DNA of 64,000 nt from a virus. The notes under the pieces are model-generated. The model ran no database searches and had not been told where the DNA came from. It saw nothing but the letters and a program-made list of their open reading frames with translations. The stretch lies in IMG/VR virus record IMGVR_UViG_3300045988_106519, positions 51,386 to 115,385 of that record; one strand, written 5' to 3'. Below, in pieces: positions 1 to 64,000 of this stretch. The position numbers were made by a program, and so were the translations under genes. Numbering within the stretch: position 1 is the stretch's first letter; each line of letters opens with the position of its first letter.

Positions 1-68
1 ACATTAGGAATAGTTATTTCTAATATCTGTCCTTTCTCTATAGGTTGTCCATATATTATTTTTTCCAT
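1..68 (-). CDS. 5' end of an ORF that runs off the left window edge (MEKIIYGQPIEKGQILEITIPN...)
   Basis: ATG at 68-66 on the minus strand, with 22 codons open to position 1. Co-oriented with 127..471. Too short to judge. Confidence 0.25.
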   Translation of the reverse strand, partial: MEKIIYGQPIEKGQILEITIPN

Positions 69-126
69 AATTCTTTTATTTAGAAGTAGTGCAGAGTTTT
101 TTACTCCACACTACTTGTTATACATA

Positions 127-471
127 TTACCATTCACCTTTCAAGGTGGCAATGAGTTCTTCTCTTACATAAGAAGGAAGCTCTACACCATAGGCTTCAT
201 CAAAGAATTTGCCTAATGTAAGTACAAAAGTATCTGTTACTTCATTAGTTTCACCTACTGTAAAGAATACTTCATATCCATCTATAGGTATAGTTTCTCC
301 TTCTTTTGGAACAGCATAGCCATTAAACTCTATCATATCTCCTTGGAAGTCGGCAAGGTCATTTAAACAGTCTTCAAAATGATATATCATGAAGTTTTTT
401 AGTTCTTCACAATTGTTGAGGCATTCAAATGTTGGAATTTTATTTTCAATCATAATAAAAACAGTCTTCAT
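127..471 (-). CDS. hypothetical small acidic protein (114 aa)
   Basis: ATG-initiated ORF, D/E-rich, no recognisable motif. Confidence 0.55.
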   Translation of the reverse strand: MKTVFIMIENKIPTFECLNNCEELKNFMIYHFEDCLNDLADFQGDMIEFNGYAVPKEGETIPIDGYEVFFTVGETNEVTDTFVLTLGKFFDEAYGVELPSYVREELIATLKGEW

Positions 472-527
472 ACTAGAGTAGACTGAAAGAACTTTTGTTA
501 ATACTTTAAAGAATGATTATTTTAATG

Positions 528-553
528 AAAGGAGGAGCAGAAGCCCCTCCTTT
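528..553. terminator. stem-loop just downstream of 560..889
   Basis: AAAGGAGG(528-535) pairs with CCTCCTTT(546-553) around a 10-nt loop. The flanking U-run is weak. Confidence 0.35.
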
Positions 554-559
554 ATATTC

Positions 560-889
560 TTAGAGTCCAAGGTCAACATTTTCCCAAGAGTCCTGCCCCT
601 GATGGCAAAGTGAATACATGTCATCACCATCCTTTGTCTCACAGAGAACCACCTGAAGGTCATCCTTCTGTGCTGCAATTTCTCTTGGAGAGAGAACACC
701 AAGCTTGCTGCTGAATGCAACAAAGGTGCGAGTGTCACCCTTTGTGAAGATGCAGCTCTTAAATTTGTCACCAGATTCTGAGTTTACAAACTCACCAACC
801 TGCATCTTAGGACCAAACTCTCTTGCAAATGAGAGAAGTGACCAGCTGTTCTTGATTTTGTTTGCCTGTGCCATAGATAGTTGCCTCAT
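560..889 (-). CDS. unknown-domain ('domain X') family protein, copy 1 (109 aa)
   Basis: Shares a ~95-aa domain (SWSLL.F..EFGP.MQVGEF.N..(S/T)G(D/E)KFKSC.F....T.VAFSSKLG.L...EI......W..VDLGL-end) with the C-termini of 29087..29626 and 29619..30398. An alternative start is M6 at 874. Confidence 0.7.
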   Translation of the reverse strand: MRQLSMAQANKIKNSWSLLSFAREFGPKMQVGEFVNSESGDKFKSCIFTKGDTRTFVAFSSKLGVLSPREIAAQKDDLQVVLCETKDGDDMYSLCHQGQDSWENVDLGL

Positions 890-1176
890 AGCAGGACTTC
901 ATTAGTGCTATGCCTTTAGTTCCTCGGATGCTTTCTCCAGAGGCATGTATGCAGATGGATATTTGCCATTGAACAAACTGACAAATGGAAGGTTACTATT
1001 CTTCACCCTCAAATCATCATGGAATGAAATACCCCAGGGGGTATATCCCACTCCAAGATATAGTGGGGGTGGTGTGTTACATTATCTTCCCTCTTTATAC
1101 ACACACTTCATTTTTCATCATTATCTATATCTACACATTTTATTATATACTATTTTGCTGTTAAAAGTATTATAAG

Positions 1177-1184
1177 TAACTTTG
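1177..1184 (+). promoter_or_regulatory. Bacteroidota-type -7 box TAACTTTG
   Basis: Matches TAnnTTTG, 35 nt upstream of the ATG at 1220. Confidence 0.45.
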
Positions 1185-1219
1185 CAACAGAGCATTAGTA
1201 ACAAATACATCTATAAGAA

Positions 1220-1540
1220 ATGAAAGGATTGGAAGTATATATCTCAAAGCATGGTAGGCACTTTACTGAAAGACTTGCCATTGCAGCTATAGACAATAGA
1301 TGGAGTCCCTCAGAAATAGAAAGATCTTCTGAAGCAATGGTTTATTATAATGTGTCTGAGGCAACATTAGGAGATATAGTATTTCTAGTCAATAAGTATA
1401 AGAAGAATCATTGTTGTGCTACTAAGAAGAAATGTCTTAGATATGCTCTTAATATAATAGGAGATTATAGTTCCAATGGTTATGCTTTTACTCTGTTTAC
1501 TTTACTGAATAGCAGTATAGATTTAAAAGAATATGTATAA
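1220..1540 (+). CDS. hypothetical protein (106 aa)
   Basis: ATG ORF behind a -7 box; no motif recognised. Confidence 0.6.
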   Translation: MKGLEVYISKHGRHFTERLAIAAIDNRWSPSEIERSSEAMVYYNVSEATLGDIVFLVNKYKKNHCCATKKKCLRYALNIIGDYSSNGYAFTLFTLLNSSIDLKEYV

Positions 1541-1546
1541 AACAAT

Positions 1547-1577
1547 ATAAGAGGAGGCTATTACAGCTTCCTCTTAT
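1547..1577. terminator. hairpin between convergent genes 1220..1540 and 1611..1994
   Basis: 12-bp stem ATAAGAGGAGGC/GCTTCCTCTTAT (one G-U) with a 7-nt loop. A T-run (ATTGTTTTA) follows only in the minus orientation. Confidence 0.5.
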
Positions 1578-1610
1578 CCAATTAATTATAAATCTTTAAA
1601 CGTATGAACA

Positions 1611-1994
1611 TTATTTTACATTACCTAACTTATCTGCCCAAGCTTCTGTGTAAAACCAATTGTATGATTTGTCTGGAGCTATAGTCTTATGTGTCATAGC
1701 CCATAGTATACTTGGAATACCTATTATAATAAGGTATAGTGGTCCGAGATACAAACTCTGCCTTGTATGTCCATACTCATGTTTTATAGTATTCTCAGTT
1801 GCTTTTGGAGAAATGAATATGTAATTTCCAAATGTTACACTTCCTGAAGAATACTTTGTATAAACCTTTATCCCTTTATATTTTGTTATTGCAGGAATCT
1901 GATTCTCTACTATCAAATAGCTCAAATAAATTAGAGCAATAATGTTCTGAGGCAACTGCCAAATGTATTTCAGAACTGACTTTATTCTTTTCAT
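1611..1994 (-). CDS. small membrane protein with HExxH zincin-type motif (127 aa)
   Basis: Contains an HEYGH motif and hydrophobic segments. Starts 8 nt downstream of 2003..2470, suggesting an operon. Confidence 0.55.
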   Translation of the reverse strand: MKRIKSVLKYIWQLPQNIIALIYLSYLIVENQIPAITKYKGIKVYTKYSSGSVTFGNYIFISPKATENTIKHEYGHTRQSLYLGPLYLIIIGIPSILWAMTHKTIAPDKSYNWFYTEAWADKLGNVK

Positions 1995-2002
1995 AGTAAT
2001 CT

Positions 2003-2470
2003 TTATTTTATTGTTATCTCAATATTCTCACCTTTCTTGTATGCAGTATACATTATATTATATAGCTTCAAGAAATAGTCCTTTGACTTTGTAACCATTC
2101 CTTTCACATCATTCTTTCCTACAAGTATACAACCTTCTGTATCTTTGGCTGTGTTTCCTGCATGTATCAGTACACCATCATATCCAGGAACTTTCTCAAG
2201 TCTTGGTATTCTTGCACCATTACAATTCTTTACATACCAACTACTCTTGCTGTATTTTGGACTAACAATATCCATACTTATCTTATAAGTTCCAGTAGGT
2301 ATTGCTGTTTCACCAACTTTCTTCTTTTTCTTAATCTCTTCAATGGACATACTGCTTGTTAAACTTCTATCTCTATCTTCCAAAGTATTTGAGAAGAATA
2401 CACCATCAACATATAACTTACCAATAGTATAATCCTTTTTTTTCCATTTTCTATCTATCAATATCTTCAT
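2003..2470 (-). CDS. DUF5675-like protein, putative cell-wall hydrolase (YkuD-like H..G..C signature)
   Basis: The pattern GKLYVDG..SNTLEDRDR...TAIPTGTY...IPRLEKVPGYDGVLIHAGNTAKDTEGCILVG is recalled from a family common in Bacteroidota phages. Not searched. Confidence 0.55.
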   Translation of the reverse strand: MKILIDRKWKKKDYTIGKLYVDGVFFSNTLEDRDRSLTSSMSIEEIKKKKKVGETAIPTGTYKISMDIVSPKYSKSSWYVKNCNGARIPRLEKVPGYDGVLIHAGNTAKDTEGCILVGKNDVKGMVTKSKDYFLKLYNIMYTAYKKGENIEITIK

Positions 2471-2596
2471 ATTATATATGTATTAGTTATAACACAAAGG
2501 TACTATTATATGTTTCTCTATGAAAGTAGTTAAATGAATGTATTAACATGATATAAATGGTATTATTAGGTTATTGTCATGTAAGTCTATTGATTA

Positions 2597-2615
2597 TATC
2601 TTTGCAGTACTTAAA
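2597..2615 (+). promoter_or_regulatory. -7 box TATCTTTG inside the 19-mer TATCTTTGCAGTACTTAAA
   Basis: TAnnTTTG 20 nt upstream of the ATG at 2625. A near-identical 19-mer recurs at 5170..5188. Confidence 0.55.
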
Positions 2616-2624
2616 GAAAACAAA

Positions 2625-3248
2625 ATGGAAAAGTTAAAGAAATATGTTTGTATTGGAAGTATTGTATTAATGATAATAACAATAATTGTTCTATGTTTTA
2701 TACTTAAAAGTAAGGTCAAAACGGAGAATAGATGGAAAGAAGCTATTACTAATGTAAAGTCCTACGAGAATATGTTCAGTGATTCTAAGGACAATAGTAT
2801 AGCATTCCAATTGACTATTGCTCAGTTGAAGCATTCCAATGACTCCATCTTCCAAGAGCTTAATAATACAAGAAAGGAACTGAAGATAAAAGACTCCAAG
2901 CTAAAGAGCTTGCAGCATATATCTTCTAACTTCACAAAATCTGATATTATAATTTTGAAAGACACTGTTTTTAAAAACAAGGGGATTAATATTGATACTC
3001 TGTTATCAGATGAATGGTATTCTGTGAGGGTTGGTCTAAGATACCCTTCATCTGTAACTGTCACACCAAAATTCAAGAGTGTGAAAACTGTGATAGTATC
3101 AACTAAGAAGGAAACAGTTAATCCTCCAAAGAGGTTCTTCTTATTCAGATGGTTTCAAAAGAAACACACTGTTCTACATGTGAATGTAGTTGAGAAGAAT
3201 CCTTATATAGAAAGTCAGGATAACAGATACGTTGAGATTATTAAGTAA
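2625..3248 (+). CDS. N-terminally anchored membrane protein with coiled-coil-like region (207 aa)
   Basis: ATG at 2625; the track start at 2574 is a TTG lying upstream of the -7 promoter box. One TM helix (IGSIVLMIITIIVLCFIL). Confidence 0.6.
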   Translation: MEKLKKYVCIGSIVLMIITIIVLCFILKSKVKTENRWKEAITNVKSYENMFSDSKDNSIAFQLTIAQLKHSNDSIFQELNNTRKELKIKDSKLKSLQHISSNFTKSDIIILKDTVFKNKGINIDTLLSDEWYSVRVGLRYPSSVTVTPKFKSVKTVIVSTKKETVNPPKRFFLFRWFQKKHTVLHVNVVEKNPYIESQDNRYVEIIK

Positions 3249-3296
3249 GTAGTATTCTATTTGCTTTTTTATTATTTTTTAATTGTTAGGTTGGTT

Positions 3297-3332
3297 CTCC
3301 CCCTGTCAGCGGACAGAGGGAGTTTTTGTTTT
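3297..3332 (+). terminator. rho-independent terminator
   Basis: Stem CTCCCCCTGTC/GACAGAGGGAG (1 mismatch), loop AGCG, then TTTTTGTTTT. Confidence 0.6.
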
Positions 3333-3340
3333 ATCAAAGT

Positions 3341-4525
3341 CTATTTGGATTTATGATAGATAAGCTTCTCTATATAAGCAATAACCTTTTCATTGGCTTT
3401 ATTGATATTGGTATAATCCTTTTGTATATAGATGTCAGTAATACTCATATCTGATACATGGTTCAATGCTTCATGTATAGTATACTTATCTATACCAAGC
3501 CTGTTTCTTGCTATTGATGCCCAAGTATGTCTGGCAGAATAGAAATCAAAATGAGGAATACTCAAGGTGTCTGCAATTATATACAGTCCTTTATTTATAT
3601 GTTTGTTGAAATTAGCTGCATTGCTATACTTCTTATAGAAGTTAAACACTCTTGAGTCTCCTTTATATTTATCAAAAAGAGGTTTTATTATATTAGGTAC
3701 TGCTATTTCAATATGTGCATTATCTATTCTTCTATCTCTTGTCTTTGCTCTGTCATAAGCAAGTACACCATTACTATATGATGTACATTCATATAGATCA
3801 ACAGAGTTCATACCTATAAGACAGAATGATAAAATATAGCAATCCCTTGCCATTCCAACTCTTCTTGTTCCATGAAAGTTAAATAGTTTAATTAGGTTAT
3901 CAACACTGATAATTCTATTCTTTGTCATTGATACACTCTTAGGAATGATAAAGCTATTAAATGGATTATTGGTTATTACCTTGTTATCATCCATATTATA
4001 TTCTCTTATAGCCTCATTGAATATATGACGCATACAACCTAAGTATAAAGACTGTGCTCTTGGATGTCCAGTAAGATAATCTTTATAGTTGTTGAGAAGA
4101 TTATAATTAATATCAGAGAATAAAAGTGTGTCACTTTTTAGAAATCTGTATAAAGAATTAAGCATAATAGAGTAGTTGCCTTTTCCTTTATTATTTGATT
4201 TCTCAACCCACTTTCTTGTATATTCAAAAAAGTCCAGTGTCTTGACATTACCTGTTAATTGAGAATATATCCATTCAATATCAGCATCTTTATTTCCCAA
4301 GCTAGTCTCTATTTCATATAACCTATTCTTTAAAGTATTTATAGTGTCTTCAATATTTCTTTTAAGACTATCAGACTTTATCTTTCCTTGTTTTGTTAGG
4401 TCACACTCCTTTATAACAATATTTGTATGGATTCTCTTTCTTATTCCTTTATGAGATAGTGTTATTGAAACTTTCCTTGTCTTATCTTTTTTAGGTTCTT
4501 CTATTTTATATGTGATTGTAGCCAT
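3341..4525 (-). CDS. int: tyrosine recombinase / phage integrase (394 aa)
   Basis: C-terminal catalytic pattern: R in GMARDCYILSF, SARHTWAS (H-x-x-R box), ALNH and DIYIQ (Tyr). Lies adjacent to a tRNA-like sequence. Confidence 0.85.
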   Translation of the reverse strand: MATITYKIEEPKKDKTRKVSITLSHKGIRKRIHTNIVIKECDLTKQGKIKSDSLKRNIEDTINTLKNRLYEIETSLGNKDADIEWIYSQLTGNVKTLDFFEYTRKWVEKSNNKGKGNYSIMLNSLYRFLKSDTLLFSDINYNLLNNYKDYLTGHPRAQSLYLGCMRHIFNEAIREYNMDDNKVITNNPFNSFIIPKSVSMTKNRIISVDNLIKLFNFHGTRRVGMARDCYILSFCLIGMNSVDLYECTSYSNGVLAYDRAKTRDRRIDNAHIEIAVPNIIKPLFDKYKGDSRVFNFYKKYSNAANFNKHINKGLYIIADTLSIPHFDFYSARHTWASIARNRLGIDKYTIHEALNHVSDMSITDIYIQKDYTNINKANEKVIAYIEKLIYHKSK

Positions 4526-4563
4526 AGCAATGTTAACTTATGATTGTCGTTTTATGTCATTAA

Positions 4564-4601
4564 CTGCAATAATTTATATCTATTGAATTAATTCTGCAAT
4601 A
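4564..4601. repeat. two direct CTGCAATA copies (4564-4571, 4594-4601)
   Basis: Located between the int start and the tRNA-like core. They share TGCAAT with the 4863-4891 repeats. Confidence 0.4.
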
Positions 4602-4632
4602 TTTTCATCCTTTAAATACTATAACTCTCTCT

Positions 4633-4707
4633 GTTTCAATAGCTCAGTTGGATTAGAGCAACAGCCTTCTAAGCTGTGGGTCTTGGGTTCGAACCCCAAC
4701 GGAATCA
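4633..4707 (+). tRNA. tRNA-Arg(UCU)-like sequence with a non-pairing 5' acceptor strand; probable attP core, not a functional tRNA
   Basis: D arm GCTC/GAGC, anticodon arm ACAGC-CTTCTAA-GCTGT (anticodon TCT) and T arm TTGGG-TTCGAAC-CCCAA are all intact. The 3' acceptor CGGAATC pairs at only 4/7 positions with the 5' GTTTCAA. Confidence 0.6.
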
Positions 4708-4736
4708 CAACGAAAAAATGCTTCAAATTTGATTGT

Positions 4737-4780
4737 ATCGCTAATAGCTTATTTATCAAGCTGTTAGCGATATTTTTTTA
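4737..4780 (+). terminator. rho-independent terminator after the tRNA-like sequence
   Basis: 13-bp stem ATCGCTAATAGCT/AGCTGTTAGCGAT (one wobble), 9-nt loop, then ATTTTTTTA. Confidence 0.7.
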
Positions 4781-4862
4781 TTGTATTATATACTAATGTC
4801 TATAATTTCTTTTGCTTATTGAAATTTCTTTGTTATGTATTTAAAGATATGTAATGGGAAGT

Positions 4863-4891
4863 ATTGCAACATTATTGCAATAAAATTGCAA
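4863..4891. repeat. three ATTGCAA copies phased at exactly 11 nt (4863, 4874, 4885)
   Basis: Read directly: tATTGCAAcatTATTGCAAtaaaATTGCAAt. Spacing equals one helical turn. Candidate protein-binding (arm-type or operator) sites. Confidence 0.5.
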
Positions 4892-5169
4892 TTATTAATT
4901 TAAATAATTGGTAGGAGTAATTGTACTTCTAAAAATAATAGAAGGCAATGTAAATGTAGAGAAGACTTAACATAGTAAATGTAAATTAATATGATGTAAT
5001 ACGTAAATTCATTATTTGAGTTTGTGTGAGTGAATTAATGTATACAAAGGTATATATTATTTGAATAATGTAAGTATAAGTAAATAAGACAAATTAAAAT
5101 ATCTCATTTAAAGTTTGTTAATATGAAAAGTATTAACAGATTTACTATGCCAATTTAAGAGAAAAATTG

Positions 5170-5188
5170 TATATTTGCAGTACTTAAA
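5170..5188 (+). promoter_or_regulatory. -7 box TATATTTG inside the 19-mer TATATTTGCAGTACTTAAA
   Basis: TAnnTTTG 88 nt upstream of the ATG at 5266. It is an 18/19 match to 2597..2615. Confidence 0.5.
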
Positions 5189-5265
5189 CCAACAATTATA
5201 AATAACTATAAAATAGTGTGTTATGAAAGTTGGTTAAAGTAAAACTTTAAGTAAAATCAAATGTT

Positions 5266-5481
5266 ATGGTGGCAATAAAAAAGACAAGAAGCAGGGATGA
5301 ACTGAGGTGGCAGGCTGAGAGTGATGCTCAAACAATGGCAACCTATCAAGAAATACTTAGTGATAAGGCAAGAATGAATAGGGCTATTAAGGTAGCAAAA
5401 TCTCAGGCAGCAGATCTTACAAAGAGAGTTAATGCTCTACAGAGTGTATCAAGGACAAAATCATCATCTAAAAGAAAGTAG
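5266..5481 (+). CDS. hypothetical basic coiled-coil protein (71 aa)
   Basis: ATG ORF, first gene of a tightly packed co-oriented block. Confidence 0.55.
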   Translation: MVAIKKTRSRDELRWQAESDAQTMATYQEILSDKARMNRAIKVAKSQAADLTKRVNALQSVSRTKSSSKRK

Positions 5482-5484
5482 ATT

Positions 5485-5673
5485 ATGTGTGAGCAAGAAG
5501 GCAAAACTGTACAGAAAATACAGATGGACTATATACAAGCATCTTCATTAAGAGAGCTTTTGAATAAAGTCAATAGTTATAACAGTGATTATCCTGAATG
5601 TGCAATACTGAAGGAAGATATAGTTGAAATCCTCAAGGAAGAAGAGACATTCATTATGCTTTATTATAGATAA
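5485..5673 (+). CDS. hypothetical protein (62 aa)
   Basis: ATG 3 nt after the upstream stop. Confidence 0.5.
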   Translation: MCEQEGKTVQKIQMDYIQASSLRELLNKVNSYNSDYPECAILKEDIVEILKEEETFIMLYYR

Positions 5674-5717
5674 TGTAGTATATATAATAATGTGTAACTA
5701 TCTAATCAGATATAAGT

Positions 5718-6152
5718 ATGGCAAAGCAAGAGAGTATAAATGAGATGGAACTTGACACAGTGGACTTCTGTTCAAAGTGTTATTCCCTAAAAATAAAGTA
5801 TGAGGATTCCATTGGTATGGATTGCTGTGAGGACTGTGGCTGTACTGATTTCAAGACAGCATCTTTTGATGAATGGGAAAAACTGTATAAAGAAAGATAC
5901 GGTCATAAATATGTAGAAGAAGTTGGGGACATTAGGAAGTCACCTATATTTCAGATGTCAAATGATAAACTGAAGATAAAGGTTTCTAATGATCCATCAT
6001 GGAGGGAGATATGCAGAGCCATGTATCCTGCATTTCCAAATTGGCTCAGTAAGGCAGACTCTATTATACTATTGTTTGCAAAGTTGTATCAAGAAAACAG
6101 ATTGGATGATTTAAGAATGGAGCTTATAAACAGAAGTAATAACAAACACTAA
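5718..6152 (+). CDS. hypothetical Cys-rich (zinc-ribbon-like) protein (144 aa)
   Basis: CSKC...CCEDCGC cysteine cluster near the N-terminus. Confidence 0.6.
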   Translation: MAKQESINEMELDTVDFCSKCYSLKIKYEDSIGMDCCEDCGCTDFKTASFDEWEKLYKERYGHKYVEEVGDIRKSPIFQMSNDKLKIKVSNDPSWREICRAMYPAFPNWLSKADSIILLFAKLYQENRLDDLRMELINRSNNKH

Positions 6153-6166
6153 AGGAGGAGAATAAA

Positions 6167-6430
6167 ATGGAAGAGCAGAAGAAACTTACATATGAGCAAC
6201 TTAATGATGCCTGTAATCAGTTATGGCAACAGAACAAGCAGCTTGTAAAGAGAAATAAGGAATTGGAACAGTTTGTTATGAACAAGAGACTTGATTATCT
6301 CTTTAAAGTGCTTGAATGTAGTAAGGAATTTTCAAGTGATTTTATTGGAAACTGTGCAAGTGAAATTGAGGAAGCAATGACTATTCCTCAAGACATGGAA
6401 TATAACAGCAAGGAGGAGAGACATGAATAA
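6167..6430 (+). CDS. hypothetical coiled-coil protein (87 aa)
   Basis: AGGAGG RBS 8 nt upstream of the ATG. Confidence 0.6.
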   Translation: MEEQKKLTYEQLNDACNQLWQQNKQLVKRNKELEQFVMNKRLDYLFKVLECSKEFSSDFIGNCASEIEEAMTIPQDMEYNSKEERHE

Positions 6431-6845
6431 TACTGTTAATAAGCAAGGTCTACCAAAGCCAAACAATATAGTGACTATCTCCACTTCTCCAGGTATTGAG
6501 TTCTTTAAATGGTGGTGTATATTCCTCAGACCATTTATAAATCTCACAAATAGAGAGATAGATGTTATAGCCAGCTTCTTAAAGCAAAGATGGGAGTTGT
6601 CAAAAAGTATAAGCGACCCTACTATTCTTGACAGTATGGTTATGAGTGAAACAATCAAAGGCAAGGTGATAGAGGAATGTCAAATGACACAGCAACACTT
6701 CTATGTGGTAATGAGTAATCTGAGAAAGAACAATATTATAGTAAATAATATCCTTAACCCCAGACTTGTACCAAATATAAGAAAGGATGATAATGGATGT
6801 TTTCAGCTACTTATACTGTTCAAGGAAAACAAGAAGGCTGTATGA
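6423..6845 (+). CDS. hypothetical protein (140 aa)
   Basis: The ATG overlaps the upstream stop; no confident motif. Confidence 0.6.
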   Translation: MNNTVNKQGLPKPNNIVTISTSPGIEFFKWWCIFLRPFINLTNREIDVIASFLKQRWELSKSISDPTILDSMVMSETIKGKVIEECQMTQQHFYVVMSNLRKNNIIVNNILNPRLVPNIRKDDNGCFQLLILFKENKKAV

Positions 6846-7132
6846 CCTATGATGAGATTGTGATTGAAGTATCCAAGAGATTAGGACTCAGTAAAGAATT
6901 AGTCAATAAGACTTATAAAGCTTATTGGAAATCTGTCAAGGAACACATAGCTTCTTTACCTCTGAAGAAAGATTTGTCAGATGAGGAGTTTATGAAGTTA
7001 CAACCAAATGTGAATATACCTTCACTTGGTAAGTTCTGTGTCACCCTTGACAGATATAAAGTAATGACTAAAGCATTTAGAAACAAAACAAAAATAAAGG
7101 AGAAACAAGATGTTACATGTAACAAAGATTAA
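6842..7132 (+). CDS. possible HU/IHF-like DNA-binding protein (96 aa)
   Basis: The ATG at 6842 overlaps the upstream TGA (ATGA). MTYDEIVIEVSKRLGLSKELVNKTYKAYWKSVKEHI ... VNIPSLGKFCV resembles the HU helix-helix-strand pattern but lacks a long arm. This is a weak call. Confidence 0.35.
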   Translation: MTYDEIVIEVSKRLGLSKELVNKTYKAYWKSVKEHIASLPLKKDLSDEEFMKLQPNVNIPSLGKFCVTLDRYKVMTKAFRNKTKIKEKQDVTCNKD

Positions 7133-7523
7133 ACCACTTTTTGACCACTTGCTTATTACAGCAGATAGATTTGAAAAGGATATGGTACATAATGGAGTTA
7201 TCTTGGCAAACAAGGGAGACTTGAAATTATGGCAGACTGTAGTGGCTGTTGGTTCAGTAGTAAGGGACATCAAGGTAGGAGACAAGGTGATGATTAATTC
7301 AAATGATTTTGCTGTAAAGAAGTATAACAAGAACTCTGTGCAAAATGACTTGGACAACAATCCAGTACTGACATATAACTTCCCATTTGAGACTGTTGAT
7401 GATGAAAAGGGAAATCCAAAAGATTATCTCTATATCTCAGACAGGAATGTAAAATATGTGTTTGAGGGTATAGAGAAAGATGAATCACTGATATTGCCAG
7501 GAAAACCAAAGTTGATAATATAA
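7110..7523 (+). CDS. GroES/Cpn10-like co-chaperonin-fold protein with C-terminal extension (137 aa)
   Basis: IKPLFDHLLI...NGVILA...QTVVAVGS...IKVGDKVMIN is colinear with E. coli GroES IRPLHDRVIV...GGIVL...GEVLAVGN...VKVGDIVIFN. AGGAG RBS present. Confidence 0.5.
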   Translation: MLHVTKIKPLFDHLLITADRFEKDMVHNGVILANKGDLKLWQTVVAVGSVVRDIKVGDKVMINSNDFAVKKYNKNSVQNDLDNNPVLTYNFPFETVDDEKGNPKDYLYISDRNVKYVFEGIEKDESLILPGKPKLII

Positions 7524-7540
7524 GAGTAGAAGTTTGCAAT

Positions 7541-7571
7541 AGCCTAAGTTTTAATCGATTTAGGCTTTTTT
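7541..7571 (+). terminator. rho-independent terminator
   Basis: AGCCTAA/TTAGGCT stem followed by TTTTT. Confidence 0.6.
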
Positions 7572-7587
7572 AGTTATAGAAAGAAGT

Positions 7588-9843
7588 ATGGAGAACATAA
7601 GATTTAACAAGTGTCAGACACCTTTGGAAGATTTGCATTTAGAGAAATATCCAAAAGAAGTGCAAGAGCAGTGGTGGGACACAATAAATAATGTACCTTT
7701 TATTAAATGGATGGTGTCTGAGGACAGACCATTGGTTTCAGAATTGCCAAGAGATAAGGAAGGCAAGGCAATAATAGACATAACACATCCACCTATTCTT
7801 GAGGGAAGTGATTATTTCAGACCATCAGCATTGGCATATAAGAAGAACAAAGGAAGATATACAACTCTTAGACCAAATGCTAATCCAAACAGTGACTTTG
7901 GCAAGTGGTTGTATGAAGAGAGGAAGAGAGGATGGAATGGTTACTGCAATCCAAAGACAGGAATGTGGGTGACAGGAGATTACTACTGGATGCTTAACTT
8001 CTGCCCAATGCACCTTGTAGAGAAAAATAGTAATGGAGTAGCAATAAGAACAGTAGCTCATCCAAGGTTTTGGGATGGTCAGTTTCTTATGTCCCATTAC
8101 CTTAACCAAGGCAGAATACATGGACATCATGCTTCAACATTAGCTTCACGAGGAAGAGGAAAGACATCATTTGGTGCAGGACTGCTTTCAAGAAGATGTA
8201 TAATAGGGGAGTCAGAGGAAAACTCAAAAGAAGTGCAGTGTATGGTAACAGCGGTGGATAGGACAAAACTGATGGATACTAATATGATACTAAAGGTATT
8301 TAAGGATAATCTTGATCATTGTGCAAAGTACACACAGTTTGCTTCACACAGACTGAAATCCTCAGACCAAGAGATGGAATGGAAGATGGGATATAAGAAG
8401 GCAGGAAGTGAAATAGAATATGGAAGTAAGAACTCAGTATCAGGAATTATCTCAGGAGTAAATCAGGATAAATTGAATGGTTCACGTGGAGTGTTGTATC
8501 TTATTGAAGAGGCAGGTATTTTTAAGAATCTCCTTAGCATGTATAATATGATTAGACCTTCAGTAGAACAAGGCAATGATGTATTTGGAGAGATATTCTG
8601 TTATGGTACAGCAGGAGATGACCAAAGTGATTTCACTTCATTTGCAGAGATGTTCTATTCTCCAATAGGTTATAACATGGAAGCACTTGACAATGTGTAT
8701 GATAAGGAAGGTCAGGGAAGAAAACAATGCTGTTTCTTTTATGGAGCCTATATGAATTATGCAGATGATTGTATAGATGAAGATGGTAATTCAGATATTA
8801 CAAAGTCATTATTGCTTATATTGTATGACAGATACAAGACAAAATATGGTTCTATAGATGTGAATACCATTACAAAACGTATATCACAGTATCCTATAGT
8901 GCCACAGGAAGCTATGATAAGAAGTCATAGTAATGTGTTTCCAGTAACAGAACTTAATGAGAGACTTAATCAGATAGACAATAATCCAGATGAATATGCA
9001 GACACTTATGTGGGAAAGCTTGTGCAGGATAATAAGACAGGAGAAGTGAAGTTTAATCCTACTGTAGATATTCCGATAAGAGATTTTCCTACCAAAGATA
9101 ACAAAGTGACTGGAGCTATTGAAATATTTGAGATGCCAAAGAAAGGTAGTGATGGTAAGGTACCCTTTGGCAGGTATATATGTTCTTGTGACCCTTATGA
9201 CAGTGATGTTTCAAATACAATGTCATTAGGTTCTATCTTTATATTGGACTTATGGACAGACATGTTAGTAGCAGAATATACTGGAAGACCGCCCTTTGCA
9301 GAAGACTTCTATGAAATATGTAGGTTGATATGTTTGTTTTATAATTGTAGGTGTATGTATGAGCAGAATATTATGGGAATGTTTTCATACTTTAGTTCAC
9401 ATAATTCAACACATCTATTAGCAGAAACACCAGAATATCTTGTGCAGAGAAATATGATAGGAGGTATAGGATATGGTAATAAGGCAGTAGGAATTAGAGC
9501 TACCACACCTATTATAAATGGTGCTTTCAAGATGATACAGACATGGTTGAGGAAACCAGTAATAATTATAAAGACAGATGCAGAAGGAAACAATATAGAA
9601 GTGACAATACCAAATCTCTATAGGATAAAGAATAGAGCATTGCTGAAAGAACTTGTGCTATGGAATCCACAGGGAAACTTTGATAGAGTGATGAGCCTTG
9701 TGCAGTTGATGTTATATAGAGAAGAGAAACTTGTGCTTGGTCACGGTGACTTGAGGAGTTCAGAGACAGTTAGCAGTGGAATGGAGAATGATGATTATTG
9801 GGAGAAGAACTATCCAGGAAAAAAGAAAGTAATGGTGTGGTAA
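7588..9843 (+). CDS. terL: terminase large subunit (751 aa)
   Basis: Walker A-like ASRGRGKTS, Walker B-like VLYLIEEAG and the acidic nuclease-type CSCDPYDSD. Size and position ahead of scaffold/capsid genes also fit. Confidence 0.8.
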   Translation: MENIRFNKCQTPLEDLHLEKYPKEVQEQWWDTINNVPFIKWMVSEDRPLVSELPRDKEGKAIIDITHPPILEGSDYFRPSALAYKKNKGRYTTLRPNANPNSDFGKWLYEERKRGWNGYCNPKTGMWVTGDYYWMLNFCPMHLVEKNSNGVAIRTVAHPRFWDGQFLMSHYLNQGRIHGHHASTLASRGRGKTSFGAGLLSRRCIIGESEENSKEVQCMVTAVDRTKLMDTNMILKVFKDNLDHCAKYTQFASHRLKSSDQEMEWKMGYKKAGSEIEYGSKNSVSGIISGVNQDKLNGSRGVLYLIEEAGIFKNLLSMYNMIRPSVEQGNDVFGEIFCYGTAGDDQSDFTSFAEMFYSPIGYNMEALDNVYDKEGQGRKQCCFFYGAYMNYADDCIDEDGNSDITKSLLLILYDRYKTKYGSIDVNTITKRISQYPIVPQEAMIRSHSNVFPVTELNERLNQIDNNPDEYADTYVGKLVQDNKTGEVKFNPTVDIPIRDFPTKDNKVTGAIEIFEMPKKGSDGKVPFGRYICSCDPYDSDVSNTMSLGSIFILDLWTDMLVAEYTGRPPFAEDFYEICRLICLFYNCRCMYEQNIMGMFSYFSSHNSTHLLAETPEYLVQRNMIGGIGYGNKAVGIRATTPIINGAFKMIQTWLRKPVIIIKTDAEGNNIEVTIPNLYRIKNRALLKELVLWNPQGNFDRVMSLVQLMLYREEKLVLGHGDLRSSETVSSGMENDDYWEKNYPGKKKVMVW

Positions 9844-9922
9844 AGTAACGAGTTGTATAAGAGGATTTTTTATGAAGGCTTAGAGAAAAAATAAGGAATA
9901 ATATTAAGCATTGATGTTTTTG

Positions 9923-9930
9923 TACTTTTG
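9923..9930 (+). promoter_or_regulatory. -7 box TACTTTTG
   Basis: 37 nt upstream of the ATG at 9968. It lies inside the TTG-initiated track ORF, which argues for the 9968 start. Confidence 0.45.
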
Positions 9931-9967
9931 TGGAAAAGAAGAATGTAGAACTAAAGAGAAGAAAAGT

Positions 9968-11155
9968 ATGGAAGCATTAAGTTTTGACAATATTTTGGGT
10001 GAGAATGAGATTGATACCCTATTCACAGACCCAGAAGATACTACTGCTCAAGAAGAGCAAGACAACTCAGAAGAAGAGAATAATGATAATCCTCTTGATT
10101 CTGATAAGGAAAAGAATGAGAAAGAAACTACTGAGGTTGTTGACCCTGAGACCATGTTTGAAGAAGAGACACCAGAGAGCGTAAGTAGTGGAAAAGATAA
10201 AGAAGGTAAGGAAGATACTGTCACTGACGGGGAAGCAGATGGCACTTCTCCAAACAATAACTTCTACTCTTCCATTGCCAACGCCTTGGCTGTGGATGGT
10301 ATCTTTCCTAACCTTGATGATGAGACAGTGAAGAAGGCAGTTGATGCTGAGTCTTTCAGTGATTTGATAGAAGCAGAAATCAATGCTAGGTTTGATGAAA
10401 AACAACAAAGGATTTCAAAGGCTCTTGAGAATGGAGTAGAGCCAACTGATATTAGGAAGTATGAGAGTACCCTTGACTACATCAACAAGATAACAGATGC
10501 AGCTATTGCTGAAGAGAGTGAGAAGGGAGAGCAATTGAGGTATAATCTTATCTATCAAGACTTCTTGAATAAAGGAATGTCAGCAGACAAGGCAAAGAAG
10601 TACACAGATAGAACTATTAATGCAGGAACAGATGTTGAAGATGCTAAGGAAGCCTTGCTAAGTAACAAGGAATACTTTAGTAATGAGTACAACAAACTAC
10701 TTCAAGAGGCACAGCAGCAAGCAGATGAGGAAAAAGCAGATAGAGCAAAGCAGGCAAAGCAGTTGCAGACATCTCTTTTGAAAGACAAGAATCTGTTTGG
10801 TAATATGGAAATCAGCAATGATATTAGGAAGAAAGCCTTTGAAACAATATCCAAACCAGTGTATAAAGACCCAGAGACAGGAGATTATTTAACAGCTCTT
10901 CAGAAGTATGAGATGGAGCATAAAGCAGATCTTCTTAAATACACAGGTCTCATCTTTGCAATGACCAATGGCTTCAAGGACTTTGATTCCTTTGCCAAAG
11001 GTAAGGTTAAGAAAGAAATGAAAAAAGGTCTTAGAGATTTAGAGAAAACCCTGAACAACACATCAAGGTCGAAGGATGGTAACCTAAGAATGATAACCAA
11101 TCAGAGGGAAGATCCAGACTCCTTTATTAGTAAGGGGATGAAGCTTGATTTGTAA
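9968..11155 (+). CDS. acidic, coiled-coil scaffold-like protein (395 aa)
   Basis: Very D/E-rich N-terminus and K/E/Q-rich helical middle. Sits between terL and the capsid candidate. Confidence 0.45.
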   Translation: MEALSFDNILGENEIDTLFTDPEDTTAQEEQDNSEEENNDNPLDSDKEKNEKETTEVVDPETMFEEETPESVSSGKDKEGKEDTVTDGEADGTSPNNNFYSSIANALAVDGIFPNLDDETVKKAVDAESFSDLIEAEINARFDEKQQRISKALENGVEPTDIRKYESTLDYINKITDAAIAEESEKGEQLRYNLIYQDFLNKGMSADKAKKYTDRTINAGTDVEDAKEALLSNKEYFSNEYNKLLQEAQQQADEEKADRAKQAKQLQTSLLKDKNLFGNMEISNDIRKKAFETISKPVYKDPETGDYLTALQKYEMEHKADLLKYTGLIFAMTNGFKDFDSFAKGKVKKEMKKGLRDLEKTLNNTSRSKDGNLRMITNQREDPDSFISKGMKLDL

Positions 11156-11198
11156 GACCATGAAAAACAAATTTATAAATGCTTAATGTAAATAAAAA

Positions 11199-12722
11199 AT
11201 GGCCGGAAAATTAGGTAAATTCCAGAAGCAGACATTTAGCCATTGGAAGGGTACAACTAAGGCAAATCATCTTGGTGGTATTTTCCAGATGCAGCCACAG
11301 AGGGCAACATCCTTGATGGTACAGCTGCTTGCTTGGCATAAAGGTAAGACCCTTGAAACATTTTTGTCACAATTTCCAACAAAGTCTTTTGACAATGATG
11401 ATGAGTACACATGGGATATTTGTGGTAGTTCATCAAGGAACATTCCATTGGTAGAGGCAAGGGATGCAGATGGTATAGATGTATCAGCAACTTCACGTAA
11501 TGGAGCAAATGTTGGTGTGAATGGTGAGCCATTCTACTTGGTGTTTGCAGAAGATTGGTTTGCTGATGGTGAGGTAATTGTTGGTGAGCGCAATGAAGTA
11601 TATCCTATTAGGGTGCTTGCAGATGGTAGGAATGAGGGAACCAACACTGTATACAAGGTAGAGTTGATGGGTGGTATCACCTCTGGTATTCCAGTAGAAG
11701 AGCTGCTTGCAGGAAAGAGGTTCTCAGTTGACTTTGCCCCAGTAGAAAAGGACTTCTCTCGTAAGGTTGGTGATGTACGCTTCTCAAGTCCTATAGCAAT
11801 GAGGAATGAGTTTACAACCATTCGTATTCATACCAAAATAGCAGGCTCAATGATTAATAAGAAAGTAGCCTTTGGTATTCCTATTGTAAAAGAGACAAAT
11901 GGTCGCTATGTGAAGGACACTGTAAACATGTGGATGCACTATGAGCAGTGGGAGCTTGAACAGCAGTGGAGTGATTATAAAAACAATATGCTTGCTTATG
12001 GTCGCTCAAATAGAAATATGAATGGTGAGTACCTTAATATTGGTAAGAGTGGTGAGGTAATTCGTATGGGAGCAGGTCTTTATGAGCAGATGGAGGCAGC
12101 TAATACTTTTACTTATAACACCTTCTCATTGAAACTTATTGAAGATGCTCTCTATGAGTTATCAGCAGCAAAGCTTGGTATGGAAGATCGTACATTTGTA
12201 ATCCAGACAGGTGAGCGAGGAGCTATTCAGTTCCATAAGGCAGTGCTTAACACTGTAAGTGGTTGGAAAGCATTTACAATTAATGGAGACCAGATAGATA
12301 TGGTAAGGAAGGTACAGTCGCCATTGCATAAGAATGCTTTGTCAGCAGGCTTCCAGTTTGTAGAGTTCCAAGCACCAAATGGTGTAACTGTACAAATTAA
12401 GGTTGATTCTCGATATGATGACCCAGTGCGTAATAAGATTATGCATCCAAATGGAGGACCTGCTTATTCTTATAGGTACGACATCTTTGACATGGGTAAC
12501 ATGGACCAGCCAAACATCTTTAAGTGTGGTGTAAAGGGTATGGAAGGTGACTTGACATCTTATGAGTGGGGTCTAAGAAATCCATTTACAGGTCAGATGG
12601 GTAATCCAAATGCTTCACATGATGAGGATTCAGCAACCGTCCACAAGATGACAACAATGGGCATATGTGTGCTTGATCCAAAAAGGACATTGAGTTTGAT
12701 ACCAGCTATTTTGGTAGCTTAA
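11199..12722 (+). CDS. major capsid protein candidate (507 aa)
   Basis: Follows the scaffold-like gene. Codon use fits high expression (CGT/CGC Arg, GGT, AAG). A stem-loop lies downstream. No fold evidence is available. Confidence 0.5.
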   Translation: MAGKLGKFQKQTFSHWKGTTKANHLGGIFQMQPQRATSLMVQLLAWHKGKTLETFLSQFPTKSFDNDDEYTWDICGSSSRNIPLVEARDADGIDVSATSRNGANVGVNGEPFYLVFAEDWFADGEVIVGERNEVYPIRVLADGRNEGTNTVYKVELMGGITSGIPVEELLAGKRFSVDFAPVEKDFSRKVGDVRFSSPIAMRNEFTTIRIHTKIAGSMINKKVAFGIPIVKETNGRYVKDTVNMWMHYEQWELEQQWSDYKNNMLAYGRSNRNMNGEYLNIGKSGEVIRMGAGLYEQMEAANTFTYNTFSLKLIEDALYELSAAKLGMEDRTFVIQTGERGAIQFHKAVLNTVSGWKAFTINGDQIDMVRKVQSPLHKNALSAGFQFVEFQAPNGVTVQIKVDSRYDDPVRNKIMHPNGGPAYSYRYDIFDMGNMDQPNIFKCGVKGMEGDLTSYEWGLRNPFTGQMGNPNASHDEDSATVHKMTTMGICVLDPKRTLSLIPAILVA

Positions 12723-12740
12723 GATATAGAAAGAGGCAGT

Positions 12741-12759
12741 GAGGGAGTAAGACTCCCTC
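12741..12759 (+). terminator. stem-loop after the capsid candidate (no U-run)
   Basis: GAGGGAG-TAAGA-CTCCCTC. Confidence 0.3.
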
Positions 12760-12816
12760 CTGTACTCTAACTAAAGTAAAACAAAAACAAAAAACAAAAT
12801 AAAAGGAGAAGTTGAA

Positions 12817-13860
12817 ATGGGAAGAGTTAAGAAGGAAGAAAATCCAAATACAGAGACAATTATGCAGGATGTAGAATTGGATGTGACACCACAGGAGGAA
12901 ATGAAAACAGAAATTCCGTTGCCTAAGACAGAAACAAAGCCAAGTTATAGGGAGAAGAAAGAACCGAGCTATAGTAATGAGACAGTGAACTGCTTGAGGA
13001 ATGAGCGCATTATAGTAAGGTTTGTTCCAAGTCCTACAGCAATGGTGCAGCGGAAGGGACATATTCTGTATGGAGGTATGGCAGAGAATGCAATAAGAAG
13101 CTTTGTAGTGCCAAGGCTCAGTAAGACAGGTATGTTCAAGAATGTTCTTACAGATAGTGAGAAATCCTTCTTGGAGAAGGCAATGGGATTGGAAATCAAT
13201 GCTCTCAGTATCTATAAGAAAGAAAACAACTTCTGGGATGACAGTAATCCAAATGGTATAGGTAGAGTGACACTGCATAAACAAGATAACTATCTTGACC
13301 TAAGTATTCCAGAACAGTACATACAGTATAAGATTCTGCTTGCCAACAAGGATTATATTGCAGCGTCAATGGAGGAACTTGAGGAAAGACCAAAGGCAAC
13401 ATATCAGTTTGTGATTATCTCTGAAGGTGCAGAGGCACAGAAGAATCTCAGCAGGATGGACATTACAATGGAATGCTATACAGAATATGGTGCTGTAAAG
13501 AGAGACAAGAATACCCTCAAGACCATTATAGAGCAGCTTGAGAAACGTCCTATTAGTCCTAATGTGAAGATAGACTACTTGCAGAATAAGGTTAATAATT
13601 ATATTCAGGCAGATCCACGTAAGTTCTATACAGTGATTACAGACGAGTATCTTCCTGCAAAGGTTCTTATTAAGAGAGCTGTAGAGGCAGGACTTGTAGG
13701 AACAAAGAATAATACATACTATCTGCGTAAGGATGGTTCTCCATTGTGTGAAATGAATGAGGAGAGCACATTGAACAATGCAGCCAAGTATATTAGTTCT
13801 ATCAAGCATCAAGAACTGAAGTATATGTTGGAAGCACAGATAAAAGAGGCAGAAGAATAA
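12817..13860 (+). CDS. hypothetical virion-block protein (347 aa)
   Basis: GGAG RBS; co-oriented within the head gene block. Confidence 0.6.
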   Translation: MGRVKKEENPNTETIMQDVELDVTPQEEMKTEIPLPKTETKPSYREKKEPSYSNETVNCLRNERIIVRFVPSPTAMVQRKGHILYGGMAENAIRSFVVPRLSKTGMFKNVLTDSEKSFLEKAMGLEINALSIYKKENNFWDDSNPNGIGRVTLHKQDNYLDLSIPEQYIQYKILLANKDYIAASMEELEERPKATYQFVIISEGAEAQKNLSRMDITMECYTEYGAVKRDKNTLKTIIEQLEKRPISPNVKIDYLQNKVNNYIQADPRKFYTVITDEYLPAKVLIKRAVEAGLVGTKNNTYYLRKDGSPLCEMNEESTLNNAAKYISSIKHQELKYMLEAQIKEAEE

Positions 13861-13971
13861 ATTTAATCATATTGAGATTTGAAGAGAAGTATTGAGTGTG
13901 ATAGAGTTGTTGCCTATTCTTATTAAACATTTGATACTTCCTTCATATTTCCTTTTTAAAGCTATAAAGAT

Positions 13972-14898
13972 ATGTCAGTAGAAGAGATGGATAATATGTT
14001 TGATGTGTTATATAACAATATAACCTCAAATCAAGCACCAGGATTAAATGCATATGAGAAGAGTGTCTTCCTTACCAAAGGTCAGGATGAGACTCTTAAG
14101 AACTACTTTAATCCCAAGAGTAAAGGTAACAATACCCAAGATGGTTTTGACGGTAGTGCTAAGAGACAAGTAGATTTTTCCATGCTCACTACTGTAGCTA
14201 CAACAAGCACAACTTCTTACTCTTACACTCTTGTGTCTGATAAAACAGATAAGAATGGTAATCCTGTATATTCAAGAGTAGAAGTTTCCAGCATTATACC
14301 TAAATCTACCTATAGCTATACAGAAGCTTATGATTCAGATGGTAAGGTATTGAAGGATGCTATAGGAAATATACTTTATGTAAAGAATGAGGGAACAGAT
14401 GTTTCAGGTTTTGACACACCATTGTTTGACACACGACCAAATAGCAAGAGTATTACCTTACCTTCAAAGCTTATGTTTGCCATCAATGAAATGGTGGAGG
14501 TAAACAGGAACAATAAAACCACTCTCTTGCAGGTAGTGCCAGTTAAGTTTGATGAATATTCAAGGTTGATGTGTAAGCCATATAAGAGACCTTTGAAATA
14601 TCAGGCATGGAGGCTTACTAATAATAATGTAGTGAATAAGGCGGATATTGTAGTAGGACCCTCAGACACACTTACTAAATATACTATCAGATATGTAAGG
14701 AGACCAAATCCAATCATTGTATCAAACCTTGATGGACTTTCGATTGAAGGTAAAGAAGACAAGACGGAGTGTGAGTTGGACCCAATACTTCATGAGGAGA
14801 TACTTCAGAGAGCAGTAGAGCTTGCGAAGATAGCTTGGACAAACACAGGTCAAGATAATTTACAAGCAGTAATGCAAGCAGGTCAGAGGAGTGAGTAA
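13972..14898 (+). CDS. head-tail connector/neck-like protein, paralogue A (308 aa)
   Basis: Shares (F)..FD.L.N...YEKSV(F/L)LTK(G/A)Q(D/E)E at the N-terminus and Y.IRY(V/I)...P.I.....DGLS(I/V)EG....C.L....H..IL.RAV.LA at the C-terminus with 14916..15641. The function is a positional guess. Confidence 0.4.
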   Translation: MSVEEMDNMFDVLYNNITSNQAPGLNAYEKSVFLTKGQDETLKNYFNPKSKGNNTQDGFDGSAKRQVDFSMLTTVATTSTTSYSYTLVSDKTDKNGNPVYSRVEVSSIIPKSTYSYTEAYDSDGKVLKDAIGNILYVKNEGTDVSGFDTPLFDTRPNSKSITLPSKLMFAINEMVEVNRNNKTTLLQVVPVKFDEYSRLMCKPYKRPLKYQAWRLTNNNVVNKADIVVGPSDTLTKYTIRYVRRPNPIIVSNLDGLSIEGKEDKTECELDPILHEEILQRAVELAKIAWTNTGQDNLQAVMQAGQRSE

Positions 14899-14915
14899 CC
14901 ATAAACAATAATGAT

Positions 14916-15641
14916 ATGACAATAGATGAGTTTTCAAACAGCTTTGACACACTGCTTAACAGTTATGCTCTTACTCCTAACTTTGGTGAAGAGACATCTA
15001 AGCAAACAATAACTCTTGATGAATATGAGAAGTCAGTGCTTTTGACAAAGGCACAAGAGGAAATAGTTCTTAGCTTGTATAATGGTAAGAATCCTTATGG
15101 AGAAGCTTTTGAGGGAACAGAAGAACTAAGAAGGTATTTATCAAATTTGATAACAGAGAAATATCTTAAACCAATAACAAATACCTCTGGTACACCTCTT
15201 GGTCTTGAGAGTAAGTCAAAATTCTTCACTCTTCCTGAAGACTTATGGTTCATAACATTAGAGTCAGTGGTTGTTGACAATGGTAAATGTAATGATAACA
15301 CAATAATAAAGGTATATCCAGTCAAGCAGGATGAGTATCAAGTAATTAGAGATAATCCTTTTAGAGGAGCTAATGATAGAAGAGCATTGAGGCTTGACTT
15401 GTCAGAAGGTAATGTAGAGATAATCTGCAAGTACTTAGTATCAGTCTACTACATTAGATATATCAAGAAAGTACCTCCAATAGTTCTTATTGACTTACCA
15501 GATGGTTTGTCAGTAGAAGGAGAAGCAGAAGCAAAAGACTGTATCTTGCATAAAGCTTTGCATCAAAGAATACTTGATAGAGCAGTACAGCTTGCATTGC
15601 AAAGTAGAGGATATGGAATTAATAAGAGCAATAATAGTTAA
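14916..15641 (+). CDS. head-tail connector/neck-like protein, paralogue B (241 aa)
   Basis: See paralogue A. Confidence 0.4.
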   Translation: MTIDEFSNSFDTLLNSYALTPNFGEETSKQTITLDEYEKSVLLTKAQEEIVLSLYNGKNPYGEAFEGTEELRRYLSNLITEKYLKPITNTSGTPLGLESKSKFFTLPEDLWFITLESVVVDNGKCNDNTIIKVYPVKQDEYQVIRDNPFRGANDRRALRLDLSEGNVEIICKYLVSVYYIRYIKKVPPIVLIDLPDGLSVEGEAEAKDCILHKALHQRILDRAVQLALQSRGYGINKSNNS

Positions 15642-15642
15642 G

Positions 15643-15657
15643 GTCTACAATGTAGAC
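15643..15657. promoter_or_regulatory. 15-nt palindrome GTCTACAATGTAGAC
   Basis: Lies immediately after the stop of 14916..15641 and 26 nt before the ATG at 15684. Either a small hairpin or a binding site. Confidence 0.3.
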
Positions 15658-15683
15658 AATGTTTAATTTAATACTTAATAAAA

Positions 15684-16673
15684 ATGAGTGTATTTAGTAC
15701 AAACCAGGTAAGGCACCTGTATGTAGCAACAAAGTCAGTGGCATCAGATGCTACATTGGCAAATAAGGGAGAGTTCAAGGTGAAGACCTGTGGTGACATT
15801 GAGAAGGAGGTTTACTTTGAGGTACTTGGTCCAGATACAGTATTGAAGAGTGATAGGATTCCAGTGAAGAACATTAACTATGTTAAGGTTATCAAGGCAG
15901 CAGCTATGGCAACACCTATGAAGAAGGTGAAGGTAGTTTTGGACTCAACAGTTAACAGTGGTAATCCTATTGCAGGTCAGGATTATATTCTCCGCATTAA
16001 TCTTCGTCAGTTCTATGGAATGAGTGATCAGGACCAGTACTTCAAGGATGCAGCAGTACATGCAGTAAAGGGCATGACAGCAACAGCCTTCTATCAAGCA
16101 ATGGCAAAGTCACTTAATCTAAGTTTCTCACGTGAGGTAGGAGCAAATGCAACAAGTAATCCATATCTCAAGTTTACAGCAAGTGCAGCTGGTCTTGTAA
16201 TTGAGGAGCTTCCTCAGTCATGGCATCTTGGTACAGAAGCACAGGAAAGGGTATACTTTGATGTAGTACCAACTACAGTGTATGATGGAGTAGATGATTT
16301 GATATGGGGAACTGTAACAACAGAAGCTTCAACCACATTGGTTGGCAATGGTAAGAAGATGGCAGATCTTGAATACTTCCTTCTTGGGGAGCGTGGAGAT
16401 CAATATAGGAAGATAGGCTGGCCTAATGATATTGAGACAGTAGGCATGATAGACCCAAGCAAGGACTATGATGTAATTGAGATTCATTATGCCTTTACAG
16501 ATACAGGTGTCAATAGCTATAGGACAGAGAAGGACATGACCATTGCAGTACCATCAGAGGGAGGAGAAACCTTTACTGAGATTAATAAGATTATCACTGC
16601 ATTCAATACTGCTACTGGTCTTACAATTAGTCCACTTGTAAAGGAAAGTGTTGTAAGTGCCAAAAACATATAA
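15684..16673 (+). CDS. abundant virion protein candidate (auxiliary/decoration capsid protein or alternative MCP; 329 aa)
   Basis: Extreme AAG-over-AAA Lys usage (about 24:1 by eye), TTC/TAC/CAG preference, and the strongest canonical terminator in the block. Confidence 0.4.
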   Translation: MSVFSTNQVRHLYVATKSVASDATLANKGEFKVKTCGDIEKEVYFEVLGPDTVLKSDRIPVKNINYVKVIKAAAMATPMKKVKVVLDSTVNSGNPIAGQDYILRINLRQFYGMSDQDQYFKDAAVHAVKGMTATAFYQAMAKSLNLSFSREVGANATSNPYLKFTASAAGLVIEELPQSWHLGTEAQERVYFDVVPTTVYDGVDDLIWGTVTTEASTTLVGNGKKMADLEYFLLGERGDQYRKIGWPNDIETVGMIDPSKDYDVIEIHYAFTDTGVNSYRTEKDMTIAVPSEGGETFTEINKIITAFNTATGLTISPLVKESVVSAKNI

Positions 16674-16706
16674 TGTAGTAGTCTTTGTTTCATAAATTAT
16701 ATGATG

Positions 16707-16748
16707 GAGGGATTGGGGAATGTATCCCTGATCCCTCTTTTTTATTTT
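16707..16748 (+). terminator. strong rho-independent terminator
   Basis: GAGGGAT...ATCCCTC stem with inner GGG/CCC pairs, then TTTTTTATTTT. Confidence 0.75.
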
Positions 16749-16766
16749 ACTTAAAGAAAGGAAGAT

Positions 16767-17381
16767 ATGATAATTTTCGATCAGCTAAGAGTCTCAGATG
16801 ATGGAAAGAGACTGTATATCAATGCACATGTGAATAAGGCAGATTATTTTGCTAATGTGTATATAGACTCTATAGTGATAATGACAGCAGATAAAGTGTC
16901 AGAGACAGCACCAGGAACTCCAACCTCAGACTATGTGTATATAAAAAAGGCAGAAGACAATGCCAAGGAGTTGAACCTTGTATTGGAAGCATCAGATTTG
17001 TCAAGGTCATGGGAAGCAGACCCAAAAGCAATAGCCTTTGGTAGAGCAGATATGAGTAACACATTGTTCTTTGTATACATAAAATGTAAGGGAACACCAG
17101 AAGCTTGCACACCATGCAGACTTGATGAAAAGACGACTCTTGGAGTAGTGTTTGATGAGAATATTCTTTATCAGAGAGTAATGGATTACACTAAAGAACT
17201 GATTGCAGACTGTAGTGTACCAACAGAATTTACAGATTTCATATTATTGTGGAATGCTTTTAAGGCAGCTATAGAGACAGAGCATTATATAGCAGCCATT
17301 AAGTTTTATAACAAACTATTTGGTGTTGTAAGAAGCGGTTGCAGCAATAATATAATAAAAACTTGTGGATGTAATGGATGA
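16767..17381 (+). CDS. hypothetical virion-block protein (204 aa)
   Basis: ATG ORF with an RBS-like AAGGAAG upstream. Confidence 0.6.
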   Translation: MIIFDQLRVSDDGKRLYINAHVNKADYFANVYIDSIVIMTADKVSETAPGTPTSDYVYIKKAEDNAKELNLVLEASDLSRSWEADPKAIAFGRADMSNTLFFVYIKCKGTPEACTPCRLDEKTTLGVVFDENILYQRVMDYTKELIADCSVPTEFTDFILLWNAFKAAIETEHYIAAIKFYNKLFGVVRSGCSNNIIKTCGCNG

Positions 17382-17742
17382 AATATTGTTTGAAGCATTG
17401 TCTAAATATTTTCATGCCTTAGAGTTAAGAGGATATATGTCAAAGAGTCACAGTATAAAACTGTTAGTATTAAGTTTCTATAGAGACTTTGTATTCCATG
17501 ACTATCGAGGTATGTTGAGTGAGAAAGAGTATTGTTTTATAGAGAAAGCTTTAGATTGTATCTATGGAACAAGTTGTTTAATACCTTATCCAGATTATTT
17601 GAAAATGGGAAAACTACATTTAGGAGAAATGACAGAAATGGCTCAGAGGTTGAAGACTCTTGAGAATACAGAAGTTGTAAAGGTGATACATGAGGCTGAA
17701 GCAGACACTCAGTCAGATGTTATGGTTGTAATGGAAGAGTAA
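17374..17742 (+). CDS. hypothetical protein (122 aa)
   Basis: The first ATG is at 17374 (the track start at 17365 is GTG). Overlaps the upstream stop by 8 nt. Confidence 0.55.
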   Translation: MDEILFEALSKYFHALELRGYMSKSHSIKLLVLSFYRDFVFHDYRGMLSEKEYCFIEKALDCIYGTSCLIPYPDYLKMGKLHLGEMTEMAQRLKTLENTEVVKVIHEAEADTQSDVMVVMEE

Positions 17743-17779
17743 AAAAAGTAAAAAAGTAAAAGAGTAAAAAAGTAAAAAA
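17739..17779 (+). repeat. five tandem GTAAAA(A) units, period 8-9 nt
   Basis: GTAAAA begins at 17739, 17748, 17756, 17764 and 17772. The same unit occurs twice at 54173 and 54181. Confidence 0.6.
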
Positions 17780-17783
17780 TAAG

Positions 17784-17880
17784 GAGTTAAGAAGTTAAAG
17801 GAGTTAAGCCAAATGCTTTTTCTTTAGAGTAGAGCAGGAGGGTATACTATAAATCAAACAAAAACTTCTTAACTCTTTTT
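17784..17880 (+). terminator. long-loop hairpin with U-run (candidate terminator/attenuator)
   Basis: Perfect 13-bp pairing GAGTTAAGAAGTT(17784-17796)/AACTTCTTAACTC(17863-17875), then TTTTT. A second GGAGTTAAG at 17800-17808 could pair alternatively. Confidence 0.45.
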
Positions 17881-17955
17881 GCTTTAGAGCTATACTATTT
17901 TTAGTATAAAAAGACAATAAAATCTTGGAACTTTTAGCTTAAAACAAAAAGAGAT

Positions 17956-18657
17956 ATGTTAGTAAAGGAAATTGTATATATGGTGCTGGACTTGGCAAAG
18001 GCAAATACTTCAGATGATTCATTCTTCAATGAAGACCATGTGCTATTTCTACTAAAGAAATACAGGAGTTTTCTGATAAAAAAGGAGCAGGAGAAATTGA
18101 AGACAACTACTGACATAGCATCAGAGTTTGAGTATCAGCAGATATGCCTTGCCTTGGAGAAAGTACCAGCAATAGATGGAAGTCCATGTACTGGAGGATA
18201 TTATCTTAGAACAGTGAAAAAGATACCAAAGCTACTTGAAGGTAATATGCCAAGAGTATATCCTATAGATTTCTATCAGGGTATAAATATTACTTATGTG
18301 CCAAGAGACAAGATGAGATATATAGGCACAAACAAGTTCTTGAGAAACATAATATATGTGTCATTGGGAACAGACTTGCATCTGTATCTTAAAAGTATAA
18401 ATTCACAATTTCTGTATCTTGAGAAAATAAGTATGAGTGCTATATTTGAGGACTTTGATGAGATAGAGAAATATAAATGTGAAGGAGATACTACAGTATG
18501 CGATGTAATGGAGAGGGAGTTTCCAATAAGAGAATATCTGGTACCTACCTTGACAGAGCTTGTAGTAAAAGAACTTGTAGGAAGCATGTATAAGCCTGTA
18601 GATCAAGTTAATAATGCAAGTGATGATATGTCAAAGGTAGCAACAAAACAGAGTTAG
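17956..18657 (+). CDS. hypothetical virion-block protein (233 aa)
   Basis: ATG ORF, co-oriented. Confidence 0.6.
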   Translation: MLVKEIVYMVLDLAKANTSDDSFFNEDHVLFLLKKYRSFLIKKEQEKLKTTTDIASEFEYQQICLALEKVPAIDGSPCTGGYYLRTVKKIPKLLEGNMPRVYPIDFYQGINITYVPRDKMRYIGTNKFLRNIIYVSLGTDLHLYLKSINSQFLYLEKISMSAIFEDFDEIEKYKCEGDTTVCDVMEREFPIREYLVPTLTELVVKELVGSMYKPVDQVNNASDDMSKVATKQS

Positions 18658-18659
18658 AA

Positions 18660-19187
18660 ATGGATTATAAGGAGTTTAGAACCAAGCTTATGAAGGCAGA
18701 TGCTCCAAAGAAAACAAAAGTAAGAAATTCATGGGGAGTATATGATGCTTATAAGCAGATAAGAAAGAAAGGTTGGTATGATATAGGCAGACCTTTGAAA
18801 GAGCATGAGTTCTACAGTATTGTTAGAGGTATAAATGACTTATTAGCAGAAGAGATAGTCAAGGGAAATACAATAAAGTTTCCACATAATATGGGGGAAC
18901 TTGAATTGAGAAAATACAAGCCAGAGGTAAAAATAGTAGATGGAAAGTTAAAGATAGGTTATCCTATAAATTGGGACAAAACAATAAAACTTTGGTATAA
19001 GGATGAAGAAGCAAGGAAAAACAAAACTCTTCTTAGATATGAGCCAAAGTACATATATCACATAAAATACAATAGACATCATGCTATGTATGAGAACCAA
19101 GTTTTCTATGAATTTGATGTAAACAGATTTATAAAACGATCATTAGTAAAGAGTATTAATAACGGTAAAACAGATACATTATGGTAA
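18660..19187 (+). CDS. hypothetical basic protein, weak HU/IHF-like segment (175 aa)
   Basis: EFYSIVRGINDLLAEEIVKGNTIKFPHNMGELELRKYK has a helix-strand pattern reminiscent of HU/IHF. Weak call. Confidence 0.3.
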   Translation: MDYKEFRTKLMKADAPKKTKVRNSWGVYDAYKQIRKKGWYDIGRPLKEHEFYSIVRGINDLLAEEIVKGNTIKFPHNMGELELRKYKPEVKIVDGKLKIGYPINWDKTIKLWYKDEEARKNKTLLRYEPKYIYHIKYNRHHAMYENQVFYEFDVNRFIKRSLVKSINNGKTDTLW

Positions 19188-19942
19188 CAGAGATACAATA
19201 TACAAATATAAGGAGAGTGCTTGATGACTTAGTAGAGCACCCATTATTGAGAAACTTAACTCTTGAGCAAGTGGTAAGGCATACTCTTAGGTTTATATCT
19301 CTGCATGGTTATCCAAGGCTATACCAAGATAAGATTGCTGAAATAGAGATAAAAGACTTTAGAGGACTATTGCCTTGTGACCTTATATCAATAATACAAG
19401 TTAAGGGTCTTGATACAGGGATTTGTCTGAGAGCAATGACAGATACCTTTGCTAAGGGATTGAGGTCAAAGCCAAGAGAAGTAAATGCACATAAGGACTT
19501 GTTGAATAATATTCAGAATGAGTATATACCACCAAGGAATGAACATACGGAAGAACTATCATTCAAGACACAAGGTAGAGTAATATTCACATCATTTCCA
19601 GTAGGAAGAGTAGAAGTGGCATATAAGGCAATACCAGTAGATGAAGATGGTTTTCCGTTGTTGATAGACAATGAGACATATCTCAATGCACTGGAGGCAT
19701 ATATTAAGGTAAAGGTATTCACTGTAAGGTTTGATACAAACAATATGTCAGCAGGAGTATTAAGTAATGCACAGACAGAATATGCTTGGGCAGCACATCT
19801 ATTGCAGAGTGAGATGACAACACCATCAGTGTCAGAGATGGAAAGTATCACAAGGTATCTTAATACATTGATAAAGCCAGTGACACATTTTGATAATGGA
19901 TTTAAGAACTTAGGAGATAGAGAATATAGGAGGAGATATTAA
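19181..19942 (+). CDS. hypothetical virion-block protein (253 aa)
   Basis: Overlaps the upstream gene by 7 nt. Confidence 0.6.
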   Translation: MVTEIQYTNIRRVLDDLVEHPLLRNLTLEQVVRHTLRFISLHGYPRLYQDKIAEIEIKDFRGLLPCDLISIIQVKGLDTGICLRAMTDTFAKGLRSKPREVNAHKDLLNNIQNEYIPPRNEHTEELSFKTQGRVIFTSFPVGRVEVAYKAIPVDEDGFPLLIDNETYLNALEAYIKVKVFTVRFDTNNMSAGVLSNAQTEYAWAAHLLQSEMTTPSVSEMESITRYLNTLIKPVTHFDNGFKNLGDREYRRRY

Positions 19943-19943
19943 T

Positions 19944-22900
19944 ATGACAAAGAAATATATCAATTGGAAAACAAAAGGCATGAACAAAGATATGTCAGTT
20001 TCTGCCTTTAATCCAGAGTTTGCTTTTGAGAATCTTAATATAAGACTTGCTACCAATGAAGGTAACACAATGATGTCTTGGGTAAATGAAAGAGGACCAA
20101 AGAAACTGAGACTTCGTGTAGACACTATGCCTTGGGCTACAGAGAATATTGATGGTAGGTATGATAGTAATGTTGATGAAGAAACTAAAGAGATAACTGA
20201 TACAACTGTTATCAGAGGAATACCTATAGGTACAGCTGTGCTTAATCATAAGTTAGTGTTGTTTACTGCCAGTGATTATATCTATCTATTTGAGAAATCA
20301 GATGATAAGGATTATGACCTTAAAGGCAAGATTCTTTATTTTGGTTCATTAGGATTTAGTCCTAATTATCCTATAGAGACAGTAGTATCTTATGAGTCAG
20401 AAAATATTCAGAAAGTGTATTGGACAGATGGACTGAATCAACCAAGAGTAATCAATATAGCTCCTTCAATGGATTATAAGACAAATAAGTACATTAGTTC
20501 CTCTTTTGACTTTGTACCAGAGTTAGCTTTAAAAGAAACTGTGTCTGTTAGTAAGATGTATGGTGCAGGAGAGTTTCCTCCTGGAGTAATACAGTATGCT
20601 TTTACCTACTATAATAAATATGGTCAGGAAAGCAATATATTCTATACAACACATTTACAGTATATCTCTTATACCAATAGAGCAGGAAGTCCAGAAGAGA
20701 AGATAGCAAATTGTTTTAAGATACAGGTAAACAATATAGACAAGAACTTTGATTATATGAGGATTTACTCAATTCTCAGAACATCAAAGGATGACACACC
20801 ATTAGTTAAGAGAATACAGGATTTAGAGATAAAAGAGACTACTGAATCCCTGACCTATATAGATAATGGAACAAGTGGGGAGACTGTAGACCCTACAGAG
20901 CTTTTGTATAAAGGCGGAGAAGAGATAGCAGCCAAGACAGTAGAGCAGAAAGATGAGACACTGTTTTTAGGAAATATAGTAGTAACAAGACCTTCTATTA
21001 TTAATATAAAGAATATATTATTGAAGGAAAATGAAGTTACTAAAGAAGAACCTTTAATAAAAGATGAGTTAAATAAGGTTACAGCAATAGCAAAGCCAAG
21101 GAACTTTAGATTAGCTTCTAAATCTCCTTTCACTTACTATAATACTCTTGATACTAAAGGTGATTATCAAGGAGCCTCTTGTTTTAAATCCAGGGAATAT
21201 TATAGACTTGGAATACAGTTTCAGTATAAGAATGGAAAGTGGTCAGAGCCTTGTTGGATAGGAGACAAGCAATGTAATGCAATACCTTTAGAAGATACTG
21301 AGAAAGGAATTATAAAAGTTCCAGAGTTTGAGTATAAGATAAGAGATGTAGGGGACACTTATTCAAATAGTATATTTGAGAGTTTATATGAACAAGGTTA
21401 TAGAAAGGTAAGACCAGTATTTGCAATACCAAGAACACAGGATAGAACCATTCTATGTCAAGGAATAGGATGCCCTACAATGTATAGAACAGTAGATAGG
21501 AAGAATAATTTGCATGCTATTGCATCATGGTTGTTTAGAACAGGATATTTTACAAATGATGCTGGTTCTGATTGGAACATACCAAATAGTAAATTCACTG
21601 AAAAGGATGGATATACAGGAGGAGGTTATGTAGATATAAATGGAAATCTTGTATCACAGTATAAGGAACCATTTATTGTTTTTCCCTCAAATATTCAAGG
21701 ATTCAGTTCTATATTAGTATCTCCATATCTATCAAGTACAGAAGTTATGGGCACATTTAGTGACGATGATTCTTATAAGATAGATATAGACTTTATAACT
21801 TTAAATTCTCCAGATGTAGAATTTGATGACTTTATGGTTCATACAGACTTCAAGGGATATGATTTAAGTACTGTTGGGCGTGCTACCTTTGAGAAGACCT
21901 ATGGAGATATAAGTATTCAAACATCAACACCAACAATGGGTTCAGATGCAGCAGGATTCATTCATAGAAGTATTGTAGCTCCAGGATGTGGTGCTCTTAT
22001 TTCAGGACTCTTTTATAATGATTATGTAGTAGATGATTATGAAAATGTAAAATATAGTGCTTATAATACCAGTAGTCCTCCTATAGATTTTCCAATTTAT
22101 ATGTGGCATAAGAATGGTTCTTTGAACAATGATGTAGCCAGAGATAACAGAAGTGCTCAACTTTTAAAAAAGAAAATAAGTAACTATAGATTTGGTTCCA
22201 ATATTGAATATGCAGAAATAAAAAAAGCTCCGATATTAGGAGCCTCCGATATTCAATTATTCAATGCTGACTATCTATCTGTAGTGAAAGTTAATGGGCA
22301 GATATATCAAGGTAATGTAGATACTATGGTAGTTCCAAGTGAACCTTCCCCATATTATTTAGTAGGAGATCCTTGGAGAAAAAATGTAGATACAACTTAT
22401 AAATCAAGAAGTTACTTCAGATTAACACTTAAAGATCCAAATGACACCAGTTCAGAAAATGGTATATGGGAATTATATAAGAAAGATAATACTTGGGATT
22501 GGTATAAAAGAAGAAAAGAAAACAATAATATAGGTGATAGGGTAAAAGGATTGGCTCAATGGAGAGATGGTGTAAGTATAAAATATAAGTCTACTCCACA
22601 TTTGGTAGCAAGTATTGGAACAGATGTTTATACTTGGGTAGGTACAGAGTCTTTAAGTATGGGACAAGCTCCTATAATTGAAGTTTTTAAGGCATATAAC
22701 AAAGATGTGATATTTGGAGGAACATCAGATGAAGCATTGCAGGCAGCTACATGGATACCATGTGGACCACCTATTGCATTTGATGAAAACACTAAACAAT
22801 GTACATTAGAGTTTAAATGGGGAGATACATATTTTCAGAGATATGAATGTCTGAAGACATATCCTTTTACTACAGAAGACAAAAATCAAGTAATAGAGAT

Positions 22901-24230
22901 AGCATCCTTTATGGTAGAGACAAGAGTGAATATAGATGGAAGATATGATAGGAATAGAGGACAGTTAAGTAATTTGAATATGACCCCTCAGAACTTCAAT
23001 CTTATAAATCCAGTATATTCACAGATGGATAATTTCTTCTCATATAAGATAATGGATGAAGATAGCTATAAGAACACATCATTTCCAAATACAGTTACTT
23101 GGACTAAGACCAAGCAAAATGGAGCAGATGTAGATTTGTGGACAAACATCACTATGGCTAATACTTTGGAGATGGATGGAGACAAAGGAAAGATAAACAA
23201 GCTTACAAGGCTTAATAATCAGTTGCTTTCATTCCAAGATAGTGGTATATCCCAGATACTGTATAATGAGAATACACAAATTTCTACTACAGAAGGAGTA
23301 CCTATTGAGATAGCAAACTCACAGAAAGTACAAGGTAAGAGATACTATTCAGACACAGTAGGTTGTTCAAATAAGTGGTCTATGGTGCAGACACCTTTAG
23401 GCATATACTTTATGGACAGCAATGAGAAGAGTATATATCTGTTTAATGGTCAGTTGAATAATTTGAGTACAGCAGGAGGCTTTAATGCTTGGGCTAAGCA
23501 GAATATTCCATCAGCAGAAGTAGAATGGACACCTAATATGTTTGATTCATTTGTAACTTACTATGACAAACTTAATCAAGATGTATTGTTTATCAATGGA
23601 AATATAGCATTGGCCTATTCAGAAAAGTTTAACTGCTTCACTTCATTCTATGATTATGGTAGAACGCCCTATTTTATTAATCTTGATGATATGGGAATAT
23701 GGATGAAATCTTCAAATTTATGGCAACATCAAGCAGGAGGATACTGTAACTTCTTTGATGTAACAAAACCCTTCTCAATGACATTAGTTGCTAATCAAGA
23801 GCCACAGATGGATAAGATGTTTACTAACTTGGAGTTTAGAGCTTGTGTAGAAGGGGAAGGGGTATATGATGAAATTAAGGATAAGTTTACTCCTATCTTA
23901 CCCTTTGACACTATAGAAGTATGGAATGAGTATCAACATGGAAAGCTTAGTCTTAGTGATAGAAATGGTCATGACAGATTTACTCATGGAAACTTAGATG
24001 GTAATGCTTCATTAAACAGAAAGTTCAGAATGTGGAGGTGTGATATTCCGAGGGACAATGTAGAGATAAACAAGATAAATGCTGCTACAGAGTCCTTGAT
24101 GGGAATAAAGAGGTTTAAGGCAAGACCATTGGATAGAATAAGAAATCCTTGGGCATATATAAAGCTTACAAAAAATGAAGTCATAAGTAAGATAGAGGTA
24201 CATGATATCATGGTAACATACTTTGAATAA
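19944..24230 (+). CDS. large tail/nozzle-type structural protein (1428 aa)
   Basis: AGGAGG RBS. Size and position after the neck-like genes support the call; the function is positional. Confidence 0.4.
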   Translation: MTKKYINWKTKGMNKDMSVSAFNPEFAFENLNIRLATNEGNTMMSWVNERGPKKLRLRVDTMPWATENIDGRYDSNVDEETKEITDTTVIRGIPIGTAVLNHKLVLFTASDYIYLFEKSDDKDYDLKGKILYFGSLGFSPNYPIETVVSYESENIQKVYWTDGLNQPRVINIAPSMDYKTNKYISSSFDFVPELALKETVSVSKMYGAGEFPPGVIQYAFTYYNKYGQESNIFYTTHLQYISYTNRAGSPEEKIANCFKIQVNNIDKNFDYMRIYSILRTSKDDTPLVKRIQDLEIKETTESLTYIDNGTSGETVDPTELLYKGGEEIAAKTVEQKDETLFLGNIVVTRPSIINIKNILLKENEVTKEEPLIKDELNKVTAIAKPRNFRLASKSPFTYYNTLDTKGDYQGASCFKSREYYRLGIQFQYKNGKWSEPCWIGDKQCNAIPLEDTEKGIIKVPEFEYKIRDVGDTYSNSIFESLYEQGYRKVRPVFAIPRTQDRTILCQGIGCPTMYRTVDRKNNLHAIASWLFRTGYFTNDAGSDWNIPNSKFTEKDGYTGGGYVDINGNLVSQYKEPFIVFPSNIQGFSSILVSPYLSSTEVMGTFSDDDSYKIDIDFITLNSPDVEFDDFMVHTDFKGYDLSTVGRATFEKTYGDISIQTSTPTMGSDAAGFIHRSIVAPGCGALISGLFYNDYVVDDYENVKYSAYNTSSPPIDFPIYMWHKNGSLNNDVARDNRSAQLLKKKISNYRFGSNIEYAEIKKAPILGASDIQLFNADYLSVVKVNGQIYQGNVDTMVVPSEPSPYYLVGDPWRKNVDTTYKSRSYFRLTLKDPNDTSSENGIWELYKKDNTWDWYKRRKENNNIGDRVKGLAQWRDGVSIKYKSTPHLVASIGTDVYTWVGTESLSMGQAPIIEVFKAYNKDVIFGGTSDEALQAATWIPCGPPIAFDENTKQCTLEFKWGDTYFQRYECLKTYPFTTEDKNQVIEIASFMVETRVNIDGRYDRNRGQLSNLNMTPQNFNLINPVYSQMDNFFSYKIMDEDSYKNTSFPNTVTWTKTKQNGADVDLWTNITMANTLEMDGDKGKINKLTRLNNQLLSFQDSGISQILYNENTQISTTEGVPIEIANSQKVQGKRYYSDTVGCSNKWSMVQTPLGIYFMDSNEKSIYLFNGQLNNLSTAGGFNAWAKQNIPSAEVEWTPNMFDSFVTYYDKLNQDVLFINGNIALAYSEKFNCFTSFYDYGRTPYFINLDDMGIWMKSSNLWQHQAGGYCNFFDVTKPFSMTLVANQEPQMDKMFTNLEFRACVEGEGVYDEIKDKFTPILPFDTIEVWNEYQHGKLSLSDRNGHDRFTHGNLDGNASLNRKFRMWRCDIPRDNVEINKINAATESLMGIKRFKARPLDRIRNPWAYIKLTKNEVISKIEVHDIMVTYFE

Positions 24231-24237
24231 TAAAAAG

Positions 24238-24277
24238 AAGGTAAGGAAGTCTTAATGATTTTCTTACCTCTTTTTAT
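24238..24277 (+). terminator. rho-independent terminator
   Basis: AGGTAAGGAA/TTCTTACCT stem (one bulge), then CTTTTTATT. Confidence 0.55.
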
Positions 24278-24301
24278 TATAAGGATAAGAGAGGAGTTGT
24301 A

Positions 24302-27300
24302 ATGAGTGTAAAGAAGTATCTTTGCAATAAACATATTACTAATATGAGAAAAAGAAATAAATTATATAAAGTGAACAAATGGAATCAACCATTGTTTGCT
24401 ACAGAAGTAGATAGAGAACATCAGAATATCTTTGATGGTCTTGATTTTAGCTACTTGAATAATATTAATGCAGGAAGTTTAGGAAGTCTAACTAAGACAA
24501 TAGACCCATCAGAAATAACAAGTTCACAAATGTCAAGCTGGTTACCTAAGCATGTAGATGTGCCTGTAGGTAAGGTAGGTGGAGTAGGTAAGGTAGGCAA
24601 TATTGTAGGTGCATTAGGTAATGTAGTAGGTGGTGCAGCAAATAGAGTTATAAGTGGAGGGCTTAGTTCTGGTGTAGGTAATGCAATAAGTGGTATAGGA
24701 GGTACTGTAGGTGGTGCATTAAGTACTGTCAATCCTTTAGTAGGAGGTATAGTATCAGCAGCATCAGGTATTGTTAGTGGTGGTATTAATGCCCTCTTTG
24801 GCATGAAAACAGACCAAAAGAAACTTAATGCTGCTAATGAAGGTACAAGTTATCTGAACAACTTTATATCTAATGCTTCATCTTTTGATGATATACAAGG
24901 TCCAAATGCTGTTGCAGGAGTGCAGAATGCTTATAAAGGAGGGGTTTTTAATAAAGGTAAAGCCAGAAGGTTGAATGCACAGCTAAGAGCAGAAAGAGCA
25001 AATGCAGAGTCATGGGCAAATAGAAGTGTAGATAATAACATTGATAATATAGCAGGGACACAGATGGATAATATGCTTGCAAACTATGCAGCTTTTGGTG
25101 GACCTCTTGGAGGTATGCCTATTCAAGATACAGGAGCTATAGATTATGGATTTATGTCAGATTATCTTGTAACAAAGAATAGAATGGCAGACATGAAAAA
25201 CAAGGTTACAGGAACTGTATTTGATAATATACCTTCAACACCTATAAATACCTTTGAGTCAGGTGGAGGTATTCATATTAAGAAGAGTCATAGAGGATTA
25301 TTCACTAAAGAAGCTAAGACACATGGTATGGGAGTACAAGAGTTTGCATCACATGTGTTAGCTAATAAAGATAAGTATTCACCTGAAGTAGTGAAGAGGG
25401 CTAACTTTGCAAGGAATGCTGCTAAGTTTGCTTTAGGTGGAGATATGCAGACTAATGGAGGAGACTTTACAGATGGTCTTACTATTATTGATGCAGGAGG
25501 TTCACATGAGGAGAATCCTTATGATGGTGTGCAAGTAGGTGTAAGCAGAGAGAATGGTCAGCCAAACTTGGTAGAAGAGGGAGAGACTATATTTGATGAT
25601 TATGTGTTTAGTAAGAGAATAAAGGCAGATGCAGAGACAAAGAAGAAATTCCATGTAGGAAAGAATACTAATATAAGTTATGCAGACTTGTCAAAGAAAC
25701 TTGAGAAGGAAAGTCTTGAGAGGCCAAATGACCCAATATCACAGAATGGGTTGAAGAAACAACTTCATAATCTTGCAGATGAACAGGAGAGGCAGAAGGG
25801 AGAAGAAATGCAAGATGCTTTTGACAAACTACCTCCAGAACAGCAGCAGGTAATAATGCAACAGATAGCTATGCAGGAACAGCAGGCTAAGGAAGCACAG
25901 CAAGCTCAGAGTGAAGAACAGCTAAATAACGCACAGCAGGAAGAGCAGCTTCAAGGACAACAAGATAATGGAGAACAGATGGTAGAAGAGCCTAATAGAG
26001 AAGAAGAAAATACAGAACAGATAAATGCTTGTGGTGGAAAGATGAACAGATTTGATAAGGGTGGAGACATGAAGAAAAAGATATATAATCTTTTGAAAAC
26101 ACCTACAGACAGAGAATTTAATAAGTGGGCAGAAGACCATAAGATAGGTAAGATAGATGATTGGGAAAACATATTGAAAAACAAAGCCTTTGTAGAAGCT
26201 TTAGGAAAAGACGATCCTATGTTGAAGGATGCTCTTTCAAGAGGATATGACTTTGGTTTCTATGTTCCAAATAAAAATGGAAAACTAACCTTTGACTTTG
26301 TACATGGAGGTTGGGGAAAGGAAGACTATAATGCTTGGAATGGTAGTACTGATGCAGCTTGGAAAGAAGCAGTAGAGAAGGGTCTTGTAAAGAAAGGTAT
26401 GAAGTCGGAGGAAATAGGCAAAGCCCTATCACAGACAGATGCTTATAAGAGAGGCTCAGATTGGCTAAAAGAGAATGAGGAAAACAGACTATTCTACTTG
26501 CAGCAGATACTTAATAGTAAGGATGCACCAGAAGCAGCAAGACAATATGCAGCAAGATATGTTGATAATAATGGTTGGCTGAAAGATGCAAAGAGAGACT
26601 ATCAGACCATCTTTGAAGACCCCAATGGAACTGGTGTTAGAAATACTCATCCTGGAACATATTGGAAAACCCCTAATGAAATGTTGAGAAACAAAGTAAC
26701 AGGAAACTTTGTAGTGAATGATGATGGAACAGTAGATGAGATTGTAGGGGATATACCAAAAGAATGGAATAGTGCAGGAAATTATAATTGGAAAGATGCT
26801 AATAGTGATTATGTGTATAACTATTATAAAAGACCAGTAGATACTGTAGTTACTTCTGATAAGAAGAATGAGGTAGATGATGAGGAGTATGAGCCAGCAC
26901 ATAAACCAACATGGGGAAGGACAGCAGGACTATTAGGACCAGTGGTAGGTCTTGGAATGCAAGCCTTAGGTATAGGAAAGCCAGACTATTCAGGAATGGA
27001 TGCTTCATTGGAGATAGCAAATGGAAGTCCTGCAATGGCACATTATAAGCCAATAGGCAACTATCTGACCTACAGACCAATGGATATATGGTATGAACAG
27101 AATAGGATGGATGCTAATAGTAGAGCTACAGATAGAGCAATTCTAAATAATGCTTCACCAATGGGAACTAAAATGGCAGGACTTATAGCAAACGGTTATA
27201 ATAGTCAGATAGCAGACGGTGAGCTTTATAGGAAAGCTTTGGAATATAATGATGCACAGAGACAGAGAGTAGCAGAATTCAATAGAGGTACAGATATGTA

Positions 27301-27640
27301 TAATGCTAATGCTGCAAATCAGACATCAGCTACTAATGCTCAGATAGCAAACAATAACAGACAACTTAGAGCACAGATACAGATGGATGCTGCAAGGCAG
27401 AGAATGGCTGCTGATGCTGCCTGGAATCAAGGAATATATGGTAATGTGAATGGCTTATTTGCAGGTTTGGGAGCCTGGGGTAAGGAGAATGCACAACATA
27501 ATATGATTGCAGATATGGCTGCTGATGGATTGTTTGGAACAATGAGTGACAAGCAGAATATAGGTAAAGGCTATATTAGAAAGAAAAAGGCAGCATGTGG
27601 AGGCAAGATAAATAGGAAAAAGAAAGGTTTAACATTTTAA
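24302..27640 (+). CDS. Gly-rich internal/ejection-type virion protein (1112 aa)
   Basis: ~90-aa Gly/Val/Ser-rich hydrophobic tract (VGKVGGVGKVGNIVGALGNVVGG...), Q/E low-complexity region, and repeated A-x-G-G motifs including ACGGK(M/I)NR twice. Confidence 0.4.
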   Translation: MSVKKYLCNKHITNMRKRNKLYKVNKWNQPLFATEVDREHQNIFDGLDFSYLNNINAGSLGSLTKTIDPSEITSSQMSSWLPKHVDVPVGKVGGVGKVGNIVGALGNVVGGAANRVISGGLSSGVGNAISGIGGTVGGALSTVNPLVGGIVSAASGIVSGGINALFGMKTDQKKLNAANEGTSYLNNFISNASSFDDIQGPNAVAGVQNAYKGGVFNKGKARRLNAQLRAERANAESWANRSVDNNIDNIAGTQMDNMLANYAAFGGPLGGMPIQDTGAIDYGFMSDYLVTKNRMADMKNKVTGTVFDNIPSTPINTFESGGGIHIKKSHRGLFTKEAKTHGMGVQEFASHVLANKDKYSPEVVKRANFARNAAKFALGGDMQTNGGDFTDGLTIIDAGGSHEENPYDGVQVGVSRENGQPNLVEEGETIFDDYVFSKRIKADAETKKKFHVGKNTNISYADLSKKLEKESLERPNDPISQNGLKKQLHNLADEQERQKGEEMQDAFDKLPPEQQQVIMQQIAMQEQQAKEAQQAQSEEQLNNAQQEEQLQGQQDNGEQMVEEPNREEENTEQINACGGKMNRFDKGGDMKKKIYNLLKTPTDREFNKWAEDHKIGKIDDWENILKNKAFVEALGKDDPMLKDALSRGYDFGFYVPNKNGKLTFDFVHGGWGKEDYNAWNGSTDAAWKEAVEKGLVKKGMKSEEIGKALSQTDAYKRGSDWLKENEENRLFYLQQILNSKDAPEAARQYAARYVDNNGWLKDAKRDYQTIFEDPNGTGVRNTHPGTYWKTPNEMLRNKVTGNFVVNDDGTVDEIVGDIPKEWNSAGNYNWKDANSDYVYNYYKRPVDTVVTSDKKNEVDDEEYEPAHKPTWGRTAGLLGPVVGLGMQALGIGKPDYSGMDASLEIANGSPAMAHYKPIGNYLTYRPMDIWYEQNRMDANSRATDRAILNNASPMGTKMAGLIANGYNSQIADGELYRKALEYNDAQRQRVAEFNRGTDMYNANAANQTSATNAQIANNNRQLRAQIQMDAARQRMAADAAWNQGIYGNVNGLFAGLGAWGKENAQHNMIADMAADGLFGTMSDKQNIGKGYIRKKKAACGGKINRKKKGLTF

Positions 27641-27652
27641 AGAGTAGAAGAT

Positions 27653-29044
27653 ATGCCAGACTATTCATTTGTAGTTTCACCAACATTTAATCCATTCAGT
27701 ATGCAGGAAATGCTTGTACCATTTTCTGCATACAAGGATGCTTTTGAGAAGAGTGAAGAACAGTATGACACCTTAACACAAGGTGCAGATAAATTCAAGT
27801 ATCTTAGTGAGACATTGCCAGAAGGAAGTAAGGCAAGGCAAATATATGAAGGTTATGCTAATGACCTTAGAACACAGGCAGAAGACCTTGCACATAATGG
27901 TCTTACTATGGGAAATAGGAGAGCCTTGACATCCTTGAAAAGAAGATACCAGGGAGAAATGGGTAGAATACTTCAAGCAGATGAAGCTATGAGAGAAGAG
28001 AAGAAGCTAAGGCAAAGTCTTGGAACACAAGATACTTCATTGCTTTATGCTAATGATAATCTTAATATAGATGACTTCTTAGATGGTAATACTCCTAACC
28101 TATATAGGATTAGTGGTAATGAACTGTATACAAGAGGGGCAGCTGCTGGTAAGGCAGCATCATCGAGGATATTCTCAGCAGGAGATGCAGGAAGTACACT
28201 GAATGGTTATTATAGAGATTATGTGCAGAAAATGGGATATAGTCCTGAGACCATAAGAAAGTTCTATGAAGACATGTCTACAATACCAGAGTTGCAAAGA
28301 GCTGCTGATGCTATACTTGAGGAGAGAGGAGTGAATGAAAACCTCAGTGGATATAACCTCAGAAGAGCAAGGCAATCAGTTATTAATGGTATGATAGATG
28401 GAGCAGTATATCAGGAGAATCATAGTCCTCAGAGAGATTTGGGAGTGATGACACTTGCAGAGAAAACAGCTGATGCAAGGCAGAGAGAACAGATGGAACT
28501 CTCAGCAGCTTCAAATGGATTTGAAAGAGTGAATGGTAAATGGCAGTATAATCCTGATGTAGATCCATCATTAAAGAAAGCCATTGCAGTGGCAAATATA
28601 AAAGCAGAGGCTTCTGGTAAAAATGGAAATAATAGAACATCAGCTTATAATACAAGAAATAAGCAAGTGACAATGGTAGGAGCAAAGACTGGAACAAAGT
28701 ATAAAGACAGTAATGATGAAAATAGTGCTGGTACTCCTATTGATGATTTGAGTACAGCAAGAGCCTTATCTGAGCAGGAGTTTAATACTCTTGTAGATGC
28801 TAATGGTAATATTAGAAATCCATATCTTAGAAATGCAATAGGTAATGGAAATCTTTCTGACTATGAAATATATGTAATTCCTGCTGGAGCAGATGCAGAG
28901 AAACATTGGTGGAGACCAAATGAAACAACAGAAGAAGATGTGTATATAGCAATACCACGAGATTCTAAGAGAGCTGTAACAGATAATAGTGGTTCTAGTA
29001 GTACTGGAAGTTCTAGTGGAGGAGAGAATGATATACCATCTTAA
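27653..29044 (+). CDS. hypothetical virion-block protein (463 aa)
   Basis: ATG 13 nt after the upstream stop; Ser/Gly-rich C-terminus. Confidence 0.6.
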   Translation: MPDYSFVVSPTFNPFSMQEMLVPFSAYKDAFEKSEEQYDTLTQGADKFKYLSETLPEGSKARQIYEGYANDLRTQAEDLAHNGLTMGNRRALTSLKRRYQGEMGRILQADEAMREEKKLRQSLGTQDTSLLYANDNLNIDDFLDGNTPNLYRISGNELYTRGAAAGKAASSRIFSAGDAGSTLNGYYRDYVQKMGYSPETIRKFYEDMSTIPELQRAADAILEERGVNENLSGYNLRRARQSVINGMIDGAVYQENHSPQRDLGVMTLAEKTADARQREQMELSAASNGFERVNGKWQYNPDVDPSLKKAIAVANIKAEASGKNGNNRTSAYNTRNKQVTMVGAKTGTKYKDSNDENSAGTPIDDLSTARALSEQEFNTLVDANGNIRNPYLRNAIGNGNLSDYEIYVIPAGADAEKHWWRPNETTEEDVYIAIPRDSKRAVTDNSGSSSTGSSSGGENDIPS

Positions 29045-29052
29045 TATATTTA

Positions 29053-29080
29053 GGGGCAGATTATTTTCTGCCCCTTTTTA
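29053..29080. terminator. bidirectional rho-independent terminator
   Basis: GGGGCAG/CTGCCCC stem followed by TTTTT. Lies between convergent genes. Confidence 0.7.
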
Positions 29081-29086
29081 TAAAGA

Positions 29087-29626
29087 TTAAAGACCTAAGT
29101 CAACAGTTTTCCATTCATTAATGTCTTTATCATAAAGATAAAGTTTATTATTAGACATCTTACCTATTTTTAAATTATTTTTTCTTGCTGATATTTCAGA
29201 AGGAGTAAGTTCTCCAAGTTGAGACAGAAACTTTACAGAAGTTTCTTTACCAGAATTATCTATGAATATACATAGTTTAAAAGGCTCTCCAGTTGAATTA
29301 TTAGTGTAACTTCTTACTTGCATTTTTGGACCATACTTTCTTGCAAAATCAAGAAGTGACCATGACTGAATAAACAAAGAAGGTTGTTCAGTTGTTCCTA
29401 CATCATCAATACTAGTACCTTTATGATAGTATCTCCAAATGAGATAAACTACACATCCTAATATTAATGGGATTGTTACTAACCACCCAATAAACGGTTC
29501 CCAAAAATGATGGCCTCTTTCACCTGCGATAGCAATTAATACAATACTTGCATAAATGCTATATCCAATAATGTAAGGTAAATACTTTTTCATAATCAAT
29601 CTTTTATTATCAAATTTTTTATACAT
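29087..29626 (-). CDS. two-TM membrane protein with C-terminal domain X, copy 2 (179 aa)
   Basis: Two hydrophobic helices (YIIGYSIYASIVLIAIAG; WLVTIPLILGCVVYLIW), then QSWSLLDFARKYGPKMQV...VKFLSQLGELTPSEI...WKTVDLGL-end. Confidence 0.7.
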   Translation of the reverse strand: MYKKFDNKRLIMKKYLPYIIGYSIYASIVLIAIAGERGHHFWEPFIGWLVTIPLILGCVVYLIWRYYHKGTSIDDVGTTEQPSLFIQSWSLLDFARKYGPKMQVRSYTNNSTGEPFKLCIFIDNSGKETSVKFLSQLGELTPSEISARKNNLKIGKMSNNKLYLYDKDINEWKTVDLGL

Positions 29627-30398
29627 CTACATCTTTCCAAGCTTTTCTTCTTCCCTTTATCAGACTATAATGTCCTGCCTTTGACTTGATAACAGCCAAG
29701 TCCTCCTTCATATCTGCTATCTCTCTTTCAGTAAGTACACCTAATTTTGAAGAGAATGCTACAAATGTCTTGGTTCCATTTTCTTGTGTGAATACACAAC
29801 TCTTGAATTTCTCACCTGTGTCATGATTAGTAAATTCTCCTACTTGCATCCTCGGGCCAAACTCTTTTATAAAGGTAATCAAGCTCCATGTGTTAGAAGA
29901 ATGTCTATCATTTTTCTTGGAGTCGGAGGAAACATGGGAATTTTTATAGGATGATATTGACTTAAACTCCTCTTCTGTCATTTCCTTATAAACATTATAT
30001 TTCTTGAATATCTTTATAACCTCTGACTTTAGCTCTTCTTGAGTAAGAAGGTTCAGCTTTGAATTAACCTCAATATCCCATCTTAAAGCAGCACCTATTG
30101 AAGCCAATATCTGTGTATCATTTGACCTAAGCATGAATCTCCACATTCCACATATAACAGAAAGGAAGTCAATATAATTAGGAGCTATACCTTTATTTGC
30201 TGATTTCTTTAGGAGCCTTTCTATTTTTGAAGAAGACACAACAATTCTCATTACATCCCTTGCATTGTTTCTACTATGGTCTTGGTAATAGAATCTATCA
30301 AGAAAATGATTTCTTATTTCATAAAGATCTAATGAACAGTTCTTGTATAAGTCATATAATGAGTACTGCATGATACATAGTTTTTTCATATAACGCAT
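29619..30398 (-). CDS. two-domain protein with C-terminal domain X, copy 3 (259 aa)
   Basis: The C-terminus NTWSLITFIKEFGPRMQVGEFTNHDTGEKFKSCVFT...TFVAFSSKLGVLTEREIA...WKDVDV-end is close to 560..889. Confidence 0.7.
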   Translation of the reverse strand: MRYMKKLCIMQYSLYDLYKNCSLDLYEIRNHFLDRFYYQDHSRNNARDVMRIVVSSSKIERLLKKSANKGIAPNYIDFLSVICGMWRFMLRSNDTQILASIGAALRWDIEVNSKLNLLTQEELKSEVIKIFKKYNVYKEMTEEEFKSISSYKNSHVSSDSKKNDRHSSNTWSLITFIKEFGPRMQVGEFTNHDTGEKFKSCVFTQENGTKTFVAFSSKLGVLTEREIADMKEDLAVIKSKAGHYSLIKGRRKAWKDVDV

Positions 30399-30488
30399 GA
30401 TTACTTGATTTATTATATTGCAGTTAGTAAAAAAGGTACACTTTTTAAGTATTTTATTTAAGCTATTCTTACACTAATCCTTAATGCC

Positions 30489-30496
30489 TACCTTTG
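30489..30496 (+). promoter_or_regulatory. -7 box TACCTTTG
   Basis: 33 nt upstream of the ATG at 30530. Confidence 0.45.
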
Positions 30497-30529
30497 TACA
30501 TATAGATTAATTGAATAATAGATAATATA

Positions 30530-31375
30530 ATGTTAGACAAAATTTCTACACTAATACAGTCCTTTGCTGATTTTCTTGGAGGATTTAGCAAATTGAATGA
30601 TGTCAAAGATCATTCAGTGACTGTGTTCTTTAAAATCATTCTTTGCACCCTTGGTGCTCTTTTCTTTGGTAAGTTGTTTCTACGTGATGACCTTTATGAC
30701 TGGGTTGTCACTATAGCCTTGAAACCTAATCCTATTACTATTGCTATTGTTGTTGGGCTTGGAATGCTTGTCTATTCTGTGTATGCACAGAGAAGAATAA
30801 TGACAGCAGTAACAAGTGCTATTCAGCAACAGAAGAAACAAGACAAGCTTAAGAATAAAGAGTGCTATGCACAGACTTCAAGGATAGAAGAAGAAGCTAA
30901 TGCTCTTACCAATCATCTTAGAAAGTCACTCAATTGTGATATAGTGACTATAGAGCTTATGCATAATACAGAGAAATATATTGGAGGTTATCATAAGAGG
31001 TTCTATGATGAAAGTTTTCCATCAATTAATACTGCTGAGGGAATCACCTTTAACTATAAAGACTTCCAATGTATCCCTACCAATATATTCCCTATTATAG
31101 GACATATACTGAAGACTAAGTTTAAGTGGTTTACTTCTATGGATGAAGTAGCAAAGATTGATTCTGGCTATGCACATATTCTCAAGGAAACTAATTGTAC
31201 TGCCCTTGGTATGAGAGCTATGAAGACTTCAAAGAATGAAGATCTTGGAATACTAACAGTAACATGGAGGAAAGGACATGAAGACAGGATTCCTGATATA
31301 GACATAATACAGGATATGATGACTGAGGTTGCTTCTAAACTTGAGGTTCTGTTGGATATGTCAGCTTATGAGTAA
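30530..31375 (+). CDS. two-TM membrane protein with ~170-aa soluble C-terminal domain (281 aa)
   Basis: Hydrophobic helices at roughly aa 30-50 and 65-85. The C-terminal domain is of unknown fold; a GAF-like guess is unsupported. Confidence 0.55.
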   Translation: MLDKISTLIQSFADFLGGFSKLNDVKDHSVTVFFKIILCTLGALFFGKLFLRDDLYDWVVTIALKPNPITIAIVVGLGMLVYSVYAQRRIMTAVTSAIQQQKKQDKLKNKECYAQTSRIEEEANALTNHLRKSLNCDIVTIELMHNTEKYIGGYHKRFYDESFPSINTAEGITFNYKDFQCIPTNIFPIIGHILKTKFKWFTSMDEVAKIDSGYAHILKETNCTALGMRAMKTSKNEDLGILTVTWRKGHEDRIPDIDIIQDMMTEVASKLEVLLDMSAYE

Positions 31376-31411
31376 ATTTTAATAAAATATTTATTATAAA
31401 GTATTTATATT

Positions 31412-34400
31412 ATGAGTAATAATAGTTCATGTATTTTATATCCTGATGCTCCTAATGGAGAAGAGTCAAGATTGTATAAAAAGTTATTAAAGAAACTTCC
31501 AGACCGTCCACTTACTAATTGGTTCTATGCTTACTATAATATGCCTACATCAGATATAGCAAACAAAATGGACCAAGCAGGCTATCAGAGAAATAGTCAA
31601 GGGCAACATAATGCAGAGGATTTATTGAAGTTTCTCGACTATGGAACTATGGAAGCTGAGATAGCAAACCTCTCTTCTGCTGAAATACAGCTTGGAGCTG
31701 TAGATACAAATGGTAAAAGAGTAGACTTTACCAATGCTGAAGATGCTTTAAGAAAAGCAGATGACTTTAACAACACTCATAAAGGACTTGTTGCTACTGT
31801 TGTTCAATATGGTGATGTTTATAATATTATTGTTGCAGAAAAGAACTCAAGAACTCATACTTATGCAGATACAATTAAGGATAATCTTAAAGCATGGGAT
31901 ATTTATAAACAAGTGTTTAATGCTGTAGGTGTTGACATTACTTCTGTGCCTCAAGAAATACAAAGTGTGTTCAATCCTCTTAATGATGGGTTAGCTAAGT
32001 ATCTAAAAAGTGTAAGTAAACTAAACATTACTAATATTTATAAAAGAGATGCCTTGCTTCTTTTTTCACTGAATCCAAACTCTCGTCATATACAGAATTT
32101 GATTAATGCTTTTGGTTCTATTGAAGATGCTGCACAAGCTCTTGATGACTTTAATCATGGTTCTATTAATCTATCTAATCCCCAACAAACACTATTATTA
32201 AGAGCTGTAAACGATGCTCAAAAATTTCAAGGAATAGATTTGGATGCACTTATTACTCAGATAAAAGGAATATGGGTTAATACTGCTGCATATAGTGTAG
32301 AACAAGATATTAAGCAAGAAATTCGTAGCCTTGATAAGAAGTATAATATAGAGGTCAATGAAATTCATAGAGCCACTAAGAAAATCAAAACCCTTTCTGA
32401 CGCTGCTGCTGATGCTGTTGTCACTCTTCAAAGACAGATTAGACAATTAGAGAAAGAGAAAGGTAACAATTCTGAAGGTAGAAGACTTGAAATAATACTT
32501 AATAGGTTGATGAAAGAGCTTGCTTGTAAGAAGTATTGTTCAGGTGTACTTAACTTCCTGGGAGAAGCTTCTGTACAGATTTCAAATATTGACAATATGC
32601 TTCAGAATATTCCTCAAACAGGTACTGAACTTGAAAAGGCTTTTGGTACAGCTAAGATTCTACAAGACATAAAATCTCTTAAAGACCAATACTATACTTT
32701 GGTTTCTGCACTTGCGGATGAAAATTTGATTATTGATGAGTCTATCAGTCAGAATGACATTAATAATATTAGAATGTCTGCCAAGGATTTGAAGGATTTT
32801 TTTGATAAAAAGGATAAAGCAATAGATGATCTTACTGAAGGTACTATGATTAATCTTATGTTACAGATAGTGGGTAATACAGCCCCAGATGGCCAATCTA
32901 TCATTAATGCAGTTAGAATGGCAGCTGCTGATTCTTCTTATATGAATTATCTGTATAGTATGGGCAGAGCCTCAAACCCAGTAGTTGCAGCTGCTGGTTC
33001 TATCATTCATAATGCCCAAGACTCTCGTGATAAGAAGATAAATGACATCTCTCTTAGAATACGCAGGGCTACAGACAAACTTTATAAAGCAGGTTTCAAT
33101 TCAGAGTTTATGTATGAAGATGAAGAACATATTGCAAGTGATATTGATTGGGAACTCTATAAGGCTACAAGACAAGCTAAAATAAAATCTTTCTATGCTC
33201 AGAATCTTCGTGGATTTGATTTAAAACAGGCTATTGAAGATTGGGAAGACCAAAATACTGAAGAGCGTGTAGTTGATAAAACCAATGGAAGAACAGAAAG
33301 AGTTCCAAATAGTAATTACCGTAAGCAAGATAATTTCCAAAAAGATTGGTCTCCTGAGCAAATAGAGTATTATGATACTATGATGCAGCTTAAGGGAGAG
33401 ATAGGTTCTCTGCTTCCTACTTATGCTCAGCATCAATATCTTCCTCCTCAGGTTAGACGAAAATTTCTTGATGCTATGAATAATGCTAAAAGTATTAAAG
33501 ATGTGGGCAAGGCAATTAAAGATAAGATACAAAACCTTTATAAAGTGAGAGAAGATGATGAGAACTATAATACAAATGGTATTATTGATGGTGATGAGTA
33601 TTCTATTACACATGGAGCATTTGACAATACACCTCTTAGACAGATACCTATATTCTTTATTAATAAGGTAGAGCAAGGTGAACTTTTGAGAAACTTCTCT
33701 TCAGGTATACAAGCACTTGCTGGTACAGCAGTAAACTATGACACTATGAGTCAGGTTGCAGATGTAGTGGAGTTTATTGGTAATTTCATAAAAACACAGG
33801 AAGGTAAGGATAATAAATCACAAGCTGATATAGTACAGAATGGTGAGATACGAGTATTTAAAGACCTTTGGAAAAGAGCTGTAAATACCAATACTCAATC
33901 CATTATTGAAGGCTTTATCTCTCAGCATATCTATGGACAGTCAAGAGACCCTAATGAGAATAAAACATGGTCAAAGATATTTGGTAATATAGTTGCTTAT
34001 TCTTCATTTAAAGGTCTTGCAACAAATGTTAAGGGTGCTGTTGCCAACTATCTGATGGGTGAGTTTCAAATGCTTATTGAAGCAGGTGCTGGTGAGTTCT
34101 ATGGCTTTAAAGATTATGCCTGGGCACATACTAAACTGTTTGGTAATACAGGTGTTAAAGGAGAGTTTGCAGAACTTCTTACTAATAATATCAATCATAA
34201 GAGTGTTCTTATGAGAGAGCTATTTGATCCTCTGCAAGAGAATTTCTCTCAGAAGAGCCATACAAAGTACTATACAAGCATGTTTAGACAACTTGTTTCT
34301 CATGACTGTTCATTTATAGGCTACTCCTCTGGTGAGTATCTTATTCATTATGTCAATATGTATGCTCTTCTTCATAATCAGAAGGTATTGCTTAATGGTA

Positions 34401-35308
34401 AGAAGATAAGCTTATATGATGCCTTTGAGGTCAAAGACAAGCAGGATGGTAACTCAGAACTACACTTGAAAACAGGAGTCACAGACCTTGATGGTAATGT
34501 CATTACTGATGACTTTATTGATAAAATAAGAAAGAAGCTGAGATATGTAAACCAGTCTACACATGGAGCAATGAATGATGAGGATAAAGGTATTCTTCAT
34601 CAGAAATGGTGGGGACGTGGTATAATGAACTTTCGTCAGTGGATGGTAGAACATTATTCACGAAGATGGAGAGCACGTCATTTTGATGCTTCTCTTGGTA
34701 TGGATAGGGAAGGTTATTGGGTAAGTCTTTGGAAAGGGCTTGCCAATGATGATACTAAGGACATTTGGAATAGAAAGCAACATGCAAAAGCTATAGGTAT
34801 GTTTATGAAAGATTTCTATACTTTTATGCTCAGGTCAGAAGCACAATGGCATAATCTTGATGAAATGCAGAGATATAATATCAAGAGAGTCAGAACTGAA
34901 ATGTTGATGTTTGCTTGTCTGTTGGGACTTAGTTTTACTCTTGGAGCACCAGAAGACCATAAGAAAGAAGCTTGGCGTAGATTTTGGATTTACCAAACTA
35001 AGAGAGCACTGCTTGATACAGAAGCTTCAATGCCTGTACCACAAGCAGCTTCAAGTATTCTTACTACAATCAATTCTCCAATGGCATCTTTAAATACTAT
35101 AAATGGTTTCTTTTATGCTTTTTATGGTCTTGGTAATGGAGATGTATTTACTGAAATTAAGTCTGGGGACCATAAGGGTGAAAATAAATATGTAAGAAAC
35201 ATGCTTAAGTATGTTTTCCCTTTCTTTAAAGATTGGGAACAAATGCAGAAAATGGATGAGGATGATGCTATTTTCAAAGTATTTGAAAATTCACCGAGTA
35301 ATCATTAA
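31412..35308 (+). CDS. very large hypothetical virion/ejection protein (1298 aa)
   Basis: Long ATG ORF with a hydrophobic segment near the C-terminus (MLMFACLLGLSFTLGA). Codon usage is T-ending. Confidence 0.45.
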   Translation: MSNNSSCILYPDAPNGEESRLYKKLLKKLPDRPLTNWFYAYYNMPTSDIANKMDQAGYQRNSQGQHNAEDLLKFLDYGTMEAEIANLSSAEIQLGAVDTNGKRVDFTNAEDALRKADDFNNTHKGLVATVVQYGDVYNIIVAEKNSRTHTYADTIKDNLKAWDIYKQVFNAVGVDITSVPQEIQSVFNPLNDGLAKYLKSVSKLNITNIYKRDALLLFSLNPNSRHIQNLINAFGSIEDAAQALDDFNHGSINLSNPQQTLLLRAVNDAQKFQGIDLDALITQIKGIWVNTAAYSVEQDIKQEIRSLDKKYNIEVNEIHRATKKIKTLSDAAADAVVTLQRQIRQLEKEKGNNSEGRRLEIILNRLMKELACKKYCSGVLNFLGEASVQISNIDNMLQNIPQTGTELEKAFGTAKILQDIKSLKDQYYTLVSALADENLIIDESISQNDINNIRMSAKDLKDFFDKKDKAIDDLTEGTMINLMLQIVGNTAPDGQSIINAVRMAAADSSYMNYLYSMGRASNPVVAAAGSIIHNAQDSRDKKINDISLRIRRATDKLYKAGFNSEFMYEDEEHIASDIDWELYKATRQAKIKSFYAQNLRGFDLKQAIEDWEDQNTEERVVDKTNGRTERVPNSNYRKQDNFQKDWSPEQIEYYDTMMQLKGEIGSLLPTYAQHQYLPPQVRRKFLDAMNNAKSIKDVGKAIKDKIQNLYKVREDDENYNTNGIIDGDEYSITHGAFDNTPLRQIPIFFINKVEQGELLRNFSSGIQALAGTAVNYDTMSQVADVVEFIGNFIKTQEGKDNKSQADIVQNGEIRVFKDLWKRAVNTNTQSIIEGFISQHIYGQSRDPNENKTWSKIFGNIVAYSSFKGLATNVKGAVANYLMGEFQMLIEAGAGEFYGFKDYAWAHTKLFGNTGVKGEFAELLTNNINHKSVLMRELFDPLQENFSQKSHTKYYTSMFRQLVSHDCSFIGYSSGEYLIHYVNMYALLHNQKVLLNGKKISLYDAFEVKDKQDGNSELHLKTGVTDLDGNVITDDFIDKIRKKLRYVNQSTHGAMNDEDKGILHQKWWGRGIMNFRQWMVEHYSRRWRARHFDASLGMDREGYWVSLWKGLANDDTKDIWNRKQHAKAIGMFMKDFYTFMLRSEAQWHNLDEMQRYNIKRVRTEMLMFACLLGLSFTLGAPEDHKKEAWRRFWIYQTKRALLDTEASMPVPQAASSILTTINSPMASLNTINGFFYAFYGLGNGDVFTEIKSGDHKGENKYVRNMLKYVFPFFKDWEQMQKMDEDDAIFKVFENSPSNH

Positions 35309-35317
35309 CAATATGGT

Positions 35318-35350
35318 AAGGAGTGATACTATTAAGGTGTCACTCCTTTA
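35318..35350 (+). terminator. hairpin terminator candidate
   Basis: AAGGAGTGATA/TGTCACTCCTT (one wobble); weak U-run. Confidence 0.45.
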
Positions 35351-35472
35351 TAGTATAAGTCTATATGAGCTTTAAATAATAAGATATGTAAGATAAGAAA
35401 ATAGAACTTAATAATATAATTAATAAAGATAATGAAAACACTAAACAACATCGAGACATCTAAGTAGTTTAT

Positions 35473-35480
35473 TAAATTTG
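35473..35480 (+). promoter_or_regulatory. -7 box TAAATTTG
   Basis: 25 nt upstream of the ATG at 35506. Confidence 0.45.
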
Positions 35481-35505
35481 CATATATAACTAAAATAAAA
35501 AGAAT

Positions 35506-38500
35506 ATGCCAATAAATAAGCCACAAGGATTGAAAGGACTGCAAGGATTAGGTGGTCTTTCTAAAACACAATATGATAGTTTTATAGAGAAGAACAGAAA
35601 CTTGATTTCACAGCATGGATATGATCCTACATATATTAATAATTTGTATTCAAATAAACAGTTTATAGATAGGTATGGTGTTGAGAAGTTTAAAGCTATG
35701 CCTAATATAGATATGCGTAATGCTATGTATAAGGACGATGTAGTAAATACAGAGTTTAGTAGGTTATATAGTCCATTTGATGTAGATGGTGTAAGAAACA
35801 ATAATAGAGGACTTGGAGCTGATTTTGAGAAATATAATCAACTCTCAACAGATGCTAAGTTAAAACTAATGGAGAGTAATTACTTGACTCCAAATGAGTT
35901 TAATAATAAATGGGAGAGGCATATAAAGGAAATTAATGATAGGGGTAAAGTACTTGGACAAAGTAGAGCAGGTGCATTTATGCCTTTAAGTGCAGTACTT
36001 AATGCTCCTGCTGCTGAGAGTTCTACAGGTAGTGCAAGCGTAGATTTTTTAAGAGGTATTTCAGGTGATGAAGCAGGAAGGAAATTAGCACTGGATAAGA
36101 ATAACAGGATACTTGAGAAAATATACAATGATGATGTAGACAATGCTGCAAGCAAGTTTGCATCACAGGTAGCTGATGCCTATTATGGTTCAGAGATTGC
36201 AACAATGAGTGACACTCAAGTAAAGAAAGCTTTTGTACAAGCCATCAATGGTAATCCAAGGAAGGGAGACTTAGGTATTCCAGAGTTAGCATCACATTAT
36301 GGAAATGGTACTGAAAATCAAATAACGTCAGAGATGCAAGACTTTAGTATTGATGATATGAGACAAGTGCTTGCAAAGAAGAGAGTCTATGATGCCTATA
36401 TGTCACCAGATATGGCAATGACAGCATTGAATAATGATGCGAAAAGATATATTAGAGATCATCAAGGAAGTGTAAAGAGATTTGGATTGTTCCTAAAAGA
36501 TGTAGGCATCTCTTCAATGAGCTACACAGCAGATAAACTGAATGGTATAGCAGAGATTTACAGAATGGGACAAGATGCTTGGGCAGAGAAACCCATTGTA
36601 ATGGTAGATGATAAAGGAAATATTCTTGACCCTAAGAAGATAAAAGTTATAAGTGACAAGCAGGGAAGATTGCATTATCAAGACAAAGATGGACAACTAC
36701 ATTCAGTACATCAAGAGCAAGTAGACTATACTACATTACATAATATGGGAAAGAATCCTGATGGTAGTGATATAGAGGGAGCTTTTGGTGTAGATTGGAT
36801 GACACTGAATCCACAATATTGGACAAGGGCAGAGCAGTATGGAACCCTTGATGATAATGAGCAAAAGCAATATGAGAAGTTAGGAAGCAGCCCTTATAAG
36901 GTAGCATATAATCCTAATGAAGACAGTGATATAATGTATGAGGCATTTAAGATGATGAGCTTTGGTATTGCAGATGCAGCATCACAACTTATACCTTATG
37001 GTGTAGGAATATTAGGAAAATCATTAAGTACAGCAAGTAAGGTAGGAAAAGTTGCAAGAGGCTTTGGTAAAGTACTTGACACTACTGGAAAAATGCTTAC
37101 AGCAGAGACAAAGATAGGACAAGTAACACAGGGTACAGCAGGTGCTCTTGGTATTGCTTATGCTTATGGTAGAGGAGCATTTCAAGAGACACTGCAACAA
37201 AATCTTGCAAATGCAGAGGAAGCAGCACAAACAGCAAGTAGGAATGACATCTATAATCAATATAATAGTGACAAAGACTATAAGGCAGGAGTAGATAAAC
37301 TTATCAATGCAAGAGCTGCAAGTATGAAGGCTGACTATTTAGCTAAAATTCAGAAAGACAGCAACATGAAAGTAATAGATAAGAATACCCTTGACAAGAT
37401 GATTCATGCAAGGGCACAGGAAGCTGTGCTTGGAGAATTGGTGCAAAATAGAATAAAGGAAAGAATGGCATCAAAGGAATATGCAGATTTACAACAGAAA
37501 GCCATTGATGGTGCAGGAGATGCAGCTTTCAACTCATTTTTAACAGAAGGAATAAAGTATGGATTTGTAAATAACTTTGGATATAGGAAATACTTATATA
37601 CCAATCCTGCTGGACTGTCAAAGAAAGTATCTTCTACATTTAAGGGATTAGAAGAAATTACAACAAAAGAAGGCAGGCAGAGATTGACAGCAGGAGCAAG
37701 TAAGTTTCTTACAAGAGATCAGAAGCTGAAGGAGTTTGGTAAGACATTAGGTTCACAAGCATGGGGAGGAGCATGGACTAATGGCACTGATGATATGCAA
37801 GTAGATGCAGCAGAAAGAATCAATGAGGATAGCTTTAAGAGATATCTTGATGCCTATCAGAATGGAGAAGCCATAGCAGATATTTATGGTTTTGCAGATG
37901 GACTATATTCATATATGAAAGGACTAAGTAACTCAATGGGTCAAGAGACAACATGGAATGCAGCATTGGTTGGAGGTCTAGGAAGTATAGTGAATTTCAC
38001 TCCTAACTTTGCTAATATAGCAAGGCTTGCTACAAAGGAAGGTAGAGAAGCTTACAATAATAACTTTACAAGAAGAATTGTAAGAGATGAGAATGGAATA
38101 CCAGTGAAGAATGAAGATGGTTCCATTAAATATGAAGACCTTAAAAGAACAGATAACTGGAGAGAAAGAGCAAACTATTTCATTCAGAATGGTGTGCTAA
38201 ATACCTATTATGGAAAGAAACAGAGTGAAAGAGACTTACAAAGTCATGCAGACTATGTTAATGACTTATTGGACAGTTATAATGACTTTAAGGATATAGA
38301 GGGACTTGTAGCATCAAATGGGGCTTCAGAAAATTTAGAGAGTCAGGGAGATGCAAAGACATTACAGTTTATAAAAGCACTTCATTCTATTAATGCTCTG
38401 AATAGGTTAGGAGAGAACTCTAATGACCCAACTACATTATCATCGGTAGTACAGAATGCAAAAAACTTCATTGCTAAGGCTTCACAGCTTAATGATGAGA

Positions 38501-41500
38501 ATGGAGAGAGTCCTTTCAGTGAAGAAGAGATAAGCAATCTTCTTTCACAATACTATGCTGCAAACCCAGACTTAGACCAAAGTGAGTATAATTCACAGAA
38601 AGTATTATACACCATTGCACAGAATGCACAGAAGCTACAAGAAGCATCAGAAGCCTTTGACAAGGCAGAAGGTGAGATTCAGAAGATAGAGAAAAATAGA
38701 GGTGAAGCCATAGATCCAGAGGTGAGAACAAAGATGAAAATTCAGCAAGCACTCAATGGACATTGGGAAGAAAGAAAACAAAAAATGCAGTCAGAGATAG
38801 ACGATGCTTCAACAAGTGAGCAAACACATGATGCAAGTACAATCATAGCAAGTGTTGGAGGTATAGACAATGCCAAAGCACTTGTTAAAGTATATGATAA
38901 ACAGAAAGCTGAGATAGAAAAAGAACTTACAGAACAACAGAAAAGAACAAAGACTTTTGATGAAGAATACAAAAATGCAACAGAAGAATTGAACACTGCA
39001 AGAAGTAATGAAGATAGTGAGGCAGTACTTAAAGCAGAGAAAAAACAAAGAGAGACTAAAGCAAGGCTTGATTCATCAAAGGAGCAGGAGAATTATCTTG
39101 AAAGACTTGTTTCAATGACTGAAGACAAGAAGAAATCTTTGGAAGAGAACTTTACAGATGTTAGTGCAAAGATACTAACTGCTGATGAAATATTTGCACT
39201 TGACCCAGTGACAAGGGCAAGGATGGTGAATAAAGATAATAGAGAACTGTATAGCAAAGAACAGCAAAGAGAAATAGAGAAACTTGAGCAGAGGCTTATT
39301 ATGAGAGATGCTGATGCTCTTCAGAAAATACAAGACATAGCACTGTTGACACAAAGAATAGATTCTAATAAGGATGCTTATAGTAGAATGGCACAGAATC
39401 CAGAGGCAGCAGCAGTTTCCTTGGAGGCTCAAAGATTACAGTCAGCTGAAGCTGCATATAAACTGATAGGTCAGAGGAATGCAGAGACTGTTGCAGACTT
39501 TATCAATAAATTTGATGAAGGACTAAAGAACCGTTCTGATATATCTGAAGATAGTAAGAAGAACTATGTATTCAGAACATTAAGAAAACTCAATACAGGA
39601 CTGCTTGATATTATAGATGAAGACTCCATGCTTCCTAAATATCAGCAGCAGGTAGTTGATGCAAAGGAATGGGGTAAAGTTGTTGAGGATATTGTTTCTA
39701 TAATCAGTCAGTCAGACAAGGGAGAAGATTGGCAAAATAATATATTGAAGAATATAGACACAATAGTAGAAAATGCCAACAATAAAGAAGAGATTATGTC
39801 AGCTCTTGAGAAAGTTGTAGATGATACAGAAGGTTCAGAATCATCGAAAGACTTTGAATATATCCTTGATGGTATGAGGAAGTTAGGTTATCTGAGAGAT
39901 GCTACTATTATTGAGAATAGAAAACAAAGGAAGCAACGTGAAGCAGAGGAAGCAAAGAAGAAGGAAGAAGAAAAGAATAAAGTAGATGAGGCTGCAAAGA
40001 ATGCTGCTGAGAAAAAGACTGTTGAAGAGAAGGAGAAGCAACAGAATGAAGAAGGAATGGATATGGGTAGAAAACCAAATAAAAATGATGTTATAAATAG
40101 CACAGAAGATGTAGATATATTTGGTGATGAAAAGCCTTCAGAGGAGCAAAGTAAAGAAGAAGTAGGAGAAAAGCAGAGTGCTACAGCACCTGTTACTCAG
40201 AATATAAGAACTATCTTGAGTGATGGGTCTGGGGATAGGAGTGTTACAGCAGGAGATATGTGGCATGGTACAAAGGGTAATGCTAAGAAAGGAAAGTTCA
40301 CTGTGACAAAGATGGGAGATACTGTAACCTTTGATACAGATGAGAAGAATGATGTGCTGAGTGTTACTTCTGATGAATATGATGTAACTCCTGAGACTAA
40401 GGAGCATGAGGAAAATGCAGTGTTTGAGGCAAGTTCTATGGAGAAAAGAGGTGATGATTGGTATTTTGTTGGTAATTTTGCAGGAACCAAAAATACTACA
40501 GAAGTGAAAGCAAAGAAATCTTTTGACATAGAAAAGGCAATAAAAAGACAGCAGGAATCAAGGGAAGCAGAACTTGCAGCCAAGGGAGTAGATGTTGATA
40601 ATGTGAATGTTGTTGACAATGGGGATAGTGTGCAAGGTAGATCTGAGAATATTGATGAACAGAATAATAACATTACTCCTGATGATAAGGTGATAGAGGT
40701 GTCGGAGATTAATGAAGATGCTGATGAATTGAATGGTATAGGAGAGCATAATATAGAGACAAATGTTAATACTATTAGTGGTAATGCAATGAGTAGATAT
40801 GAGTCTGATCCATTAGCGAAGGATGGTAAACTTGTTAATAAAAAAGGCAAGGATGATAGAAAGCAGATGGATGAATATTATGCTTGGATGGATGCAGCTG
40901 GAATAAAGTTGCAGAATATTATTGACAGAGAACTTGCAAAAATACTAAAGAGAAATCCTAATGCCAAGGTGAAGTTTATGGCAGTGAGACCAGAAAGCAA
41001 TGCTACTAATGATAGCAGTATGCAGAGACACTTAATGCTTGTATTAGACTATGACAATAGTATTAATAAAGGAATTACTGCAATACACAACGATGATAAT
41101 GGTGGAGTGATAGAGAGTCAAGGAAAGAAGTATCTTGTGATAGGAGTTGCTGGTTATAGGAATGGAAACTTTGCGCAACAGTCACTCTATAATGTGTTAT
41201 GGAATCCTATATCTCCTACTTCAAGAAACAGTAAGGGAGAACCATTTGGATTGATGATAAAGCCTAAAAAGGAGTTCTTTGAGACACATCCTAATGAAAG
41301 ATTCTATGTGAATGAGAGTCTAAGTACTGAGATAGTGCCATATTCTTTGATACCAGGGTATATTGTTAAGCAGGGATTGAATGACAGTAATACAGAGTTC
41401 AGGAGTGTAAGAGAACTACTTGCTGACAAGGAGAGAAATCCTATGGGATATGATATGCAAAGTGTAGCATGGGGAATACAAGAATTGACAAAGTTCTTGA

Positions 41501-42867
41501 CTATAGGGGCTTTTGTAGATGATGTAATGGTTCCAAGGAATACTATAAGGAATGCAGGAAGTGCTTTTGTGCTTATGCCAGCAAGTAATGGAAAGATGGT
41601 ACCATCCTACTTGAAAGTGTTGAAGTATAATGAGATGAGAGATGGTGCATTAAAAGACAAAGTAGAAGGATTATTACAAAATGTTGTATCTCCAGACTAT
41701 GCAACAAGGTATCAGGCAGTGATAGATTTGAGTAATATCTTCTATTTTGATAAGGAAGGTGACACCATATTGCTTAGGAAAAACAAAGCAGAGTTATCAT
41801 TGGTGCATGATGGAATAGTGCAGAAGACATTTGTTCTTGACAGTAACTTTGACAGAGCAGAGTTTATGAAGGCAATGGAAGATATGAATCCAAGAATTAA
41901 TATTACTGCAAGAGTACTACAAAGTCAAGAGTTACTTAAAGAGTATGATGAAGTAGGAGCACTTATGACAGATGCAGCAATGTTTGGTACAGCAGGAAGT
42001 TCTTATAGTATTTATGGACTTGATGGTGAAGGCAATATATTGAAACCAAAACAGCCTGTGAATGAAGCTTCTAAGACTACTGTTAATAGTGATTTTAAGA
42101 ATGAGAATAAAAGTCAGGTGATATATAAGCACCAATATTACACTTATAGAGTGGATGATAGAATGTATTATCTTAATGGAGAGCCTGTCACTGATGAAAA
42201 GATGATAAAGCAGTTGGAGTATAACAAGATGATTATAAACAATCAGCTTAGTCCTATCAAGAATGAAGGAGTATGGGAATACTTTATTTTGAAAGAAGGA
42301 GAACATCCAGAGGCTATAAAGGTGAATAGAAATACTAAAGAAGTAAAGGAAGTAAGTGAGGAAAAGGTTAAGGAGATTATTAGTAAGATAGAAGAAGAGA
42401 AAGCCAAGAAGCAGAGAGAAGCTGAGGCACAGAAGCAACTGAAGATAATAAACTCTGAAGATGTAGATATTATAGGAAATTCTGATAATACAAACCTTGT
42501 GATGGATCCAAACACTGGAGAAATGGTTGTAAATAATACTGTTGATGAAACACCTGTTCCCAAAGAAGAAAACAAGAATGAAAACAAAAAAGAAGAAATA
42601 AAGAAAGAATCTAAGAGTGAGAAGAATAATAAGAAGACTGAGAGTAGTGACAATGCTACATCAACACAAACCTTTGCAGAACTTATAGGGAATAAGAAAC
42701 ATAGGATAAGTATAATAAAGTTGGTTAAAGGTAAATGGAAAGATGCTCCAGTTGTTCCTACCCAGCTTGAAAAGTTCTTGAGAGATAGAGATGTGGAGGT
42801 AGATAGTATTGGAACATCAGAGAAAGATATTGATGCTTGGATGAAGACAATAGAAGATTGTAGGTAA
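35506..42867 (+). CDS. giant coiled-coil-rich hypothetical virion/ejection protein (2453 aa)
   Basis: Uninterrupted ORF. It has a Gly/Ala hydrophobic patch (GVGILGKSLSTASKVGKVARGFGKV...GTAGALGIAYAYG), long K/E/Q helical regions, and no DxDxD polymerase motif seen. Confidence 0.4.
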   Translation: MPINKPQGLKGLQGLGGLSKTQYDSFIEKNRNLISQHGYDPTYINNLYSNKQFIDRYGVEKFKAMPNIDMRNAMYKDDVVNTEFSRLYSPFDVDGVRNNNRGLGADFEKYNQLSTDAKLKLMESNYLTPNEFNNKWERHIKEINDRGKVLGQSRAGAFMPLSAVLNAPAAESSTGSASVDFLRGISGDEAGRKLALDKNNRILEKIYNDDVDNAASKFASQVADAYYGSEIATMSDTQVKKAFVQAINGNPRKGDLGIPELASHYGNGTENQITSEMQDFSIDDMRQVLAKKRVYDAYMSPDMAMTALNNDAKRYIRDHQGSVKRFGLFLKDVGISSMSYTADKLNGIAEIYRMGQDAWAEKPIVMVDDKGNILDPKKIKVISDKQGRLHYQDKDGQLHSVHQEQVDYTTLHNMGKNPDGSDIEGAFGVDWMTLNPQYWTRAEQYGTLDDNEQKQYEKLGSSPYKVAYNPNEDSDIMYEAFKMMSFGIADAASQLIPYGVGILGKSLSTASKVGKVARGFGKVLDTTGKMLTAETKIGQVTQGTAGALGIAYAYGRGAFQETLQQNLANAEEAAQTASRNDIYNQYNSDKDYKAGVDKLINARAASMKADYLAKIQKDSNMKVIDKNTLDKMIHARAQEAVLGELVQNRIKERMASKEYADLQQKAIDGAGDAAFNSFLTEGIKYGFVNNFGYRKYLYTNPAGLSKKVSSTFKGLEEITTKEGRQRLTAGASKFLTRDQKLKEFGKTLGSQAWGGAWTNGTDDMQVDAAERINEDSFKRYLDAYQNGEAIADIYGFADGLYSYMKGLSNSMGQETTWNAALVGGLGSIVNFTPNFANIARLATKEGREAYNNNFTRRIVRDENGIPVKNEDGSIKYEDLKRTDNWRERANYFIQNGVLNTYYGKKQSERDLQSHADYVNDLLDSYNDFKDIEGLVASNGASENLESQGDAKTLQFIKALHSINALNRLGENSNDPTTLSSVVQNAKNFIAKASQLNDENGESPFSEEEISNLLSQYYAANPDLDQSEYNSQKVLYTIAQNAQKLQEASEAFDKAEGEIQKIEKNRGEAIDPEVRTKMKIQQALNGHWEERKQKMQSEIDDASTSEQTHDASTIIASVGGIDNAKALVKVYDKQKAEIEKELTEQQKRTKTFDEEYKNATEELNTARSNEDSEAVLKAEKKQRETKARLDSSKEQENYLERLVSMTEDKKKSLEENFTDVSAKILTADEIFALDPVTRARMVNKDNRELYSKEQQREIEKLEQRLIMRDADALQKIQDIALLTQRIDSNKDAYSRMAQNPEAAAVSLEAQRLQSAEAAYKLIGQRNAETVADFINKFDEGLKNRSDISEDSKKNYVFRTLRKLNTGLLDIIDEDSMLPKYQQQVVDAKEWGKVVEDIVSIISQSDKGEDWQNNILKNIDTIVENANNKEEIMSALEKVVDDTEGSESSKDFEYILDGMRKLGYLRDATIIENRKQRKQREAEEAKKKEEEKNKVDEAAKNAAEKKTVEEKEKQQNEEGMDMGRKPNKNDVINSTEDVDIFGDEKPSEEQSKEEVGEKQSATAPVTQNIRTILSDGSGDRSVTAGDMWHGTKGNAKKGKFTVTKMGDTVTFDTDEKNDVLSVTSDEYDVTPETKEHEENAVFEASSMEKRGDDWYFVGNFAGTKNTTEVKAKKSFDIEKAIKRQQESREAELAAKGVDVDNVNVVDNGDSVQGRSENIDEQNNNITPDDKVIEVSEINEDADELNGIGEHNIETNVNTISGNAMSRYESDPLAKDGKLVNKKGKDDRKQMDEYYAWMDAAGIKLQNIIDRELAKILKRNPNAKVKFMAVRPESNATNDSSMQRHLMLVLDYDNSINKGITAIHNDDNGGVIESQGKKYLVIGVAGYRNGNFAQQSLYNVLWNPISPTSRNSKGEPFGLMIKPKKEFFETHPNERFYVNESLSTEIVPYSLIPGYIVKQGLNDSNTEFRSVRELLADKERNPMGYDMQSVAWGIQELTKFLTIGAFVDDVMVPRNTIRNAGSAFVLMPASNGKMVPSYLKVLKYNEMRDGALKDKVEGLLQNVVSPDYATRYQAVIDLSNIFYFDKEGDTILLRKNKAELSLVHDGIVQKTFVLDSNFDRAEFMKAMEDMNPRINITARVLQSQELLKEYDEVGALMTDAAMFGTAGSSYSIYGLDGEGNILKPKQPVNEASKTTVNSDFKNENKSQVIYKHQYYTYRVDDRMYYLNGEPVTDEKMIKQLEYNKMIINNQLSPIKNEGVWEYFILKEGEHPEAIKVNRNTKEVKEVSEEKVKEIISKIEEEKAKKQREAEAQKQLKIINSEDVDIIGNSDNTNLVMDPNTGEMVVNNTVDETPVPKEENKNENKKEEIKKESKSEKNNKKTESSDNATSTQTFAELIGNKKHRISIIKLVKGKWKDAPVVPTQLEKFLRDRDVEVDSIGTSEKDIDAWMKTIEDCR

Positions 42868-42883
42868 GATAGATTGATATAAG

Positions 42884-42935
42884 AAGGTATATTGAGGTGA
42901 AAGATTTATTAGCCTTGATATACCTTTTATTTGTT
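42884..42935 (+). terminator. rho-independent terminator
   Basis: 14-bp stem AAGGTATATTGAGG/CCTTGATATACCTT (two wobbles), then TTTTATTTGTT. Confidence 0.65.
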
Positions 42936-43001
42936 ATTAGAACTTTATTTACATTATATGAATGGTTTTATTAGTTGCTTAAAATACAGGAAAAGAGTTT
43001 T

Positions 43002-43009
43002 TACATTTG
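43002..43009 (+). promoter_or_regulatory. -7 box TACATTTG
   Basis: 21 nt upstream of the ATG at 43031. The track start at 43007 is a TTG inside the box. Confidence 0.5.
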
Positions 43010-43030
43010 CATAAAATAAAATCATTAAGT

Positions 43031-43282
43031 ATGAATAAAGAAAATTACTTTGGTGAAGCTGCTATGAAGGATAATCCCAAGAAAAAAATAAGACTTGAGA
43101 TTAGAGATAATTCTGTGACAGAGAAAAAGATAGCAGAGAATGCTGTAACTACAGATAAGATATTTGATGGAGCTGTAACTAAAGATAAACTCTCTCCTGA
43201 ATTGTTGGAGGAGAATATGGTGGAGAGAATAACGGAGGAGGAGATAACAGAAATAGTAGGAGAGAAAGGAGACATACAATGA
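43031..43282 (+). CDS. small tail-fibre-repeat protein (83 aa)
   Basis: Three ~11-aa repeats NSVTEKKIAE / NAVTTDKIFDG / AVTKDKLSPE typical of phage fibre shafts. The stop overlaps the next ATG (ATGA). Confidence 0.5.
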   Translation: MNKENYFGEAAMKDNPKKKIRLEIRDNSVTEKKIAENAVTTDKIFDGAVTKDKLSPELLEENMVERITEEEITEIVGEKGDIQ

Positions 43283-44103
43283 ATAAGTTTGTAGATGATA
43301 AAGGACTTAAAAGATATACTGACAATATGAAACTTCTTCTTAAGAAGAAAGTTTCTAAGAAAAGACCTTATGGTCAGATAGTTATTGGTAAGTCAATAGA
43401 TCCAACATCGTATAATTGGGGAACAATATATGCTTTTCGTGGACATCCATGTATAACAATATGGAGTGATAATAAAGTTGAGACATTTAATATAATTATT
43501 CGTGATACTACGGATAAAGATGTAAGTAATACATATCAATCATCAGGAACAGTACTTACTAACACAAAAACTAAATATGTTCATTTTATATACTTAATAG
43601 GATATCCAAATATTTCATGTGGTTTTAAAATGTTTACTCAATATACAAAGGGAGATACTACTATACATTTACAAGAAATTAAGATTCCAGCGGATAACCT
43701 TACTGGTACTTCAAAAAAATACAGTTGGGTTAATGGAAAACGTGTGACAAGTAAAAAGGGAACTTTTGAGATGGCTTGTGAAATATTGAGATATAGGTTT
43801 GATCCTAATCAAACCTATACAGAGATTGGTATAGTAAAAGCTTATCAGTTACTTAATGGGGATTTTGGAGTACCGTATTGGAAGCATAATGTATTTCGAG
43901 GTAAACCTTATAGAGATAAATTTCCTGATAAAAAGTATAGATATACAAGATTTACGAGAAAAAGTACAAATAATGACTCATCATTAGGGGGTGGTCTATG
44001 GCTTGTACGTTTCTATGATGGAAGGAGTAAAACATATATGAATGATGTAAAAGTATATGTAAGGGAAACTAAAGAAGGAAAACTTATTTTCAAAAGGACA
44101 TAA
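43279..44103 (+). CDS. tail fibre/receptor-binding protein candidate 1 (274 aa)
   Basis: The N-terminus MNKFVDDKGLKRY is shared with 44288 and 44963. Confidence 0.45.
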   Translation: MNKFVDDKGLKRYTDNMKLLLKKKVSKKRPYGQIVIGKSIDPTSYNWGTIYAFRGHPCITIWSDNKVETFNIIIRDTTDKDVSNTYQSSGTVLTNTKTKYVHFIYLIGYPNISCGFKMFTQYTKGDTTIHLQEIKIPADNLTGTSKKYSWVNGKRVTSKKGTFEMACEILRYRFDPNQTYTEIGIVKAYQLLNGDFGVPYWKHNVFRGKPYRDKFPDKKYRYTRFTRKSTNNDSSLGGGLWLVRFYDGRSKTYMNDVKVYVRETKEGKLIFKRT

Positions 44104-44287
44104 AAAAAGGGCAGCGTTAGACAAGGAGGATACATAACCACATGGTCAGTACTTCATCCACCGTCTAACTTACCACCCATTGCAAAGATACTATATAATA
44201 TTCAGTTTTGCAAGAGTTTGAGTAATAAAATAAAGATAAAAGATAAAGTTTAACAAACATTAGTAATAAATTAACAAACAAACAATT

Positions 44288-44911
44288 ATGACAAAATTTG
44301 TAGACAGTTTAGGACTAAAAAGATTAGTCACAAAGATTGCTGAGGCAGTTGGTAATGGAACTTGGTTGCCAGTTAAGAAAGGAGAGGGTGAAGGTTCTGT
44401 TGTAATGGGAGAGAATACTATCGCATATGGTTCATATTCTCATGCTGAAGGTTCTGGTAATCATGCAATGGGTTCATGTTCTCATGCTGAAGGAAGCGAA
44501 ACTAACGCAGAGGCAGAGTGTTCTCATGCAGAAGGATTAAATACTATAGCAAATGGAGAGTTTTCACATGTCGAAGGTTATAACACTGAAGCCGATGGAA
44601 AAGGTTCACATGCACAAGGTTCTTTTAATTATTCTAATCCATTCTTTATTGATACGGTAGGTGTTGGTAATAACAGTGAGGATAAAAAGAATGCTTCTGT
44701 AATATATGTTGGACGAGATGAGTTAGATGAAGTTGATCCAAGCGATCCAAAAAATGGTTATCAGTATCTTCTTGGTATTGGTGGATATCAAGGTCAAGAT
44801 ATTGCAGAGAGTATGAAGAGTGTCCAGGAAGTGATAGCAGACCTTGAAAAAGAAGTGGCAGCAACAGAGACTATGACTGTTGAGGATATTAGAGAGATAA
44901 TGAGTGCATAG
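44288..44911 (+). CDS. tail fibre protein candidate 2 with SHAEG beta-roll-type repeats (207 aa)
   Basis: N-terminus MTKFVDSLGLKRL. Five ~14-16-aa repeats centred on SH(A/V)(E/Q)G (YSHAEGSGNHAMGSCSHAEGSETNAEAECSHAEGLNTIANGEFSHVEGYNTEADGKGSHAQGS). Confidence 0.55.
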   Translation: MTKFVDSLGLKRLVTKIAEAVGNGTWLPVKKGEGEGSVVMGENTIAYGSYSHAEGSGNHAMGSCSHAEGSETNAEAECSHAEGLNTIANGEFSHVEGYNTEADGKGSHAQGSFNYSNPFFIDTVGVGNNSEDKKNASVIYVGRDELDEVDPSDPKNGYQYLLGIGGYQGQDIAESMKSVQEVIADLEKEVAATETMTVEDIREIMSA

Positions 44912-44962
44912 AAATAAATGAAAAGATAAATAGTAACATAAATTTTTTTAAAACAAACAGTT

Positions 44963-45835
44963 ATGACAAAGTATTTAGACAAGGTAGGCCTTACAGAGTA
45001 TACTAAGCTGATGAAGGCTCATGTAGCAAAGAGTACATTAAAAATTGGTGAATCATCTGGTACGGCTTATGACGGAGCAAAGGGTAAGGCAAATGCCGAC
45101 TTCATTAATGGAGTGAAAAACGGTAACCTCGCTCTTGTGTCACCAGAAATCAGAGGCAGATGGAATGTGTTCAACGCAGCTGGTACAGCAGTGGAATCAA
45201 TGGTTTCATCATCAACCTCTCTGTCACTTGAAAACGGTTATCAAGCATCATGGACAGGCGCATTCTCATATCCAACAGCAAAGGAAGGCCAGAAAGTTCC
45301 AACAAGTGTATCTGGTAATTGGACTGCACTTCCAGCAGCAAATACACCATCTGCAACATACACAACCCCAGAGAAGGTAAAGACTGACACCACCATCTCT
45401 GCAACCATCGCAGCTGCCAAAACTGGTCTTATGGTTGTTGGTTCAGATGTAAAGCCTGCAAGTGGCAATGACACAAAGACAGCATCTGCAAGCGTACACT
45501 TCTATCATCGTCGTTACTTTGGTTTGGCTTCAACATCAAATATAACAGCAGATGTTATAAAGGGTTTGAGTAAGACAGACCTTAATAATTCACGCACAGC
45601 AAAACTTGAAGGTATTTCGGCAACAGATGCTCAGTACTATGTAATAGCTTATCCAAAGATAATGGGTGAGTTGACTAAGATAGTACAGAATGGAGCCACA
45701 CCATTGCTGAATGGAGGTTTTGTAAAGAGTGAGGTAACAGTGACAAATGCAGCTGGTGCTTCAATAGTTTACTTGGTATACCGTACAGTAAACCCAGGAG
45801 CATTGAAGGATAACTCATTCCTGGATATAGCATAA
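44963..45835 (+). CDS. tail fibre/receptor-binding protein candidate 3 (290 aa)
   Basis: N-terminus MTKYLDKVGLTEY. Visibly GC-richer than its neighbours. Confidence 0.45.
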   Translation: MTKYLDKVGLTEYTKLMKAHVAKSTLKIGESSGTAYDGAKGKANADFINGVKNGNLALVSPEIRGRWNVFNAAGTAVESMVSSSTSLSLENGYQASWTGAFSYPTAKEGQKVPTSVSGNWTALPAANTPSATYTTPEKVKTDTTISATIAAAKTGLMVVGSDVKPASGNDTKTASASVHFYHRRYFGLASTSNITADVIKGLSKTDLNNSRTAKLEGISATDAQYYVIAYPKIMGELTKIVQNGATPLLNGGFVKSEVTVTNAAGASIVYLVYRTVNPGALKDNSFLDIA

Positions 45836-45868
45836 ATAATTGTTTAACATTAAAAACATAAAAAAGAT

Positions 45869-46891
45869 ATGGCATTAAAACAAGCAAATACGCTGGCTCC
45901 AAGTAATGTGTCAGCAACAGGTTTTGCCTTGGCAGACGCAAGACATATTGGAGGTCATAAAGTTGTAGCAAGTCTAACAGCTTTGTATGCATTGCAGGAT
46001 TGGCAGCTGCTTAATCCTGGGGAAACAGACACAGCATTGGCATTAGGTCAGCAGTGGTATGTTAAGGGAATTGGTTTCTATAGACTAACCAACTGGGCTA
46101 ATCGTAAAACATCAAGTGGTTGGATAAAGGAAGTAGATCCAAATAACATTGACACTACTCTTTTTCAGATTGTGTCTGCTCTTCCTACAAGTGGTATTAA
46201 TAAGAATCGTATATATATTTTAGCTTCAGAAAACAGAGACCCTAATGGTAAAAATATATATGCCGAGTATATTTATACTGGTGATACCTCAGCCACCTAT
46301 GATGAAACCAAGTGGGAGAAAATGGGTGAGTATACAACCACAGTGGACTTATCTCCTTACATGAAGTTGGAGCAGAAGGGTGTGGCTAATGGTGTAGCTA
46401 CCTTGGATGCAAAGGGTAAGGTTACTGACAACCAGTTGTGGGATGCAACAAGCGAGAATCATGGCTTGATGTCAGAAGAAGATAAGAAAATTCTTGATAC
46501 AATCAATGACGATATCTTTAATGGTAAATACTCCGATGTATGTAAGTTTGATGATATATTTACACCACTGGGGGATGTTGAAATACTTCAGCAATCACTT
46601 TCTGATTCTGTAAAATATGATATTATCTATCTTACAACTAAAAATATGTTTGTAGCAAGACATGGGGGTAAATATTATATTAATTGGGATGATAAAACAG
46701 GAACTTTTGGTGATTTAAATACTCCAGTAGAAGGTAAATTGTATTTAAAGAAAGCAGAACTGATATCAGTGGCTGGTTCGATTGCATCACCTACTTTATA
46801 TACGGGTGATAGTAAAGGTCTCTATCCTCTTGTTAATGAAAAGGATATTGAAGTGATGTCTAATGCTGAGATTGATGCTTTGTTTACATAA
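45869..46891 (+). CDS. tail fibre protein candidate 4 (340 aa)
   Basis: The VANGVATLDAKGKVTDNQLW motif is common in phage tail fibres. Confidence 0.5.
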   Translation: MALKQANTLAPSNVSATGFALADARHIGGHKVVASLTALYALQDWQLLNPGETDTALALGQQWYVKGIGFYRLTNWANRKTSSGWIKEVDPNNIDTTLFQIVSALPTSGINKNRIYILASENRDPNGKNIYAEYIYTGDTSATYDETKWEKMGEYTTTVDLSPYMKLEQKGVANGVATLDAKGKVTDNQLWDATSENHGLMSEEDKKILDTINDDIFNGKYSDVCKFDDIFTPLGDVEILQQSLSDSVKYDIIYLTTKNMFVARHGGKYYINWDDKTGTFGDLNTPVEGKLYLKKAELISVAGSIASPTLYTGDSKGLYPLVNEKDIEVMSNAEIDALFT

Positions 46892-46913
46892 AACATAAGC
46901 TATAACAAGTAAA

Positions 46914-46957
46914 TAAAAAAAGTGGTGAACTTTTAGAAGGTTCACCACTTTTTCTTT
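46914..46957. terminator. bidirectional rho-independent terminator
   Basis: Perfect 10-bp stem AGTGGTGAAC/GTTCACCACT flanked by A7 and TTTTCTTTG. Lies between convergent genes. Confidence 0.8.
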
Positions 46958-47039
46958 GCTTTATTCTATCATATCCAAATCTTCTACAGCTGTTTGTATC
47001 TTTATATTTATTACCTTGTTCACTGTCTTATGTGTTTTT

Positions 47040-48026
47040 CTAAGTTTTATTTGTTGAGTCTTTAGCTTTATTTAGTAACACCATAAGAGAAGTTCTTAAA
47101 TCATCTTGTTTTACAAGATTAAGTTTCTTTCTAATATGAGTGCGTTGGCTTGTGATATTAGAAGGAGTTTTGTGAAGGGTGAAACATATTTCTTTTAAGG
47201 ACTTACCAATAAGAATGAGTTTACAGATTTCTACTTCTGAGGGTGTGAGGGATGGACAGATTGAGAGAAGGTTGATTGTTTCTATATACTGCTTATGGTA
47301 GTAATCTTTAATGTTATTGAGGAGTTCTTCTTGATGAGTAGAAGACAGTCTTGATAGGAGAGAATAGACTTTCTCCTTATCAGACTCATTAAGGTTGATA
47401 AGCATGTCAATAGCAGACTGTTCTTCTTTGGTGATTCTGTCGGGGAGACGAAGACCTTTGGTGGCATTCTTAGAGTCGAAGATTATGACATAGAGAATGA
47501 ACATATAACCAACAAAGAAGACTCGCATGACTCTAAAGATGTGGTGGAGAGGAGAAGTGATGCAGAAGATGATGAGACAGATGGTTAGGATTGTTGTTAT
47601 GATGGTAGCCAACTTATTTAGACGCACAGCTATGGATATTGAGGCAAGGATGAGGATGATAGTGAAGTTACCAAGAATGTGGGTACCATAAGCACCCTCT
47701 GTAGATAATTCGTAAAGAGATTCTGCTGATAGCTTTATAGCAATAGCAGTAAAGAAGATGTAGACAGATGCTTTGGTGGAAAGAGTGTTAGTCCAGAAAA
47801 GAATCTGTAGGATAATGACAAAGATAAGGTGAAGCCAGTTGTAGGTATCAAAGATGGTGGAATGATGGTAGTCATTAAGACCAAGAATGTTTGCAGGAAT
47901 ATAAAAAAGTTCTACAAAAGTAGTGAAAAGGAAACACACAAATTGTCTGCGCTCCTGAAGACCACAGTAATAAGGATACTTGAAGTGTTCAAGCTTACTT
48001 ATAAAATTAAAGAAAAATGTTGTCAT
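47040..48026 (-). CDS. multi-pass membrane protein with C-terminal LuxR/GerE-type HTH (328 aa)
   Basis: About 6 hydrophobic helices in aa 25-185. The C-terminus LTPSEVEICKLILIGKSLKEICFTLHKTPSNITSQRTHIRKKLNL matches the LuxR-family HTH pattern. Confidence 0.65.
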   Translation of the reverse strand: MTTFFFNFISKLEHFKYPYYCGLQERRQFVCFLFTTFVELFYIPANILGLNDYHHSTIFDTYNWLHLIFVIILQILFWTNTLSTKASVYIFFTAIAIKLSAESLYELSTEGAYGTHILGNFTIILILASISIAVRLNKLATIITTILTICLIIFCITSPLHHIFRVMRVFFVGYMFILYVIIFDSKNATKGLRLPDRITKEEQSAIDMLINLNESDKEKVYSLLSRLSSTHQEELLNNIKDYYHKQYIETINLLSICPSLTPSEVEICKLILIGKSLKEICFTLHKTPSNITSQRTHIRKKLNLVKQDDLRTSLMVLLNKAKDSTNKT

Positions 48027-48069
48027 AACTATTATATTGTTAGAATAAAGAGTGAATTAATAACAAAAG

Positions 48070-48077
48070 CAAAGTTA
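48070..48077 (-). promoter_or_regulatory. -7 box TAACTTTG (minus strand)
   Basis: The plus strand reads CAAAGTTA. It lies 43 nt upstream of the ATG at 48026. Confidence 0.45.
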
Positions 48078-48113
48078 AGAATAATAAATAGAAAAAGAAA
48101 ACCTGTAATGTTA

Positions 48114-48184
48114 AAACTGAAAAAATAAGTAAAAATCAGTTTTTCTATCAATAAAAATCAGTAACTTTCAGCATTTTTCAGTTT
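48114..48184. promoter_or_regulatory. operator-like repeat set in a divergent promoter region
   Basis: Perfect 11-nt inverted repeat AAACTGAAAAA(48114-48124)/TTTTTCAGTTT(48174-48184) enclosing two direct AAAAATCAGT copies (48131, 48153). Confidence 0.45.
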
Positions 48185-48215
48185 ATAATCACTTGTTATA
48201 CTTATAATATTGAGA

Positions 48216-48223
48216 TAATTTTG
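48216..48223 (+). promoter_or_regulatory. -7 box TAATTTTG
   Basis: 42 nt upstream of the ATG at 48266. Confidence 0.45.
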
Positions 48224-48265
48224 TCAATGTTAAGCTAATACAACGACATTAAAAAACTTAGTATT

Positions 48266-48844
48266 ATGAGAAAAAGACAAAAGAAAGAAGAAACAAAAGA
48301 CAGTGGGGACACTGTAGTAAGAGAAAACATAATCTGGAGATTCTATCAATGTGCAGCAGTGATATTTCCTATATTGTTGATGTTATCACATTGGTGTATT
48401 TTTTATGTTTTTAGTCAAAACACACAAGAGCTGATGAAATATTCAGATCAGAATGAGATATGTATAGCATGGATATACGTATTTCTTTTCTTGGTGTTGC
48501 CATTAATAACATTACCAGCAAGTTTTCTTTATGGATGGTGTAACTTCCTCAGAGTACCATTTGTGTATTTTATATTTATTAATGTAGAGAGATGGTATTA
48601 TGGCTCATGGTTTTGTACCAATGAAATGGTTGACACACACTATATCCTTATATACTGTATACTCTGTATATATGCAATGGATATAGCGGAGATATGTGTA
48701 AAGCATAGGAAGAATGTAGGAGGAATCCTAAAATCCATGTTGATATGCTTATTGAAGATACTTAGAAAACCATTTGAGGGAAATGAGAAGACTAATGAGT
48801 TGTATAATGAGGTAATGATGGAAATGGAAAGGAGGAAGCAATGA
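48266..48844 (+). CDS. multi-pass membrane protein (192 aa)
   Basis: About 4 hydrophobic helices. The stop overlaps the next ATG. Confidence 0.6.
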   Translation: MRKRQKKEETKDSGDTVVRENIIWRFYQCAAVIFPILLMLSHWCIFYVFSQNTQELMKYSDQNEICIAWIYVFLFLVLPLITLPASFLYGWCNFLRVPFVYFIFINVERWYYGSWFCTNEMVDTHYILIYCILCIYAMDIAEICVKHRKNVGGILKSMLICLLKILRKPFEGNEKTNELYNEVMMEMERRKQ

Positions 48845-49176
48845 CAACACCTGGAGAACAATGGTTGTGTAGAGCACTGGACAGATTCAAGGAAATAGTG
48901 ATGAAAGGACTTTGCTCAAAGGTAGATATTACCTATTTCAGCAACTTATTAAAGTATGAGTTTGGTAGAAGAGAAGTTAGTATAGATGAAAAGGAGTGGT
49001 TGACTAAGATAGAAACAAGTAAGCTGCTTGGAGTAAGTACTTCAACTTTAGACAGAATGATATCAAGAAAAAAGTTTCCAAAAGGAAGGAAGATAGTGCA
49101 TCAAAAGCACTTAGTATGGAAGAGAGAAATAGTTGAGCAATATAAGGAGACAATGTTACTCAAAAGAAAGACTTGA
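48841..49176 (+). CDS. Xis/AlpA-type HTH DNA-binding protein (111 aa)
   Basis: LTKIETSKLLGVSTSTLDRMISRKKFPKGRK...LVWKREIVEQY fits the excisionase/MerR-like HTH_17 pattern. Confidence 0.5.
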   Translation: MTTPGEQWLCRALDRFKEIVMKGLCSKVDITYFSNLLKYEFGRREVSIDEKEWLTKIETSKLLGVSTSTLDRMISRKKFPKGRKIVHQKHLVWKREIVEQYKETMLLKRKT

Positions 49177-49197
49177 TACACAATGACTTATGATATG

Positions 49198-49230
49198 GGT
49201 TGAGCAATGTTATGTTGCCCAACCTTTTTT
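49198..49230 (+). terminator. rho-independent terminator
   Basis: GGTTGAGCAA/TTGCCCAACC stem (1 mismatch), then TTTTTT. Confidence 0.6.
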
Positions 49231-49234
49231 ATTG

Positions 49235-49242
49235 TATCTTTG
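49235..49242 (+). promoter_or_regulatory. -7 box TATCTTTG
   Basis: 66 nt upstream of the ATG at 49309. Confidence 0.45.
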
Positions 49243-49308
49243 CAATGTAGTCGATTACATAGTGTTTTATATTTTTTTGATAGTTAATTGCTTAATAAAG
49301 ATTGTATC

Positions 49309-50079
49309 ATGGATATGACAAATGAGAAAGTCATTGAGAAAAAGGTTTATGAAGATGACAACAGAAAGCATGATTATGCAAGCAAAGGTGTTGCAGGAAC
49401 AGCCCTTGGTTTAGGTATAGCAGGCACTGCATTGGGAGTATTACCTTGGCTTACAGGTAATGGTGGTCGCAGTATTTTTGGTTCCCTTGGTAACGGTATG
49501 CCAGACAATGTAAACATCAATACTTATGGAGGTATGTCTGCTAATAATGCAGCTCCAACAGCTCTTGAGGTAATGGAGAAGGAATGTGCAGATGAAGTGA
49601 AGTTGCTTACAGACATGTTTGGACTGAAGCTTGACACTGCAAATAAATTCTATGCAATGAGAGAGACAGATGTGGCAGAGAAGTTTGGCTTGTGGAAAGG
49701 CTTTGTAGAGGCACAGAATGCTGAGAATAGGAGAGCTATGGAGGCAGAGTTTGGTCTTTATAAGAGTCAGAGAGATAGTGATGACAAGTTGAAGGATGCA
49801 ATGGTGCAGCAAGGCTTTGGACTCTACAAGAGTCAGAGGGATGGATATGATGCACTTAATGAGAAATATGCTGCAAAGTTCAATGAACTTGACAAGAAGG
49901 TAGCTGTAATGGAAGCTATACGTCCATATCAGGACAAGCTGTTGATGGACTATACTGACAAGAAGACTTGCAAGTGCATATATGGTCAGCTTGTATTGCC
50001 AAGTACTCCTACAGTTACAGGTTATGGCAGTTATCAGGGCTGCAACTGTGTCAGTAGTGGAACACCAGCAGGAGCCTAA
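49309..50079 (+). CDS. single-TM protein with internal FGL(Y/W)K repeats and Cys-rich C-terminus (256 aa)
   Basis: ATG at 49309 (the track start is TTG). Gly-zipper TM GVAGTALGLGIAGTALGVLPWL. Repeats FGLWKGFVEAQ / FGLYKSQRDSDD / FGLYKSQRDGYD. Confidence 0.55.
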   Translation: MDMTNEKVIEKKVYEDDNRKHDYASKGVAGTALGLGIAGTALGVLPWLTGNGGRSIFGSLGNGMPDNVNINTYGGMSANNAAPTALEVMEKECADEVKLLTDMFGLKLDTANKFYAMRETDVAEKFGLWKGFVEAQNAENRRAMEAEFGLYKSQRDSDDKLKDAMVQQGFGLYKSQRDGYDALNEKYAAKFNELDKKVAVMEAIRPYQDKLLMDYTDKKTCKCIYGQLVLPSTPTVTGYGSYQGCNCVSSGTPAGA

Positions 50080-50116
50080 AAAAACTAAAGCTCGTAAGAG
50101 GAAATAGATGAAGGGA

Positions 50117-50156
50117 GCCAGTGCTAAGAGGGAGGAAGCTCTTGGTGCTGGCTTTT
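50117..50156 (+). terminator. rho-independent terminator
   Basis: 14-bp stem GCCAGTGCTAAGAG/CTCTTGGTGCTGGC (3 wobbles), 8-nt loop, then TTTT. Confidence 0.6.
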
Positions 50157-50187
50157 AAAGTATAAACAATAAAACCAAATACTTGTT

Positions 50188-50670
50188 ATGATGAATTTTG
50201 GATCAGACCCAGTATTAGGGGGACAGCAAAATCAAACCTTGGAACAGTTGAACCAAGAATGGGCACAGAAACTTATGGAGTTGCAGAAGCAGAAGGGTAC
50301 AATAAACATGCAGCCACAGCAGACAAAGACTCCTACTTGGGATGAGATAGACAAAATAATGGATGGGTTGACAGACTCACAGAAAAATTATCTGAATAAT
50401 AATGAAGAGTTTGTAGAGAGCTATAAGAATGTAGCAGACATACTGCAAAGAGAAGAACTAAGGATAATCAGACCATTGGTAGAGCAAACCAAGGATGGAA
50501 AGGAAGCCTTAGAGAAACATCTTTCCCTTATAAGAAAACTCAGGAAGAATGCAATGCAAGCAGAAGAAGAAAAGACTGCATTGTGGAATGAGTACATGAC
50601 AAACTATAGTGACATGACTTTCAAGGACTTTATGACAATGATGAAAGCAAAGAAAGGAGGAAACAAATGA
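50188..50670 (+). CDS. hypothetical coiled-coil protein (160 aa)
   Basis: ATG ORF whose stop overlaps the next ATG. Confidence 0.6.
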   Translation: MMNFGSDPVLGGQQNQTLEQLNQEWAQKLMELQKQKGTINMQPQQTKTPTWDEIDKIMDGLTDSQKNYLNNNEEFVESYKNVADILQREELRIIRPLVEQTKDGKEALEKHLSLIRKLRKNAMQAEEEKTALWNEYMTNYSDMTFKDFMTMMKAKKGGNK

Positions 50671-51098
50671 ATATACCAACATTAAAAGAGAAGTTTCTAA
50701 GTAGCTTGGATTTATGGTTTAATGAAAGAGTGGATGAAATGGTGAAAGACAATCCTGCTCTTACAGTACCATCAGTATATATCAAGCGGGGATGCCATAA
50801 CATTATAAACAAGTATGAAGGAAAGATAAGTGAAGGCATAGACAATGCAGCACTATTTCTTGCTGATGAAAATGGAGACATTAATCCAAATACATTGTTT
50901 ACAGATGCTATGGAAATGTTCAATGGTATGGAAGAAGCAACCTTTGACATGGGATTTGTGAAAGGAGTTATGGGAAAAGGAAAGTTAGCTATAACATTAC
51001 CAGACAATATACTGATGAACATAATATTTGGAAGTAAGAAAACAATAACATTCAGTAGTGAGGATTTTATGGAGTTGAAATCATTGCTCACAACATAA
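50667..51098 (+). CDS. hypothetical protein (143 aa)
   Basis: Translationally coupled to the upstream gene (ATGA). Confidence 0.6.
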   Translation: MNIPTLKEKFLSSLDLWFNERVDEMVKDNPALTVPSVYIKRGCHNIINKYEGKISEGIDNAALFLADENGDINPNTLFTDAMEMFNGMEEATFDMGFVKGVMGKGKLAITLPDNILMNIIFGSKKTITFSSEDFMELKSLLTT

Positions 51099-51115
51099 TA
51101 AATAAGACTTGAGAT

Positions 51116-51619
51116 ATGGAACAGAATGAAATAATGAAAGCCTTTGAAAGGCTATACAATAAAATGGTAACATCAAAAGAACCAAAGTACATGAGTATAT
51201 TTGGAGGTGTTATGAAATGCATGATGAAGGATATTGCAGATTGGAGACCAGATGTAGCACAGGAATACATAGACAGATTGGAGGCAATAAACTGGCACAA
51301 CTATTTATCAAAGAAAGAAGCTACACAGATAGTAAGTGGCATGGAGCCAGAGGGAGGATGGAATACCTCAGAATGGGAGAGCTGTATGAAGTCACAAGGC
51401 ATTTGTTTGGAGGAAGAGCCTTACTATAATAAATGGGCTATGTATACTGCAATGAACATGGTATATTCAGACAGTATAAAGACAATAGCAAAAATAGCAG
51501 GGAAATCTCTGACAGAAATGTCACAAGAAGAGAGATTTAATGCAGTACACCTATTAGCATTGGATAAGTTGAAAGATAAGGATGGAGTTTTTAATGTAAG
51601 GAAATACTTTGGAGTATAG
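51116..51619 (+). CDS. hypothetical protein (167 aa)
   Basis: ATG ORF, co-oriented. Confidence 0.6.
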   Translation: MEQNEIMKAFERLYNKMVTSKEPKYMSIFGGVMKCMMKDIADWRPDVAQEYIDRLEAINWHNYLSKKEATQIVSGMEPEGGWNTSEWESCMKSQGICLEEEPYYNKWAMYTAMNMVYSDSIKTIAKIAGKSLTEMSQEERFNAVHLLALDKLKDKDGVFNVRKYFGV

Positions 51620-51625
51620 ATTTTA

Positions 51626-51667
51626 AGCCTTTCTATATCTAATAAAGATATGGGAAGGCTATTTTTA
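51626..51667 (+). terminator. rho-independent terminator
   Basis: AGCCTTTC...GGAAGGCT outer stem with inner TATATCT/AGATATG pairs, then ATTTTTAT. Confidence 0.6.
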
Positions 51668-51730
51668 TGCAATAAGGTTAGATAAGATTAGGGGAAATCT
51701 TAGATGAAGTATGGAGTTAATAGGTTTTAT

Positions 51731-51738
51731 TATCTTTG
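51731..51738 (+). promoter_or_regulatory. -7 box TATCTTTG
   Basis: 39 nt upstream of the ATG at 51778. Confidence 0.45.
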
Positions 51739-51777
51739 TCTTAGAATAATAATAAGAAAAATAAAAGGAGATAATAT

Positions 51778-54168
51778 ATGGCTTATAATGCAATAGGAGG
51801 TTTCCCACCACAACAGCTTTCTTTTAATAAGAAAGGAAAGAAGTGGAGAGCTAAATGTGTAGATTTTGGAGATGACCATAGCTTGATGCACTATCATCTT
51901 ACAAGAAAATCAGTAAGAGCAATGAAAATAAACTATGACTTACTGAATGGAAGAATACACATGGATGACTTAAAAGTTATAGTGAACCCTTATAATATAG
52001 AGGCATCCTTTATACCAGAGAATATACAACACTATCCAGTTATAAATTCAAAACTTGAAGTTCTTAGAGGAGAAGAGTCAAAGAGAACTTTTGACTTTAA
52101 AGTGATTGTGACTAATCCAAATGCTGTGTCAGAGATAGAAGAAGAGAAGAATCTACAAGTAAATGCAATGCTTCAACAGCTTGTGATGGATGGTTCTATG
52201 GATGAGGAAAGCTTTAACAGAGAAATGGAGAAACAGGCAGACTACTTTACTTATGAATACCAAGACAAAAGAGAAGTAAGAGGAAATCTGCTGCTTAATC
52301 ACTATATGAAGGAGCTTGAAATGTCACAACTCTTTAATAAGGGATTTGTAGATGCTTATACCGTAGGAGAAGAAGCTTATATATGTGATATAGTCGGAGG
52401 AGAGCCATACTTGGAAAAGATAAATCCTCTGAAGATGAGAGTAATAAAGTCAGGAGCTTCATCATATATAGAAGATGCAGACATGATAGTGTTGGAAGAC
52501 TATTGGAATCCAGGAAGAGTAATAGATACTTTTTGGGACCAACTATCTAAGAAAGATATTGAAGCATTGGAAAACACAAGAAGTAGTACAGGAAGTAGTC
52601 CTTATGCAGACAGTATGGATAATATAGATAGCAGATATGGTTTTATACCTAATGTAAATTTGTCAACTGCTGGAGATGAAGTTATAGATTCATATAGTTT
52701 GTTTGATAATGAGGATGATACATCTTATCTGCCCTATGACATGAATGGAAATGTAAGAGTATTGAGAGTTTATTGGAAGTCAAGGAGACAGATAAAAAAA
52801 GTGAAAAGTTATGACCCTGAAACAGGAGAAGAAGAATTTAACTTTTATCCTGAGACCTATCACAGTAACCCAGACAAAGGAGAAGAGGAACAGACATTTT
52901 GGATTAATGAGGCATGGGAAGGAACAAAGATTGGAGCAGATATATATGTGAACATGAGACCAAGACCAGTGCAATATAACAGATTGAGCAATCCATCAAG
53001 ATGTCACTTTGGTATTGTGGGAAGTATATATAACCTTAATGGTGATGAACCATATTCATTGGTAGATATAATGAAACCATATTCTTACCTATATGATATA
53101 TTTCATGATAGACTTAATAAAGTACTTGCAAAGAATATGGGAAAGATAGTTAGAATGGACCTTGCAAAAACACCAAAAGGATGGGATGCAGATAAATGGT
53201 TGTATTATATTAATGTGAATGGTGTTTCAGTAGAAGATAGCTTCAAGGAAGGCAGTGTAGGTATGGCAACTGGTAAGCTTGCAGGAGCAATGAACAATGC
53301 TTCATCAGGAGTTATAGATGCTTCTTTGGGTAATGAGATACAACAATACATAAATGTGCTTGAATGGATTTCAACAAAGATAGGAGAGCTTGCTGGAATA
53401 TCAAAGCAGAGAGAAGGACAGATTAGTAATAGAGAGACTGTTGGAGGTGTAGAAAGAGCAACACTACAATCGTCACTCATTACAGAAAGACTCTTCTTTA
53501 CCCATGACAGTGTGAAGAAGAGAGTACTGGAATGTTTCTTGGAGACAGCAAAGATAGCTATAAGAGGCAGGAAGAAGAAGTTTGACTATATATTGAATGA
53601 TGGAAGTAAGAAACTTGTTGAGATAGATGGTGATGAATTTGCAGAGTGTGACTATGGAATAGTAGTGGATAACAGCAATGGTACTATGGAACTTAACCAG
53701 AAACTTGATACACTGGCACAGGCAGCACTTCAGAATCAGTTGCTTGACTTCTCTTCAATAATGAAGCTCTATACTACAACAAGTGTTGCAGAAAAGCAGA
53801 GAATGGTTGAGGCTAATGAGAGAAGGAAGAGGGAAGAAGCATTGCAACAGCAGCAACAGGCACAACAGATGCAGCAAGCACAGTTACAGCAGCAACAGCA
53901 GATTGCACAGATGAAGGCAGAGCAGGAATATAAGATGCACCAAGAAGATAATGAGGTGAAGATATTGGTTGCTCAAATAAATTCTAAGGCTGAAGCTGAT
54001 AGGATGTCTATCATGAATAATGATGCAGCTGATACTGCTACACTTGAAAGAGAAAAACTATCAGAGAATGCAAGACAATTTAATGAAAATCTTGCTCTGC
54101 AAAAGAAGAAGCAAGCTGATGATGTGAGGATTCAAGAGAAAAAAGTGAATGCAGCATTGAAGAAATAA
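51778..54168 (+). CDS. portal protein candidate (796 aa)
   Basis: Size fits. Q-rich C-terminal coiled coil (QQQQQAQQMQQAQLQQQQQIAQMK) like barrel-bearing podovirus portals. Has GISKQREGQ-type loops, an AGGAG RBS, and its own promoter and terminator. Confidence 0.6.
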   Translation: MAYNAIGGFPPQQLSFNKKGKKWRAKCVDFGDDHSLMHYHLTRKSVRAMKINYDLLNGRIHMDDLKVIVNPYNIEASFIPENIQHYPVINSKLEVLRGEESKRTFDFKVIVTNPNAVSEIEEEKNLQVNAMLQQLVMDGSMDEESFNREMEKQADYFTYEYQDKREVRGNLLLNHYMKELEMSQLFNKGFVDAYTVGEEAYICDIVGGEPYLEKINPLKMRVIKSGASSYIEDADMIVLEDYWNPGRVIDTFWDQLSKKDIEALENTRSSTGSSPYADSMDNIDSRYGFIPNVNLSTAGDEVIDSYSLFDNEDDTSYLPYDMNGNVRVLRVYWKSRRQIKKVKSYDPETGEEEFNFYPETYHSNPDKGEEEQTFWINEAWEGTKIGADIYVNMRPRPVQYNRLSNPSRCHFGIVGSIYNLNGDEPYSLVDIMKPYSYLYDIFHDRLNKVLAKNMGKIVRMDLAKTPKGWDADKWLYYINVNGVSVEDSFKEGSVGMATGKLAGAMNNASSGVIDASLGNEIQQYINVLEWISTKIGELAGISKQREGQISNRETVGGVERATLQSSLITERLFFTHDSVKKRVLECFLETAKIAIRGRKKKFDYILNDGSKKLVEIDGDEFAECDYGIVVDNSNGTMELNQKLDTLAQAALQNQLLDFSSIMKLYTTTSVAEKQRMVEANERRKREEALQQQQQAQQMQQAQLQQQQQIAQMKAEQEYKMHQEDNEVKILVAQINSKAEADRMSIMNNDAADTATLEREKLSENARQFNENLALQKKKQADDVRIQEKKVNAALKK

Positions 54169-54172
54169 AAAG

Positions 54173-54188
54173 GTAAAAAGGTAAAAAA
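54173..54188 (+). repeat. two GTAAAAA units (second copy of the 17739 module)
   Basis: GGTAAAAAGGTAAAAAAGAGTTGAGTAGTTAAG aligns with AGTAAAAAAGTAAAAAATAAGGAGTTAAGAAGTTAAA at 17764-17799. Confidence 0.5.
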
Positions 54189-54189
54189 G

Positions 54190-54230
54190 AGTTGAGTAGT
54201 TAAGTAATTCTTAACTACTTGACTATTTTA
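54190..54230 (+). terminator. rho-independent terminator after the portal gene
   Basis: 15-bp stem AGTTGAGTAGTTAAG/CTTAACTACTTGACT (2 mismatches), 5-nt loop, then ATTTTAAATT. Confidence 0.6.
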
Positions 54231-54259
54231 AATTAGATAAAAATTAAATAAAGGAAGAG

Positions 54260-54811
54260 ATGAAGTTAATAAAGATAGAGAATTATTCATTGCAGATTGC
54301 TGATGAGGCACTGTTGATAAGGCCTATAAGGAAACTATACAACCAAGATAGAAGTGCATCGAAAGAACAGTTCTATAAACAGATGTCATATCTTTATTTT
54401 ATGATAGACCCAAGAAGTACTTACTCATATATACTAAATGAGGAAGAGAGAGCTAAAACTATTATAGAACAAGAAGGACTTGACAAGGACTTTAAGCCAT
54501 CACCCTTGTTGCAGGAAGCAATGGAAGTATATAAGAAGCATACAGTGACACCTTCACAGGAGTTGCTTAATGCTGCCCTTGTAGCAGCAAGAACTGTAAG
54601 TACTTTTCTAAAGAATCCAAACATATTGAATGAAGAGGATGATAAAGGAAGACCTAAATATCAAATATCTGCAATAACTACAGCACTGAAGAATGTTGAG
54701 GGAATAGTATCATCATTGCAGAATCTTCAGAGGAAAGTGGAGAGTGAGCTTAGTGAACAAAGTAAAGCAAGAGGAAGTCAGGAGTTGACAATATTTGATG
54801 ATGTAGATTAA
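54260..54811 (+). CDS. hypothetical protein (183 aa)
   Basis: ATG ORF downstream of the portal gene. Confidence 0.6.
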   Translation: MKLIKIENYSLQIADEALLIRPIRKLYNQDRSASKEQFYKQMSYLYFMIDPRSTYSYILNEEERAKTIIEQEGLDKDFKPSPLLQEAMEVYKKHTVTPSQELLNAALVAARTVSTFLKNPNILNEEDDKGRPKYQISAITTALKNVEGIVSSLQNLQRKVESELSEQSKARGSQELTIFDDVD

Positions 54812-54823
54812 ACAATAAAGATT

Positions 54824-55702
54824 ATGAAAGCAGGTAAATTACAATATGATAATGAAGGAAGTCTTGATGTTTCAGATTGGAGTGATTTGTCTATCTCTGA
54901 TAAAGCTGAAATGATGAAGGTTGCTATTGCTAATGGTATTACTACATTACCTGAGATAAGGAGATCTTATAATGAGTTTGCTAAGGGAGGAAAGATGAAT
55001 ACTTCACAAGGATATCGTCCCTCAGACAGTATAAAGAAGAGGATAGCTAATTGGGAGGGAAGCTCTATGAGGACAAATAGAAGTTTTGAGGATGAGGCAA
55101 GAGACTTTAACAGAGTAATTCCTTCTGAGGTGAGAGACAGGTTGACTCAACAACAGAAAGATGCTTTGTATTCTTATGGATATAATGTAGGTATGGGAAG
55201 GTTGAAGGAAAGGGTTGTACCAATACTAACTGCTTATACAGAAGGTAAAGCTTCAAAGGAGGATGTGCAGAGAGCTATGTGGGCTTCAAGAGATAATGAG
55301 CTAAGAGGACTTACTACAAGAAGAAATGCTGAAAGAGAGATGTTCGGAGGAAATTATAGAACCAAGTTTACTGGTACTGGAAAGCTTGGAATACATGTAG
55401 ACCCTTCAGAATATACTATACCATCTAATTACTTCAATAACTTCAATGCAGAGATAACATTACCTCAGATGCAAATGCCTAATGGTATGGATGTAGATCC
55501 AGAGACACTTTATAAAGCTCCTGTTATTGATGAAACATTGTTTGAGAAGTCTGCTGAGCCAATGGAAGAGATTACTTATAATCCTCAAGAGGATAAGATG
55601 GAAGGAATAAGGAGACTTGGAAATGTGCTTGGGATGATGGGGGATAATAGTGTGAATAATTCATTGGGAATATTGGATTATGTAGGAAGGATATATTCAT
55701 AA
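54824..55702 (+). CDS. GH24 (lambda/P22-type) lysozyme-like protein with N- and C-terminal extensions (292 aa)
   Basis: IANWEG (catalytic Glu context), LTQQQKDALYSYGYNVG (compare P22 gp19 LNQNQYDALCSLIFNIG) and GLTTRRNAEREMF (compare LLPRRRRERALF). Confidence 0.55.
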   Translation: MKAGKLQYDNEGSLDVSDWSDLSISDKAEMMKVAIANGITTLPEIRRSYNEFAKGGKMNTSQGYRPSDSIKKRIANWEGSSMRTNRSFEDEARDFNRVIPSEVRDRLTQQQKDALYSYGYNVGMGRLKERVVPILTAYTEGKASKEDVQRAMWASRDNELRGLTTRRNAEREMFGGNYRTKFTGTGKLGIHVDPSEYTIPSNYFNNFNAEITLPQMQMPNGMDVDPETLYKAPVIDETLFEKSAEPMEEITYNPQEDKMEGIRRLGNVLGMMGDNSVNNSLGILDYVGRIYS

Positions 55703-55720
55703 GATAGGTAAATGTTGGAA

Positions 55721-55754
55721 AGAAAAAAGGGAGGTAGTGACACCTCCCTTTCTT
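55721..55754. terminator. bidirectional rho-independent terminator
   Basis: 9-bp stem AAGGGAGGT/ACCTCCCTT. An A-run lies on the left (a U-run for the minus-strand giant gene) and TCTTGTT on the right. Confidence 0.7.
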
Positions 55755-55755
55755 G

Positions 55756-58700
55756 TTAGCAATATTTGTGGAACTCATCAATAGCCTCATCCTCATTGAG
55801 GTCAAGACCTTTGTGCTTAAAGACCTTTTGAAGGAACTTACGGAACATCTTTTCTTTGTCCTTGATTTCCAAAGCAAGTTTTTCAGCACCTTCATGATCA
55901 AGCTTAGGATTCTGAAGCATAATCAAGTCAGCAATAGCAGAAAGATTCTTGACTTCCTCTGTCTTAGTGATGACTGGAGTTTTGACAGATTCTTCAGCAC
56001 TTAACTCTTGATGACTTTCAGTCTTTAAGTCTGTGGCAGACTCCTGTACAGTAGCTGTGATTTTATTCTCAGAAACACTTGAAGTGTCGCTTAAAGGATT
56101 GACAATCTCAGAAGTACTAATCTCAAGATACTCACCATTATTACCAAGAGGTTTTACTCTCTTAAAAGTAAGCTCATTTGGAGAAGAAGTTTCAAGATGC
56201 CAGAGATAAGTCTCCTTACCTACTTTTGTCTTCATGTAGGAGACATCTGTAAGATCAGCTATTTCTTCTGGTCTGTATACTCTAAGTTCACCAGTCTTGA
56301 GATTGACATTATAGTGAGTATCCTTACCACCTTTCCATGGAACAAGTTTAGTGTTATCCCAATTATTGCGGATGAATTGATTAATCACCAACTTAGGAAC
56401 AACAGTAGGGAAGTGTCTATAAGTGTCAACATAAGAAGCACCAGTATTTTCATTCATCAATCTTTCCTTGACATAAGTAGGAACCAATGCCATGAAAGTC
56501 TTAGGAGAAAAACCAATGCCAGCACGGAAGAAACTATAGTCAAACAACATCTTAGAGAGCTTAGGGTCAGCCTTATGAAGGTCAATCCAAGCACTACGAA
56601 GTTCCTCCTTACGCTGTTCATCCATACCAGTGATATTAATTGTAAGATAAGGATGTCCTGTCTTCTTAGAAACATTCATCCTAATGGCTTGAATAAGCTC
56701 ATTATTAGGAAATTCATCCTTGAAGTTCTGCTCCATAAACCACTTAGGGAATGCTGTTGCATAGTCCTTGAGATTCTTAGAGTCAATAACCCCAGACTGT
56801 ACAAGAAGATAAGACTGATAGAAGTTAGAGAACTGGTCAAGTAATTTCTTATCACCATACATCTTGTCAGCAATATCCTTTGGCAACTTAGCAAGCAAGT
56901 TTCTGAATCCAACACTGCCAGCAGGCATGTCAGAGAACAGAGACTTAGCTATATCAACAGTTCTTGCAAACTGCTTCAAGACAGGATGGTCAAAGAATAT
57001 GTCATCAATATCCACAGGAACATCATCAGCAGTGTAGAAGTGAGTACCATTATCAGTATTGGCATCAATAAACTGAGACATTTTGTGCTCAATTATAAGA
57101 TTGTCAATGATGAGTGGACCAACAGCACTGGAGATAGAATTGAATCTTGTAGCATAAGTAGGCTTACGCATAGCATCAGTAAGACTTCTCATCTTTTGGA
57201 AAGCAAGCAGTACTTTATAATCAGTAGCTTCATGCTCCTCAGAAGTAAGACCATTAACAAGTTCCTCAGTAGAAAGAGGTTCAGTGTTGATATTAGAAGA
57301 GTCACTGATATTATACTTCTGACGATAAGTGTCAAGCCACTTATTGATGAGACCATCAAGAGACACATAGTTAGTAAGATTATCCCTATTGAACTGACTA
57401 AGCAGACGCTCTATAACATCCTGAGATAGGAAGAGAGCAGCATCATTGAAAGTCATACCCAATCTCAACATAGTATTAAGCATACCAGCAGTAGTCATAT
57501 TGACATTCATAAGATTGAGGATAGGATCTTTCACAGCATCAGCAGAAGCAGATACAAGAGAACCAAGAGTCTTACCAATAAGAGTACCTTCACGGTCATA
57601 CTTCTGGTCTATCTGCATTCTACCACCAAAGGTAGTGCCAGCAATAGTGAAATCATCATTACCACAAATCTCAGATACATCAAGGAATATGTCATTACTC
57701 TCAAGAGTAGCATGAGCTACTTTATTGACAGCAAACACACCAATCAATGATGCAGCAGCAGAGTTCTGCTTATAGAACTGAACCTGAGTATCAGCAAATG
57801 TAAGGTCTTTGTCAGTATAAGACAACTTCTTGAGTTCATCAATAGACATACCTTGAAGAGCATTCCAAGAGATACCCTTATTAGCAGGATTCTTATAGGC
57901 AGCAACCATGTATCCCATCTTCTTAGGAGCATCAAAGCCACCAGGATTAAGAATCTTGTCAGCAGTCATCTGATTGGTAAGAACAGCATAAGTCATATCA
58001 ATAATCTTGTTATCTCTATATGTTCTACCAAAAGTAGGAGCATCAGTATAGTAAGCAACTTGTTGATATTGACCATAAAGCCATTGCATAAACTTATCAG
58101 TAAACTTCATCTTCTGAGGATTGTCAAGGAACATTCTTACCTGCTCACCAATCCATTGGTTGTTAGTTTTACCATTATGAGCCTTAGCATAACTTTCAGA
58201 AGCTCTCTTAAAGAGTTCATTTTCAATATCCTTCCTTCTTTTAGTCTTAATAGGTATGTCTTTACGCATGACATAACGCTTATCAACATCAAAGTCAGAA
58301 TCATCAATCTCAGTAAGCTCATAAGGAAGCATAATAGCATCACCAGCTTCACGAGGCATAAAACCAACAACCTTCATAGGAGCACAAGAGTACTTATCCT
58401 CAGTAGGAATACGGTAGCTAACCATTTTAAGAAGTTCTGGATCAACAGCATTGATAGCATCAACATTGATAGAACCATCAGCATTAGAGAACTTGTCAAA
58501 AAGTTCATTAGACCATATAGGACAGAACACTTCAAAGTAAGCAATACCACCTTGATTCTTCTTAAGATAGTCTTTATAAGAAAGATCATCATGTTCAGAG
58601 GGAACATACTCCTCCTCAAGAGGAATGAGATTACCCTGCTTATCATTGAATCTAATGTGAAGCTGCTTAGAAGTACCAAAATTAGACACCTGAACAATAG

Positions 58701-61700
58701 GACCACCAGCAATCTTCTGCTTGTTAATTCTGTTCTTAATAACAGAATTTATAAGCTGTTCAATGCGTTTAGCCTGTATAGGGTCACCTTTAGGTATTCT
58801 AAATTCACCAGTCTCCTTATCAATAGAACAAGCCTGTACAAGGTCAATGCCATAACGAGGAGAAGATAAAACTTCTCTTTGAAGAATCTTAGAAAGAGCA
58901 ATATTTCTCTCACGCTTATCCTCACTATTCAAGTGAAGTTCAGCAGAAAGATTATTAATACTCTCTTCAATATTATCAGCAATAGTCTGCTCATACTCCT
59001 TACGGAACTCATCAGCCTTCATTCTCTTGACAGTACCATCAGGTTCAGTCCACTCATAGAAGTTATCCACTTGCTGACCATTCTCATCAATAGTGAAGAG
59101 GTCAAGGTCAGAGGGAGTAATCATTCTAATCTGAGAACCATGAGCCTGAGAATGCTCCTTGAAATGTTCAGGAACCTCCTGCTGAAGACAATAATCTTCA
59201 AAAGAAGTCTCATGTACAAAGGTATTAGTGTTATAGTTCTTATAAATTCTTTCACCTGTAGCATCAGTTTCTTCCTTGAAGATTTGATTCATCATAAAGG
59301 TATAGGCAGCATCCTCACCACCTTCCATATCTCTGAACTGATAGATATTCATCTTGCCTTGAAGACCAGACTTGATGGAAGATTCAAACTGAACAGTATC
59401 AATGCCTTTAGTAGGCATAAGACGTTCAGAGTCTTCCATTACTTTATAGACAGCTCTAAGAAGATTAGGACGAGAAAGCTTTTCACCTTTAAGGATAGCA
59501 TCAGCCATGATAAGAAGATACTCAGCATTCTTAGCTTGGAAAGGTACTTGCATACTGTGAATAGGAGCATTATCTACACCCATATCCTTAGTAAGTTTAG
59601 AATACACAAAAGGCTTGAGAGGCTGGAAAGCAGTCTCAAGGTCAGTATATGTGTATTCACCTTTAAGCATTTTTTGATAAATATCCTCAGCATGACGAGA
59701 CCATTTGCCAAAGATGTAAGCCTTCTTTCTGTAAGAAGAAGGAGAGGAATAGCCTTGAGCATCAGTGACATTAATATTAGTGTACTTACCATCCTTGCCA
59801 ACAAGAGACTCCTTGAGAGCAATCATTGCAGCCTTCTGATTGTCAGGGGCAGCAGCAATTCTGCGGTCAAATACCTCTGTGATATTAGCTATGATGTTAG
59901 ACTTGAAAGAATCAAAGTCTTGCAAGATGAAAGTTCTGTACTTACCATCAGACACTCTATTACCATCATAATCAATAGCGTTAATATTACCTCTGACACC
60001 AGGAGCATGAAGCTGAGCAAGACGTTTCTGCAAATCCTCAGTATCTTTGTAGAAAGCAATGTCAGAGAGAGTGAGTTGAAGAATATTCTTAGATGCAAAA
60101 GAATCATTCCAAAGGAAGTTCTCCACTTGCTTTCTAACCCAATCATTGATTACACCCTCTCTTTCCTCATTCTTTATGTTTGAAGAATTATCAAACTCAG
60201 AAGGATATATGTCCTTAATGTTCTTTGCAGCCTCAAGAATACCATTGCTTTCCCATGTATCAAGGATAGACTGTACTCTGTTCTCCATAGACTGACGGAT
60301 AACCCTTTCAGCAAGCTTACTAAGCTCAACCTCTTCATCAGGAGTAAGATTAATCTCACCATTGACCTTCTTCTGAAGAAGAGAAGCAAACCTATTATTG
60401 TCAGAAGATACAGAGCCATCCTCATTACGGAGAATAGTTCTCTTGGAAACAGCACTCTCTTCAAGATAGCTATTGAATACAGGAAGGAAGTTGAACTTAC
60501 GACCATTAGTATCAAAGTTCTTAATGAATCCAGGGTCATTCTTAGACATGTTTCTTCTAAGGACAGTCTGTATTCTACTAATCTCTTGTAGGAACATGTT
60601 ATGAAGACCATTAACAATAGCATTCTTATAACCGTCACCTCTATAAGAGTAGAACTTGATGAACTCAGAAGAAGGCTTATTAGATTGCATGGGCACTCTA
60701 TACCAAGCAGGAACTCTATCTTCAACTTTTGCACTCTCAGAGAAGTATTCAGTGATGAGAGAAAGAGTATATTCAGCATCACTCATATTGCGCATATAGT
60801 TATGCTTATTGAAGTTAAGCTCAACCTTATGGTCAAACACCTTACGAGCATTCTCATCTCTTGCAAGAAGTCTGAGCCACTCATTACGCCAACCCTTAGT
60901 AATATCACCATCACCAGCACCAAACTTAAACCATTCAGAAGAGCCATACTCATCAAGAATGAAATCCTCAAAAGCCTGACCTTCCTGACGGAACTTGTTA
61001 AAGAGCTTAGTCATGAATGAAGGAGTGACATAAGACTGATACATTTTACCACTATCATAGAAAGCATTGACAGCAGTATCCTCAAGCTTATCAGTAATAG
61101 GAGTGAGGAAGTTTTTCACAGAACCATCAATAGAATACTCACCTTTAAATTTGAAAGGATTGTACTTTTTAAGTTCTCCAGATTCTTGTTTCTGTAAAGC
61201 CTCATTTAAGTCATCTACCATAAACTTAAGATACTTTGTAATCTTGTGAATATTCTCAGCATTGACAACATCAGTAAGCAAGTCTTCAGTGACATTATAT
61301 CCTAAGACCTTACAAACAGCTATGATATTATCAGATGCAACCTTAGACATTTTATCATCAAGAGTATTGCCCTGCTTAATAGACTTATCTATATTCTGAA
61401 GTTCAGACAATGCCTTATGAAGAGTGAAGTCATTGCTAACAGAGTTAGCAGAACCAAGCAACTTAGTGTTAACCTTACCATTAATGCCAAAGAGAGGATG
61501 TTCTCCAATCTTGAATTGAGAAGTGATAGTATTCATCACATCTGTAAGAGCAGGATGACTATTAACAGCTATACTATGATACTTACCATCTTCAAGAAGA
61601 ACAACAGAGTAAGGTTGGAAATGCTTAGAGAACACTCCATAGAATTGGCTTTGGAAGTCAGTTTCACTACCACTCTTGTCAGACAATCTCTGAACAAGCT

Positions 61701-64000
61701 GAGAGAGCCAAGGGTTCTGAGACTGCTTGTCAGAGAGTTTCTTAACCATAGCATCAAGAGATAAGGAGCCTTGAGTCCAACGGAGAATACTATTTACAGC
61801 TTCACGAGGATTAACACGCTCTGCAATACCCCATTTACTCATAACCTTACTACTATCAGCATTAAGAAGATAACACTCATGAATGCCTTGTCTAACAAGA
61901 GCAGACATAGAGTTAAGAACATCAATAGTACGGTTTTCTATCTGCCAATGCTCTTGATCATCCTTCTCACCTTCCTCAGCAGCAATATCCTGGTCATTGG
62001 AATAGTCATTGAAGTTGTCATAGTCAATATAAGAATCACCAGTAGTAGTAAAGTTACCCTTAGAGAAATCCTTAGCAATACCAAAGCCTTCGTTCATAGC
62101 AAAGACATCAGCAGCAAGATACATGATAGCATCCCAGTTGTCAAAGATAAGGTCAGCTTGGAAACTGATACCATTTTCATCATCCTTATAGGAATCCCAG
62201 TTAGCTTCAGTATCAAATATAGACTTAACACTATCAATAAGACGGTTGATACCAACAGCCTCAACAATTTGCTTTCTTGAGGCAGATTGAAAGTCAAGGT
62301 CAGTCTTAAGGGTAGGGAATAGCTTTTCAGCAAGACCCTCTTCCTTTTGAAGCTTTGTTATTGAGTCAGAAATTTCATTGGCCACAAGTTCAGCAGTATG
62401 ACGAATCTCAGATGCAGAAAGATGTTCTATACCAAGTTCATCAAGATGATACACCTCACCATCAGACTCCAAGTCTTGATTGCCAAGAAGATTGTCAATC
62501 TGACGATTAAGTTTATCATACTCATCAAGAGTCTTTTCAACTTGCTTCTTTTCAGAGTTCTTAGACTCTTGAAGATACTCTTTTTCACTTGTAGATTGTA
62601 GAATGTTGTCCATGTGATTAATAATGTTTTGATTATCCTCTATAGAGTTTTCATCAGAGATTTGAGCATCAAGTTCCTTAAGATAAGGAATTTTCCAGGC
62701 AGCATCTACTGGTGTGTCCTCATAGAGGTCATTAAAGTATTCATAACTTGGAAGAAAAACTGTTGAAGGCTCTTCCTTAGTAGAGGTGGGAGGGGTGGTA
62801 GGTTTTGTAGGAGGTGTAGGGACAGTAGGGGTAGTGGGTTGAGTTTCTTTTGAAGGATTATCATAGAAATCTCCATCAATGACGTTGTATTGTCTTTCTC
62901 CATTGACAATCCTTACAAGCACATTCTGAGGCTTCAAGTCTTGTAGGAGATAGTCTTCTGTTTTGTAGGATGTGTTTCCTATGACAGAAGGGTCTTTTTC
63001 AGCATTAAACCTTTCTTTTACAAAAGAATCAATCTCTTCTTGAGAAGCATAAGCACCCTCCATAAAAGGTTGCTCAATAATAATAGAAAACTCATCATCA
63101 CCATTGCCAAAGCCTACAACTTTCATTGCAGTCTCAGGGAACAATGTATTGTGCAGTTCTATAGACCTTAGAGCATCAGAGACAGTATTGTAGCCAGTAA
63201 TACTGCGAGACTTGATAACAGTGTCTTTATCTTTTCTGTATACCCATGCCTCACTGCCATGACCAATTCTACCGCCATACTTCTTCTCTAATTTTGTGTC
63301 TACATTATCTGCCCATTTTCCTTGTTCCTTGGCGAATTTTTCAAGAGATTCTCTGTCTTCTTGGTTTCTTTTGTCGATGTCTTCCTGAGAGAGAACTCCT
63401 TGTTCCTGAGTTTCTCGTAGGTTTCCATCTCCTCTCTGGATTCTGGCTTGTGACTCAGCAAGTAATCCTCCATCGCTTGTCTGTTGTTTTCCTGCAACAG
63501 TTTCTGCATTTCTTGTATTGTTGCTTTCATTGTTTTCTGTTTTATTATTGGAACGTGAATTATCCTCTTTTATTGTAGTATCTTTGTGTAAAGGAGAACC
63601 TTCCTTCTTGACATTGTTAGACACAATGGTAACTGTGTCAGTGGCTCTGGAGACACCTACATATTCAAGCTGTTGCTTGAGATTGATAGTTTGAGTAGGT
63701 GCTGTATGTTTAGTGGGTTCAGTAAAAGATGTAGAGAAATTATTTGAAAATCCCAAATCAACATCTTCTGCATCTCCAGTGAAATTAGCACTTGAAGCTA
63801 CGTTATTATCTACTTCACCAAGGTCAACAACTTCCATAGCATTGTTACTATTAAGACCAGCTCTTGAAATGTCAACATCATCAATAAGAACATTGGTAAA
63901 GGTAGAGCCTTGAGACTTATGAACAGTCATGGCATAGCCAAAGTCAATGGTCTTAGCTTGAAGAAGGTTGTGATTACTGTCCTCAATATTATCGTTGACA
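55756..64000 (-). CDS. giant multidomain protein (>2,747 aa, N-terminus outside the window): SF1 helicase C-terminus + kinase-like core + beta-prime-like single-chain RNA polymerase
   Basis: The frame stays open from 64000 to the stop at 55756. Motifs seen: YAMTVHKSQGSTF / YVGVSRATDTVTIV (helicase); GHGSEAWV..VIK..DLKPQNVLV..DGDF (kinase-like); SYRIPTEDKYS...GDAIMLPYELTEIDDSDFDVDKRY (DPBB with DxDxD). Confidence 0.65.
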   Translation of the reverse strand, partial: VNDNIEDSNHNLLQAKTIDFGYAMTVHKSQGSTFTNVLIDDVDISRAGLNSNNAMEVVDLGEVDNNVASSANFTGDAEDVDLGFSNNFSTSFTEPTKHTAPTQTINLKQQLEYVGVSRATDTVTIVSNNVKKEGSPLHKDTTIKEDNSRSNNKTENNESNNTRNAETVAGKQQTSDGGLLAESQARIQRGDGNLRETQEQGVLSQEDIDKRNQEDRESLEKFAKEQGKWADNVDTKLEKKYGGRIGHGSEAWVYRKDKDTVIKSRSITGYNTVSDALRSIELHNTLFPETAMKVVGFGNGDDEFSIIIEQPFMEGAYASQEEIDSFVKERFNAEKDPSVIGNTSYKTEDYLLQDLKPQNVLVRIVNGERQYNVIDGDFYDNPSKETQPTTPTVPTPPTKPTTPPTSTKEEPSTVFLPSYEYFNDLYEDTPVDAAWKIPYLKELDAQISDENSIEDNQNIINHMDNILQSTSEKEYLQESKNSEKKQVEKTLDEYDKLNRQIDNLLGNQDLESDGEVYHLDELGIEHLSASEIRHTAELVANEISDSITKLQKEEGLAEKLFPTLKTDLDFQSASRKQIVEAVGINRLIDSVKSIFDTEANWDSYKDDENGISFQADLIFDNWDAIMYLAADVFAMNEGFGIAKDFSKGNFTTTGDSYIDYDNFNDYSNDQDIAAEEGEKDDQEHWQIENRTIDVLNSMSALVRQGIHECYLLNADSSKVMSKWGIAERVNPREAVNSILRWTQGSLSLDAMVKKLSDKQSQNPWLSQLVQRLSDKSGSETDFQSQFYGVFSKHFQPYSVVLLEDGKYHSIAVNSHPALTDVMNTITSQFKIGEHPLFGINGKVNTKLLGSANSVSNDFTLHKALSELQNIDKSIKQGNTLDDKMSKVASDNIIAVCKVLGYNVTEDLLTDVVNAENIHKITKYLKFMVDDLNEALQKQESGELKKYNPFKFKGEYSIDGSVKNFLTPITDKLEDTAVNAFYDSGKMYQSYVTPSFMTKLFNKFRQEGQAFEDFILDEYGSSEWFKFGAGDGDITKGWRNEWLRLLARDENARKVFDHKVELNFNKHNYMRNMSDAEYTLSLITEYFSESAKVEDRVPAWYRVPMQSNKPSSEFIKFYSYRGDGYKNAIVNGLHNMFLQEISRIQTVLRRNMSKNDPGFIKNFDTNGRKFNFLPVFNSYLEESAVSKRTILRNEDGSVSSDNNRFASLLQKKVNGEINLTPDEEVELSKLAERVIRQSMENRVQSILDTWESNGILEAAKNIKDIYPSEFDNSSNIKNEEREGVINDWVRKQVENFLWNDSFASKNILQLTLSDIAFYKDTEDLQKRLAQLHAPGVRGNINAIDYDGNRVSDGKYRTFILQDFDSFKSNIIANITEVFDRRIAAAPDNQKAAMIALKESLVGKDGKYTNINVTDAQGYSSPSSYRKKAYIFGKWSRHAEDIYQKMLKGEYTYTDLETAFQPLKPFVYSKLTKDMGVDNAPIHSMQVPFQAKNAEYLLIMADAILKGEKLSRPNLLRAVYKVMEDSERLMPTKGIDTVQFESSIKSGLQGKMNIYQFRDMEGGEDAAYTFMMNQIFKEETDATGERIYKNYNTNTFVHETSFEDYCLQQEVPEHFKEHSQAHGSQIRMITPSDLDLFTIDENGQQVDNFYEWTEPDGTVKRMKADEFRKEYEQTIADNIEESINNLSAELHLNSEDKRERNIALSKILQREVLSSPRYGIDLVQACSIDKETGEFRIPKGDPIQAKRIEQLINSVIKNRINKQKIAGGPIVQVSNFGTSKQLHIRFNDKQGNLIPLEEEYVPSEHDDLSYKDYLKKNQGGIAYFEVFCPIWSNELFDKFSNADGSINVDAINAVDPELLKMVSYRIPTEDKYSCAPMKVVGFMPREAGDAIMLPYELTEIDDSDFDVDKRYVMRKDIPIKTKRRKDIENELFKRASESYAKAHNGKTNNQWIGEQVRMFLDNPQKMKFTDKFMQWLYGQYQQVAYYTDAPTFGRTYRDNKIIDMTYAVLTNQMTADKILNPGGFDAPKKMGYMVAAYKNPANKGISWNALQGMSIDELKKLSYTDKDLTFADTQVQFYKQNSAAASLIGVFAVNKVAHATLESNDIFLDVSEICGNDDFTIAGTTFGGRMQIDQKYDREGTLIGKTLGSLVSASADAVKDPILNLMNVNMTTAGMLNTMLRLGMTFNDAALFLSQDVIERLLSQFNRDNLTNYVSLDGLINKWLDTYRQKYNISDSSNINTEPLSTEELVNGLTSEEHEATDYKVLLAFQKMRSLTDAMRKPTYATRFNSISSAVGPLIIDNLIIEHKMSQFIDANTDNGTHFYTADDVPVDIDDIFFDHPVLKQFARTVDIAKSLFSDMPAGSVGFRNLLAKLPKDIADKMYGDKKLLDQFSNFYQSYLLVQSGVIDSKNLKDYATAFPKWFMEQNFKDEFPNNELIQAIRMNVSKKTGHPYLTINITGMDEQRKEELRSAWIDLHKADPKLSKMLFDYSFFRAGIGFSPKTFMALVPTYVKERLMNENTGASYVDTYRHFPTVVPKLVINQFIRNNWDNTKLVPWKGGKDTHYNVNLKTGELRVYRPEEIADLTDVSYMKTKVGKETYLWHLETSSPNELTFKRVKPLGNNGEYLEISTSEIVNPLSDTSSVSENKITATVQESATDLKTESHQELSAEESVKTPVITKTEEVKNLSAIADLIMLQNPKLDHEGAEKLALEIKDKEKMFRKFLQKVFKHKGLDLNEDEAIDEFHKYC

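Follow-up and report, generated by a model that had tools for sequence, protein, structure and literature searches.

A turnover-prone antisense island of genes sharing a C-terminal domain in the cargo gene region of a crAss001-like phage

We found that two minus-strand genes, A and B, which interrupt a plus-strand block of cargo protein genes in a 64,000-nucleotide stretch of viral DNA (the window), form an island that turns over rapidly among related phages. We propose, with moderate confidence, that the island is a dispensable, fast-turnover accessory cassette, and that its products are non-virion proteins that share a binding module and act in conflict between phage and host or between phages. 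The conflict role is one that we infer; we found no annotated homologue that ties the shared domain to an activity.

Gene A (29087–29626, minus strand; longest ORF 179 aa) encodes an N-terminal two-helix membrane hairpin followed by a C-terminal domain (29090–29386; aa 81–179 of the long ORF). Gene B (29619–30398, minus strand; 259 aa) encodes an all-helical N-terminal domain (aa ~9–154), a disordered linker (aa 155–167), and a second copy of the C-terminal domain (29622–29921; aa 160–259). A third copy stands alone as the product of gene C (560–889, minus strand; 109 aa). In pairwise BLASTP comparisons of the three copies, the E values were 5e-25 for A and C (42% identity), 2e-35 for B and C (56% identity), and 6e-21 for A and B (41% identity), and a profile HMM of the domain found the copies in A (E = 3e-34) and B (1e-38) and, with C, no more than these three in the 64-kb window below E = 4. 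Judged by these alignments, the paralogy of the C-terminal ~95 aa is far above chance. The two ORFs interrupting the plus-strand block, the domain that ends A and B and forms C, and the three architectures (two hydrophobic helices in A, an N-terminal domain in B, given there as ~160 aa and here as ~155 aa, and C alone) had all been described in a sequence-only reading of the window, and its consensus for the domain agrees with our alignment. That reading also had the two ORFs overlap. The ORFs are present where it placed them, but the 8-nt overlap is probably an artefact of choosing the longest ORF, because the homologues and the gene caller begin A at M12 (MKKYLPY, 29593; 168 aa), which leaves a gap of ~25 nt to B.

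A and B are real genes, because their clusters at 90% identity recur on many contigs (84 members for A and 349 for B) and because the island genes are under purifying selection (dN/dS 0.07–0.37 overall, with 0.25–0.37 for A and 0.07–0.32 for B). Homologues of B at E ≤ 1e-5 numbered 50.

By its sequence, the source phage is a Steigviridae relative of crAss001 (MCP 66–67% identical), and we found no near-identical DNA among 50,697 deposited phages. The surroundings of the island resemble the crAss001 cargo block, gp44–gp50 (Bayfield et al., 2023; PMC10172136), in that they include homologues of gp44 (MUZ), gp45 (C1), gp46 (C2), gp49, and gp50. The gp44, gp45, and gp46 homologues lie on one side of the island and the gp49 homologue on the other (31412–35308, plus strand; 24% identity to crAss001 gp49 over ~1000 aa, BLASTP E = 6e-49). 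In crAss001, gp49 is an RNA-polymerase-associated cargo protein, and mass spectrometry has shown it to be present in virions (PMC10172136). Divergent from B is the gene for p281 (30530–31375, plus strand), a conserved two-TM protein that is kept even in a relative from which the island is absent (L034). We found no family match for p281 in Pfam or PHROGs, and only a marginal match to Cas6_IVD in PADLOC (E = 4e-4 over 60 residues). crAss001 differs from the window phage in having neither A- or B-like genes nor p281, and its gp49 is on the opposite strand and adjoins gp50, whereas the gp49 homologue in the window lies between C2 and a gene for a 2453-aa protein. The block had previously been described as a long structural operon, but the region contains several predicted transcription units.

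The location of A and B inside the cargo gene block, and the conserved adjacency of B to p281 and gp49, would fit a role as minor structural proteins or as cargo-packing chaperones encoded on the other strand. We regard such a role as highly improbable. No match was found when A, B, and p281 were compared by BLASTP with crAss001 gp43–gp51, and crAss001, whose virion proteome and structure are known (PMC10172136), has no counterpart of the island and no gene between gp46 and gp47. Presence/absence and pseudogenisation among close relatives also argue against a virion role, as does the occurrence of the domain in non-phage-like contexts with kinases and LRRs. The lack of homology to crAss001 virion and cargo proteins supports the earlier view that A and B are not virion components.

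The island is bounded at its A end by a G+C-rich hairpin (29052–29075), which lies between the convergent genes gp46/C2 (plus strand) and A (minus strand). The hairpin is strong on both strands (folding energies of −19.6 and −17.5 kcal/mol; z about −4.6), and we read it as a plus-strand terminator that possibly acts on both strands. Its earlier designation as bidirectional is only partly supported, because a T-run follows on the plus strand only. At the B end, the intergenic region between B and p281 (30399–30529) had been taken for a divergent promoter region. On the plus side, it contains a conserved Bacteroidetes-type −7 element (TAnnTTTG), TACCTTTG, at 30489–30496, 41 nt upstream of the plus-strand gene; this motif is invariant in 9 aligned relatives, and in the window the same motif precedes 8 gene starts by 32–53 nt. 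The promoter assignment extends to the B side only as a near-match to the −7 element, TACCTTTT (30438–30431, minus strand), 40 nt upstream of the ATG. A scan of the sequence for σ70-type promoters showed no enrichment. A further hairpin terminator (35318–35348, plus strand; −20.8 kcal/mol, z −5.8) closes the cassette formed by p281 and gp49, and a different hairpin occupies its position in L017.

We surveyed the neighbourhoods of the domain in 20 related phage loci, and the island emerged as a turnover-prone cassette. It is absent from L034, in which gp50, gp49, and p281 are contiguous, and it is decayed (shortened or split) in several relatives: A is cut down to a 62-aa TM-only remnant in eight loci of the L021 type, and B is split into two ORFs in L032. 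Among the loci, the genes beside B differ by phage. The alternatives, found in L015, L016, L018, and L030, encode proteins of 146, 149, or 153 aa with one TM segment and the domain, a 291-aa protein with a TM segment, N2, and the domain (on the other strand), or domain proteins of 304 or 569 aa. Among phages in which the genes beside B are swapped, p281 is 93–99% identical, as are the flanking genes. The island genes also evolve faster than their neighbours (dN/dS 0.07–0.37, versus 0.04–0.07). In comparison with L015, dN/dS was 0.19 for B and 0.04 for both p281 and gp49, and where p281 and gp49 are 75% and 77% identical, B is 48% identical. Presence in some close relatives and absence from others at one position, which marks morons and accessory genes, was thus observed directly, and the moron-like placement proposed earlier is supported by the locus without an island, by the remnants and splits elsewhere, and by the exchange of partner genes beside near-identical flanks.

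The p281 gene and the gp49 homologue make up a self-contained cassette that is mobile, being inverted or relocated among relatives. In L015, L017, and L025, the segment 29619–35308 (B–p281–gp49) is inverted with respect to the DNA on either side. Programmed inversion of the inverton or shufflon kind was considered and rejected: no inverted repeat joins the junctions, whose sequences are unrelated, and the best pairs are 20–23 nt long at ≤80% identity. We likewise rejected recombination through the domain-coding repeats as a simple explanation of the inversion, because the breakpoints are intergenic (at the B stop codon and past the gp49 terminator) and fall outside the domains. At one inversion junction in L017, there is a 5′-truncated domain ORF. 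gp49 itself occurs as two very divergent alleles within one population.

The island resembles the morons and accessory hot spots of lambdoid and T7-like phages (in the sense of bioRxiv 10.1101/2023.04.06.535777) in that it is a small antisense unit within a conserved late or structural block, shows presence/absence polymorphism and rapid replacement of its content, and encodes proteins that evolve faster than their neighbours. It differs from them in its carrier, a crAss-like phage for which lysogeny is doubtful, in that every alternative gene at the site bears the same domain, and in that the adjoining core cassette, p281–gp49, also inverts or relocates. The sequence-only reading suggested functions expressed from a prophage, such as superinfection exclusion, defence, or anti-defence, and these functions are conjectural. 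If A and B were morons of a resident prophage that give a lysogen immunity or defence, their antisense orientation, the promoter-like and terminator-like elements of their own, the tyrosine recombinase gene beside tRNA-Arg in the window (3341–4525), and the presence of one homologue on a 651-kb contig would all be accounted for. We nonetheless consider this very unlikely. crAss001 and its Steigviridae relatives, this phage among them, belong to a group described as incapable of lysogeny (PMC8375218). All cluster members read are on genome-sized contigs of at most ~155 kb, and the clusters of the recombinase, A, B, and p281 were seen only on contigs of up to ~115–190 kb, or about one genome. 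A scan of GTDB genomes brought up one unrelated island and otherwise only phage-like contigs that had been binned into MAGs, with no integrated copy seen, and we identified neither a repressor nor an attachment site.

The domain belongs to a large family, comprising 448 clusters at 50% identity and 1,218 at 90%. Among the best 150 clusters, 74 are stand-alone, 24 are TM-anchored, 27 have a soluble N-terminal extension, 25 have long C-terminal extensions, and 8 carry at least two copies. This range of fusions fits the earlier suggestion of diversified use of one module. The stand-alone form, to which C belongs, is the most widely conserved in the family, and C itself is highly conserved over many phage contigs of ~100–145 kb. 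Three domain paralogues are also found in other crAss-like viruses, and among 50,697 phage records the domain occurs only in cr116_1 and IAS virus. The sequence-only reading could assign the domain to no family, and our searches led to the same result. A, B, and C gave nothing above noise in Pfam-A 2025 and PHROGs v4 and no match in PADLOC 2.0, and 37 diverse members of the family gave no consistent match in NCBIfam 20.0 or Pfam (the best, Myb_DNA-binding_7, was found with 5 of the 37 at E ≥ 0.009). The best match in a profile search of PDB sequences was a designed repeat protein (E = 0.016). We found nothing relevant in the literature on the domain, on “STK_OB,” or on accessory or anti-defence regions of crassviruses.

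Structure prediction gave confident AlphaFold models of C (pLDDT 83.4, pTM 0.74) and B (pLDDT 85.5 overall and 93–98 in the N-domain). DSSP assigned the domain in both models the order E-H-E-E-E-H-E-E, a topology of β-α-[β-β-β-α-β-β]. The OB fold is a five-stranded β-barrel with the strand order β1-β2-β3-α-β4-β5, and the order in the models is compatible with an OB core that follows an N-terminal β-α. The weak Foldseek matches obtained in both searches were mostly OB proteins (LEF-3, aaRS anticodon-binding domains, HIN, the SSB Rim1, and ribosomal uS12), which were the only recurrent neighbours. Like them, the domain is predicted to have the β-β-β-α-β-β order and a small barrel-like size; unlike them, it has the additional N-terminal β-α, a conserved C-terminal W..VDLG(L) tail, and an acidic-to-neutral rather than basic character. 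It has no sequence relationship to the OB proteins, and against the PDB neither the C model nor the B model gave a Foldseek match at E ≤ 0.001 (structural matches had E ≥ 0.05 and TM ≤ 0.41). When the C model was searched against the PDB and BFVD, the significant matches were uncharacterised crAss-like proteins only, and the helical N-domain of B had no structural neighbour in the PDB. On the models, the fold of the domain looks OB-like. Since it is only ~100 aa long, is mildly acidic to neutral, and lacks a conserved polar constellation of catalytic type, we infer that the module serves as a head for binding a protein or ligand and not as an enzyme.

An OB-like fold raises the question of whether the domain binds ssDNA or RNA, in which case the three proteins could be ordinary helpers in replication, transcription, or genome ejection, for example at the point where the incoming genome meets the membrane. 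The topology and the nucleic-acid-binding nature of most of the weak Foldseek matches would fit such a function, as would the broad conservation of the stand-alone copy among small non-structural genes and the constant pairing of B with p281, beside the RNA-polymerase-associated gp49. We think this quite unlikely, however. With a median pI of 5.8 and a median net charge of −1, the stand-alone domains are mildly acidic, none of the structural matches reaches significance, viable relatives lack the island or carry it in decayed form, and the fusions of the domain to LRR and kinase modules point instead to recognition of proteins.

These fusions come from proteins with a Pkinase-domain-LRR_5 or N2-domain-LRR_5 arrangement, in which the domain is 50–62% identical to C. 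In two of them (P0156 and P0194), a kinase and the domain are combined in one protein, and the kinase part matches PADLOC STK_OB (8e-51). The matching gene adjoins genes for a helicase, a second kinase-Sel1-LRR protein, and DarT. P0156 and P0194 resemble STK_OB and other defence Ser/Thr kinases (PD-T4-6, mad6, MkoA) in combining kinase and domain beside a helicase and DarT, whereas A, B, and C have no kinase and no PADLOC match, and the match to STK_OB is limited to the kinase part. Other copies of the domain lie beside a Schlafen AlbA_2 gene and, on a Bacteroidales chromosome, in a position flanked by helicase/DUF1848 genes and an integrase. The kinase-LRR proteins are encoded on short contigs (≤19 kb) with a phage-like G+C content of 36%, and their genes may belong to phages or MGEs rather than to host defence. 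The sharing of the domain with kinase-LRR proteins beside DarT and helicases is a hint that it functions in defence or counter-defence. A bolder version of this idea, which we put forward as a rather doubtful speculation, is that the ~95-aa module is a recognition head common to crAss-like phages and to kinase-LRR proteins of an immune type in Bacteroidales or their mobile elements. The phage copies would then be decoys or sponges for the signal or partner of the sensors, or the sensors would carry a phage-derived “integrated decoy.”

Our preferred reading, the accessory cassette with a shared binding module, would work as follows. The cassette sits in a rearrangement-prone spot of the region encoding cargo (ejected) proteins of a crAss001-like phage, and its non-virion products, A and B, would be made in the infected cell, with the timing of expression conjectural. 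The C-terminal module would be a compact, β-rich, probably OB-like binding unit, and the variable N-terminal part would set where it works. In A, the two-helix hairpin would anchor the module to the inner membrane on its cytoplasmic side, because the positive-inside rule predicts an N-in/C-in topology; in B, the module would be joined to a ~150-aa helical domain of its own kind; and in C, it would be free in the cytoplasm. The cassette would act on a target that the kinase-LRR proteins with the same module read as well, by binding, masking, or sequestering it.

With A anchored in this way, a more specific form of conflict would be superinfection exclusion or competition between phages. Membrane-tethered A and the one-TM variants would block the ejectosome of a related crassvirus, or its incoming DNA and cargo, on the cytoplasmic side of the inner membrane, with B and C modulating or protecting the proteins that the phage itself ejects. 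Such a function would agree with the N-terminal TM anchors in A and in 24 of the best 150 family clusters, with the position of the cassette among genes for ejected cargo proteins, with its highly variable content between near-identical phages, as phage–phage conflict predicts, and with the coexistence of the two gp49 alleles. It is unlikely in our view, as most family members (74 of the 150) are soluble proteins that stand alone, the eight relatives with a truncated A lost its domain and kept the TM stub, searches of Pfam and PHROGs revealed no similarity to known exclusion proteins, and the topology of A is a prediction. Two observations also temper the accessory-cassette reading itself. The high conservation of C over phage contigs resembles that of a core early function more than that of an arms-race gene, and the constant position of B, divergently paired with the core gene p281, could reflect a tie to p281 and gp49 in regulation or assembly rather than conflict.

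Crassvirales are the most abundant human gut phages, and to our knowledge their ways of coping with host defences and with one another are almost unexplored. The locus described here is a defined hot spot of accessory-gene turnover within an otherwise conserved cargo module. The domain, with more than 1,200 clusters at 90% identity that include stand-alone, membrane-anchored, helical-fusion, LRR-fusion, and kinase-fusion forms, is a large unannotated family that merits a family entry. The analysis also provides a testable link between phage accessory proteins and kinase-LRR proteins encoded beside DarT and helicase genes. If the link is false, a clean annotation of the variable region and of the gp49 cassette rearrangements in Steigviridae is still gained. 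If the link is true, it would be a route into the anti-defence biology of a hard-to-culture phage order, and if the phage copies are indeed decoys, they would constitute a new anti-defence family in these phages, which would explain both the expansion of the paralogues and the shuffling of the cassette.

The genome that contains the window belongs to a crAss-like phage of ~115 kb (a 115,405 bp metagenomic contig has the identical region), and its major capsid protein shares 66–67% identity with its counterparts in crAss001, IAS virus, and other Steigviridae. The neighbors of the island are homologs of the crAss001 cargo block genes: gp44 (muzzle; 19944-24230), gp45 (cargo 1; 24302-27640), gp46 (cargo 2; 27653-29044; Pfam crAss_CARGO2, 3e-45), gp49 (31412-35308, plus strand; 24% identity across ~1000 aa, E 6e-49), and gp50 (55756-63930, minus strand). 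In crAss001, gp45, gp46, gp47, gp49, and gp50 are cargo proteins that mass spectrometry detects in virions (PMC10172136). The gp47 position is occupied by a 2453 aa protein (35506-42867, plus strand) for which BLASTP and Pfam comparisons, with gp47 and gp50 among others, gave no match. The plus-strand block also holds another antisense gene (47040-48026, minus strand), which encodes 328 aa with a C-terminal GerE/LuxR HTH (5.7e-5) and has a TAnnTTTG motif 51 nt upstream.

Two minus-strand ORFs, A (29087-29626, 179 aa) and B (29619-30398, 259 aa), separate cargo 2 from the next plus-strand gene. Their C-terminal ~95 residues are paralogous to each other and to nearly the whole of C, a stand-alone ORF of 109 aa at 560-889 (BLASTP 5e-25, 2e-35, 6e-21; 41–56% identity), and a profile HMM found exactly three copies of this domain in the window. 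These searches confirm the antisense paralogue island with a third copy elsewhere that the sequence-only reading had described, and its domain consensus agrees with our alignment. A and B are real genes, with 84 and 349 members, respectively, in clusters at 90% identity on many contigs, and with dN/dS values of 0.07–0.37 against relatives. The start of A is most likely M12 (29593), giving 168 aa, as both its homologs and a gene caller indicate, and the overlap reported between A and B is therefore probably not real. The proposed flanking signals call for two corrections. The hairpin at 29052-29075, taken for a bidirectional terminator, is strong on either strand (-19.6 and -17.5 kcal/mol), but a T-run follows it on the plus strand only. 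Within the proposed divergent promoter region (30399-30529), a Bacteroidetes-type -7 element (TAnnTTTG), invariant in nine relatives, lies 41 nt upstream of p281, a conserved two-TM protein gene (30530-31375, plus strand), but B is preceded only by a near-match, TACCTTTT, at 40 nt. C shares its small-gene region with a minus-strand gene (2003-2470) for a 155 aa protein that matches DUF5675 (5e-30) and, more weakly, Tlde1 and YkuD (L,D-transpeptidase fold), and that may be a cell-wall-acting enzyme.

The domain could not be assigned to a family, in line with the sequence-only reading: Pfam, PHROGs, NCBIfam, and PADLOC recognized neither A, B, and C nor 37 diverse members, and a sequence profile search of the PDB was empty. 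An exhaustive profile search yielded 448 clusters at 50% identity, of which 249 lie below 1e-10, and a word-indexed search yielded 1,218 clusters at 90% identity, called "hypothetical" wherever a name is given. Among 50,697 deposited phage genomes, the domain occurs only in cr116_1 (in two places) and IAS virus, and structure matches in BFVD were exclusively to uncharacterized crAss-like proteins, one of the viruses having three paralogues. AlphaFold gave confident models of C (pLDDT 83, pTM 0.74) and B (pLDDT 85.5). The predicted order, β-α-β-β-β-α-β-β, is an OB-type strand order behind an N-terminal β-α. Foldseek found no significant match in the PDB for either model, and the weak matches of both were mostly OB-folds (LEF-3, aaRS anticodon-binding domains, HIN, Rim1, ribosomal uS12); we therefore label the domain OB-like, unproven. 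Ordinary nucleic-acid handling by an OB fold is a main rival explanation. The stand-alone forms have a median pI of 5.8, and this mild acidity does not favor a classical nucleic-acid binder. The N-terminal domain of B (aa 9-154) is predicted to be all-helical (pLDDT 93–98), and no structural neighbor of it was found.

We compared twenty related phage loci retrieved via p281. B occurs in nearly all of them, invariably divergent from p281, and the rest of the site varies. Even where p281 is 93–99% identical to that of the window, the gene or genes beside B differ: an A-type gene; a 146, 149, or 153 aa single-TM+domain gene; a 291 aa gene on the opposite strand combining a TM segment, the recurrent N-terminal module N2, and the domain; or 304 aa or 569 aa domain proteins. 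In a lineage of ~75% identity, the island lies between gp49 and p281 and A is mostly cut down to a 62 aa TM stub; the order gp50→gp49→p281 there resembles gp50→gp49→gp48 of crAss001. One locus (L034) lacks the island and has gp50, gp49, and p281 contiguous, and in another (L032) B is in two pieces. Members of the ~75% lineage (L021, L022, L024, L007, L038) carry an extra ~250 nt insert, absent from the window, between the p281 promoter and start codon, which seems to code for a small peptide rich in Cys and zinc-ribbon-like, MGICKIPF...CRVCNKYHIGH. In the comparison with locus L015, B has a dN/dS of 0.19 and p281 and gp49 have 0.04; where p281 is 75% identical, B reaches 48%. These comparisons establish that A and B are under purifying selection yet evolve faster than their neighbors.

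The segment 29619-35308 (B, p281, gp49, and the gp49 terminator) is inverted relative to its flanks in L015, L017, and L025. We found no inverted repeats joining the junctions, whose sequences are unrelated, and therefore reject a programmed inverton in favor of evolutionary cassette shuffling. The p281-gp49 pair forms a self-contained unit, equipped with a TAnnTTTG element (30489) and a hairpin terminator (35318-35348) of its own, and together with B this cassette (30489-35348) is inverted in some near-identical phages. It is relocated relative to crAss001, where gp49 is on the opposite strand beside gp50. The gp49 homolog exists as two alleles of 47–49% identity (L016, L018, L019, and L020, 5877-9833, versus the window, 31412-35308), and the adjacent p281 is 93–98% identical; this virion cargo, RNA-polymerase-associated protein is strongly mosaic. 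A functional tie of B to p281/gp49 is a possibility, and the constant pairing of B with p281 speaks for it.

The sequence-only reading took the island for a moron-like, prophage-expressed cassette. An accessory cassette with an unrecognized, expanded domain is what we find, but prophage expression finds no support: PMC8375218 describes the group as non-lysogenic, the relevant gene clusters occur on genome-length contigs only, and a genome scan found no integrated copy. Lysogeny may still occur, given that a 394 aa tyrosine recombinase (3341-4525, minus strand; Pfam Phage_int_SAM_5, 1.4e-12; RHTW and H...Y catalytic-type motifs) adjoins tRNA-Arg(TCT) (4633-4708, plus strand). This arrangement is unexpected in a crAss001-like phage; the recombinase, whose cluster was seen on no contig longer than 146 kb, could act in integration, dimer resolution, or plasmid-like maintenance. 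A 651,275 bp contig (L038; ERZ28622754 scaffold_1) carries a crAss-like set (lysozymes, p281, B, gp49) at 14665-20744 and a 3998 aa gp50-like protein with Kinase-PolyVal and PIF1/AAA helicase domains; it may have arisen by integration, concatenation, or mis-assembly.

Among the best 150 representative domain clusters, the domain stands alone in 74, follows an N-terminal TM anchor (an A-like two-helix hairpin or a single helix) in 24, follows a soluble N-extension (a B-like family included) in 27, and is internal, ahead of a long C-terminal extension, in 25; two or more copies occur in 8. In the long forms the fusion partner is a set of BspA-type leucine-rich repeats, to which two clusters add an N-terminal Ser/Thr kinase, and their domain is 50–62% identical to C, nearer to C than is the A copy of the window. 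The kinase part matches the PADLOC candidate defense-kinase model STK_OB (8e-51), and the kinase–domain–LRR gene adjoins genes for a helicase, a second kinase–Sel1–LRR protein, DUF6939, and DarT. Another fusion adjoins a Schlafen AlbA_2 gene, and one domain copy lies on a 237 kb Bacteroidales contig, flanked by helicase/DUF1848 genes and an integrase. The kinase–LRR contigs, which are short and have phage-like G+C (36%), may derive from host, phage, or other mobile DNA. The gene cluster on L009 (ERZ27280357 k141_69391, 265-10628) comprises Pkinase–domain–LRR_5, SF1/Schlafen-like helicase, Pkinase–Sel1–LRR_5, DUF6939, and DarT, and STK_OB matches both kinases at about 1e-50; it may represent an undescribed defense or conflict locus, whether of host, phage, or MGE origin. 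In many proteins, phage-encoded ones and LRR fusions alike, the domain is preceded by a second unannotated module that recurs at the N-terminus (L016, 3162-4037; L018, 1752-3461; P0121, P0139, P0197, and others), with motifs resembling ...RYSKL.KLI..SIDSHF.VTEN.. and MGLFDIFK...RY..LL.LFK....F.ITRNE.

Our analysis establishes that A and B are dispensable, non-virion genes at a site of continual exchange of domain-bearing genes; with purifying selection and faster evolution, this combination marks accessory genes engaged in conflict with hosts or with other phages, which agrees with the central idea of the sequence-only reading. Phage accessory hot spots of this kind are well known, but this one is unusual in lying inside the crassvirus cargo module, in using one unannotated domain exclusively, with many fusions, and in sharing that domain with kinase–LRR proteins adjoining DarT. 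We favor a mechanism in which the domain would be a small binding head positioned by differing N-terminal parts: at the membrane in A (N-in/C-in by the positive-inside rule), on a helical scaffold in B, and free in the cytoplasm in C. Superinfection exclusion at the membrane is the other main rival. The head we propose would bind a target that the domain-bearing kinase–LRR proteins also read. Its function is putative; the family is large, is present in dominant gut phages, and is now open to experiment.

Follow-up and report, generated by a model that had tools for sequence, protein, structure and literature searches.

The window, i.e., the whole 64,000-nucleotide stretch of viral DNA analysed here, comes from a crAss-like phage (Crassvirales), as its protein matches show: its MCP is 66–67% identical to those of cr106_1, IAS virus and crAss001, PHROG matches were obtained for the terminase (1.8e-101), the MCP (5.7e-110) and the portal (1.6e-145), and a near-identical contig carries Crass_capsid and CrAss_Ring Pfam matches. 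At 47040–48026 on the minus strand lies a gene, here called TM-LuxR, which encodes a predicted membrane-embedded LuxR/GerE-type one-component regulator of 328 aa, as judged from the ORF, Pfam GerE, AlphaFold2 (AF2) and Foldseek. Divergent from it, on the plus strand, are the genes of a 4-TM protein (48266–48844, 192 aa, from the ORF and hydropathy) and of an HTH_17 (MerR/AlpA/Xis-class) DNA-binding protein (48841–49176, 111 aa, from Pfam and PHROG), the start of the latter overlapping the stop of the former (ATGA) so that the two are translationally coupled. The locus had been placed, in an earlier sequence-only reading, between a tail-fibre cassette and a portal block, and it is indeed flanked by tail-like genes on one side and the portal gene (51778–54168) on the other, with the 4TM-HTH17 pair heading the structural block on the portal side.

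The same reading had described the divergent operon as a 4-TM protein plus an AlpA/Xis-type HTH, which agrees with the match to the HTH_17 winged-helix domain (PF12728) on aa 53–103 (E = 2.8e-6; 27.9 bits, the cut-off being 27). This protein also matches PHROG 66, "excisionase and transcriptional regulator" (E = 3.9e-7), and it scores 16.8 bits against the excisionase model TIGR01764, under the cut-off of 28.8. The 4-TM protein matched no Pfam, PHROG, NCBIfam or PADLOC family; 132 homologues of it were found, most of them on contigs as large as crAss-like genomes, and the HTH_17 gene follows the 4-TM gene in 30/30 IMG/VR loci.

Promoter −7 boxes had been proposed for both directions, and both were located. 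The TM-LuxR box, TAACTTTG, lies at 48070–48077 on the minus strand and matches TAnnTTTG, with seven of its eight columns invariant in six non-redundant phage lineages; the 4TM-HTH17 box, TAATTTTG, lies at 48216–48223 on the plus strand, 31 nt from the tandem described below, with six of eight columns invariant. The distance from the end of the box to the ATG is 43–44 nt for both promoters. A bidirectional intrinsic terminator (46917–46953), whose 17-pair stem stands between an A-run and a T-run, separates the convergent tail-fibre-like and TM-LuxR genes, and a second intrinsic terminator, a hairpin followed by a U-run at 49197–49230 on the plus strand (dG −18.4 kcal/mol, z = −3.3, 0/200 shuffles as stable), closes the 4TM-HTH17 unit.

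Architecture of the TM-LuxR protein

Codons 1–183 (47478–48026, minus strand) encode an N-terminal amphipathic helix and a six-TM bundle in the AF2 model, a putative sensor domain. About six TM helices had been claimed for this gene; hydropathy gives 5–6 TM segments, and AF2 gives six helices (23–47, 57–78, 84–110, 117–133, 137–157 and 160–183), the amphipathic helix preceding TM1. Modelled alone, the membrane domain reaches a mean pLDDT of 88.4 and a pTM of 0.84. Lys/Arg residues are all on the predicted cytoplasmic side (two in the N-tail, R26/R27, K85, R135/K138 and five after TM6), and their count in the three predicted outer loops is zero, so an N-in/C-in topology fits; this six-TM bundle with its N-in/C-in charge pattern is the outcome of the topology prediction suggested earlier. 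Profile searches returned no Pfam or NCBIfam family for the membrane domain, and no PDB relative was found by sequence or by fold. The bundle is followed by a basic juxtamembrane stretch and a helical cytoplasmic linker (codons 184–258, 47253–47477, minus strand; AF2 helices within 200–250), in which pLDDT is low at 185–220.

Codons 259–326 (47049–47252, minus strand) encode a four-helix LuxR/GerE HTH (AF2 helices 262–272, 277–284, 288–301 and 310–326), supported by Pfam, Foldseek and a family profile, with the recognition helix SNITSQRTHIRKKL at aa 289–302. The peptide quoted in the sequence-only reading as its LuxR/GerE HTH corresponds to aa 260–302 of the 328-aa ORF. Pfam GerE (PF00196) matches aa 259–304 with E = 5.7e-5 and 23.1 bits, i.e., 0.4 bit short of the gathering score of 23.5, and PF00196 is precomputed for several homologues of 55–92% identity. 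The Foldseek top-50 in the PDB are LuxR/NarL-type DNA-binding domains in 50/50 cases, e.g., LiaR, VraR, NarL and GerE, which superpose with a TM-score of about 0.8 and an rmsd of 1.7–2.0 Å over 62–66 residues. The HTH profile searches recommended earlier gave, besides the GerE match, PDB matches of the family profile A3 to StyR, NarL, LiaR and GerE (E = 0.002–0.015; 0.002–0.003 for StyR/NarL), and the narrow family profile A1 had no PDB match at E ≤ 0.001. A C-terminus that did not model as LuxR-type had been named beforehand as a ground for dropping the claim; it does model as such an HTH. The recognition helix is almost invariant across the TM-LuxR family, and its S293 aligns with V189 of NarL. 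This domain would bind DNA sequence-specifically, for which the operator conserved next to the gene and the covariation of helix and site, both described below, are indirect evidence.

The four-helix C-terminal fold is thus that of NarL (1JE8), LiaR (4WUL), VraR and GerE (1FSE), whose NarL/FixJ-family DNA-binding domains bind short repeats as dimers. However, TM-LuxR has no receiver domain and its input domain is membrane-integral; moreover, the half-site described below, in a 10-nt direct tandem, is specific to the TM-LuxR family. The coupling of envelope or periplasmic signals to a promoter through an inner-membrane-anchored DNA-binding domain recalls ToxR, CadC and TcpP. These cross the membrane once, their OmpR-type winged helix being N-terminal and their sensor domain periplasmic, whereas TM-LuxR is six-pass, with its LuxR-type HTH at the C-terminus and hardly any periplasmic loops.

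An architectural parallel is found in DadR, HcdR and CadR of Eggerthella lenta, which are LuxR-type activators with 10–12 TM segments that respond to small molecules (Dong et al. 2022, PMC9734109). These share with TM-LuxR an N-terminal polytopic membrane domain, a C-terminal LuxR (PF00196) HTH, a one-component design and action on neighbouring promoters; in contrast, they are about twice as long, occur in Coriobacteriia and adjoin catabolic enzyme genes, whereas the 328-aa, six-TM TM-LuxR occurs in Bacteroidales and phage, and the phage copy has no enzyme gene next to it. Among phages, LuxR-type quorum-sensing receptors are encoded by Aeromonas phages (Silpe & Bassler 2019, PMC6456758). Like these receptors and VqmA-Phi, TM-LuxR would be a host-type signal-responsive factor with which a phage "listens in" on signals sensed by its host. 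However, those receptors are soluble with an autoinducer-binding domain (PF03472, or PAS in VqmA), and neither PF03472 nor PAS is matched by Pfam in TM-LuxR, whose first 183 residues form the TM bundle; in this it differs from soluble receptors such as VqmA-Phi, as the sequence-only reading had anticipated.

Family, selection and host origin

Homologues of TM-LuxR number 144, mostly 86–94% identical, on phage contigs of ~100 kb. A phmmer search with aa 1–250 against 1.84 billion cluster representatives gave 26 matches, the longest being 356 aa, and the full-length members fetched among those 26 have 300–356 aa and a common C-terminal HTH. Since all matches are ≤356 aa, there is no detectable homology of the membrane domain to the DadR type, a comparison that rests on match length rather than on an alignment of DadR itself. 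No comparable protein occurs in 50,697 deposited phage genomes. For the phage TM-LuxR genes dN/dS is 0.09, with dS up to 0.89, which marks the gene as functional and under purifying selection; the linker has the lowest value of the three parts of the gene, 0.04.

A homologue of 55% identity, P0120, is chromosomal, lying between bipA and GH92-luxS-pfs (L004), and recurs in the Prevotella MAG L022. In a neighbour-joining (NJ) tree the phage proteins form one clade whose sister is the Prevotella-type P0120; the phage clade falls within the rest of the family, of which only three members are placed on cellular contigs. Cellular members precede SBF transporters, with which they share an operon, or face DUF3575-DUF3868/OmpA-fimbrillin operons. 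TM-LuxR, together with its promoter and operator, is a host-derived cassette, and only some members of the phage group carry it. In most related phages the 4TM-HTH17 pair is retained but the regulator is not: no TM-LuxR adjoins the pair in at least 13 of their IMG/VR loci, nor in L030/L031.

The predicted operator and its probable reader

The sequence-only reading reported repeats in the divergent intergenic region, and these were located as described: a perfect 11-nt inverted repeat (48114–48124 and 48174–48184, 49 nt apart) and two AAAAATCAGT direct repeats (48131–48140 and 48153–48162). They reduce to five copies of one half-site, ACTGAWW. The first, S1 (AAACTGAAAAA, 48114–48124, plus strand), is the left arm of the inverted repeat, lies 37 nt from the TM-LuxR −7 box and is kept only in the closer phage clades. 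S2 (AACTGATTTTT, 48131–48141, minus strand) contains the first direct repeat; in the phage as in the Prevotella locus L004, CTGATTTnTACTTA precedes the −7 box by ~50 nt. S3 (TACTGATTTTT, 48153–48163, minus strand) contains the second direct repeat and is identical at 11/11 nt between the window and L015, despite a dS of 0.89 in the adjacent gene. S5, the right arm of the inverted repeat, forms with S4 the core tandem and putative operator, AAACTGAAAAATGCTGAAA (48166–48184, minus strand), whose CTGAAA-N4-CTGAAA core spans 48166–48181 with a 10-nt period.

In 481 kb, made up of the window and the fetched loci, CTRAAA-N4-CTRAAA has 25 matches compared with 0.87 expected. Except for three, they precede a TM-LuxR gene by ~155 nt and stand on the coding strand of that gene (positions −150 to −168 relative to its ATG; −537 in L025), and the three others precede the 4TM-HTH17 operon in phages without an adjacent TM-LuxR. 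Every fetched locus having a TM-LuxR gene and its upstream region has one tandem except L023, a cellular member at 49% identity with only a degenerate one; the tandem is found in phages and in Bacteroidales chromosomes, including the cellular L024 and L025 at only 29–30% identity. In the intergenic alignment the conserved islands are the tandem, with 11/19 columns invariant, and the −7 boxes, and the geometry from tandem to −7 box is equal in Prevotella and phage. Within the 64-kb window ACTGAWW is densest here (four sites in 80 nt, matched by 10/2000 random placements), and, as sequence evidence, conservation across loci is far stronger than this density. The tandem occurs once in the window; there is none near the integrase or in the sampled early-gene region, nor is there a second ACTGAWW operator cluster within the window, so a wider phage regulon is hypothetical.

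Could the repeats be chance in an AT-rich spacer next to a gene that is decaying cargo? The region is AT-rich, and one tandem-pattern match per 64 kb is expected anyway (mean 1.1, one mismatch allowed). However, the excess of matches, which apart from the three LuxR-less phage loci stand at one fixed position and strand, the columns invariant across lineages of saturated synonymous divergence and the low dN/dS in all three domains effectively refute this reading, to which we assign next to no probability. The comparison instead supports a genuine operator: this is how the repeats behave, lying between two divergent promoters of the Bacteroidota type.

Which protein reads the tandem is suggested by covariation. 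Helices of the SNITSQR type pair with CTGA-CTGA tandems in eight lineages, the sites of the S293C variants (L006/L010, L065, L067) are rich in CTAA, and L066, whose helix is STISSHR, lacks such a motif. The recognition-helix change S293C tracks the CTGA-to-CTAA change in the sites, which points to the LuxR helix as the reader of the tandem, with the covariation resting on one or two evolutionary events and some CTAA sites occurring also in the Ser-type loci L002 and L008. If another protein, HTH_17 or a general host factor, read the tandem instead, the linkage to TM-LuxR would reflect shared regulation. This would accommodate L049/L064 and L051, in which the tandem precedes the HTH_17-encoding operon with no TM-LuxR nearby. 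However, in the cellular loci L004, L022, L024 and L025 the tandem precedes TM-LuxR although neither an HTH_17 nor a 4-TM gene is called in the vicinity, most HTH_17 phages (the ≥13 loci and L030/L031 above) have no tandem, and the covariation points elsewhere, which makes another reader very improbable.

Host and phage versions of the system are close: the recognition helices SNITSQRAHIRKKL (host) and SNITSQRTHIRKKL (phage) differ at one position, and the tandems are identical at 16/18 positions. Because the helix and operator of the host paralogues are almost identical to those of the phage, host–phage cross-talk is likely. It might even be that host promoters with the same operator, e.g., those of TM-LuxR/SBF-transporter or DUF3575-fimbrillin operons, are the main targets, the phage copy being a mimic or dominant-negative partner that remodels surface or transport during infection or carriage, with the phage operator serving autoregulation only. 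The similarity of helix and tandem, the cellular neighbours and the moron-like setting of the gene (own promoter and terminator, strand opposite the structural genes) are consistent with such a hijack of the host regulon. We think it unlikely, since the 4TM-HTH17 promoter keeps the tandem in phages without a TM-LuxR gene and the host species is itself deduced. In L049/L064 and L051, where no regulator gene is adjacent, the identical 16-mer CTGAAAAATACTGAAA stands upstream of the 4TM-HTH17 operon, a retention that argues for this promoter as a target within the phage. An operator without the gene could instead be a remnant of gene loss and not a sign of control by host regulators.

Role in the phage

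The sequence-only reading, while right about the membrane LuxR regulator, the operator and the HTH_17 neighbour, went on to propose that the cluster is the lysis–lysogeny or excision switch, with HTH_17 as excisionase; this last part was not supported. In its favour, an integrase (3341–4525) is present and conserved in relatives, the claimed lack of a CI/Cro-like pair near it was borne out (no CI/Cro/XRE-like protein by Pfam around the integrase, in the window or in the 10 kb past its left edge), TM-LuxR and HTH_17 are the only clear sequence-specific HTH regulators among the window ORFs scanned, and one relative lies inside a 651-kb scaffold and may be a prophage. The layout, a factor facing a divergent small operon, also resembles the TF-smORF induction modules known from other temperate phages (Silpe et al. 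2023, PMC10432266), in which a transcription factor adjoins the small operon that is proposed to be under its SOS-independent control. In those modules, however, a small protein encoded next to the factor inactivates the master repressor, whereas TM-LuxR neighbours a 192-aa 4-TM protein and HTH_17, which occur in most relatives without the factor. The switch reading is further opposed by the recent host origin of the cassette, and by its single operator, which lies at its own locus away from the integrase and the sampled early genes. TM-LuxR itself, ~43 kb away from the integrase and with tail genes on one side and portal genes on the other, does not have the setting of a CI/Cro-type core repressor, and HTH_17, ~44 kb from the integrase, below the TIGR01764 cut-off and always coupled to the 4-TM gene, has neither the curated model match nor the integrase linkage of an excisionase. 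Lysogeny of the phage is also only putative, and a switch function is decidedly unlikely.

The reading to which we lean, with some reserve, is that TM-LuxR is a one-component membrane sensor of host origin which autoregulates and, in addition, controls the 4TM-HTH17 promoter. Computation established the architecture and fold, the selection on the gene and its host origin, the motif–gene linkage, the promoter and terminator boundaries and the presence/absence among related phages, whereas binding to DNA, whether regulation is positive or negative, the signal and the biological outcome are inferred. TM-LuxR would be an inner-membrane regulator in which an N-in/C-in six-helix bundle is joined by a helical linker of ~75 residues to the LuxR/GerE HTH, which would have to act at the cytoplasmic face of the membrane. 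It belongs to a small family of Bacteroidales, from which one crAss-like lineage acquired TM-LuxR once, from a Prevotella-like host and together with its own promoter and operator. A dimer or higher oligomer would bind the 10–11-bp-phased array of ACTGAWW half-sites, with the tandem ACTGAAAAATGCTGAAA at 48166–48184 as its core, and from there would autoregulate the TM-LuxR promoter and control the divergent 4TM-HTH17 promoter. The TM bundle may sense a membrane-soluble or periplasmic ligand, or the state of the envelope. In relatives with the operator and without the TM-LuxR gene, host regulators probably drive the 4TM-HTH17 promoter. Such a module is best described as accessory: it would feed sensory information into one small operon, and it is not a CI-like core switch.

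A wider proposal can be made, tentatively and with more doubt than conviction: across a Prevotella-associated crAss-like group the 4TM-HTH17 promoter would be wired to host membrane LuxR sensors, one lineage would have captured the sensor at the shared operator, and a gut envelope or metabolite signal, maybe of the SBF substrate class and read by the phage directly at the membrane, would set the lifestyle (carrier state, lysogeny or virion timing). SBF is the bile-acid:Na+ symporter family. Should a gut metabolite be the signal, the locus would exemplify a phage that has acquired an environmental sensor of its host rather than a quorum-sensing receptor. CrAss-like phages are among the most abundant human-gut viruses, and to our knowledge almost nothing is known about their gene regulation or their persistence alongside hosts; were the lifestyle-sensor proposal true, TM-LuxR would become the first case of a membrane-integral transcription factor demonstrated to work for a phage and would give a handle on this unexplained persistence. 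Apart from this proposal, the comparison defines a six-TM LuxR family in Bacteroidales with a probable binding site, so that the idea of membrane-spanning LuxR proteins reaches beyond Coriobacteriia. The locus also offers a concrete, testable circuit of one regulator, a predicted operator of 16–19 bp and two promoters, with natural controls in the S293C/CTAA specificity variants and in the phages that have the operator and no regulator. In one of the latter, L051, the spacing between tandem and −7 box is 34 nt, where the window has 31 nt.

The TM-LuxR locus and its protein

Judged by its core genes, the window belongs to a crAss-like phage. The major capsid proteins of cr106_1, IAS virus and crAss001 share 66-67% identity with the one encoded at 11199-12722, and the terminase (7588-9843), capsid and portal (51778-54168) give crAss-type PHROG matches with E values of 1e-101 to 1e-145. 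The locus of interest sits between the tail-like genes (44963-46891) and the portal block. It consists of the minus-strand TM-LuxR gene (47040-48026, 328 aa), a divergent spacer of 239 nt, and on the plus strand a 4-TM gene (48266-48844, 192 aa) followed by an HTH_17 gene (48841-49176, 111 aa), whose ATG overlaps the stop codon of the 4-TM gene (ATGA). These ORFs match exactly the layout that the sequence-only reading had given for 47040-49176. A bidirectional terminator of 17 pairs (46917-46953) separates the TM-LuxR gene from the convergent tail-like gene, and a hairpin with a U-run (49197-49230) terminates the two-gene plus-strand unit, referred to here as 4TM-HTH17. An Rfam search of 46800-49400 returned sub-threshold chance matches only. 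In a phage lineage whose regulator is 73% identical (L002/L003), the strand of the TM-LuxR gene also carries, downstream of it, a tail-like gene of 2413 aa, and the portal gene is absent between DUF7841 and another giant gene, which implies that the tail module has been inverted or rearranged compared with the window.

In TM-LuxR, both hydropathy and AlphaFold2 place six TM helices after an N-terminal amphipathic helix; the full-length model has a pLDDT of 78, and the membrane domain alone a pLDDT of 88.4 and a pTM of 0.84. Lys/Arg residues cluster in the N-tail, at the start of TM1, in the TM2-3 and TM4-5 turns and in the stretch after TM6, while the three outer loops contain none, which predicts an N-in/C-in topology with the HTH in the cytoplasm. 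The last 70 residues are modelled as a LuxR/GerE four-helix domain, as had been proposed for this C-terminus. The Pfam GerE match (E=5.7e-5) falls 0.4 bit under the gathering score; the top 50 Foldseek matches in the PDB are all DNA-binding domains of NarL, LiaR, VraR, GerE or RcsB (TM-score about 0.8, rmsd 1.7-2.0 Å), and a profile of the TM-LuxR family matches StyR, NarL, LiaR and GerE at E=0.002-0.015.

The membrane domain belongs to no Pfam or NCBIfam family, and profile and Foldseek searches of this domain alone against the PDB gave no significant relative. The diguanylate cyclase ImcA (8wcn) gave the best geometric match through its membrane domain (TM-score 0.55, E=9, probability 0.21), and this was regarded as noise. 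The BFVD viral structure library yielded matches to the HTH domain only, PADLOC holds no defence-system family for TM-LuxR or the 4-TM protein, and NCBIfam has no family for TM-LuxR, the 4-TM protein or the HTH_17 protein.

In 5.8 billion proteins, TM-LuxR has 144 relatives, most of them 86-94% identical and on contigs of 50-146 kb, and the first 250 residues retrieved just 26 cluster representatives among 1.84 billion. Full-length representatives measure 300-356 aa and carry the same C-terminal HTH. The genome scan for family members was seeded with the narrow family alignment (A1). Searches of 50,697 deposited phage genomes by blastn and tblastn with the locus, TM-LuxR, the 4-TM protein and the HTH_17 protein returned nothing relevant, and literature searches turned up nothing specific on six-TM LuxR proteins in Bacteroidota or on LuxR proteins in crAss-like phages.

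A homologue 55% identical to the window TM-LuxR, P0120, is chromosomal; in the Prevotella-type locus L004 its gene lies between rpsO-bipA and GH92-luxS-pfs-yfhO, and the gene was also found in a Prevotella MAG (L022). In L004 and L023, a gene for a 319-320-aa transporter of the SBF (bile-acid:Na+ symporter) family follows the TM-LuxR gene, and in L023 and L024 the TM-LuxR gene faces a DUF3575-DUF3868/OmpA-fimbrillin operon. In a neighbor-joining tree, all phage TM-LuxR proteins form one clade with P0120 as its sister, and this clade is nested among the remaining family members, just three of which were placed on cellular contigs in this analysis. The tree fits a single capture of TM-LuxR from a Prevotella-like host. 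The phage genes show a median dN/dS of 0.086 overall (0.09 in the TM part, 0.04 in the linker and 0.11 in the HTH) at dS values of up to 0.89, values that indicate strong purifying selection. As a separate observation, a single gene (GH92) separates the TM-LuxR/SBF pair of L004 (4601-8178) from luxS and pfs, which serve AI-2 synthesis; this closeness may be a coincidence.

Half-sites and the tandem in the divergent spacer

The inverted and direct repeats that the sequence-only reading had reported in the spacer are present, and an alignment of the spacer from 14 phage loci resolves them into five copies of a half-site, ACTGAWW: S1 on the plus strand (48114-48124), and S2 (48131-48141), S3 (48153-48163), S4 (48165-48173) and S5 (48174-48184) on the minus strand. 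The TCAG cores of S2 to S5 are spaced by 22, 10 and 10 nt. The array is the densest ACTGAWW cluster of the window, a density equalled in 10 of 2000 random placements. Among six non-redundant phage lineages, invariant columns make up 7/8 and 6/8 of the two -7 boxes, 11/19 of the S5+S4 tandem and 3/31 of the adjacent spacer.

This tandem, CTGAAA-N4-CTGAAA, is conserved well beyond the phages. In the relaxed form CTRAAA-N4-CTRAAA, exactly one copy is present in each fetched locus that includes a TM-LuxR gene plus its upstream region, except L023, where the copy is degenerate. The tandem always lies on the coding strand of the TM-LuxR gene, at -150 to -168 from its ATG; the exception is the cellular locus L025, with the tandem at -537. 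In L025, the operator is pushed out to this distance by the content of the interval between it and the gene (7417-7937): a GATGAAAA tandem repeat together with several palindromes of REP-like type (e.g., GCGGATTACAAATCCGC). Outside TM-LuxR loci, the tandem was found in just three phage loci (L049, L064 and L051). Altogether, 25 copies occur in 481 kb, versus 0.87 expected and a simulation maximum of 4.

The 55%-identical Prevotella locus carries ACTGAAATATGCTGAAAA at -168, followed by GCTGATTTGTACTTA, and the cellular loci L024 and L025, whose TM-LuxR proteins are just 29-30% identical, carry ACACTGAAAAACACTGAAAAG. In Prevotella and phage alike, the tandem ends about 90 nt upstream of the TM-LuxR -7 box, and CTGATTTnTACTTA lies about 50 nt upstream of it; this identical spacing indicates that the gene arrived with its own promoter and operator. 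The repeats are thus best described as a putative operator that travels with the TM-LuxR gene. A metagenome-wide operator scan for a regulon was dropped, as thousands of chance matches were estimated.

The recognition helix, SNITSQRxHIRKKL, is nearly invariant across the family. Lineages with Ser293 have a CTGA-CTGA tandem in 8/8 cases, and the sites of the three distinct Cys293 loci (L006/L010, L065 and L067) are CTAA-CTAA, CTGA-CTAA or of the CTAA type; no such motif is present in L066, a distant member with an STISSHR helix. Residue S293 aligns with V189 of NarL, which contacts bases in the NarL-DNA structure. The proximal sites in L002 and L008 are mixed. Resting on one or two evolutionary events, this covariation of helix and site is supportive, not conclusive.

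The 4TM-HTH17 promoter in phages with and without the regulator

In all 30 IMG/VR loci with a 4-TM gene, the HTH_17 gene follows it directly. The TM-LuxR gene lies upstream of the pair in just nine of them, all from the window's own clade, and is absent from at least 13 loci with 2.5 kb of upstream sequence, as well as from L030/L031; in these LuxR-less loci, the pair comes directly after the giant tail gene on the same strand. Thus neither the 4-TM gene nor the HTH_17 gene is a specific partner of TM-LuxR; the pair is the more widespread unit and the regulator an accessory to it. A match of the HTH_17 protein to the PADLOC mad1 family was weak, reflected the HTH alone, and was rejected.

Three LuxR-less loci (L049, L064 and L051), whose contigs are not among the TM-LuxR matches of the IMG/VR scan, share an identical 16-mer, CTGAAAAATACTGAAA, upstream of the 4-TM gene. 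It is inverted, as in the window, and ends 34 nt from the -7 box in L051, 31 nt in the window and 76 nt in L049/L064. The presence of the tandem in these loci suggests that it is a working element of the 4TM-HTH17 promoter. In phages lacking the regulator, it would require a factor acting in trans, the host paralogue being the simplest candidate. Two histories are possible: the phage promoter may have been wired to a host regulator first and the gene captured later, or the TM-LuxR gene may have been lost and the site retained. In L049, three direct GGAATGAAAC repeats also flank the tandem (2308-2391); these may be sites for a second regulator.

Relative to the 4TM-HTH17 promoter of the window, S5/S4 lie at roughly -45 to -60; relative to the TM-LuxR promoter, S1 lies at roughly -55. 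Each divergent promoter sees TTTTTCAGTTT in the same orientation, which gives rise to the perfect 11-nt inverted repeat. A window search for full -33/-7 promoters recovered neither of them, both being without a TTTG -33 element, and this would fit activator dependence. A sigma-70 promoter scan gave a count about as expected, and the sigma-70 model is not informative for a Bacteroidota host.

Proposed mechanism and the lysis-lysogeny question

We propose that TM-LuxR acts as a membrane-integral one-component regulator, whose six-TM bundle would respond to a ligand, either lipophilic or periplasmic, or to the state of the envelope. Conserved polar TM residues (E39, N46, K98, E102, N120 and R168) are inferred from their sequence position to lie mostly in the outer helix halves. 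A signal received by the bundle would pass through the linker to the HTH. Bound to the phased ACTGAWW array, the HTH would both autoregulate and control the promoter of the divergent 4TM-HTH17 unit. The recognition helices of host and phage differ at one residue and their tandems are identical at 16/18 positions, so cross-talk with the host regulator is likely.

Membrane-spanning LuxR regulators are already known, and DadR, HcdR and CadR of Eggerthella lenta, LuxR activators with 10-12 TM helices (PMC9734109), are the closest functional precedent. TM-LuxR, with six helices and a membrane domain without detectable homology, stands outside that family. Phage-encoded LuxR-type receptors, which are soluble (PMC6456758), and induction modules formed by a transcription factor and its neighbor (PMC10432266) are known as well. 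What is new is a distinct six-TM LuxR family with a defined probable operator, a member of this family in a crAss-like phage, and evidence of an operator common to a phage promoter and a host membrane sensor.

The sequence-only reading had proposed this cluster as the lysis-lysogeny or excision switch, having seen no CI/Cro-like pair near the integrase. That absence was borne out by a Pfam search of the integrase surroundings, covering the window plus 10 kb beyond its left edge, which gave no protein of the CI/Cro/XRE type. The switch itself does not follow from this, and we consider it very unlikely: the regulator is an accessory element of the phage group, its operator is confined to its own locus, the HTH_17 protein, the suggested excisionase, is encoded far from the integrase and scores under the cut-off of the excisionase model, and lysogeny itself is unproven. 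Three features hint at lysogeny: the integrase is conserved, a relative is located within a 651-kb scaffold, and contigs break inside a tRNA-Arg gene.

The tyrosine integrase gene (3341-4525, minus strand) adjoins this tRNA-Arg(TCT) gene (4633-4708), the distance to the integrase start being 107 nt. The identical integrase is carried by two independent metagenome contigs (L033 and L034), which end 169-170 nt upstream of its start, inside the tRNA gene. Their ends could mark the attachment site; they could equally be assembly breaks at a tRNA identical in the host, and the tRNA-Arg gene was therefore dropped as proof of integration. A phage relative whose TM-LuxR is about 61% identical occurs both on a 122-kb contig (L001/L029) and within an ENA scaffold of 651,275 nt (L028, range 464848-485405); the scaffold may represent either an integrated prophage or an artefact of scaffolding. 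Also adjoining the integrase is a DUF5675 protein (2003-2470, minus strand; E=5e-30), which weakly resembles L,D-transpeptidase and Tlde1 and matches the protein named 'L,D-carboxypeptidase' in the lysis cassette, of crAss001 type, seen in cr85_1 (L027).

Elsewhere in the window, the other antisense island (29087-30398, minus strand) comprises ORFs of 179 and 259 aa with no Pfam or PADLOC match. Just upstream of the terminase (6797-7523) lie an HU/IHF-like ORF with a weak Bac_DNA_binding match below the cut-off (E=0.002) and a GroES-like ORF with a Cpn10 match above it (E=1.2e-4, 22.5 bits vs. a cut-off of 21.1). A 2724-aa ORF occupies 55756-63930 on the minus strand, and in a related phage (L008, 16100-18399), Kinase-PolyVal, PIF1 and AAA helicase domains are found together in one protein of 4119 aa.

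Follow-up and report, generated by a model that had tools for sequence, protein, structure and literature searches.

A giant open reading frame at the end of the replication strand

The stretch of DNA analysed here (64,000 nucleotides, hereafter the window) ends in a single long gene on the minus strand. Translation of positions 55756-63999 gives 2,747 sense codons followed by a stop, with zero internal stops, and the frame is still open at the window edge; counted from the first Met, the same frame is listed as 55756..63930, 2,724 aa. A random frame at ~38% G+C would encounter one stop per roughly 15-20 codons. From this frequency we infer that an 8.2-kb open frame is not due to chance. The complete ORF encodes 3,816 aa (~430 kDa), the N-terminal 1,069 of which are located past the window edge. 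The features of the locus, in the order of the protein after the two gene entries, are as follows.

54824..55702, plus strand: phage lysozyme (PF00959), convergent neighbour gene
55756..63999, minus strand: giant ORF, window part (aa 1070-3816 of 3,816), stop codon at 55756-55758
63595..63999, minus strand: C-terminal end of an SF1B (Dda/RecD/Pif1-like) helicase (Pfam UvrD_C_2, PHROG_325)
63898-63936, minus strand: helicase motif YAMTVHKSQGSTF
63664-63861, minus strand: helicase low-complexity insert
63622-63663, minus strand: helicase terminal motif YVGVSRATDTVTIV
62863..63363, minus strand: Kinase-PolyVal domain, second copy of the full protein (Pfam PF18762, invariant columns, structure model)
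63244-63264, minus strand: kinase G-loop GHGSEAW
63202-63222, minus strand: kinase VIK lysine
63136-63159, minus strand: kinase HN motif
63064-63081, minus strand: kinase EQP motif
62920-62943, minus strand: kinase catalytic loop DLKPQN
62863-62883, minus strand: kinase DGD metal-binding Asp
62782..62841, minus strand: Pro/Thr-rich linker QPTTPTVPTPPTKPTTPPTS between kinase and polymerase, a cassette-swap junction in relatives
55759..62784, minus strand: crAss-type single-chain virion RNA polymerase (RNAP) module, ~2,340 aa, colinear with phi14:2 gp66
62683-62754, minus strand: start of the RNAP module, conserved LPSYEYFNDLYEDTPVDAAWKIPY
59722..59778, minus strand: NINVTDAQGYSSPSSYRKK, aligned to gp66 ~968-1030, just before the Connector
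58282..58296, minus strand: DFDVD, metal-binding catalytic motif of a predicted beta-prime-like double-psi beta-barrel, aligned to gp66 DFDID

The strings on which the initial annotation relied were verified in the translation. In window-ORF numbering YAMTVHKSQGSTF occupies aa 22-34, YVGVSRATDTVTIV aa 113-126, QPTTPTVPTPPTKPTTPPTS aa 387-406 and DFDVD aa 1902-1906.

Sequence comparison places the source phage in the Crassvirales, as a Steigviridae-like member. TerL, MCP and portal match PHROG families, and for both TerL and the RNAP the top matches are exclusively Crassvirales. The nearest named relative is cr116_1 (Steigviridae), with 53% amino-acid identity in TerL and ~50% in the RNAP. With the lysozyme gene the virion/lysis strand ends; the giant gene lies on the opposite strand, as had been noted at the outset. 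The location stands; its supposed oddity does not, since cr116_1 and three metagenomic relatives (L007, L008, L009) have the same placement, and the nearest relatives normally carry the gene at the replication-strand end. In these relatives the gene order on one strand is Thy1 ... PolA ... helicase, then RNAP. A scan of the convergent junction (55500-56000) for terminators and promoters found nothing above shuffled expectation.

An exact-DNA search of IMG/VR with the window end gave no match; the parent contig was found through a protein look-up of the neighbouring lysozyme. It is ENA ERZ27296277, contig k119_163732 (L005; 115,405 bp), and 19,177 of 19,177 overlapping bases match the window. 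The gene is called there at 3,816 aa, and the 3,314 codons that were read are all open. The first 502 aa are taken from two relatives, P0016 and P0017, that are 95-96% identical; their sequence 'RIAIHN' is at aa 502-503, which exactly accounts for the 502 aa missing from the L005 read. A second assembly (L006, Logan, SRR1930122) is 100% identical to the window over 52998-63831, and its frame is also open. Thus the single uninterrupted frame of the initial annotation is confirmed, and extension of the contig, which had been proposed there as a check, recovered the helicase core. The Pfam list on the L005 gene call reads Kinase-PolyVal, PIF1, AAA_30, UvrD_C_2, Kinase-PolyVal. Weak Pfam matches on the whole ORF (Blo-t-5, RA_2, Sigma70_r1_2; E 0.008-0.09) were disregarded as spurious.

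A chimeric assembly, or a sequencing error that erased a stop or frameshift, might have merged separate genes into one. Metagenome assembly of mosaic regions can yield chimeras, and in the contigs of some relatives the frame is broken at different places by frameshifts or single stops. Against this, the helicase-kinase-RNAP junctions are identical in two assemblies made with different software, the flanks of every junction are both ~95% identical to relatives at the DNA level and in frame, the same architecture is present in dozens of independent clusters, and P0001 independently has the helicase C-terminus and the kinase within one ORF. An assembly chimera was rejected on these grounds, and an artefact of any kind is extremely improbable.

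Modules of the polypeptide

The polymerase is preceded, within the same ORF, by ~1,475 aa that carry peptidase, kinase and helicase domains. The initial annotation had recognized a helicase C-terminus, a kinase-like core and an RNAP active site in the window, and profile, sequence or fold similarity was found at all three.

The N-terminus, as read from P0016/P0017, consists of a conserved ~120-aa module followed by a zincin-like HExxH domain. The ~120-aa module also heads RNAP polyproteins that have no helicase. In P0016/P0017 the zincin-like region reads ILHELLHALS ... EFVAEL, and both the HExxH and the downstream EF..E are conserved in fused homologues. For a model of the N-terminal 368 aa (pLDDT 71.5) the best-scoring fold is that of anthrax lethal factor, with a probability of 0.99 and a weak E of 8e-3; the Pfam SprT-like match reaches only 0.0075. 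This domain is probably a zincin peptidase. A zincin domain is described for phi14:2 gp65, and some phages encode gp65-67 as one fused polyprotein, according to Drobysheva et al.

The relatives and the Pfam annotation of the called gene put the first Kinase-PolyVal copy, apparently also with intact catalytic motifs, upstream of the helicase, which follows. Its C-terminus, which is all of it that the window holds, matches Pfam UvrD_C_2 (3.3e-7) and PHROG_325 'Dda-like helicase' (2.2e-13), in agreement with its first description as a RecD/Pif1-type SF1 enzyme. The core that was predicted to lie past the window is present just upstream in L005, with Walker A SGYAGTGKTS, Walker B IIDEASM and motif III VGDSAQLAPV. 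Taken together, SF1 motifs I, II, III and V/VI and the arginine finger are all present. Searches against the PDB matched T4 Dda (3UPU, 2.3e-10), RecD2 (3E1S, 2.9e-4) and 9KWF (1.1e-17). Walker A, Walker B, motif III, HKSQG and the VSRAT arginine are invariant in 11 fused homologues of 39-62% identity, and so are the C-terminal residues in the window. The module shares motor-core sequence similarity and all SF1 motifs with T4 Dda and Deinococcus RecD2. Those enzymes, however, are free-standing and ~450-570 aa long, whereas the present helicase is embedded within a larger chain and has a long low-complexity stretch inserted ahead of the last strand.

The second kinase matches Kinase-PolyVal (PF18762) with an E of 1.5e-27 and 97 bits (cut-off 27) over aa 213-379, covering profile positions 2-157 of 160. 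The invariant residues are the G..E of the G-loop (GSE), the VIK Lys, HN, EQ, the D..N of DLKPQN and the DGD Asp. They fit the published traits of the Kinase-PolyVal clade, a Glu near strand 2 and a Gln in the last N-lobe strand (PMC5512222). As in that clade the C-lobe is lost, and the domain ends ~8 aa before the Pro/Thr linker. An AlphaFold model of the domain has a pLDDT of 84.6 and a pTM of 0.82. The top 50 Foldseek matches to the PDB are all protein kinases (probability 0.82-1.0), with weak E-values of ~1.5e-3, and by target-normalised score NleH1/2, which are minimal effector kinases, rank best (TM 0.47-0.49). A profile search with the kinase alignment against PDB sequences gave chance-level matches only. 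The profile score, the invariant catalytic residues and the kinase-only fold matches bear out the protein-kinase-like core of the initial annotation. The Pro/Thr linker is likewise present at its position, and kinase and linker together separate the helicase from the polymerase by ~270 aa.

The remainder of the chain is the RNA polymerase. A phmmer search against the PDB found phi14:2 gp66 (6VR4) with an E of 3e-18 in three colinear stretches: residues 927-1030, 1405-1466 and 1672-2526 of the query pair with gp66 496-598, 968-1030 and 1164-1997. SDFDVDKRYVM is aligned with gp66 SDFDIDKMYVM. The gp66 DFDID spans residues 1361-1365, and Ala in place of any of its three aspartates abolishes activity; across 11 homologues the conservation of the DFDVD aspartates is 90% or higher. 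The proposed ~2,300-aa polymerase region is upheld by homology to gp66, with DFDVDK on the catalytic DFDIDK. The comparison of the two barrels is a sequence alignment to the gp66 regions that flank the Connector (residues 1095-1238), and on this alignment NINVTDAQGYSSPSSYRKK would belong to the first, beta-like barrel. Homology to gp66, likewise a single-chain enzyme of the Crassvirales, extends over the whole polymerase module. In contrast, gp66 is standalone, 2,180 aa long and of low identity to the module, whereas here enzyme domains precede the polymerase.

Recurrence of the fusion and exchange of its parts

A search for the RNAP module found 757 homologues. Recurrence was counted on the best 150 representatives of RNAP-homologue clusters, formed at 50% identity. 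An N-terminal extension of >300 aa precedes the polymerase in 113 of these 150; this helicase is fused to the RNAP in 26, and helicase plus kinase in six. Pfam detected the helicase in 11/11 sampled fused homologues and a kinase in 5/11. Relatives swap in SLOG-like, NADAR, GNAT-like and ART domains, and on comparison of these architectures the interval between helicase and polymerase acts as a cassette-exchange hot spot.

Deposited phages hold more distant cousins. Megablast of the ORF against GenBank phages gave no match, and a tblastn search of phages with the first 466 aa gave none at 1e-5; a close copy of the kinase or of the junction is thus absent from deposited phages. The closest GenBank relative, cr116_1 (MT774389; Steigviridae, Pamirivirus; gp_24128/gp_24130), shares the N-terminal module, and there too the RNAP gene closes the replication strand. 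Its RNAP, however, has a 1,116-aa N-terminal extension with ART-PolyVal and without helicase or kinase, and the gene, annotated as a hypothetical protein, contains an intron-like insert that splits the motif DFD|VDK. A second cousin, cr50_1 (MT774375; Suoliviridae), encodes a 4,774-aa protein (QOR58058.1) that is annotated 'DNA helicase' and has RNAP and helicase in one ORF. The RNAP DFDID is at aa 3154, and the SF1 helicase is homologous to the one described here (1.3e-62). The order is reversed, with the helicase C-terminal to the RNAP, the family is a different one, and a local search found no kinase.

The linkage is not universal among close relatives. In several that are 88-96% identical (L001, L009, P0016, L007, L010-12) helicase and polymerase are separate ORFs, or a frameshift or single stop lies between them; the stop is TGA in place of Trp in L007 and TAG in place of Gln in L010-12. 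Covalent linkage of the two is thus not essential.

These arrangements bear on whether the fusion has a joint function at all. The helicase gene lies directly upstream of the RNAP gene, and loss of a stop and a spacer could have joined the two by adjacency alone; the polyprotein might then be cleaved, or its helicase half might serve replication, with packaging confined to the polymerase half. The one-strand gene order of the relatives fits such an origin, as do the separate ORFs ~260 nt apart in L001 and the frameshifts in L009 and P0016. The SF1 helicase is a listed replication-block gene of crAss-like phages, and the zincin-like domain of the 95%-identical relatives could do the cutting. 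On the other hand, the fused state in 26 of the 150 clusters, with all catalytic motifs conserved, and the reversed arrangement in cr50_1, a member of another family, point to a repeated and retained association and not to one accident. Moreover, the helicase protein itself starts with the ~120-aa module that heads the helicase-less RNAP polyproteins. Fusion without joint function is unlikely on this evidence, while still deserving serious weight.

A proposed polyvalent virion RNA polymerase and its possible roles

The preferred explanation, to which we give a probability of roughly 0.6, is that a virion RNAP gene was extended at its 5' end by an array of polyvalent modules, giving one polypeptide of 3,816 aa. 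From N to C it would comprise the ~120-aa module, a zincin-like metallopeptidase, the first Kinase-PolyVal, a Dda/RecD-like SF1B helicase, the second Kinase-PolyVal, the Pro/Thr linker and a gp66-type two-barrel RNAP. At least five enzymatic modules are found in one polypeptide, and the architecture varies among relatives, as in polyvalent proteins.

Parts of this picture have precedents. In Iyer et al. 2017 (PMC5512222), ART domains fused to N4-like virion RNAPs are described, as are phage polyvalent proteins containing kinases and helicases, and a truncated Kinase-PolyVal clade mainly from phages of Bacteroidetes and Verrucomicrobia. Those proteins likewise carry many enzymatic effector domains per phage polypeptide, in cassettes that vary among relatives. 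Term searches of that paper found no crAss-type two-barrel RNAP among the modules, whereas here the array is joined to a gp66-type polymerase. crAss RNAP genes encode up to ~6,000 aa. The general idea of effector domains on virion RNAPs, and of crAss RNAP polyproteins, is already published. N4 gp50 and the tape-measure-fused RNAP of P23-45 are also giant ejected polymerases with extra domains in the chain. However, N4 gp50 is a T7-like single-subunit enzyme, unlike the gp66-type module here, the P23-45 fusion partner is a structural tape measure whereas the partners here are enzymes, and neither has sequence homology to the fusion partners found here. Our literature search found no published description of a helicase-kinase-RNAP fusion. 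In this respect the claim that the fusion is undescribed holds; the implied uniqueness does not, as the fusion recurs in many metagenomic Crassvirales and has cousins in GenBank.

What the protein might do is suggested by analogy. gp66 resides in the virion and carries out early-gene transcription. By analogy with gp66, with the cargo proteins of crAss001 and with the polyvalent hypothesis, the giant protein would be made in the middle/late phase, packed as capsid cargo and ejected with the DNA into a Bacteroidota host. Delivery into the recipient cell is suggested by the attached polymerase, since its homologue gp66 is carried in virions. There the polymerase would transcribe early genes, and the fused enzymes would be active as soon as infection begins. 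The kinases may modify host proteins, the helicase may act on the incoming DNA or strip proteins from it, and the zincin domain could possibly cleave the polyprotein into parts. Two observations weigh against this scheme. The SF1 helicase is counted as a crAss-like replication gene and may serve replication, not entry, and its separation from the polymerase in several close relatives would have to be accommodated.

The helicase might instead assist virion transcription directly. A tethered 5'-3' SF1B helicase could open the entering double-stranded DNA and present single-stranded template to the polymerase. In vitro, gp66 is reported to transcribe only single-stranded or denatured DNA, which is in line with such a need. 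The helicase is Dda/RecD2-like with ATPase motifs invariant in the 11 fused homologues, and the linkage of RNAP and helicase arose in both orders. Yet most crAss-like RNAPs, including gp66 and crAss001 gp47, are without a fused helicase, close relatives tolerate the separation, and the ~270 aa of kinase and linker are interposed between the two modules. This template-opening role is decidedly improbable. A broader form, in which the tethered helicase unwinds or clears the entering genome for early transcription and the two kinases, injected together with it, act as effectors that disarm or reprogram host functions, is quite unlikely too. If true, it would make the protein a self-contained, injected 'helicase-primed' transcription machine and would answer how the crAss virion RNAP gains access to its template.

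Two GenBank annotations need correction: the cr50_1 'DNA helicase' is an RNAP plus helicase, and the cr116_1 RNAP carries only the label hypothetical. [quoted passage not shown] In a whole clade of them the polymerase is linked to an intact 5'-3' helicase, kinases and a probable peptidase, which are testable candidates for helper activities, and the fused enzymes are likewise testable candidates for injected anti-host effectors. The 'polyvalent protein' idea would thereby extend to two-barrel virion RNA polymerases.

The giant gene and its modules

On the minus strand, positions 55756-63999 read as 2,747 sense codons that end in a single stop, and the frame is unclosed at the window edge. Counted from the first Met in the ORF listing it covers 55756..63930, or 2,724 aa. 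A frame of 8.2 kb without a stop, in DNA of ~38% G+C, is beyond chance. Translation thus confirmed the single uninterrupted ORF of the initial annotation, from the window edge to the stop at 55756, and the four motifs quoted there were all found in place. The parent contig was located by looking up the convergent neighbor of the giant gene:

54824-55702, plus strand, lysozyme

This led to the 115,405 bp ENA contig k119_163732, which is identical to the window at 19,177/19,177 shared bases. The giant gene is called there at 3,816 aa, and Pfam finds in the call a Kinase-PolyVal, PIF1/AAA_19/AAA_30, UvrD_C_2 and a second Kinase-PolyVal domain. Of the 3,816 codons 3,314 are readable and none is a stop. 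The remaining 502 aa are covered by two relatives of 95-96% identity, P0016 and P0017, from which they were inferred. "RIAIHN", which opens the readable part, sits at aa 502-503 of both, matching the missing length. A Logan assembly of SRR1930122 is also 100% identical to window 52998-63831. An assembly artefact behind the fused ORF is very unlikely.

The N-terminus of both relatives reads MGC(I/V)NKSSKEFK. An HExxH motif (ILHELLHALS) follows, with EFVAEL downstream, and then the first kinase. The first 368 aa of a relative were modelled (pLDDT 71.5), and the top fold match, anthrax lethal factor (probability 0.99, E 8e-3), tentatively suggests a zincin peptidase. A zincin is also reported for gp65, the neighbor of the phi14:2 virion RNA polymerase gp66.

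The predicted helicase C-terminus is present in the window (Pfam UvrD_C_2, 3.3e-7; PHROG "Dda-like helicase", 2.2e-13), and the core expected beyond it was read on the parent contig as a full SF1 set, SGYAGTGKTS, IIDEASM and VGDSAQLAPV. The core matches 9KWF at 1.1e-17, T4 Dda (3UPU) at 2.3e-10 and RecD2 (3E1S) at 2.9e-4.

The kinase-like core proposed for the window, kinase 2, matches Pfam PF18762 Kinase-PolyVal with 97 bits (cut-off 27). Its homologues of 24-70% identity keep invariant a G-loop with Glu, the VIK lysine, HN, EQ, the DLKPQN Asp/Asn and the DGD Asp. This pattern agrees with the account by Iyer et al. [quoted passage not shown] The top-50 PDB neighbors of its AlphaFold model (pLDDT 84.6) are all protein kinases, with weak E-values, and include the minimal effector kinases NleH1/2.

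A phmmer search of the polymerase against PDB sequences gave a sole match, phi14:2 gp66 (6VR4, 3e-18), in three colinear stretches. SDFDVDKRYVM aligns with SDFDIDKMYVM of gp66, which pairs the proposed active site DFDVD with the gp66 catalytic motif DFDID (1361-1365). The alignment offsets place the start of the polymerase module directly after the Pro/Thr linker, with no unexplained extra domain between the two. From N to C the giant protein consists of an N-terminal module, a putative zincin-like domain, kinase 1, SF1 helicase, kinase 2, Pro/Thr linker and RNA polymerase, with helicase, kinase 2 and polymerase motifs intact.

Distribution of the fusion and its variable segment

Searching exhaustively with HMMER, using the N-terminal half of the polymerase module as query, gave 757 homologues in a set of 1.84 billion cluster representatives. 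In the best 150 of the 757, more than 300 aa precede the polymerase in 113 (up to ~4,000 aa in some), a homologous SF1 helicase lies upstream in the same chain in 26, and helicase plus Kinase-PolyVal occur in six: P0142 (93% identical, 4,120 aa), P0147, P0148, P0150, P0154 and P0166. A ~120-aa module, MxCVNxSSKEFKxL... (P0016 aa 1-120), starts 75 of the same 150. It is kept at the extreme N-terminus whatever domains come next, has no Pfam family, and may act as a signal for packaging or ejection.

Pfam detected the helicase in 11/11 sampled fused homologues and the kinase in 5/11; ART-PolyVal, NADAR, DUF1848, Zeta_toxin and PD-(D/E)XK occurred once each. In these 11, at 39-62% identity, every helicase ATPase motif is invariant and conservation of the DFDVD aspartates is at least 90%, which argues for functional modules.

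The segment between helicase and polymerase (window 62782-63600) has flanks ~95% identical in DNA, while its contents vary between relatives.

Domain order in the window and related loci
Window: helicase, kinase 2, Pro/Thr linker, RNAP
L009: helicase, SLOG-like domain, (frameshift), kinase 2, NADAR, RNAP
L010, L011, L012: helicase remnant, SLOG-like, kinase stub, NADAR, RNAP; one TAG at a conserved Gln
L001: helicase ORF closing with another domain and a stop; separate RNAP ORF with zincin fragment and its own Pro/Thr linker
L007: helicase, GNAT-like domain, RNAP; 3,807-codon frame, single TGA at a conserved Trp

By sequence comparison, this stretch is a cassette-exchange site for kinase, SLOG-like, NADAR, GNAT-like and zincin-fragment domains. 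Pro/Thr linkers are frequent at the joints. The varied arrangements, including the separate ORFs of L001, show that fusion is frequent yet not obligatory. That it arose from gene adjacency, without joint function, is the main rival explanation and seems unlikely.

The stops lie at 9057-9059 in L007 and at codon 974 of the gene at 4565 in L010. Each is single and at a conserved residue, and the separate contigs L010, L011 and L012 share the identical in-frame TAG, so recoding or regulated read-through seems likelier than error. In L010, a close relative, the ORF starts with the helicase C-terminal remnant; the first two-thirds of the helicase polyprotein are gone, replaced at 3400-4560 by unrelated sequence of different amino-acid flavor.

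Kinase-PolyVal genes with 53-59% identity to the kinase cassette occur amid ordinary bacterial genes (SusC/SusD, GcpE, glycine cleavage system) at L002 10001-11938 and L004 1385-3568, joined there to InPase, ART-PolyVal or zincin-like parts. These suggest exchange of the cassette between host-resident elements and phage.

Genome context and Crassvirales relatives

TerL, major capsid protein, portal and lysozyme are on the plus strand of the window. TerL is 53% and the RNAP ~50% identical to those of uncultured phage cr116_1 (Crassvirales, Steigviridae); no GenBank phage was closer by these proteins, and megablast against GenBank phages gave no match. The giant gene comes last on the minus strand and converges on the lysis and virion block. 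Its location opposite the virion genes was annotated correctly, but it is not unusual: cr116_1, L007, L008 and L009 have it in the same place, after Thy1, PolA and small ORFs, so this strand is normal for the lineage. Other features of the window are:

3341-4525, minus strand, integrase-like ORF (PHROG_1, 4.8e-15)
4633-4708, plus strand, tRNA-Arg(tct), adjoining the integrase-like ORF
31412-35308, plus strand, giant ORF of 1,298 aa, no PHROG match
35506-42867, plus strand, giant ORF of 2,453 aa, no PHROG match

The two giant ORFs are homologues of gp_24131 and gp_24132, which flank the RNAP in cr116_1; here they lie ~13-20 kb off on the other strand, so the RNAP block has been rearranged. The integrase-like ORF beside the window's only tRNA is a hint of possible integration by this crAss-like phage.

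Related fusions are already present in GenBank. In cr116_1 (MT774389), gp_24128 has a different, 1,116-aa extension with ART-PolyVal ahead of the RNAP. Its RNAP gene carries a ~840-nt intron-like insert inside DFD/VDK (L003 13828-14667) with ORF gp_24129; the insert resembles a mobile intron placed within the active site. In cr50_1 (MT774375, Suoliviridae) the 4,774-aa QOR58058.1 (L014 4826-19150), annotated "DNA helicase", contains an RNAP catalytic region with DFDID at aa 3154 and a homologous SF1 helicase at 4217-4694, C-terminal to the RNAP, the reverse order.

A probable polyvalent effector array fused to a virion RNA polymerase

Iyer et al. 2017 defined polyvalent proteins, including helicase-containing architectures, and described ART fused to N4-like virion RNAPs. 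Drobysheva et al. described gp65 (zincin), gp66 and gp67 as one fused polyprotein in some phages, and according to a review crAss RNAP genes can reach ~6,000 aa. gp66 is packaged in the virion and transcribes the early genes. We favor, with a probability of about 0.6, a polyvalent effector array fused to a virion RNAP. [quoted passage not shown] In a more novel but unlikely reading, to which the repeated linkage lends some support, the helicase would provide such a template to the fused polymerase.

The initial reading of the fusion was correct and the finding is real. No description of a helicase-kinase-RNAP protein was found in searches of the literature on crAss/Crassvirales phages and polyvalent proteins, helicases, kinases or virion RNAPs, but the design is widespread, and a claim of rarity from one window would be wrong. 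The giant protein combines two known kinds, the crAss virion RNAP and the polyvalent protein, and is no new category; the helicase-kinase-RNAP fusion, seemingly still undescribed, is attractive for experiment.
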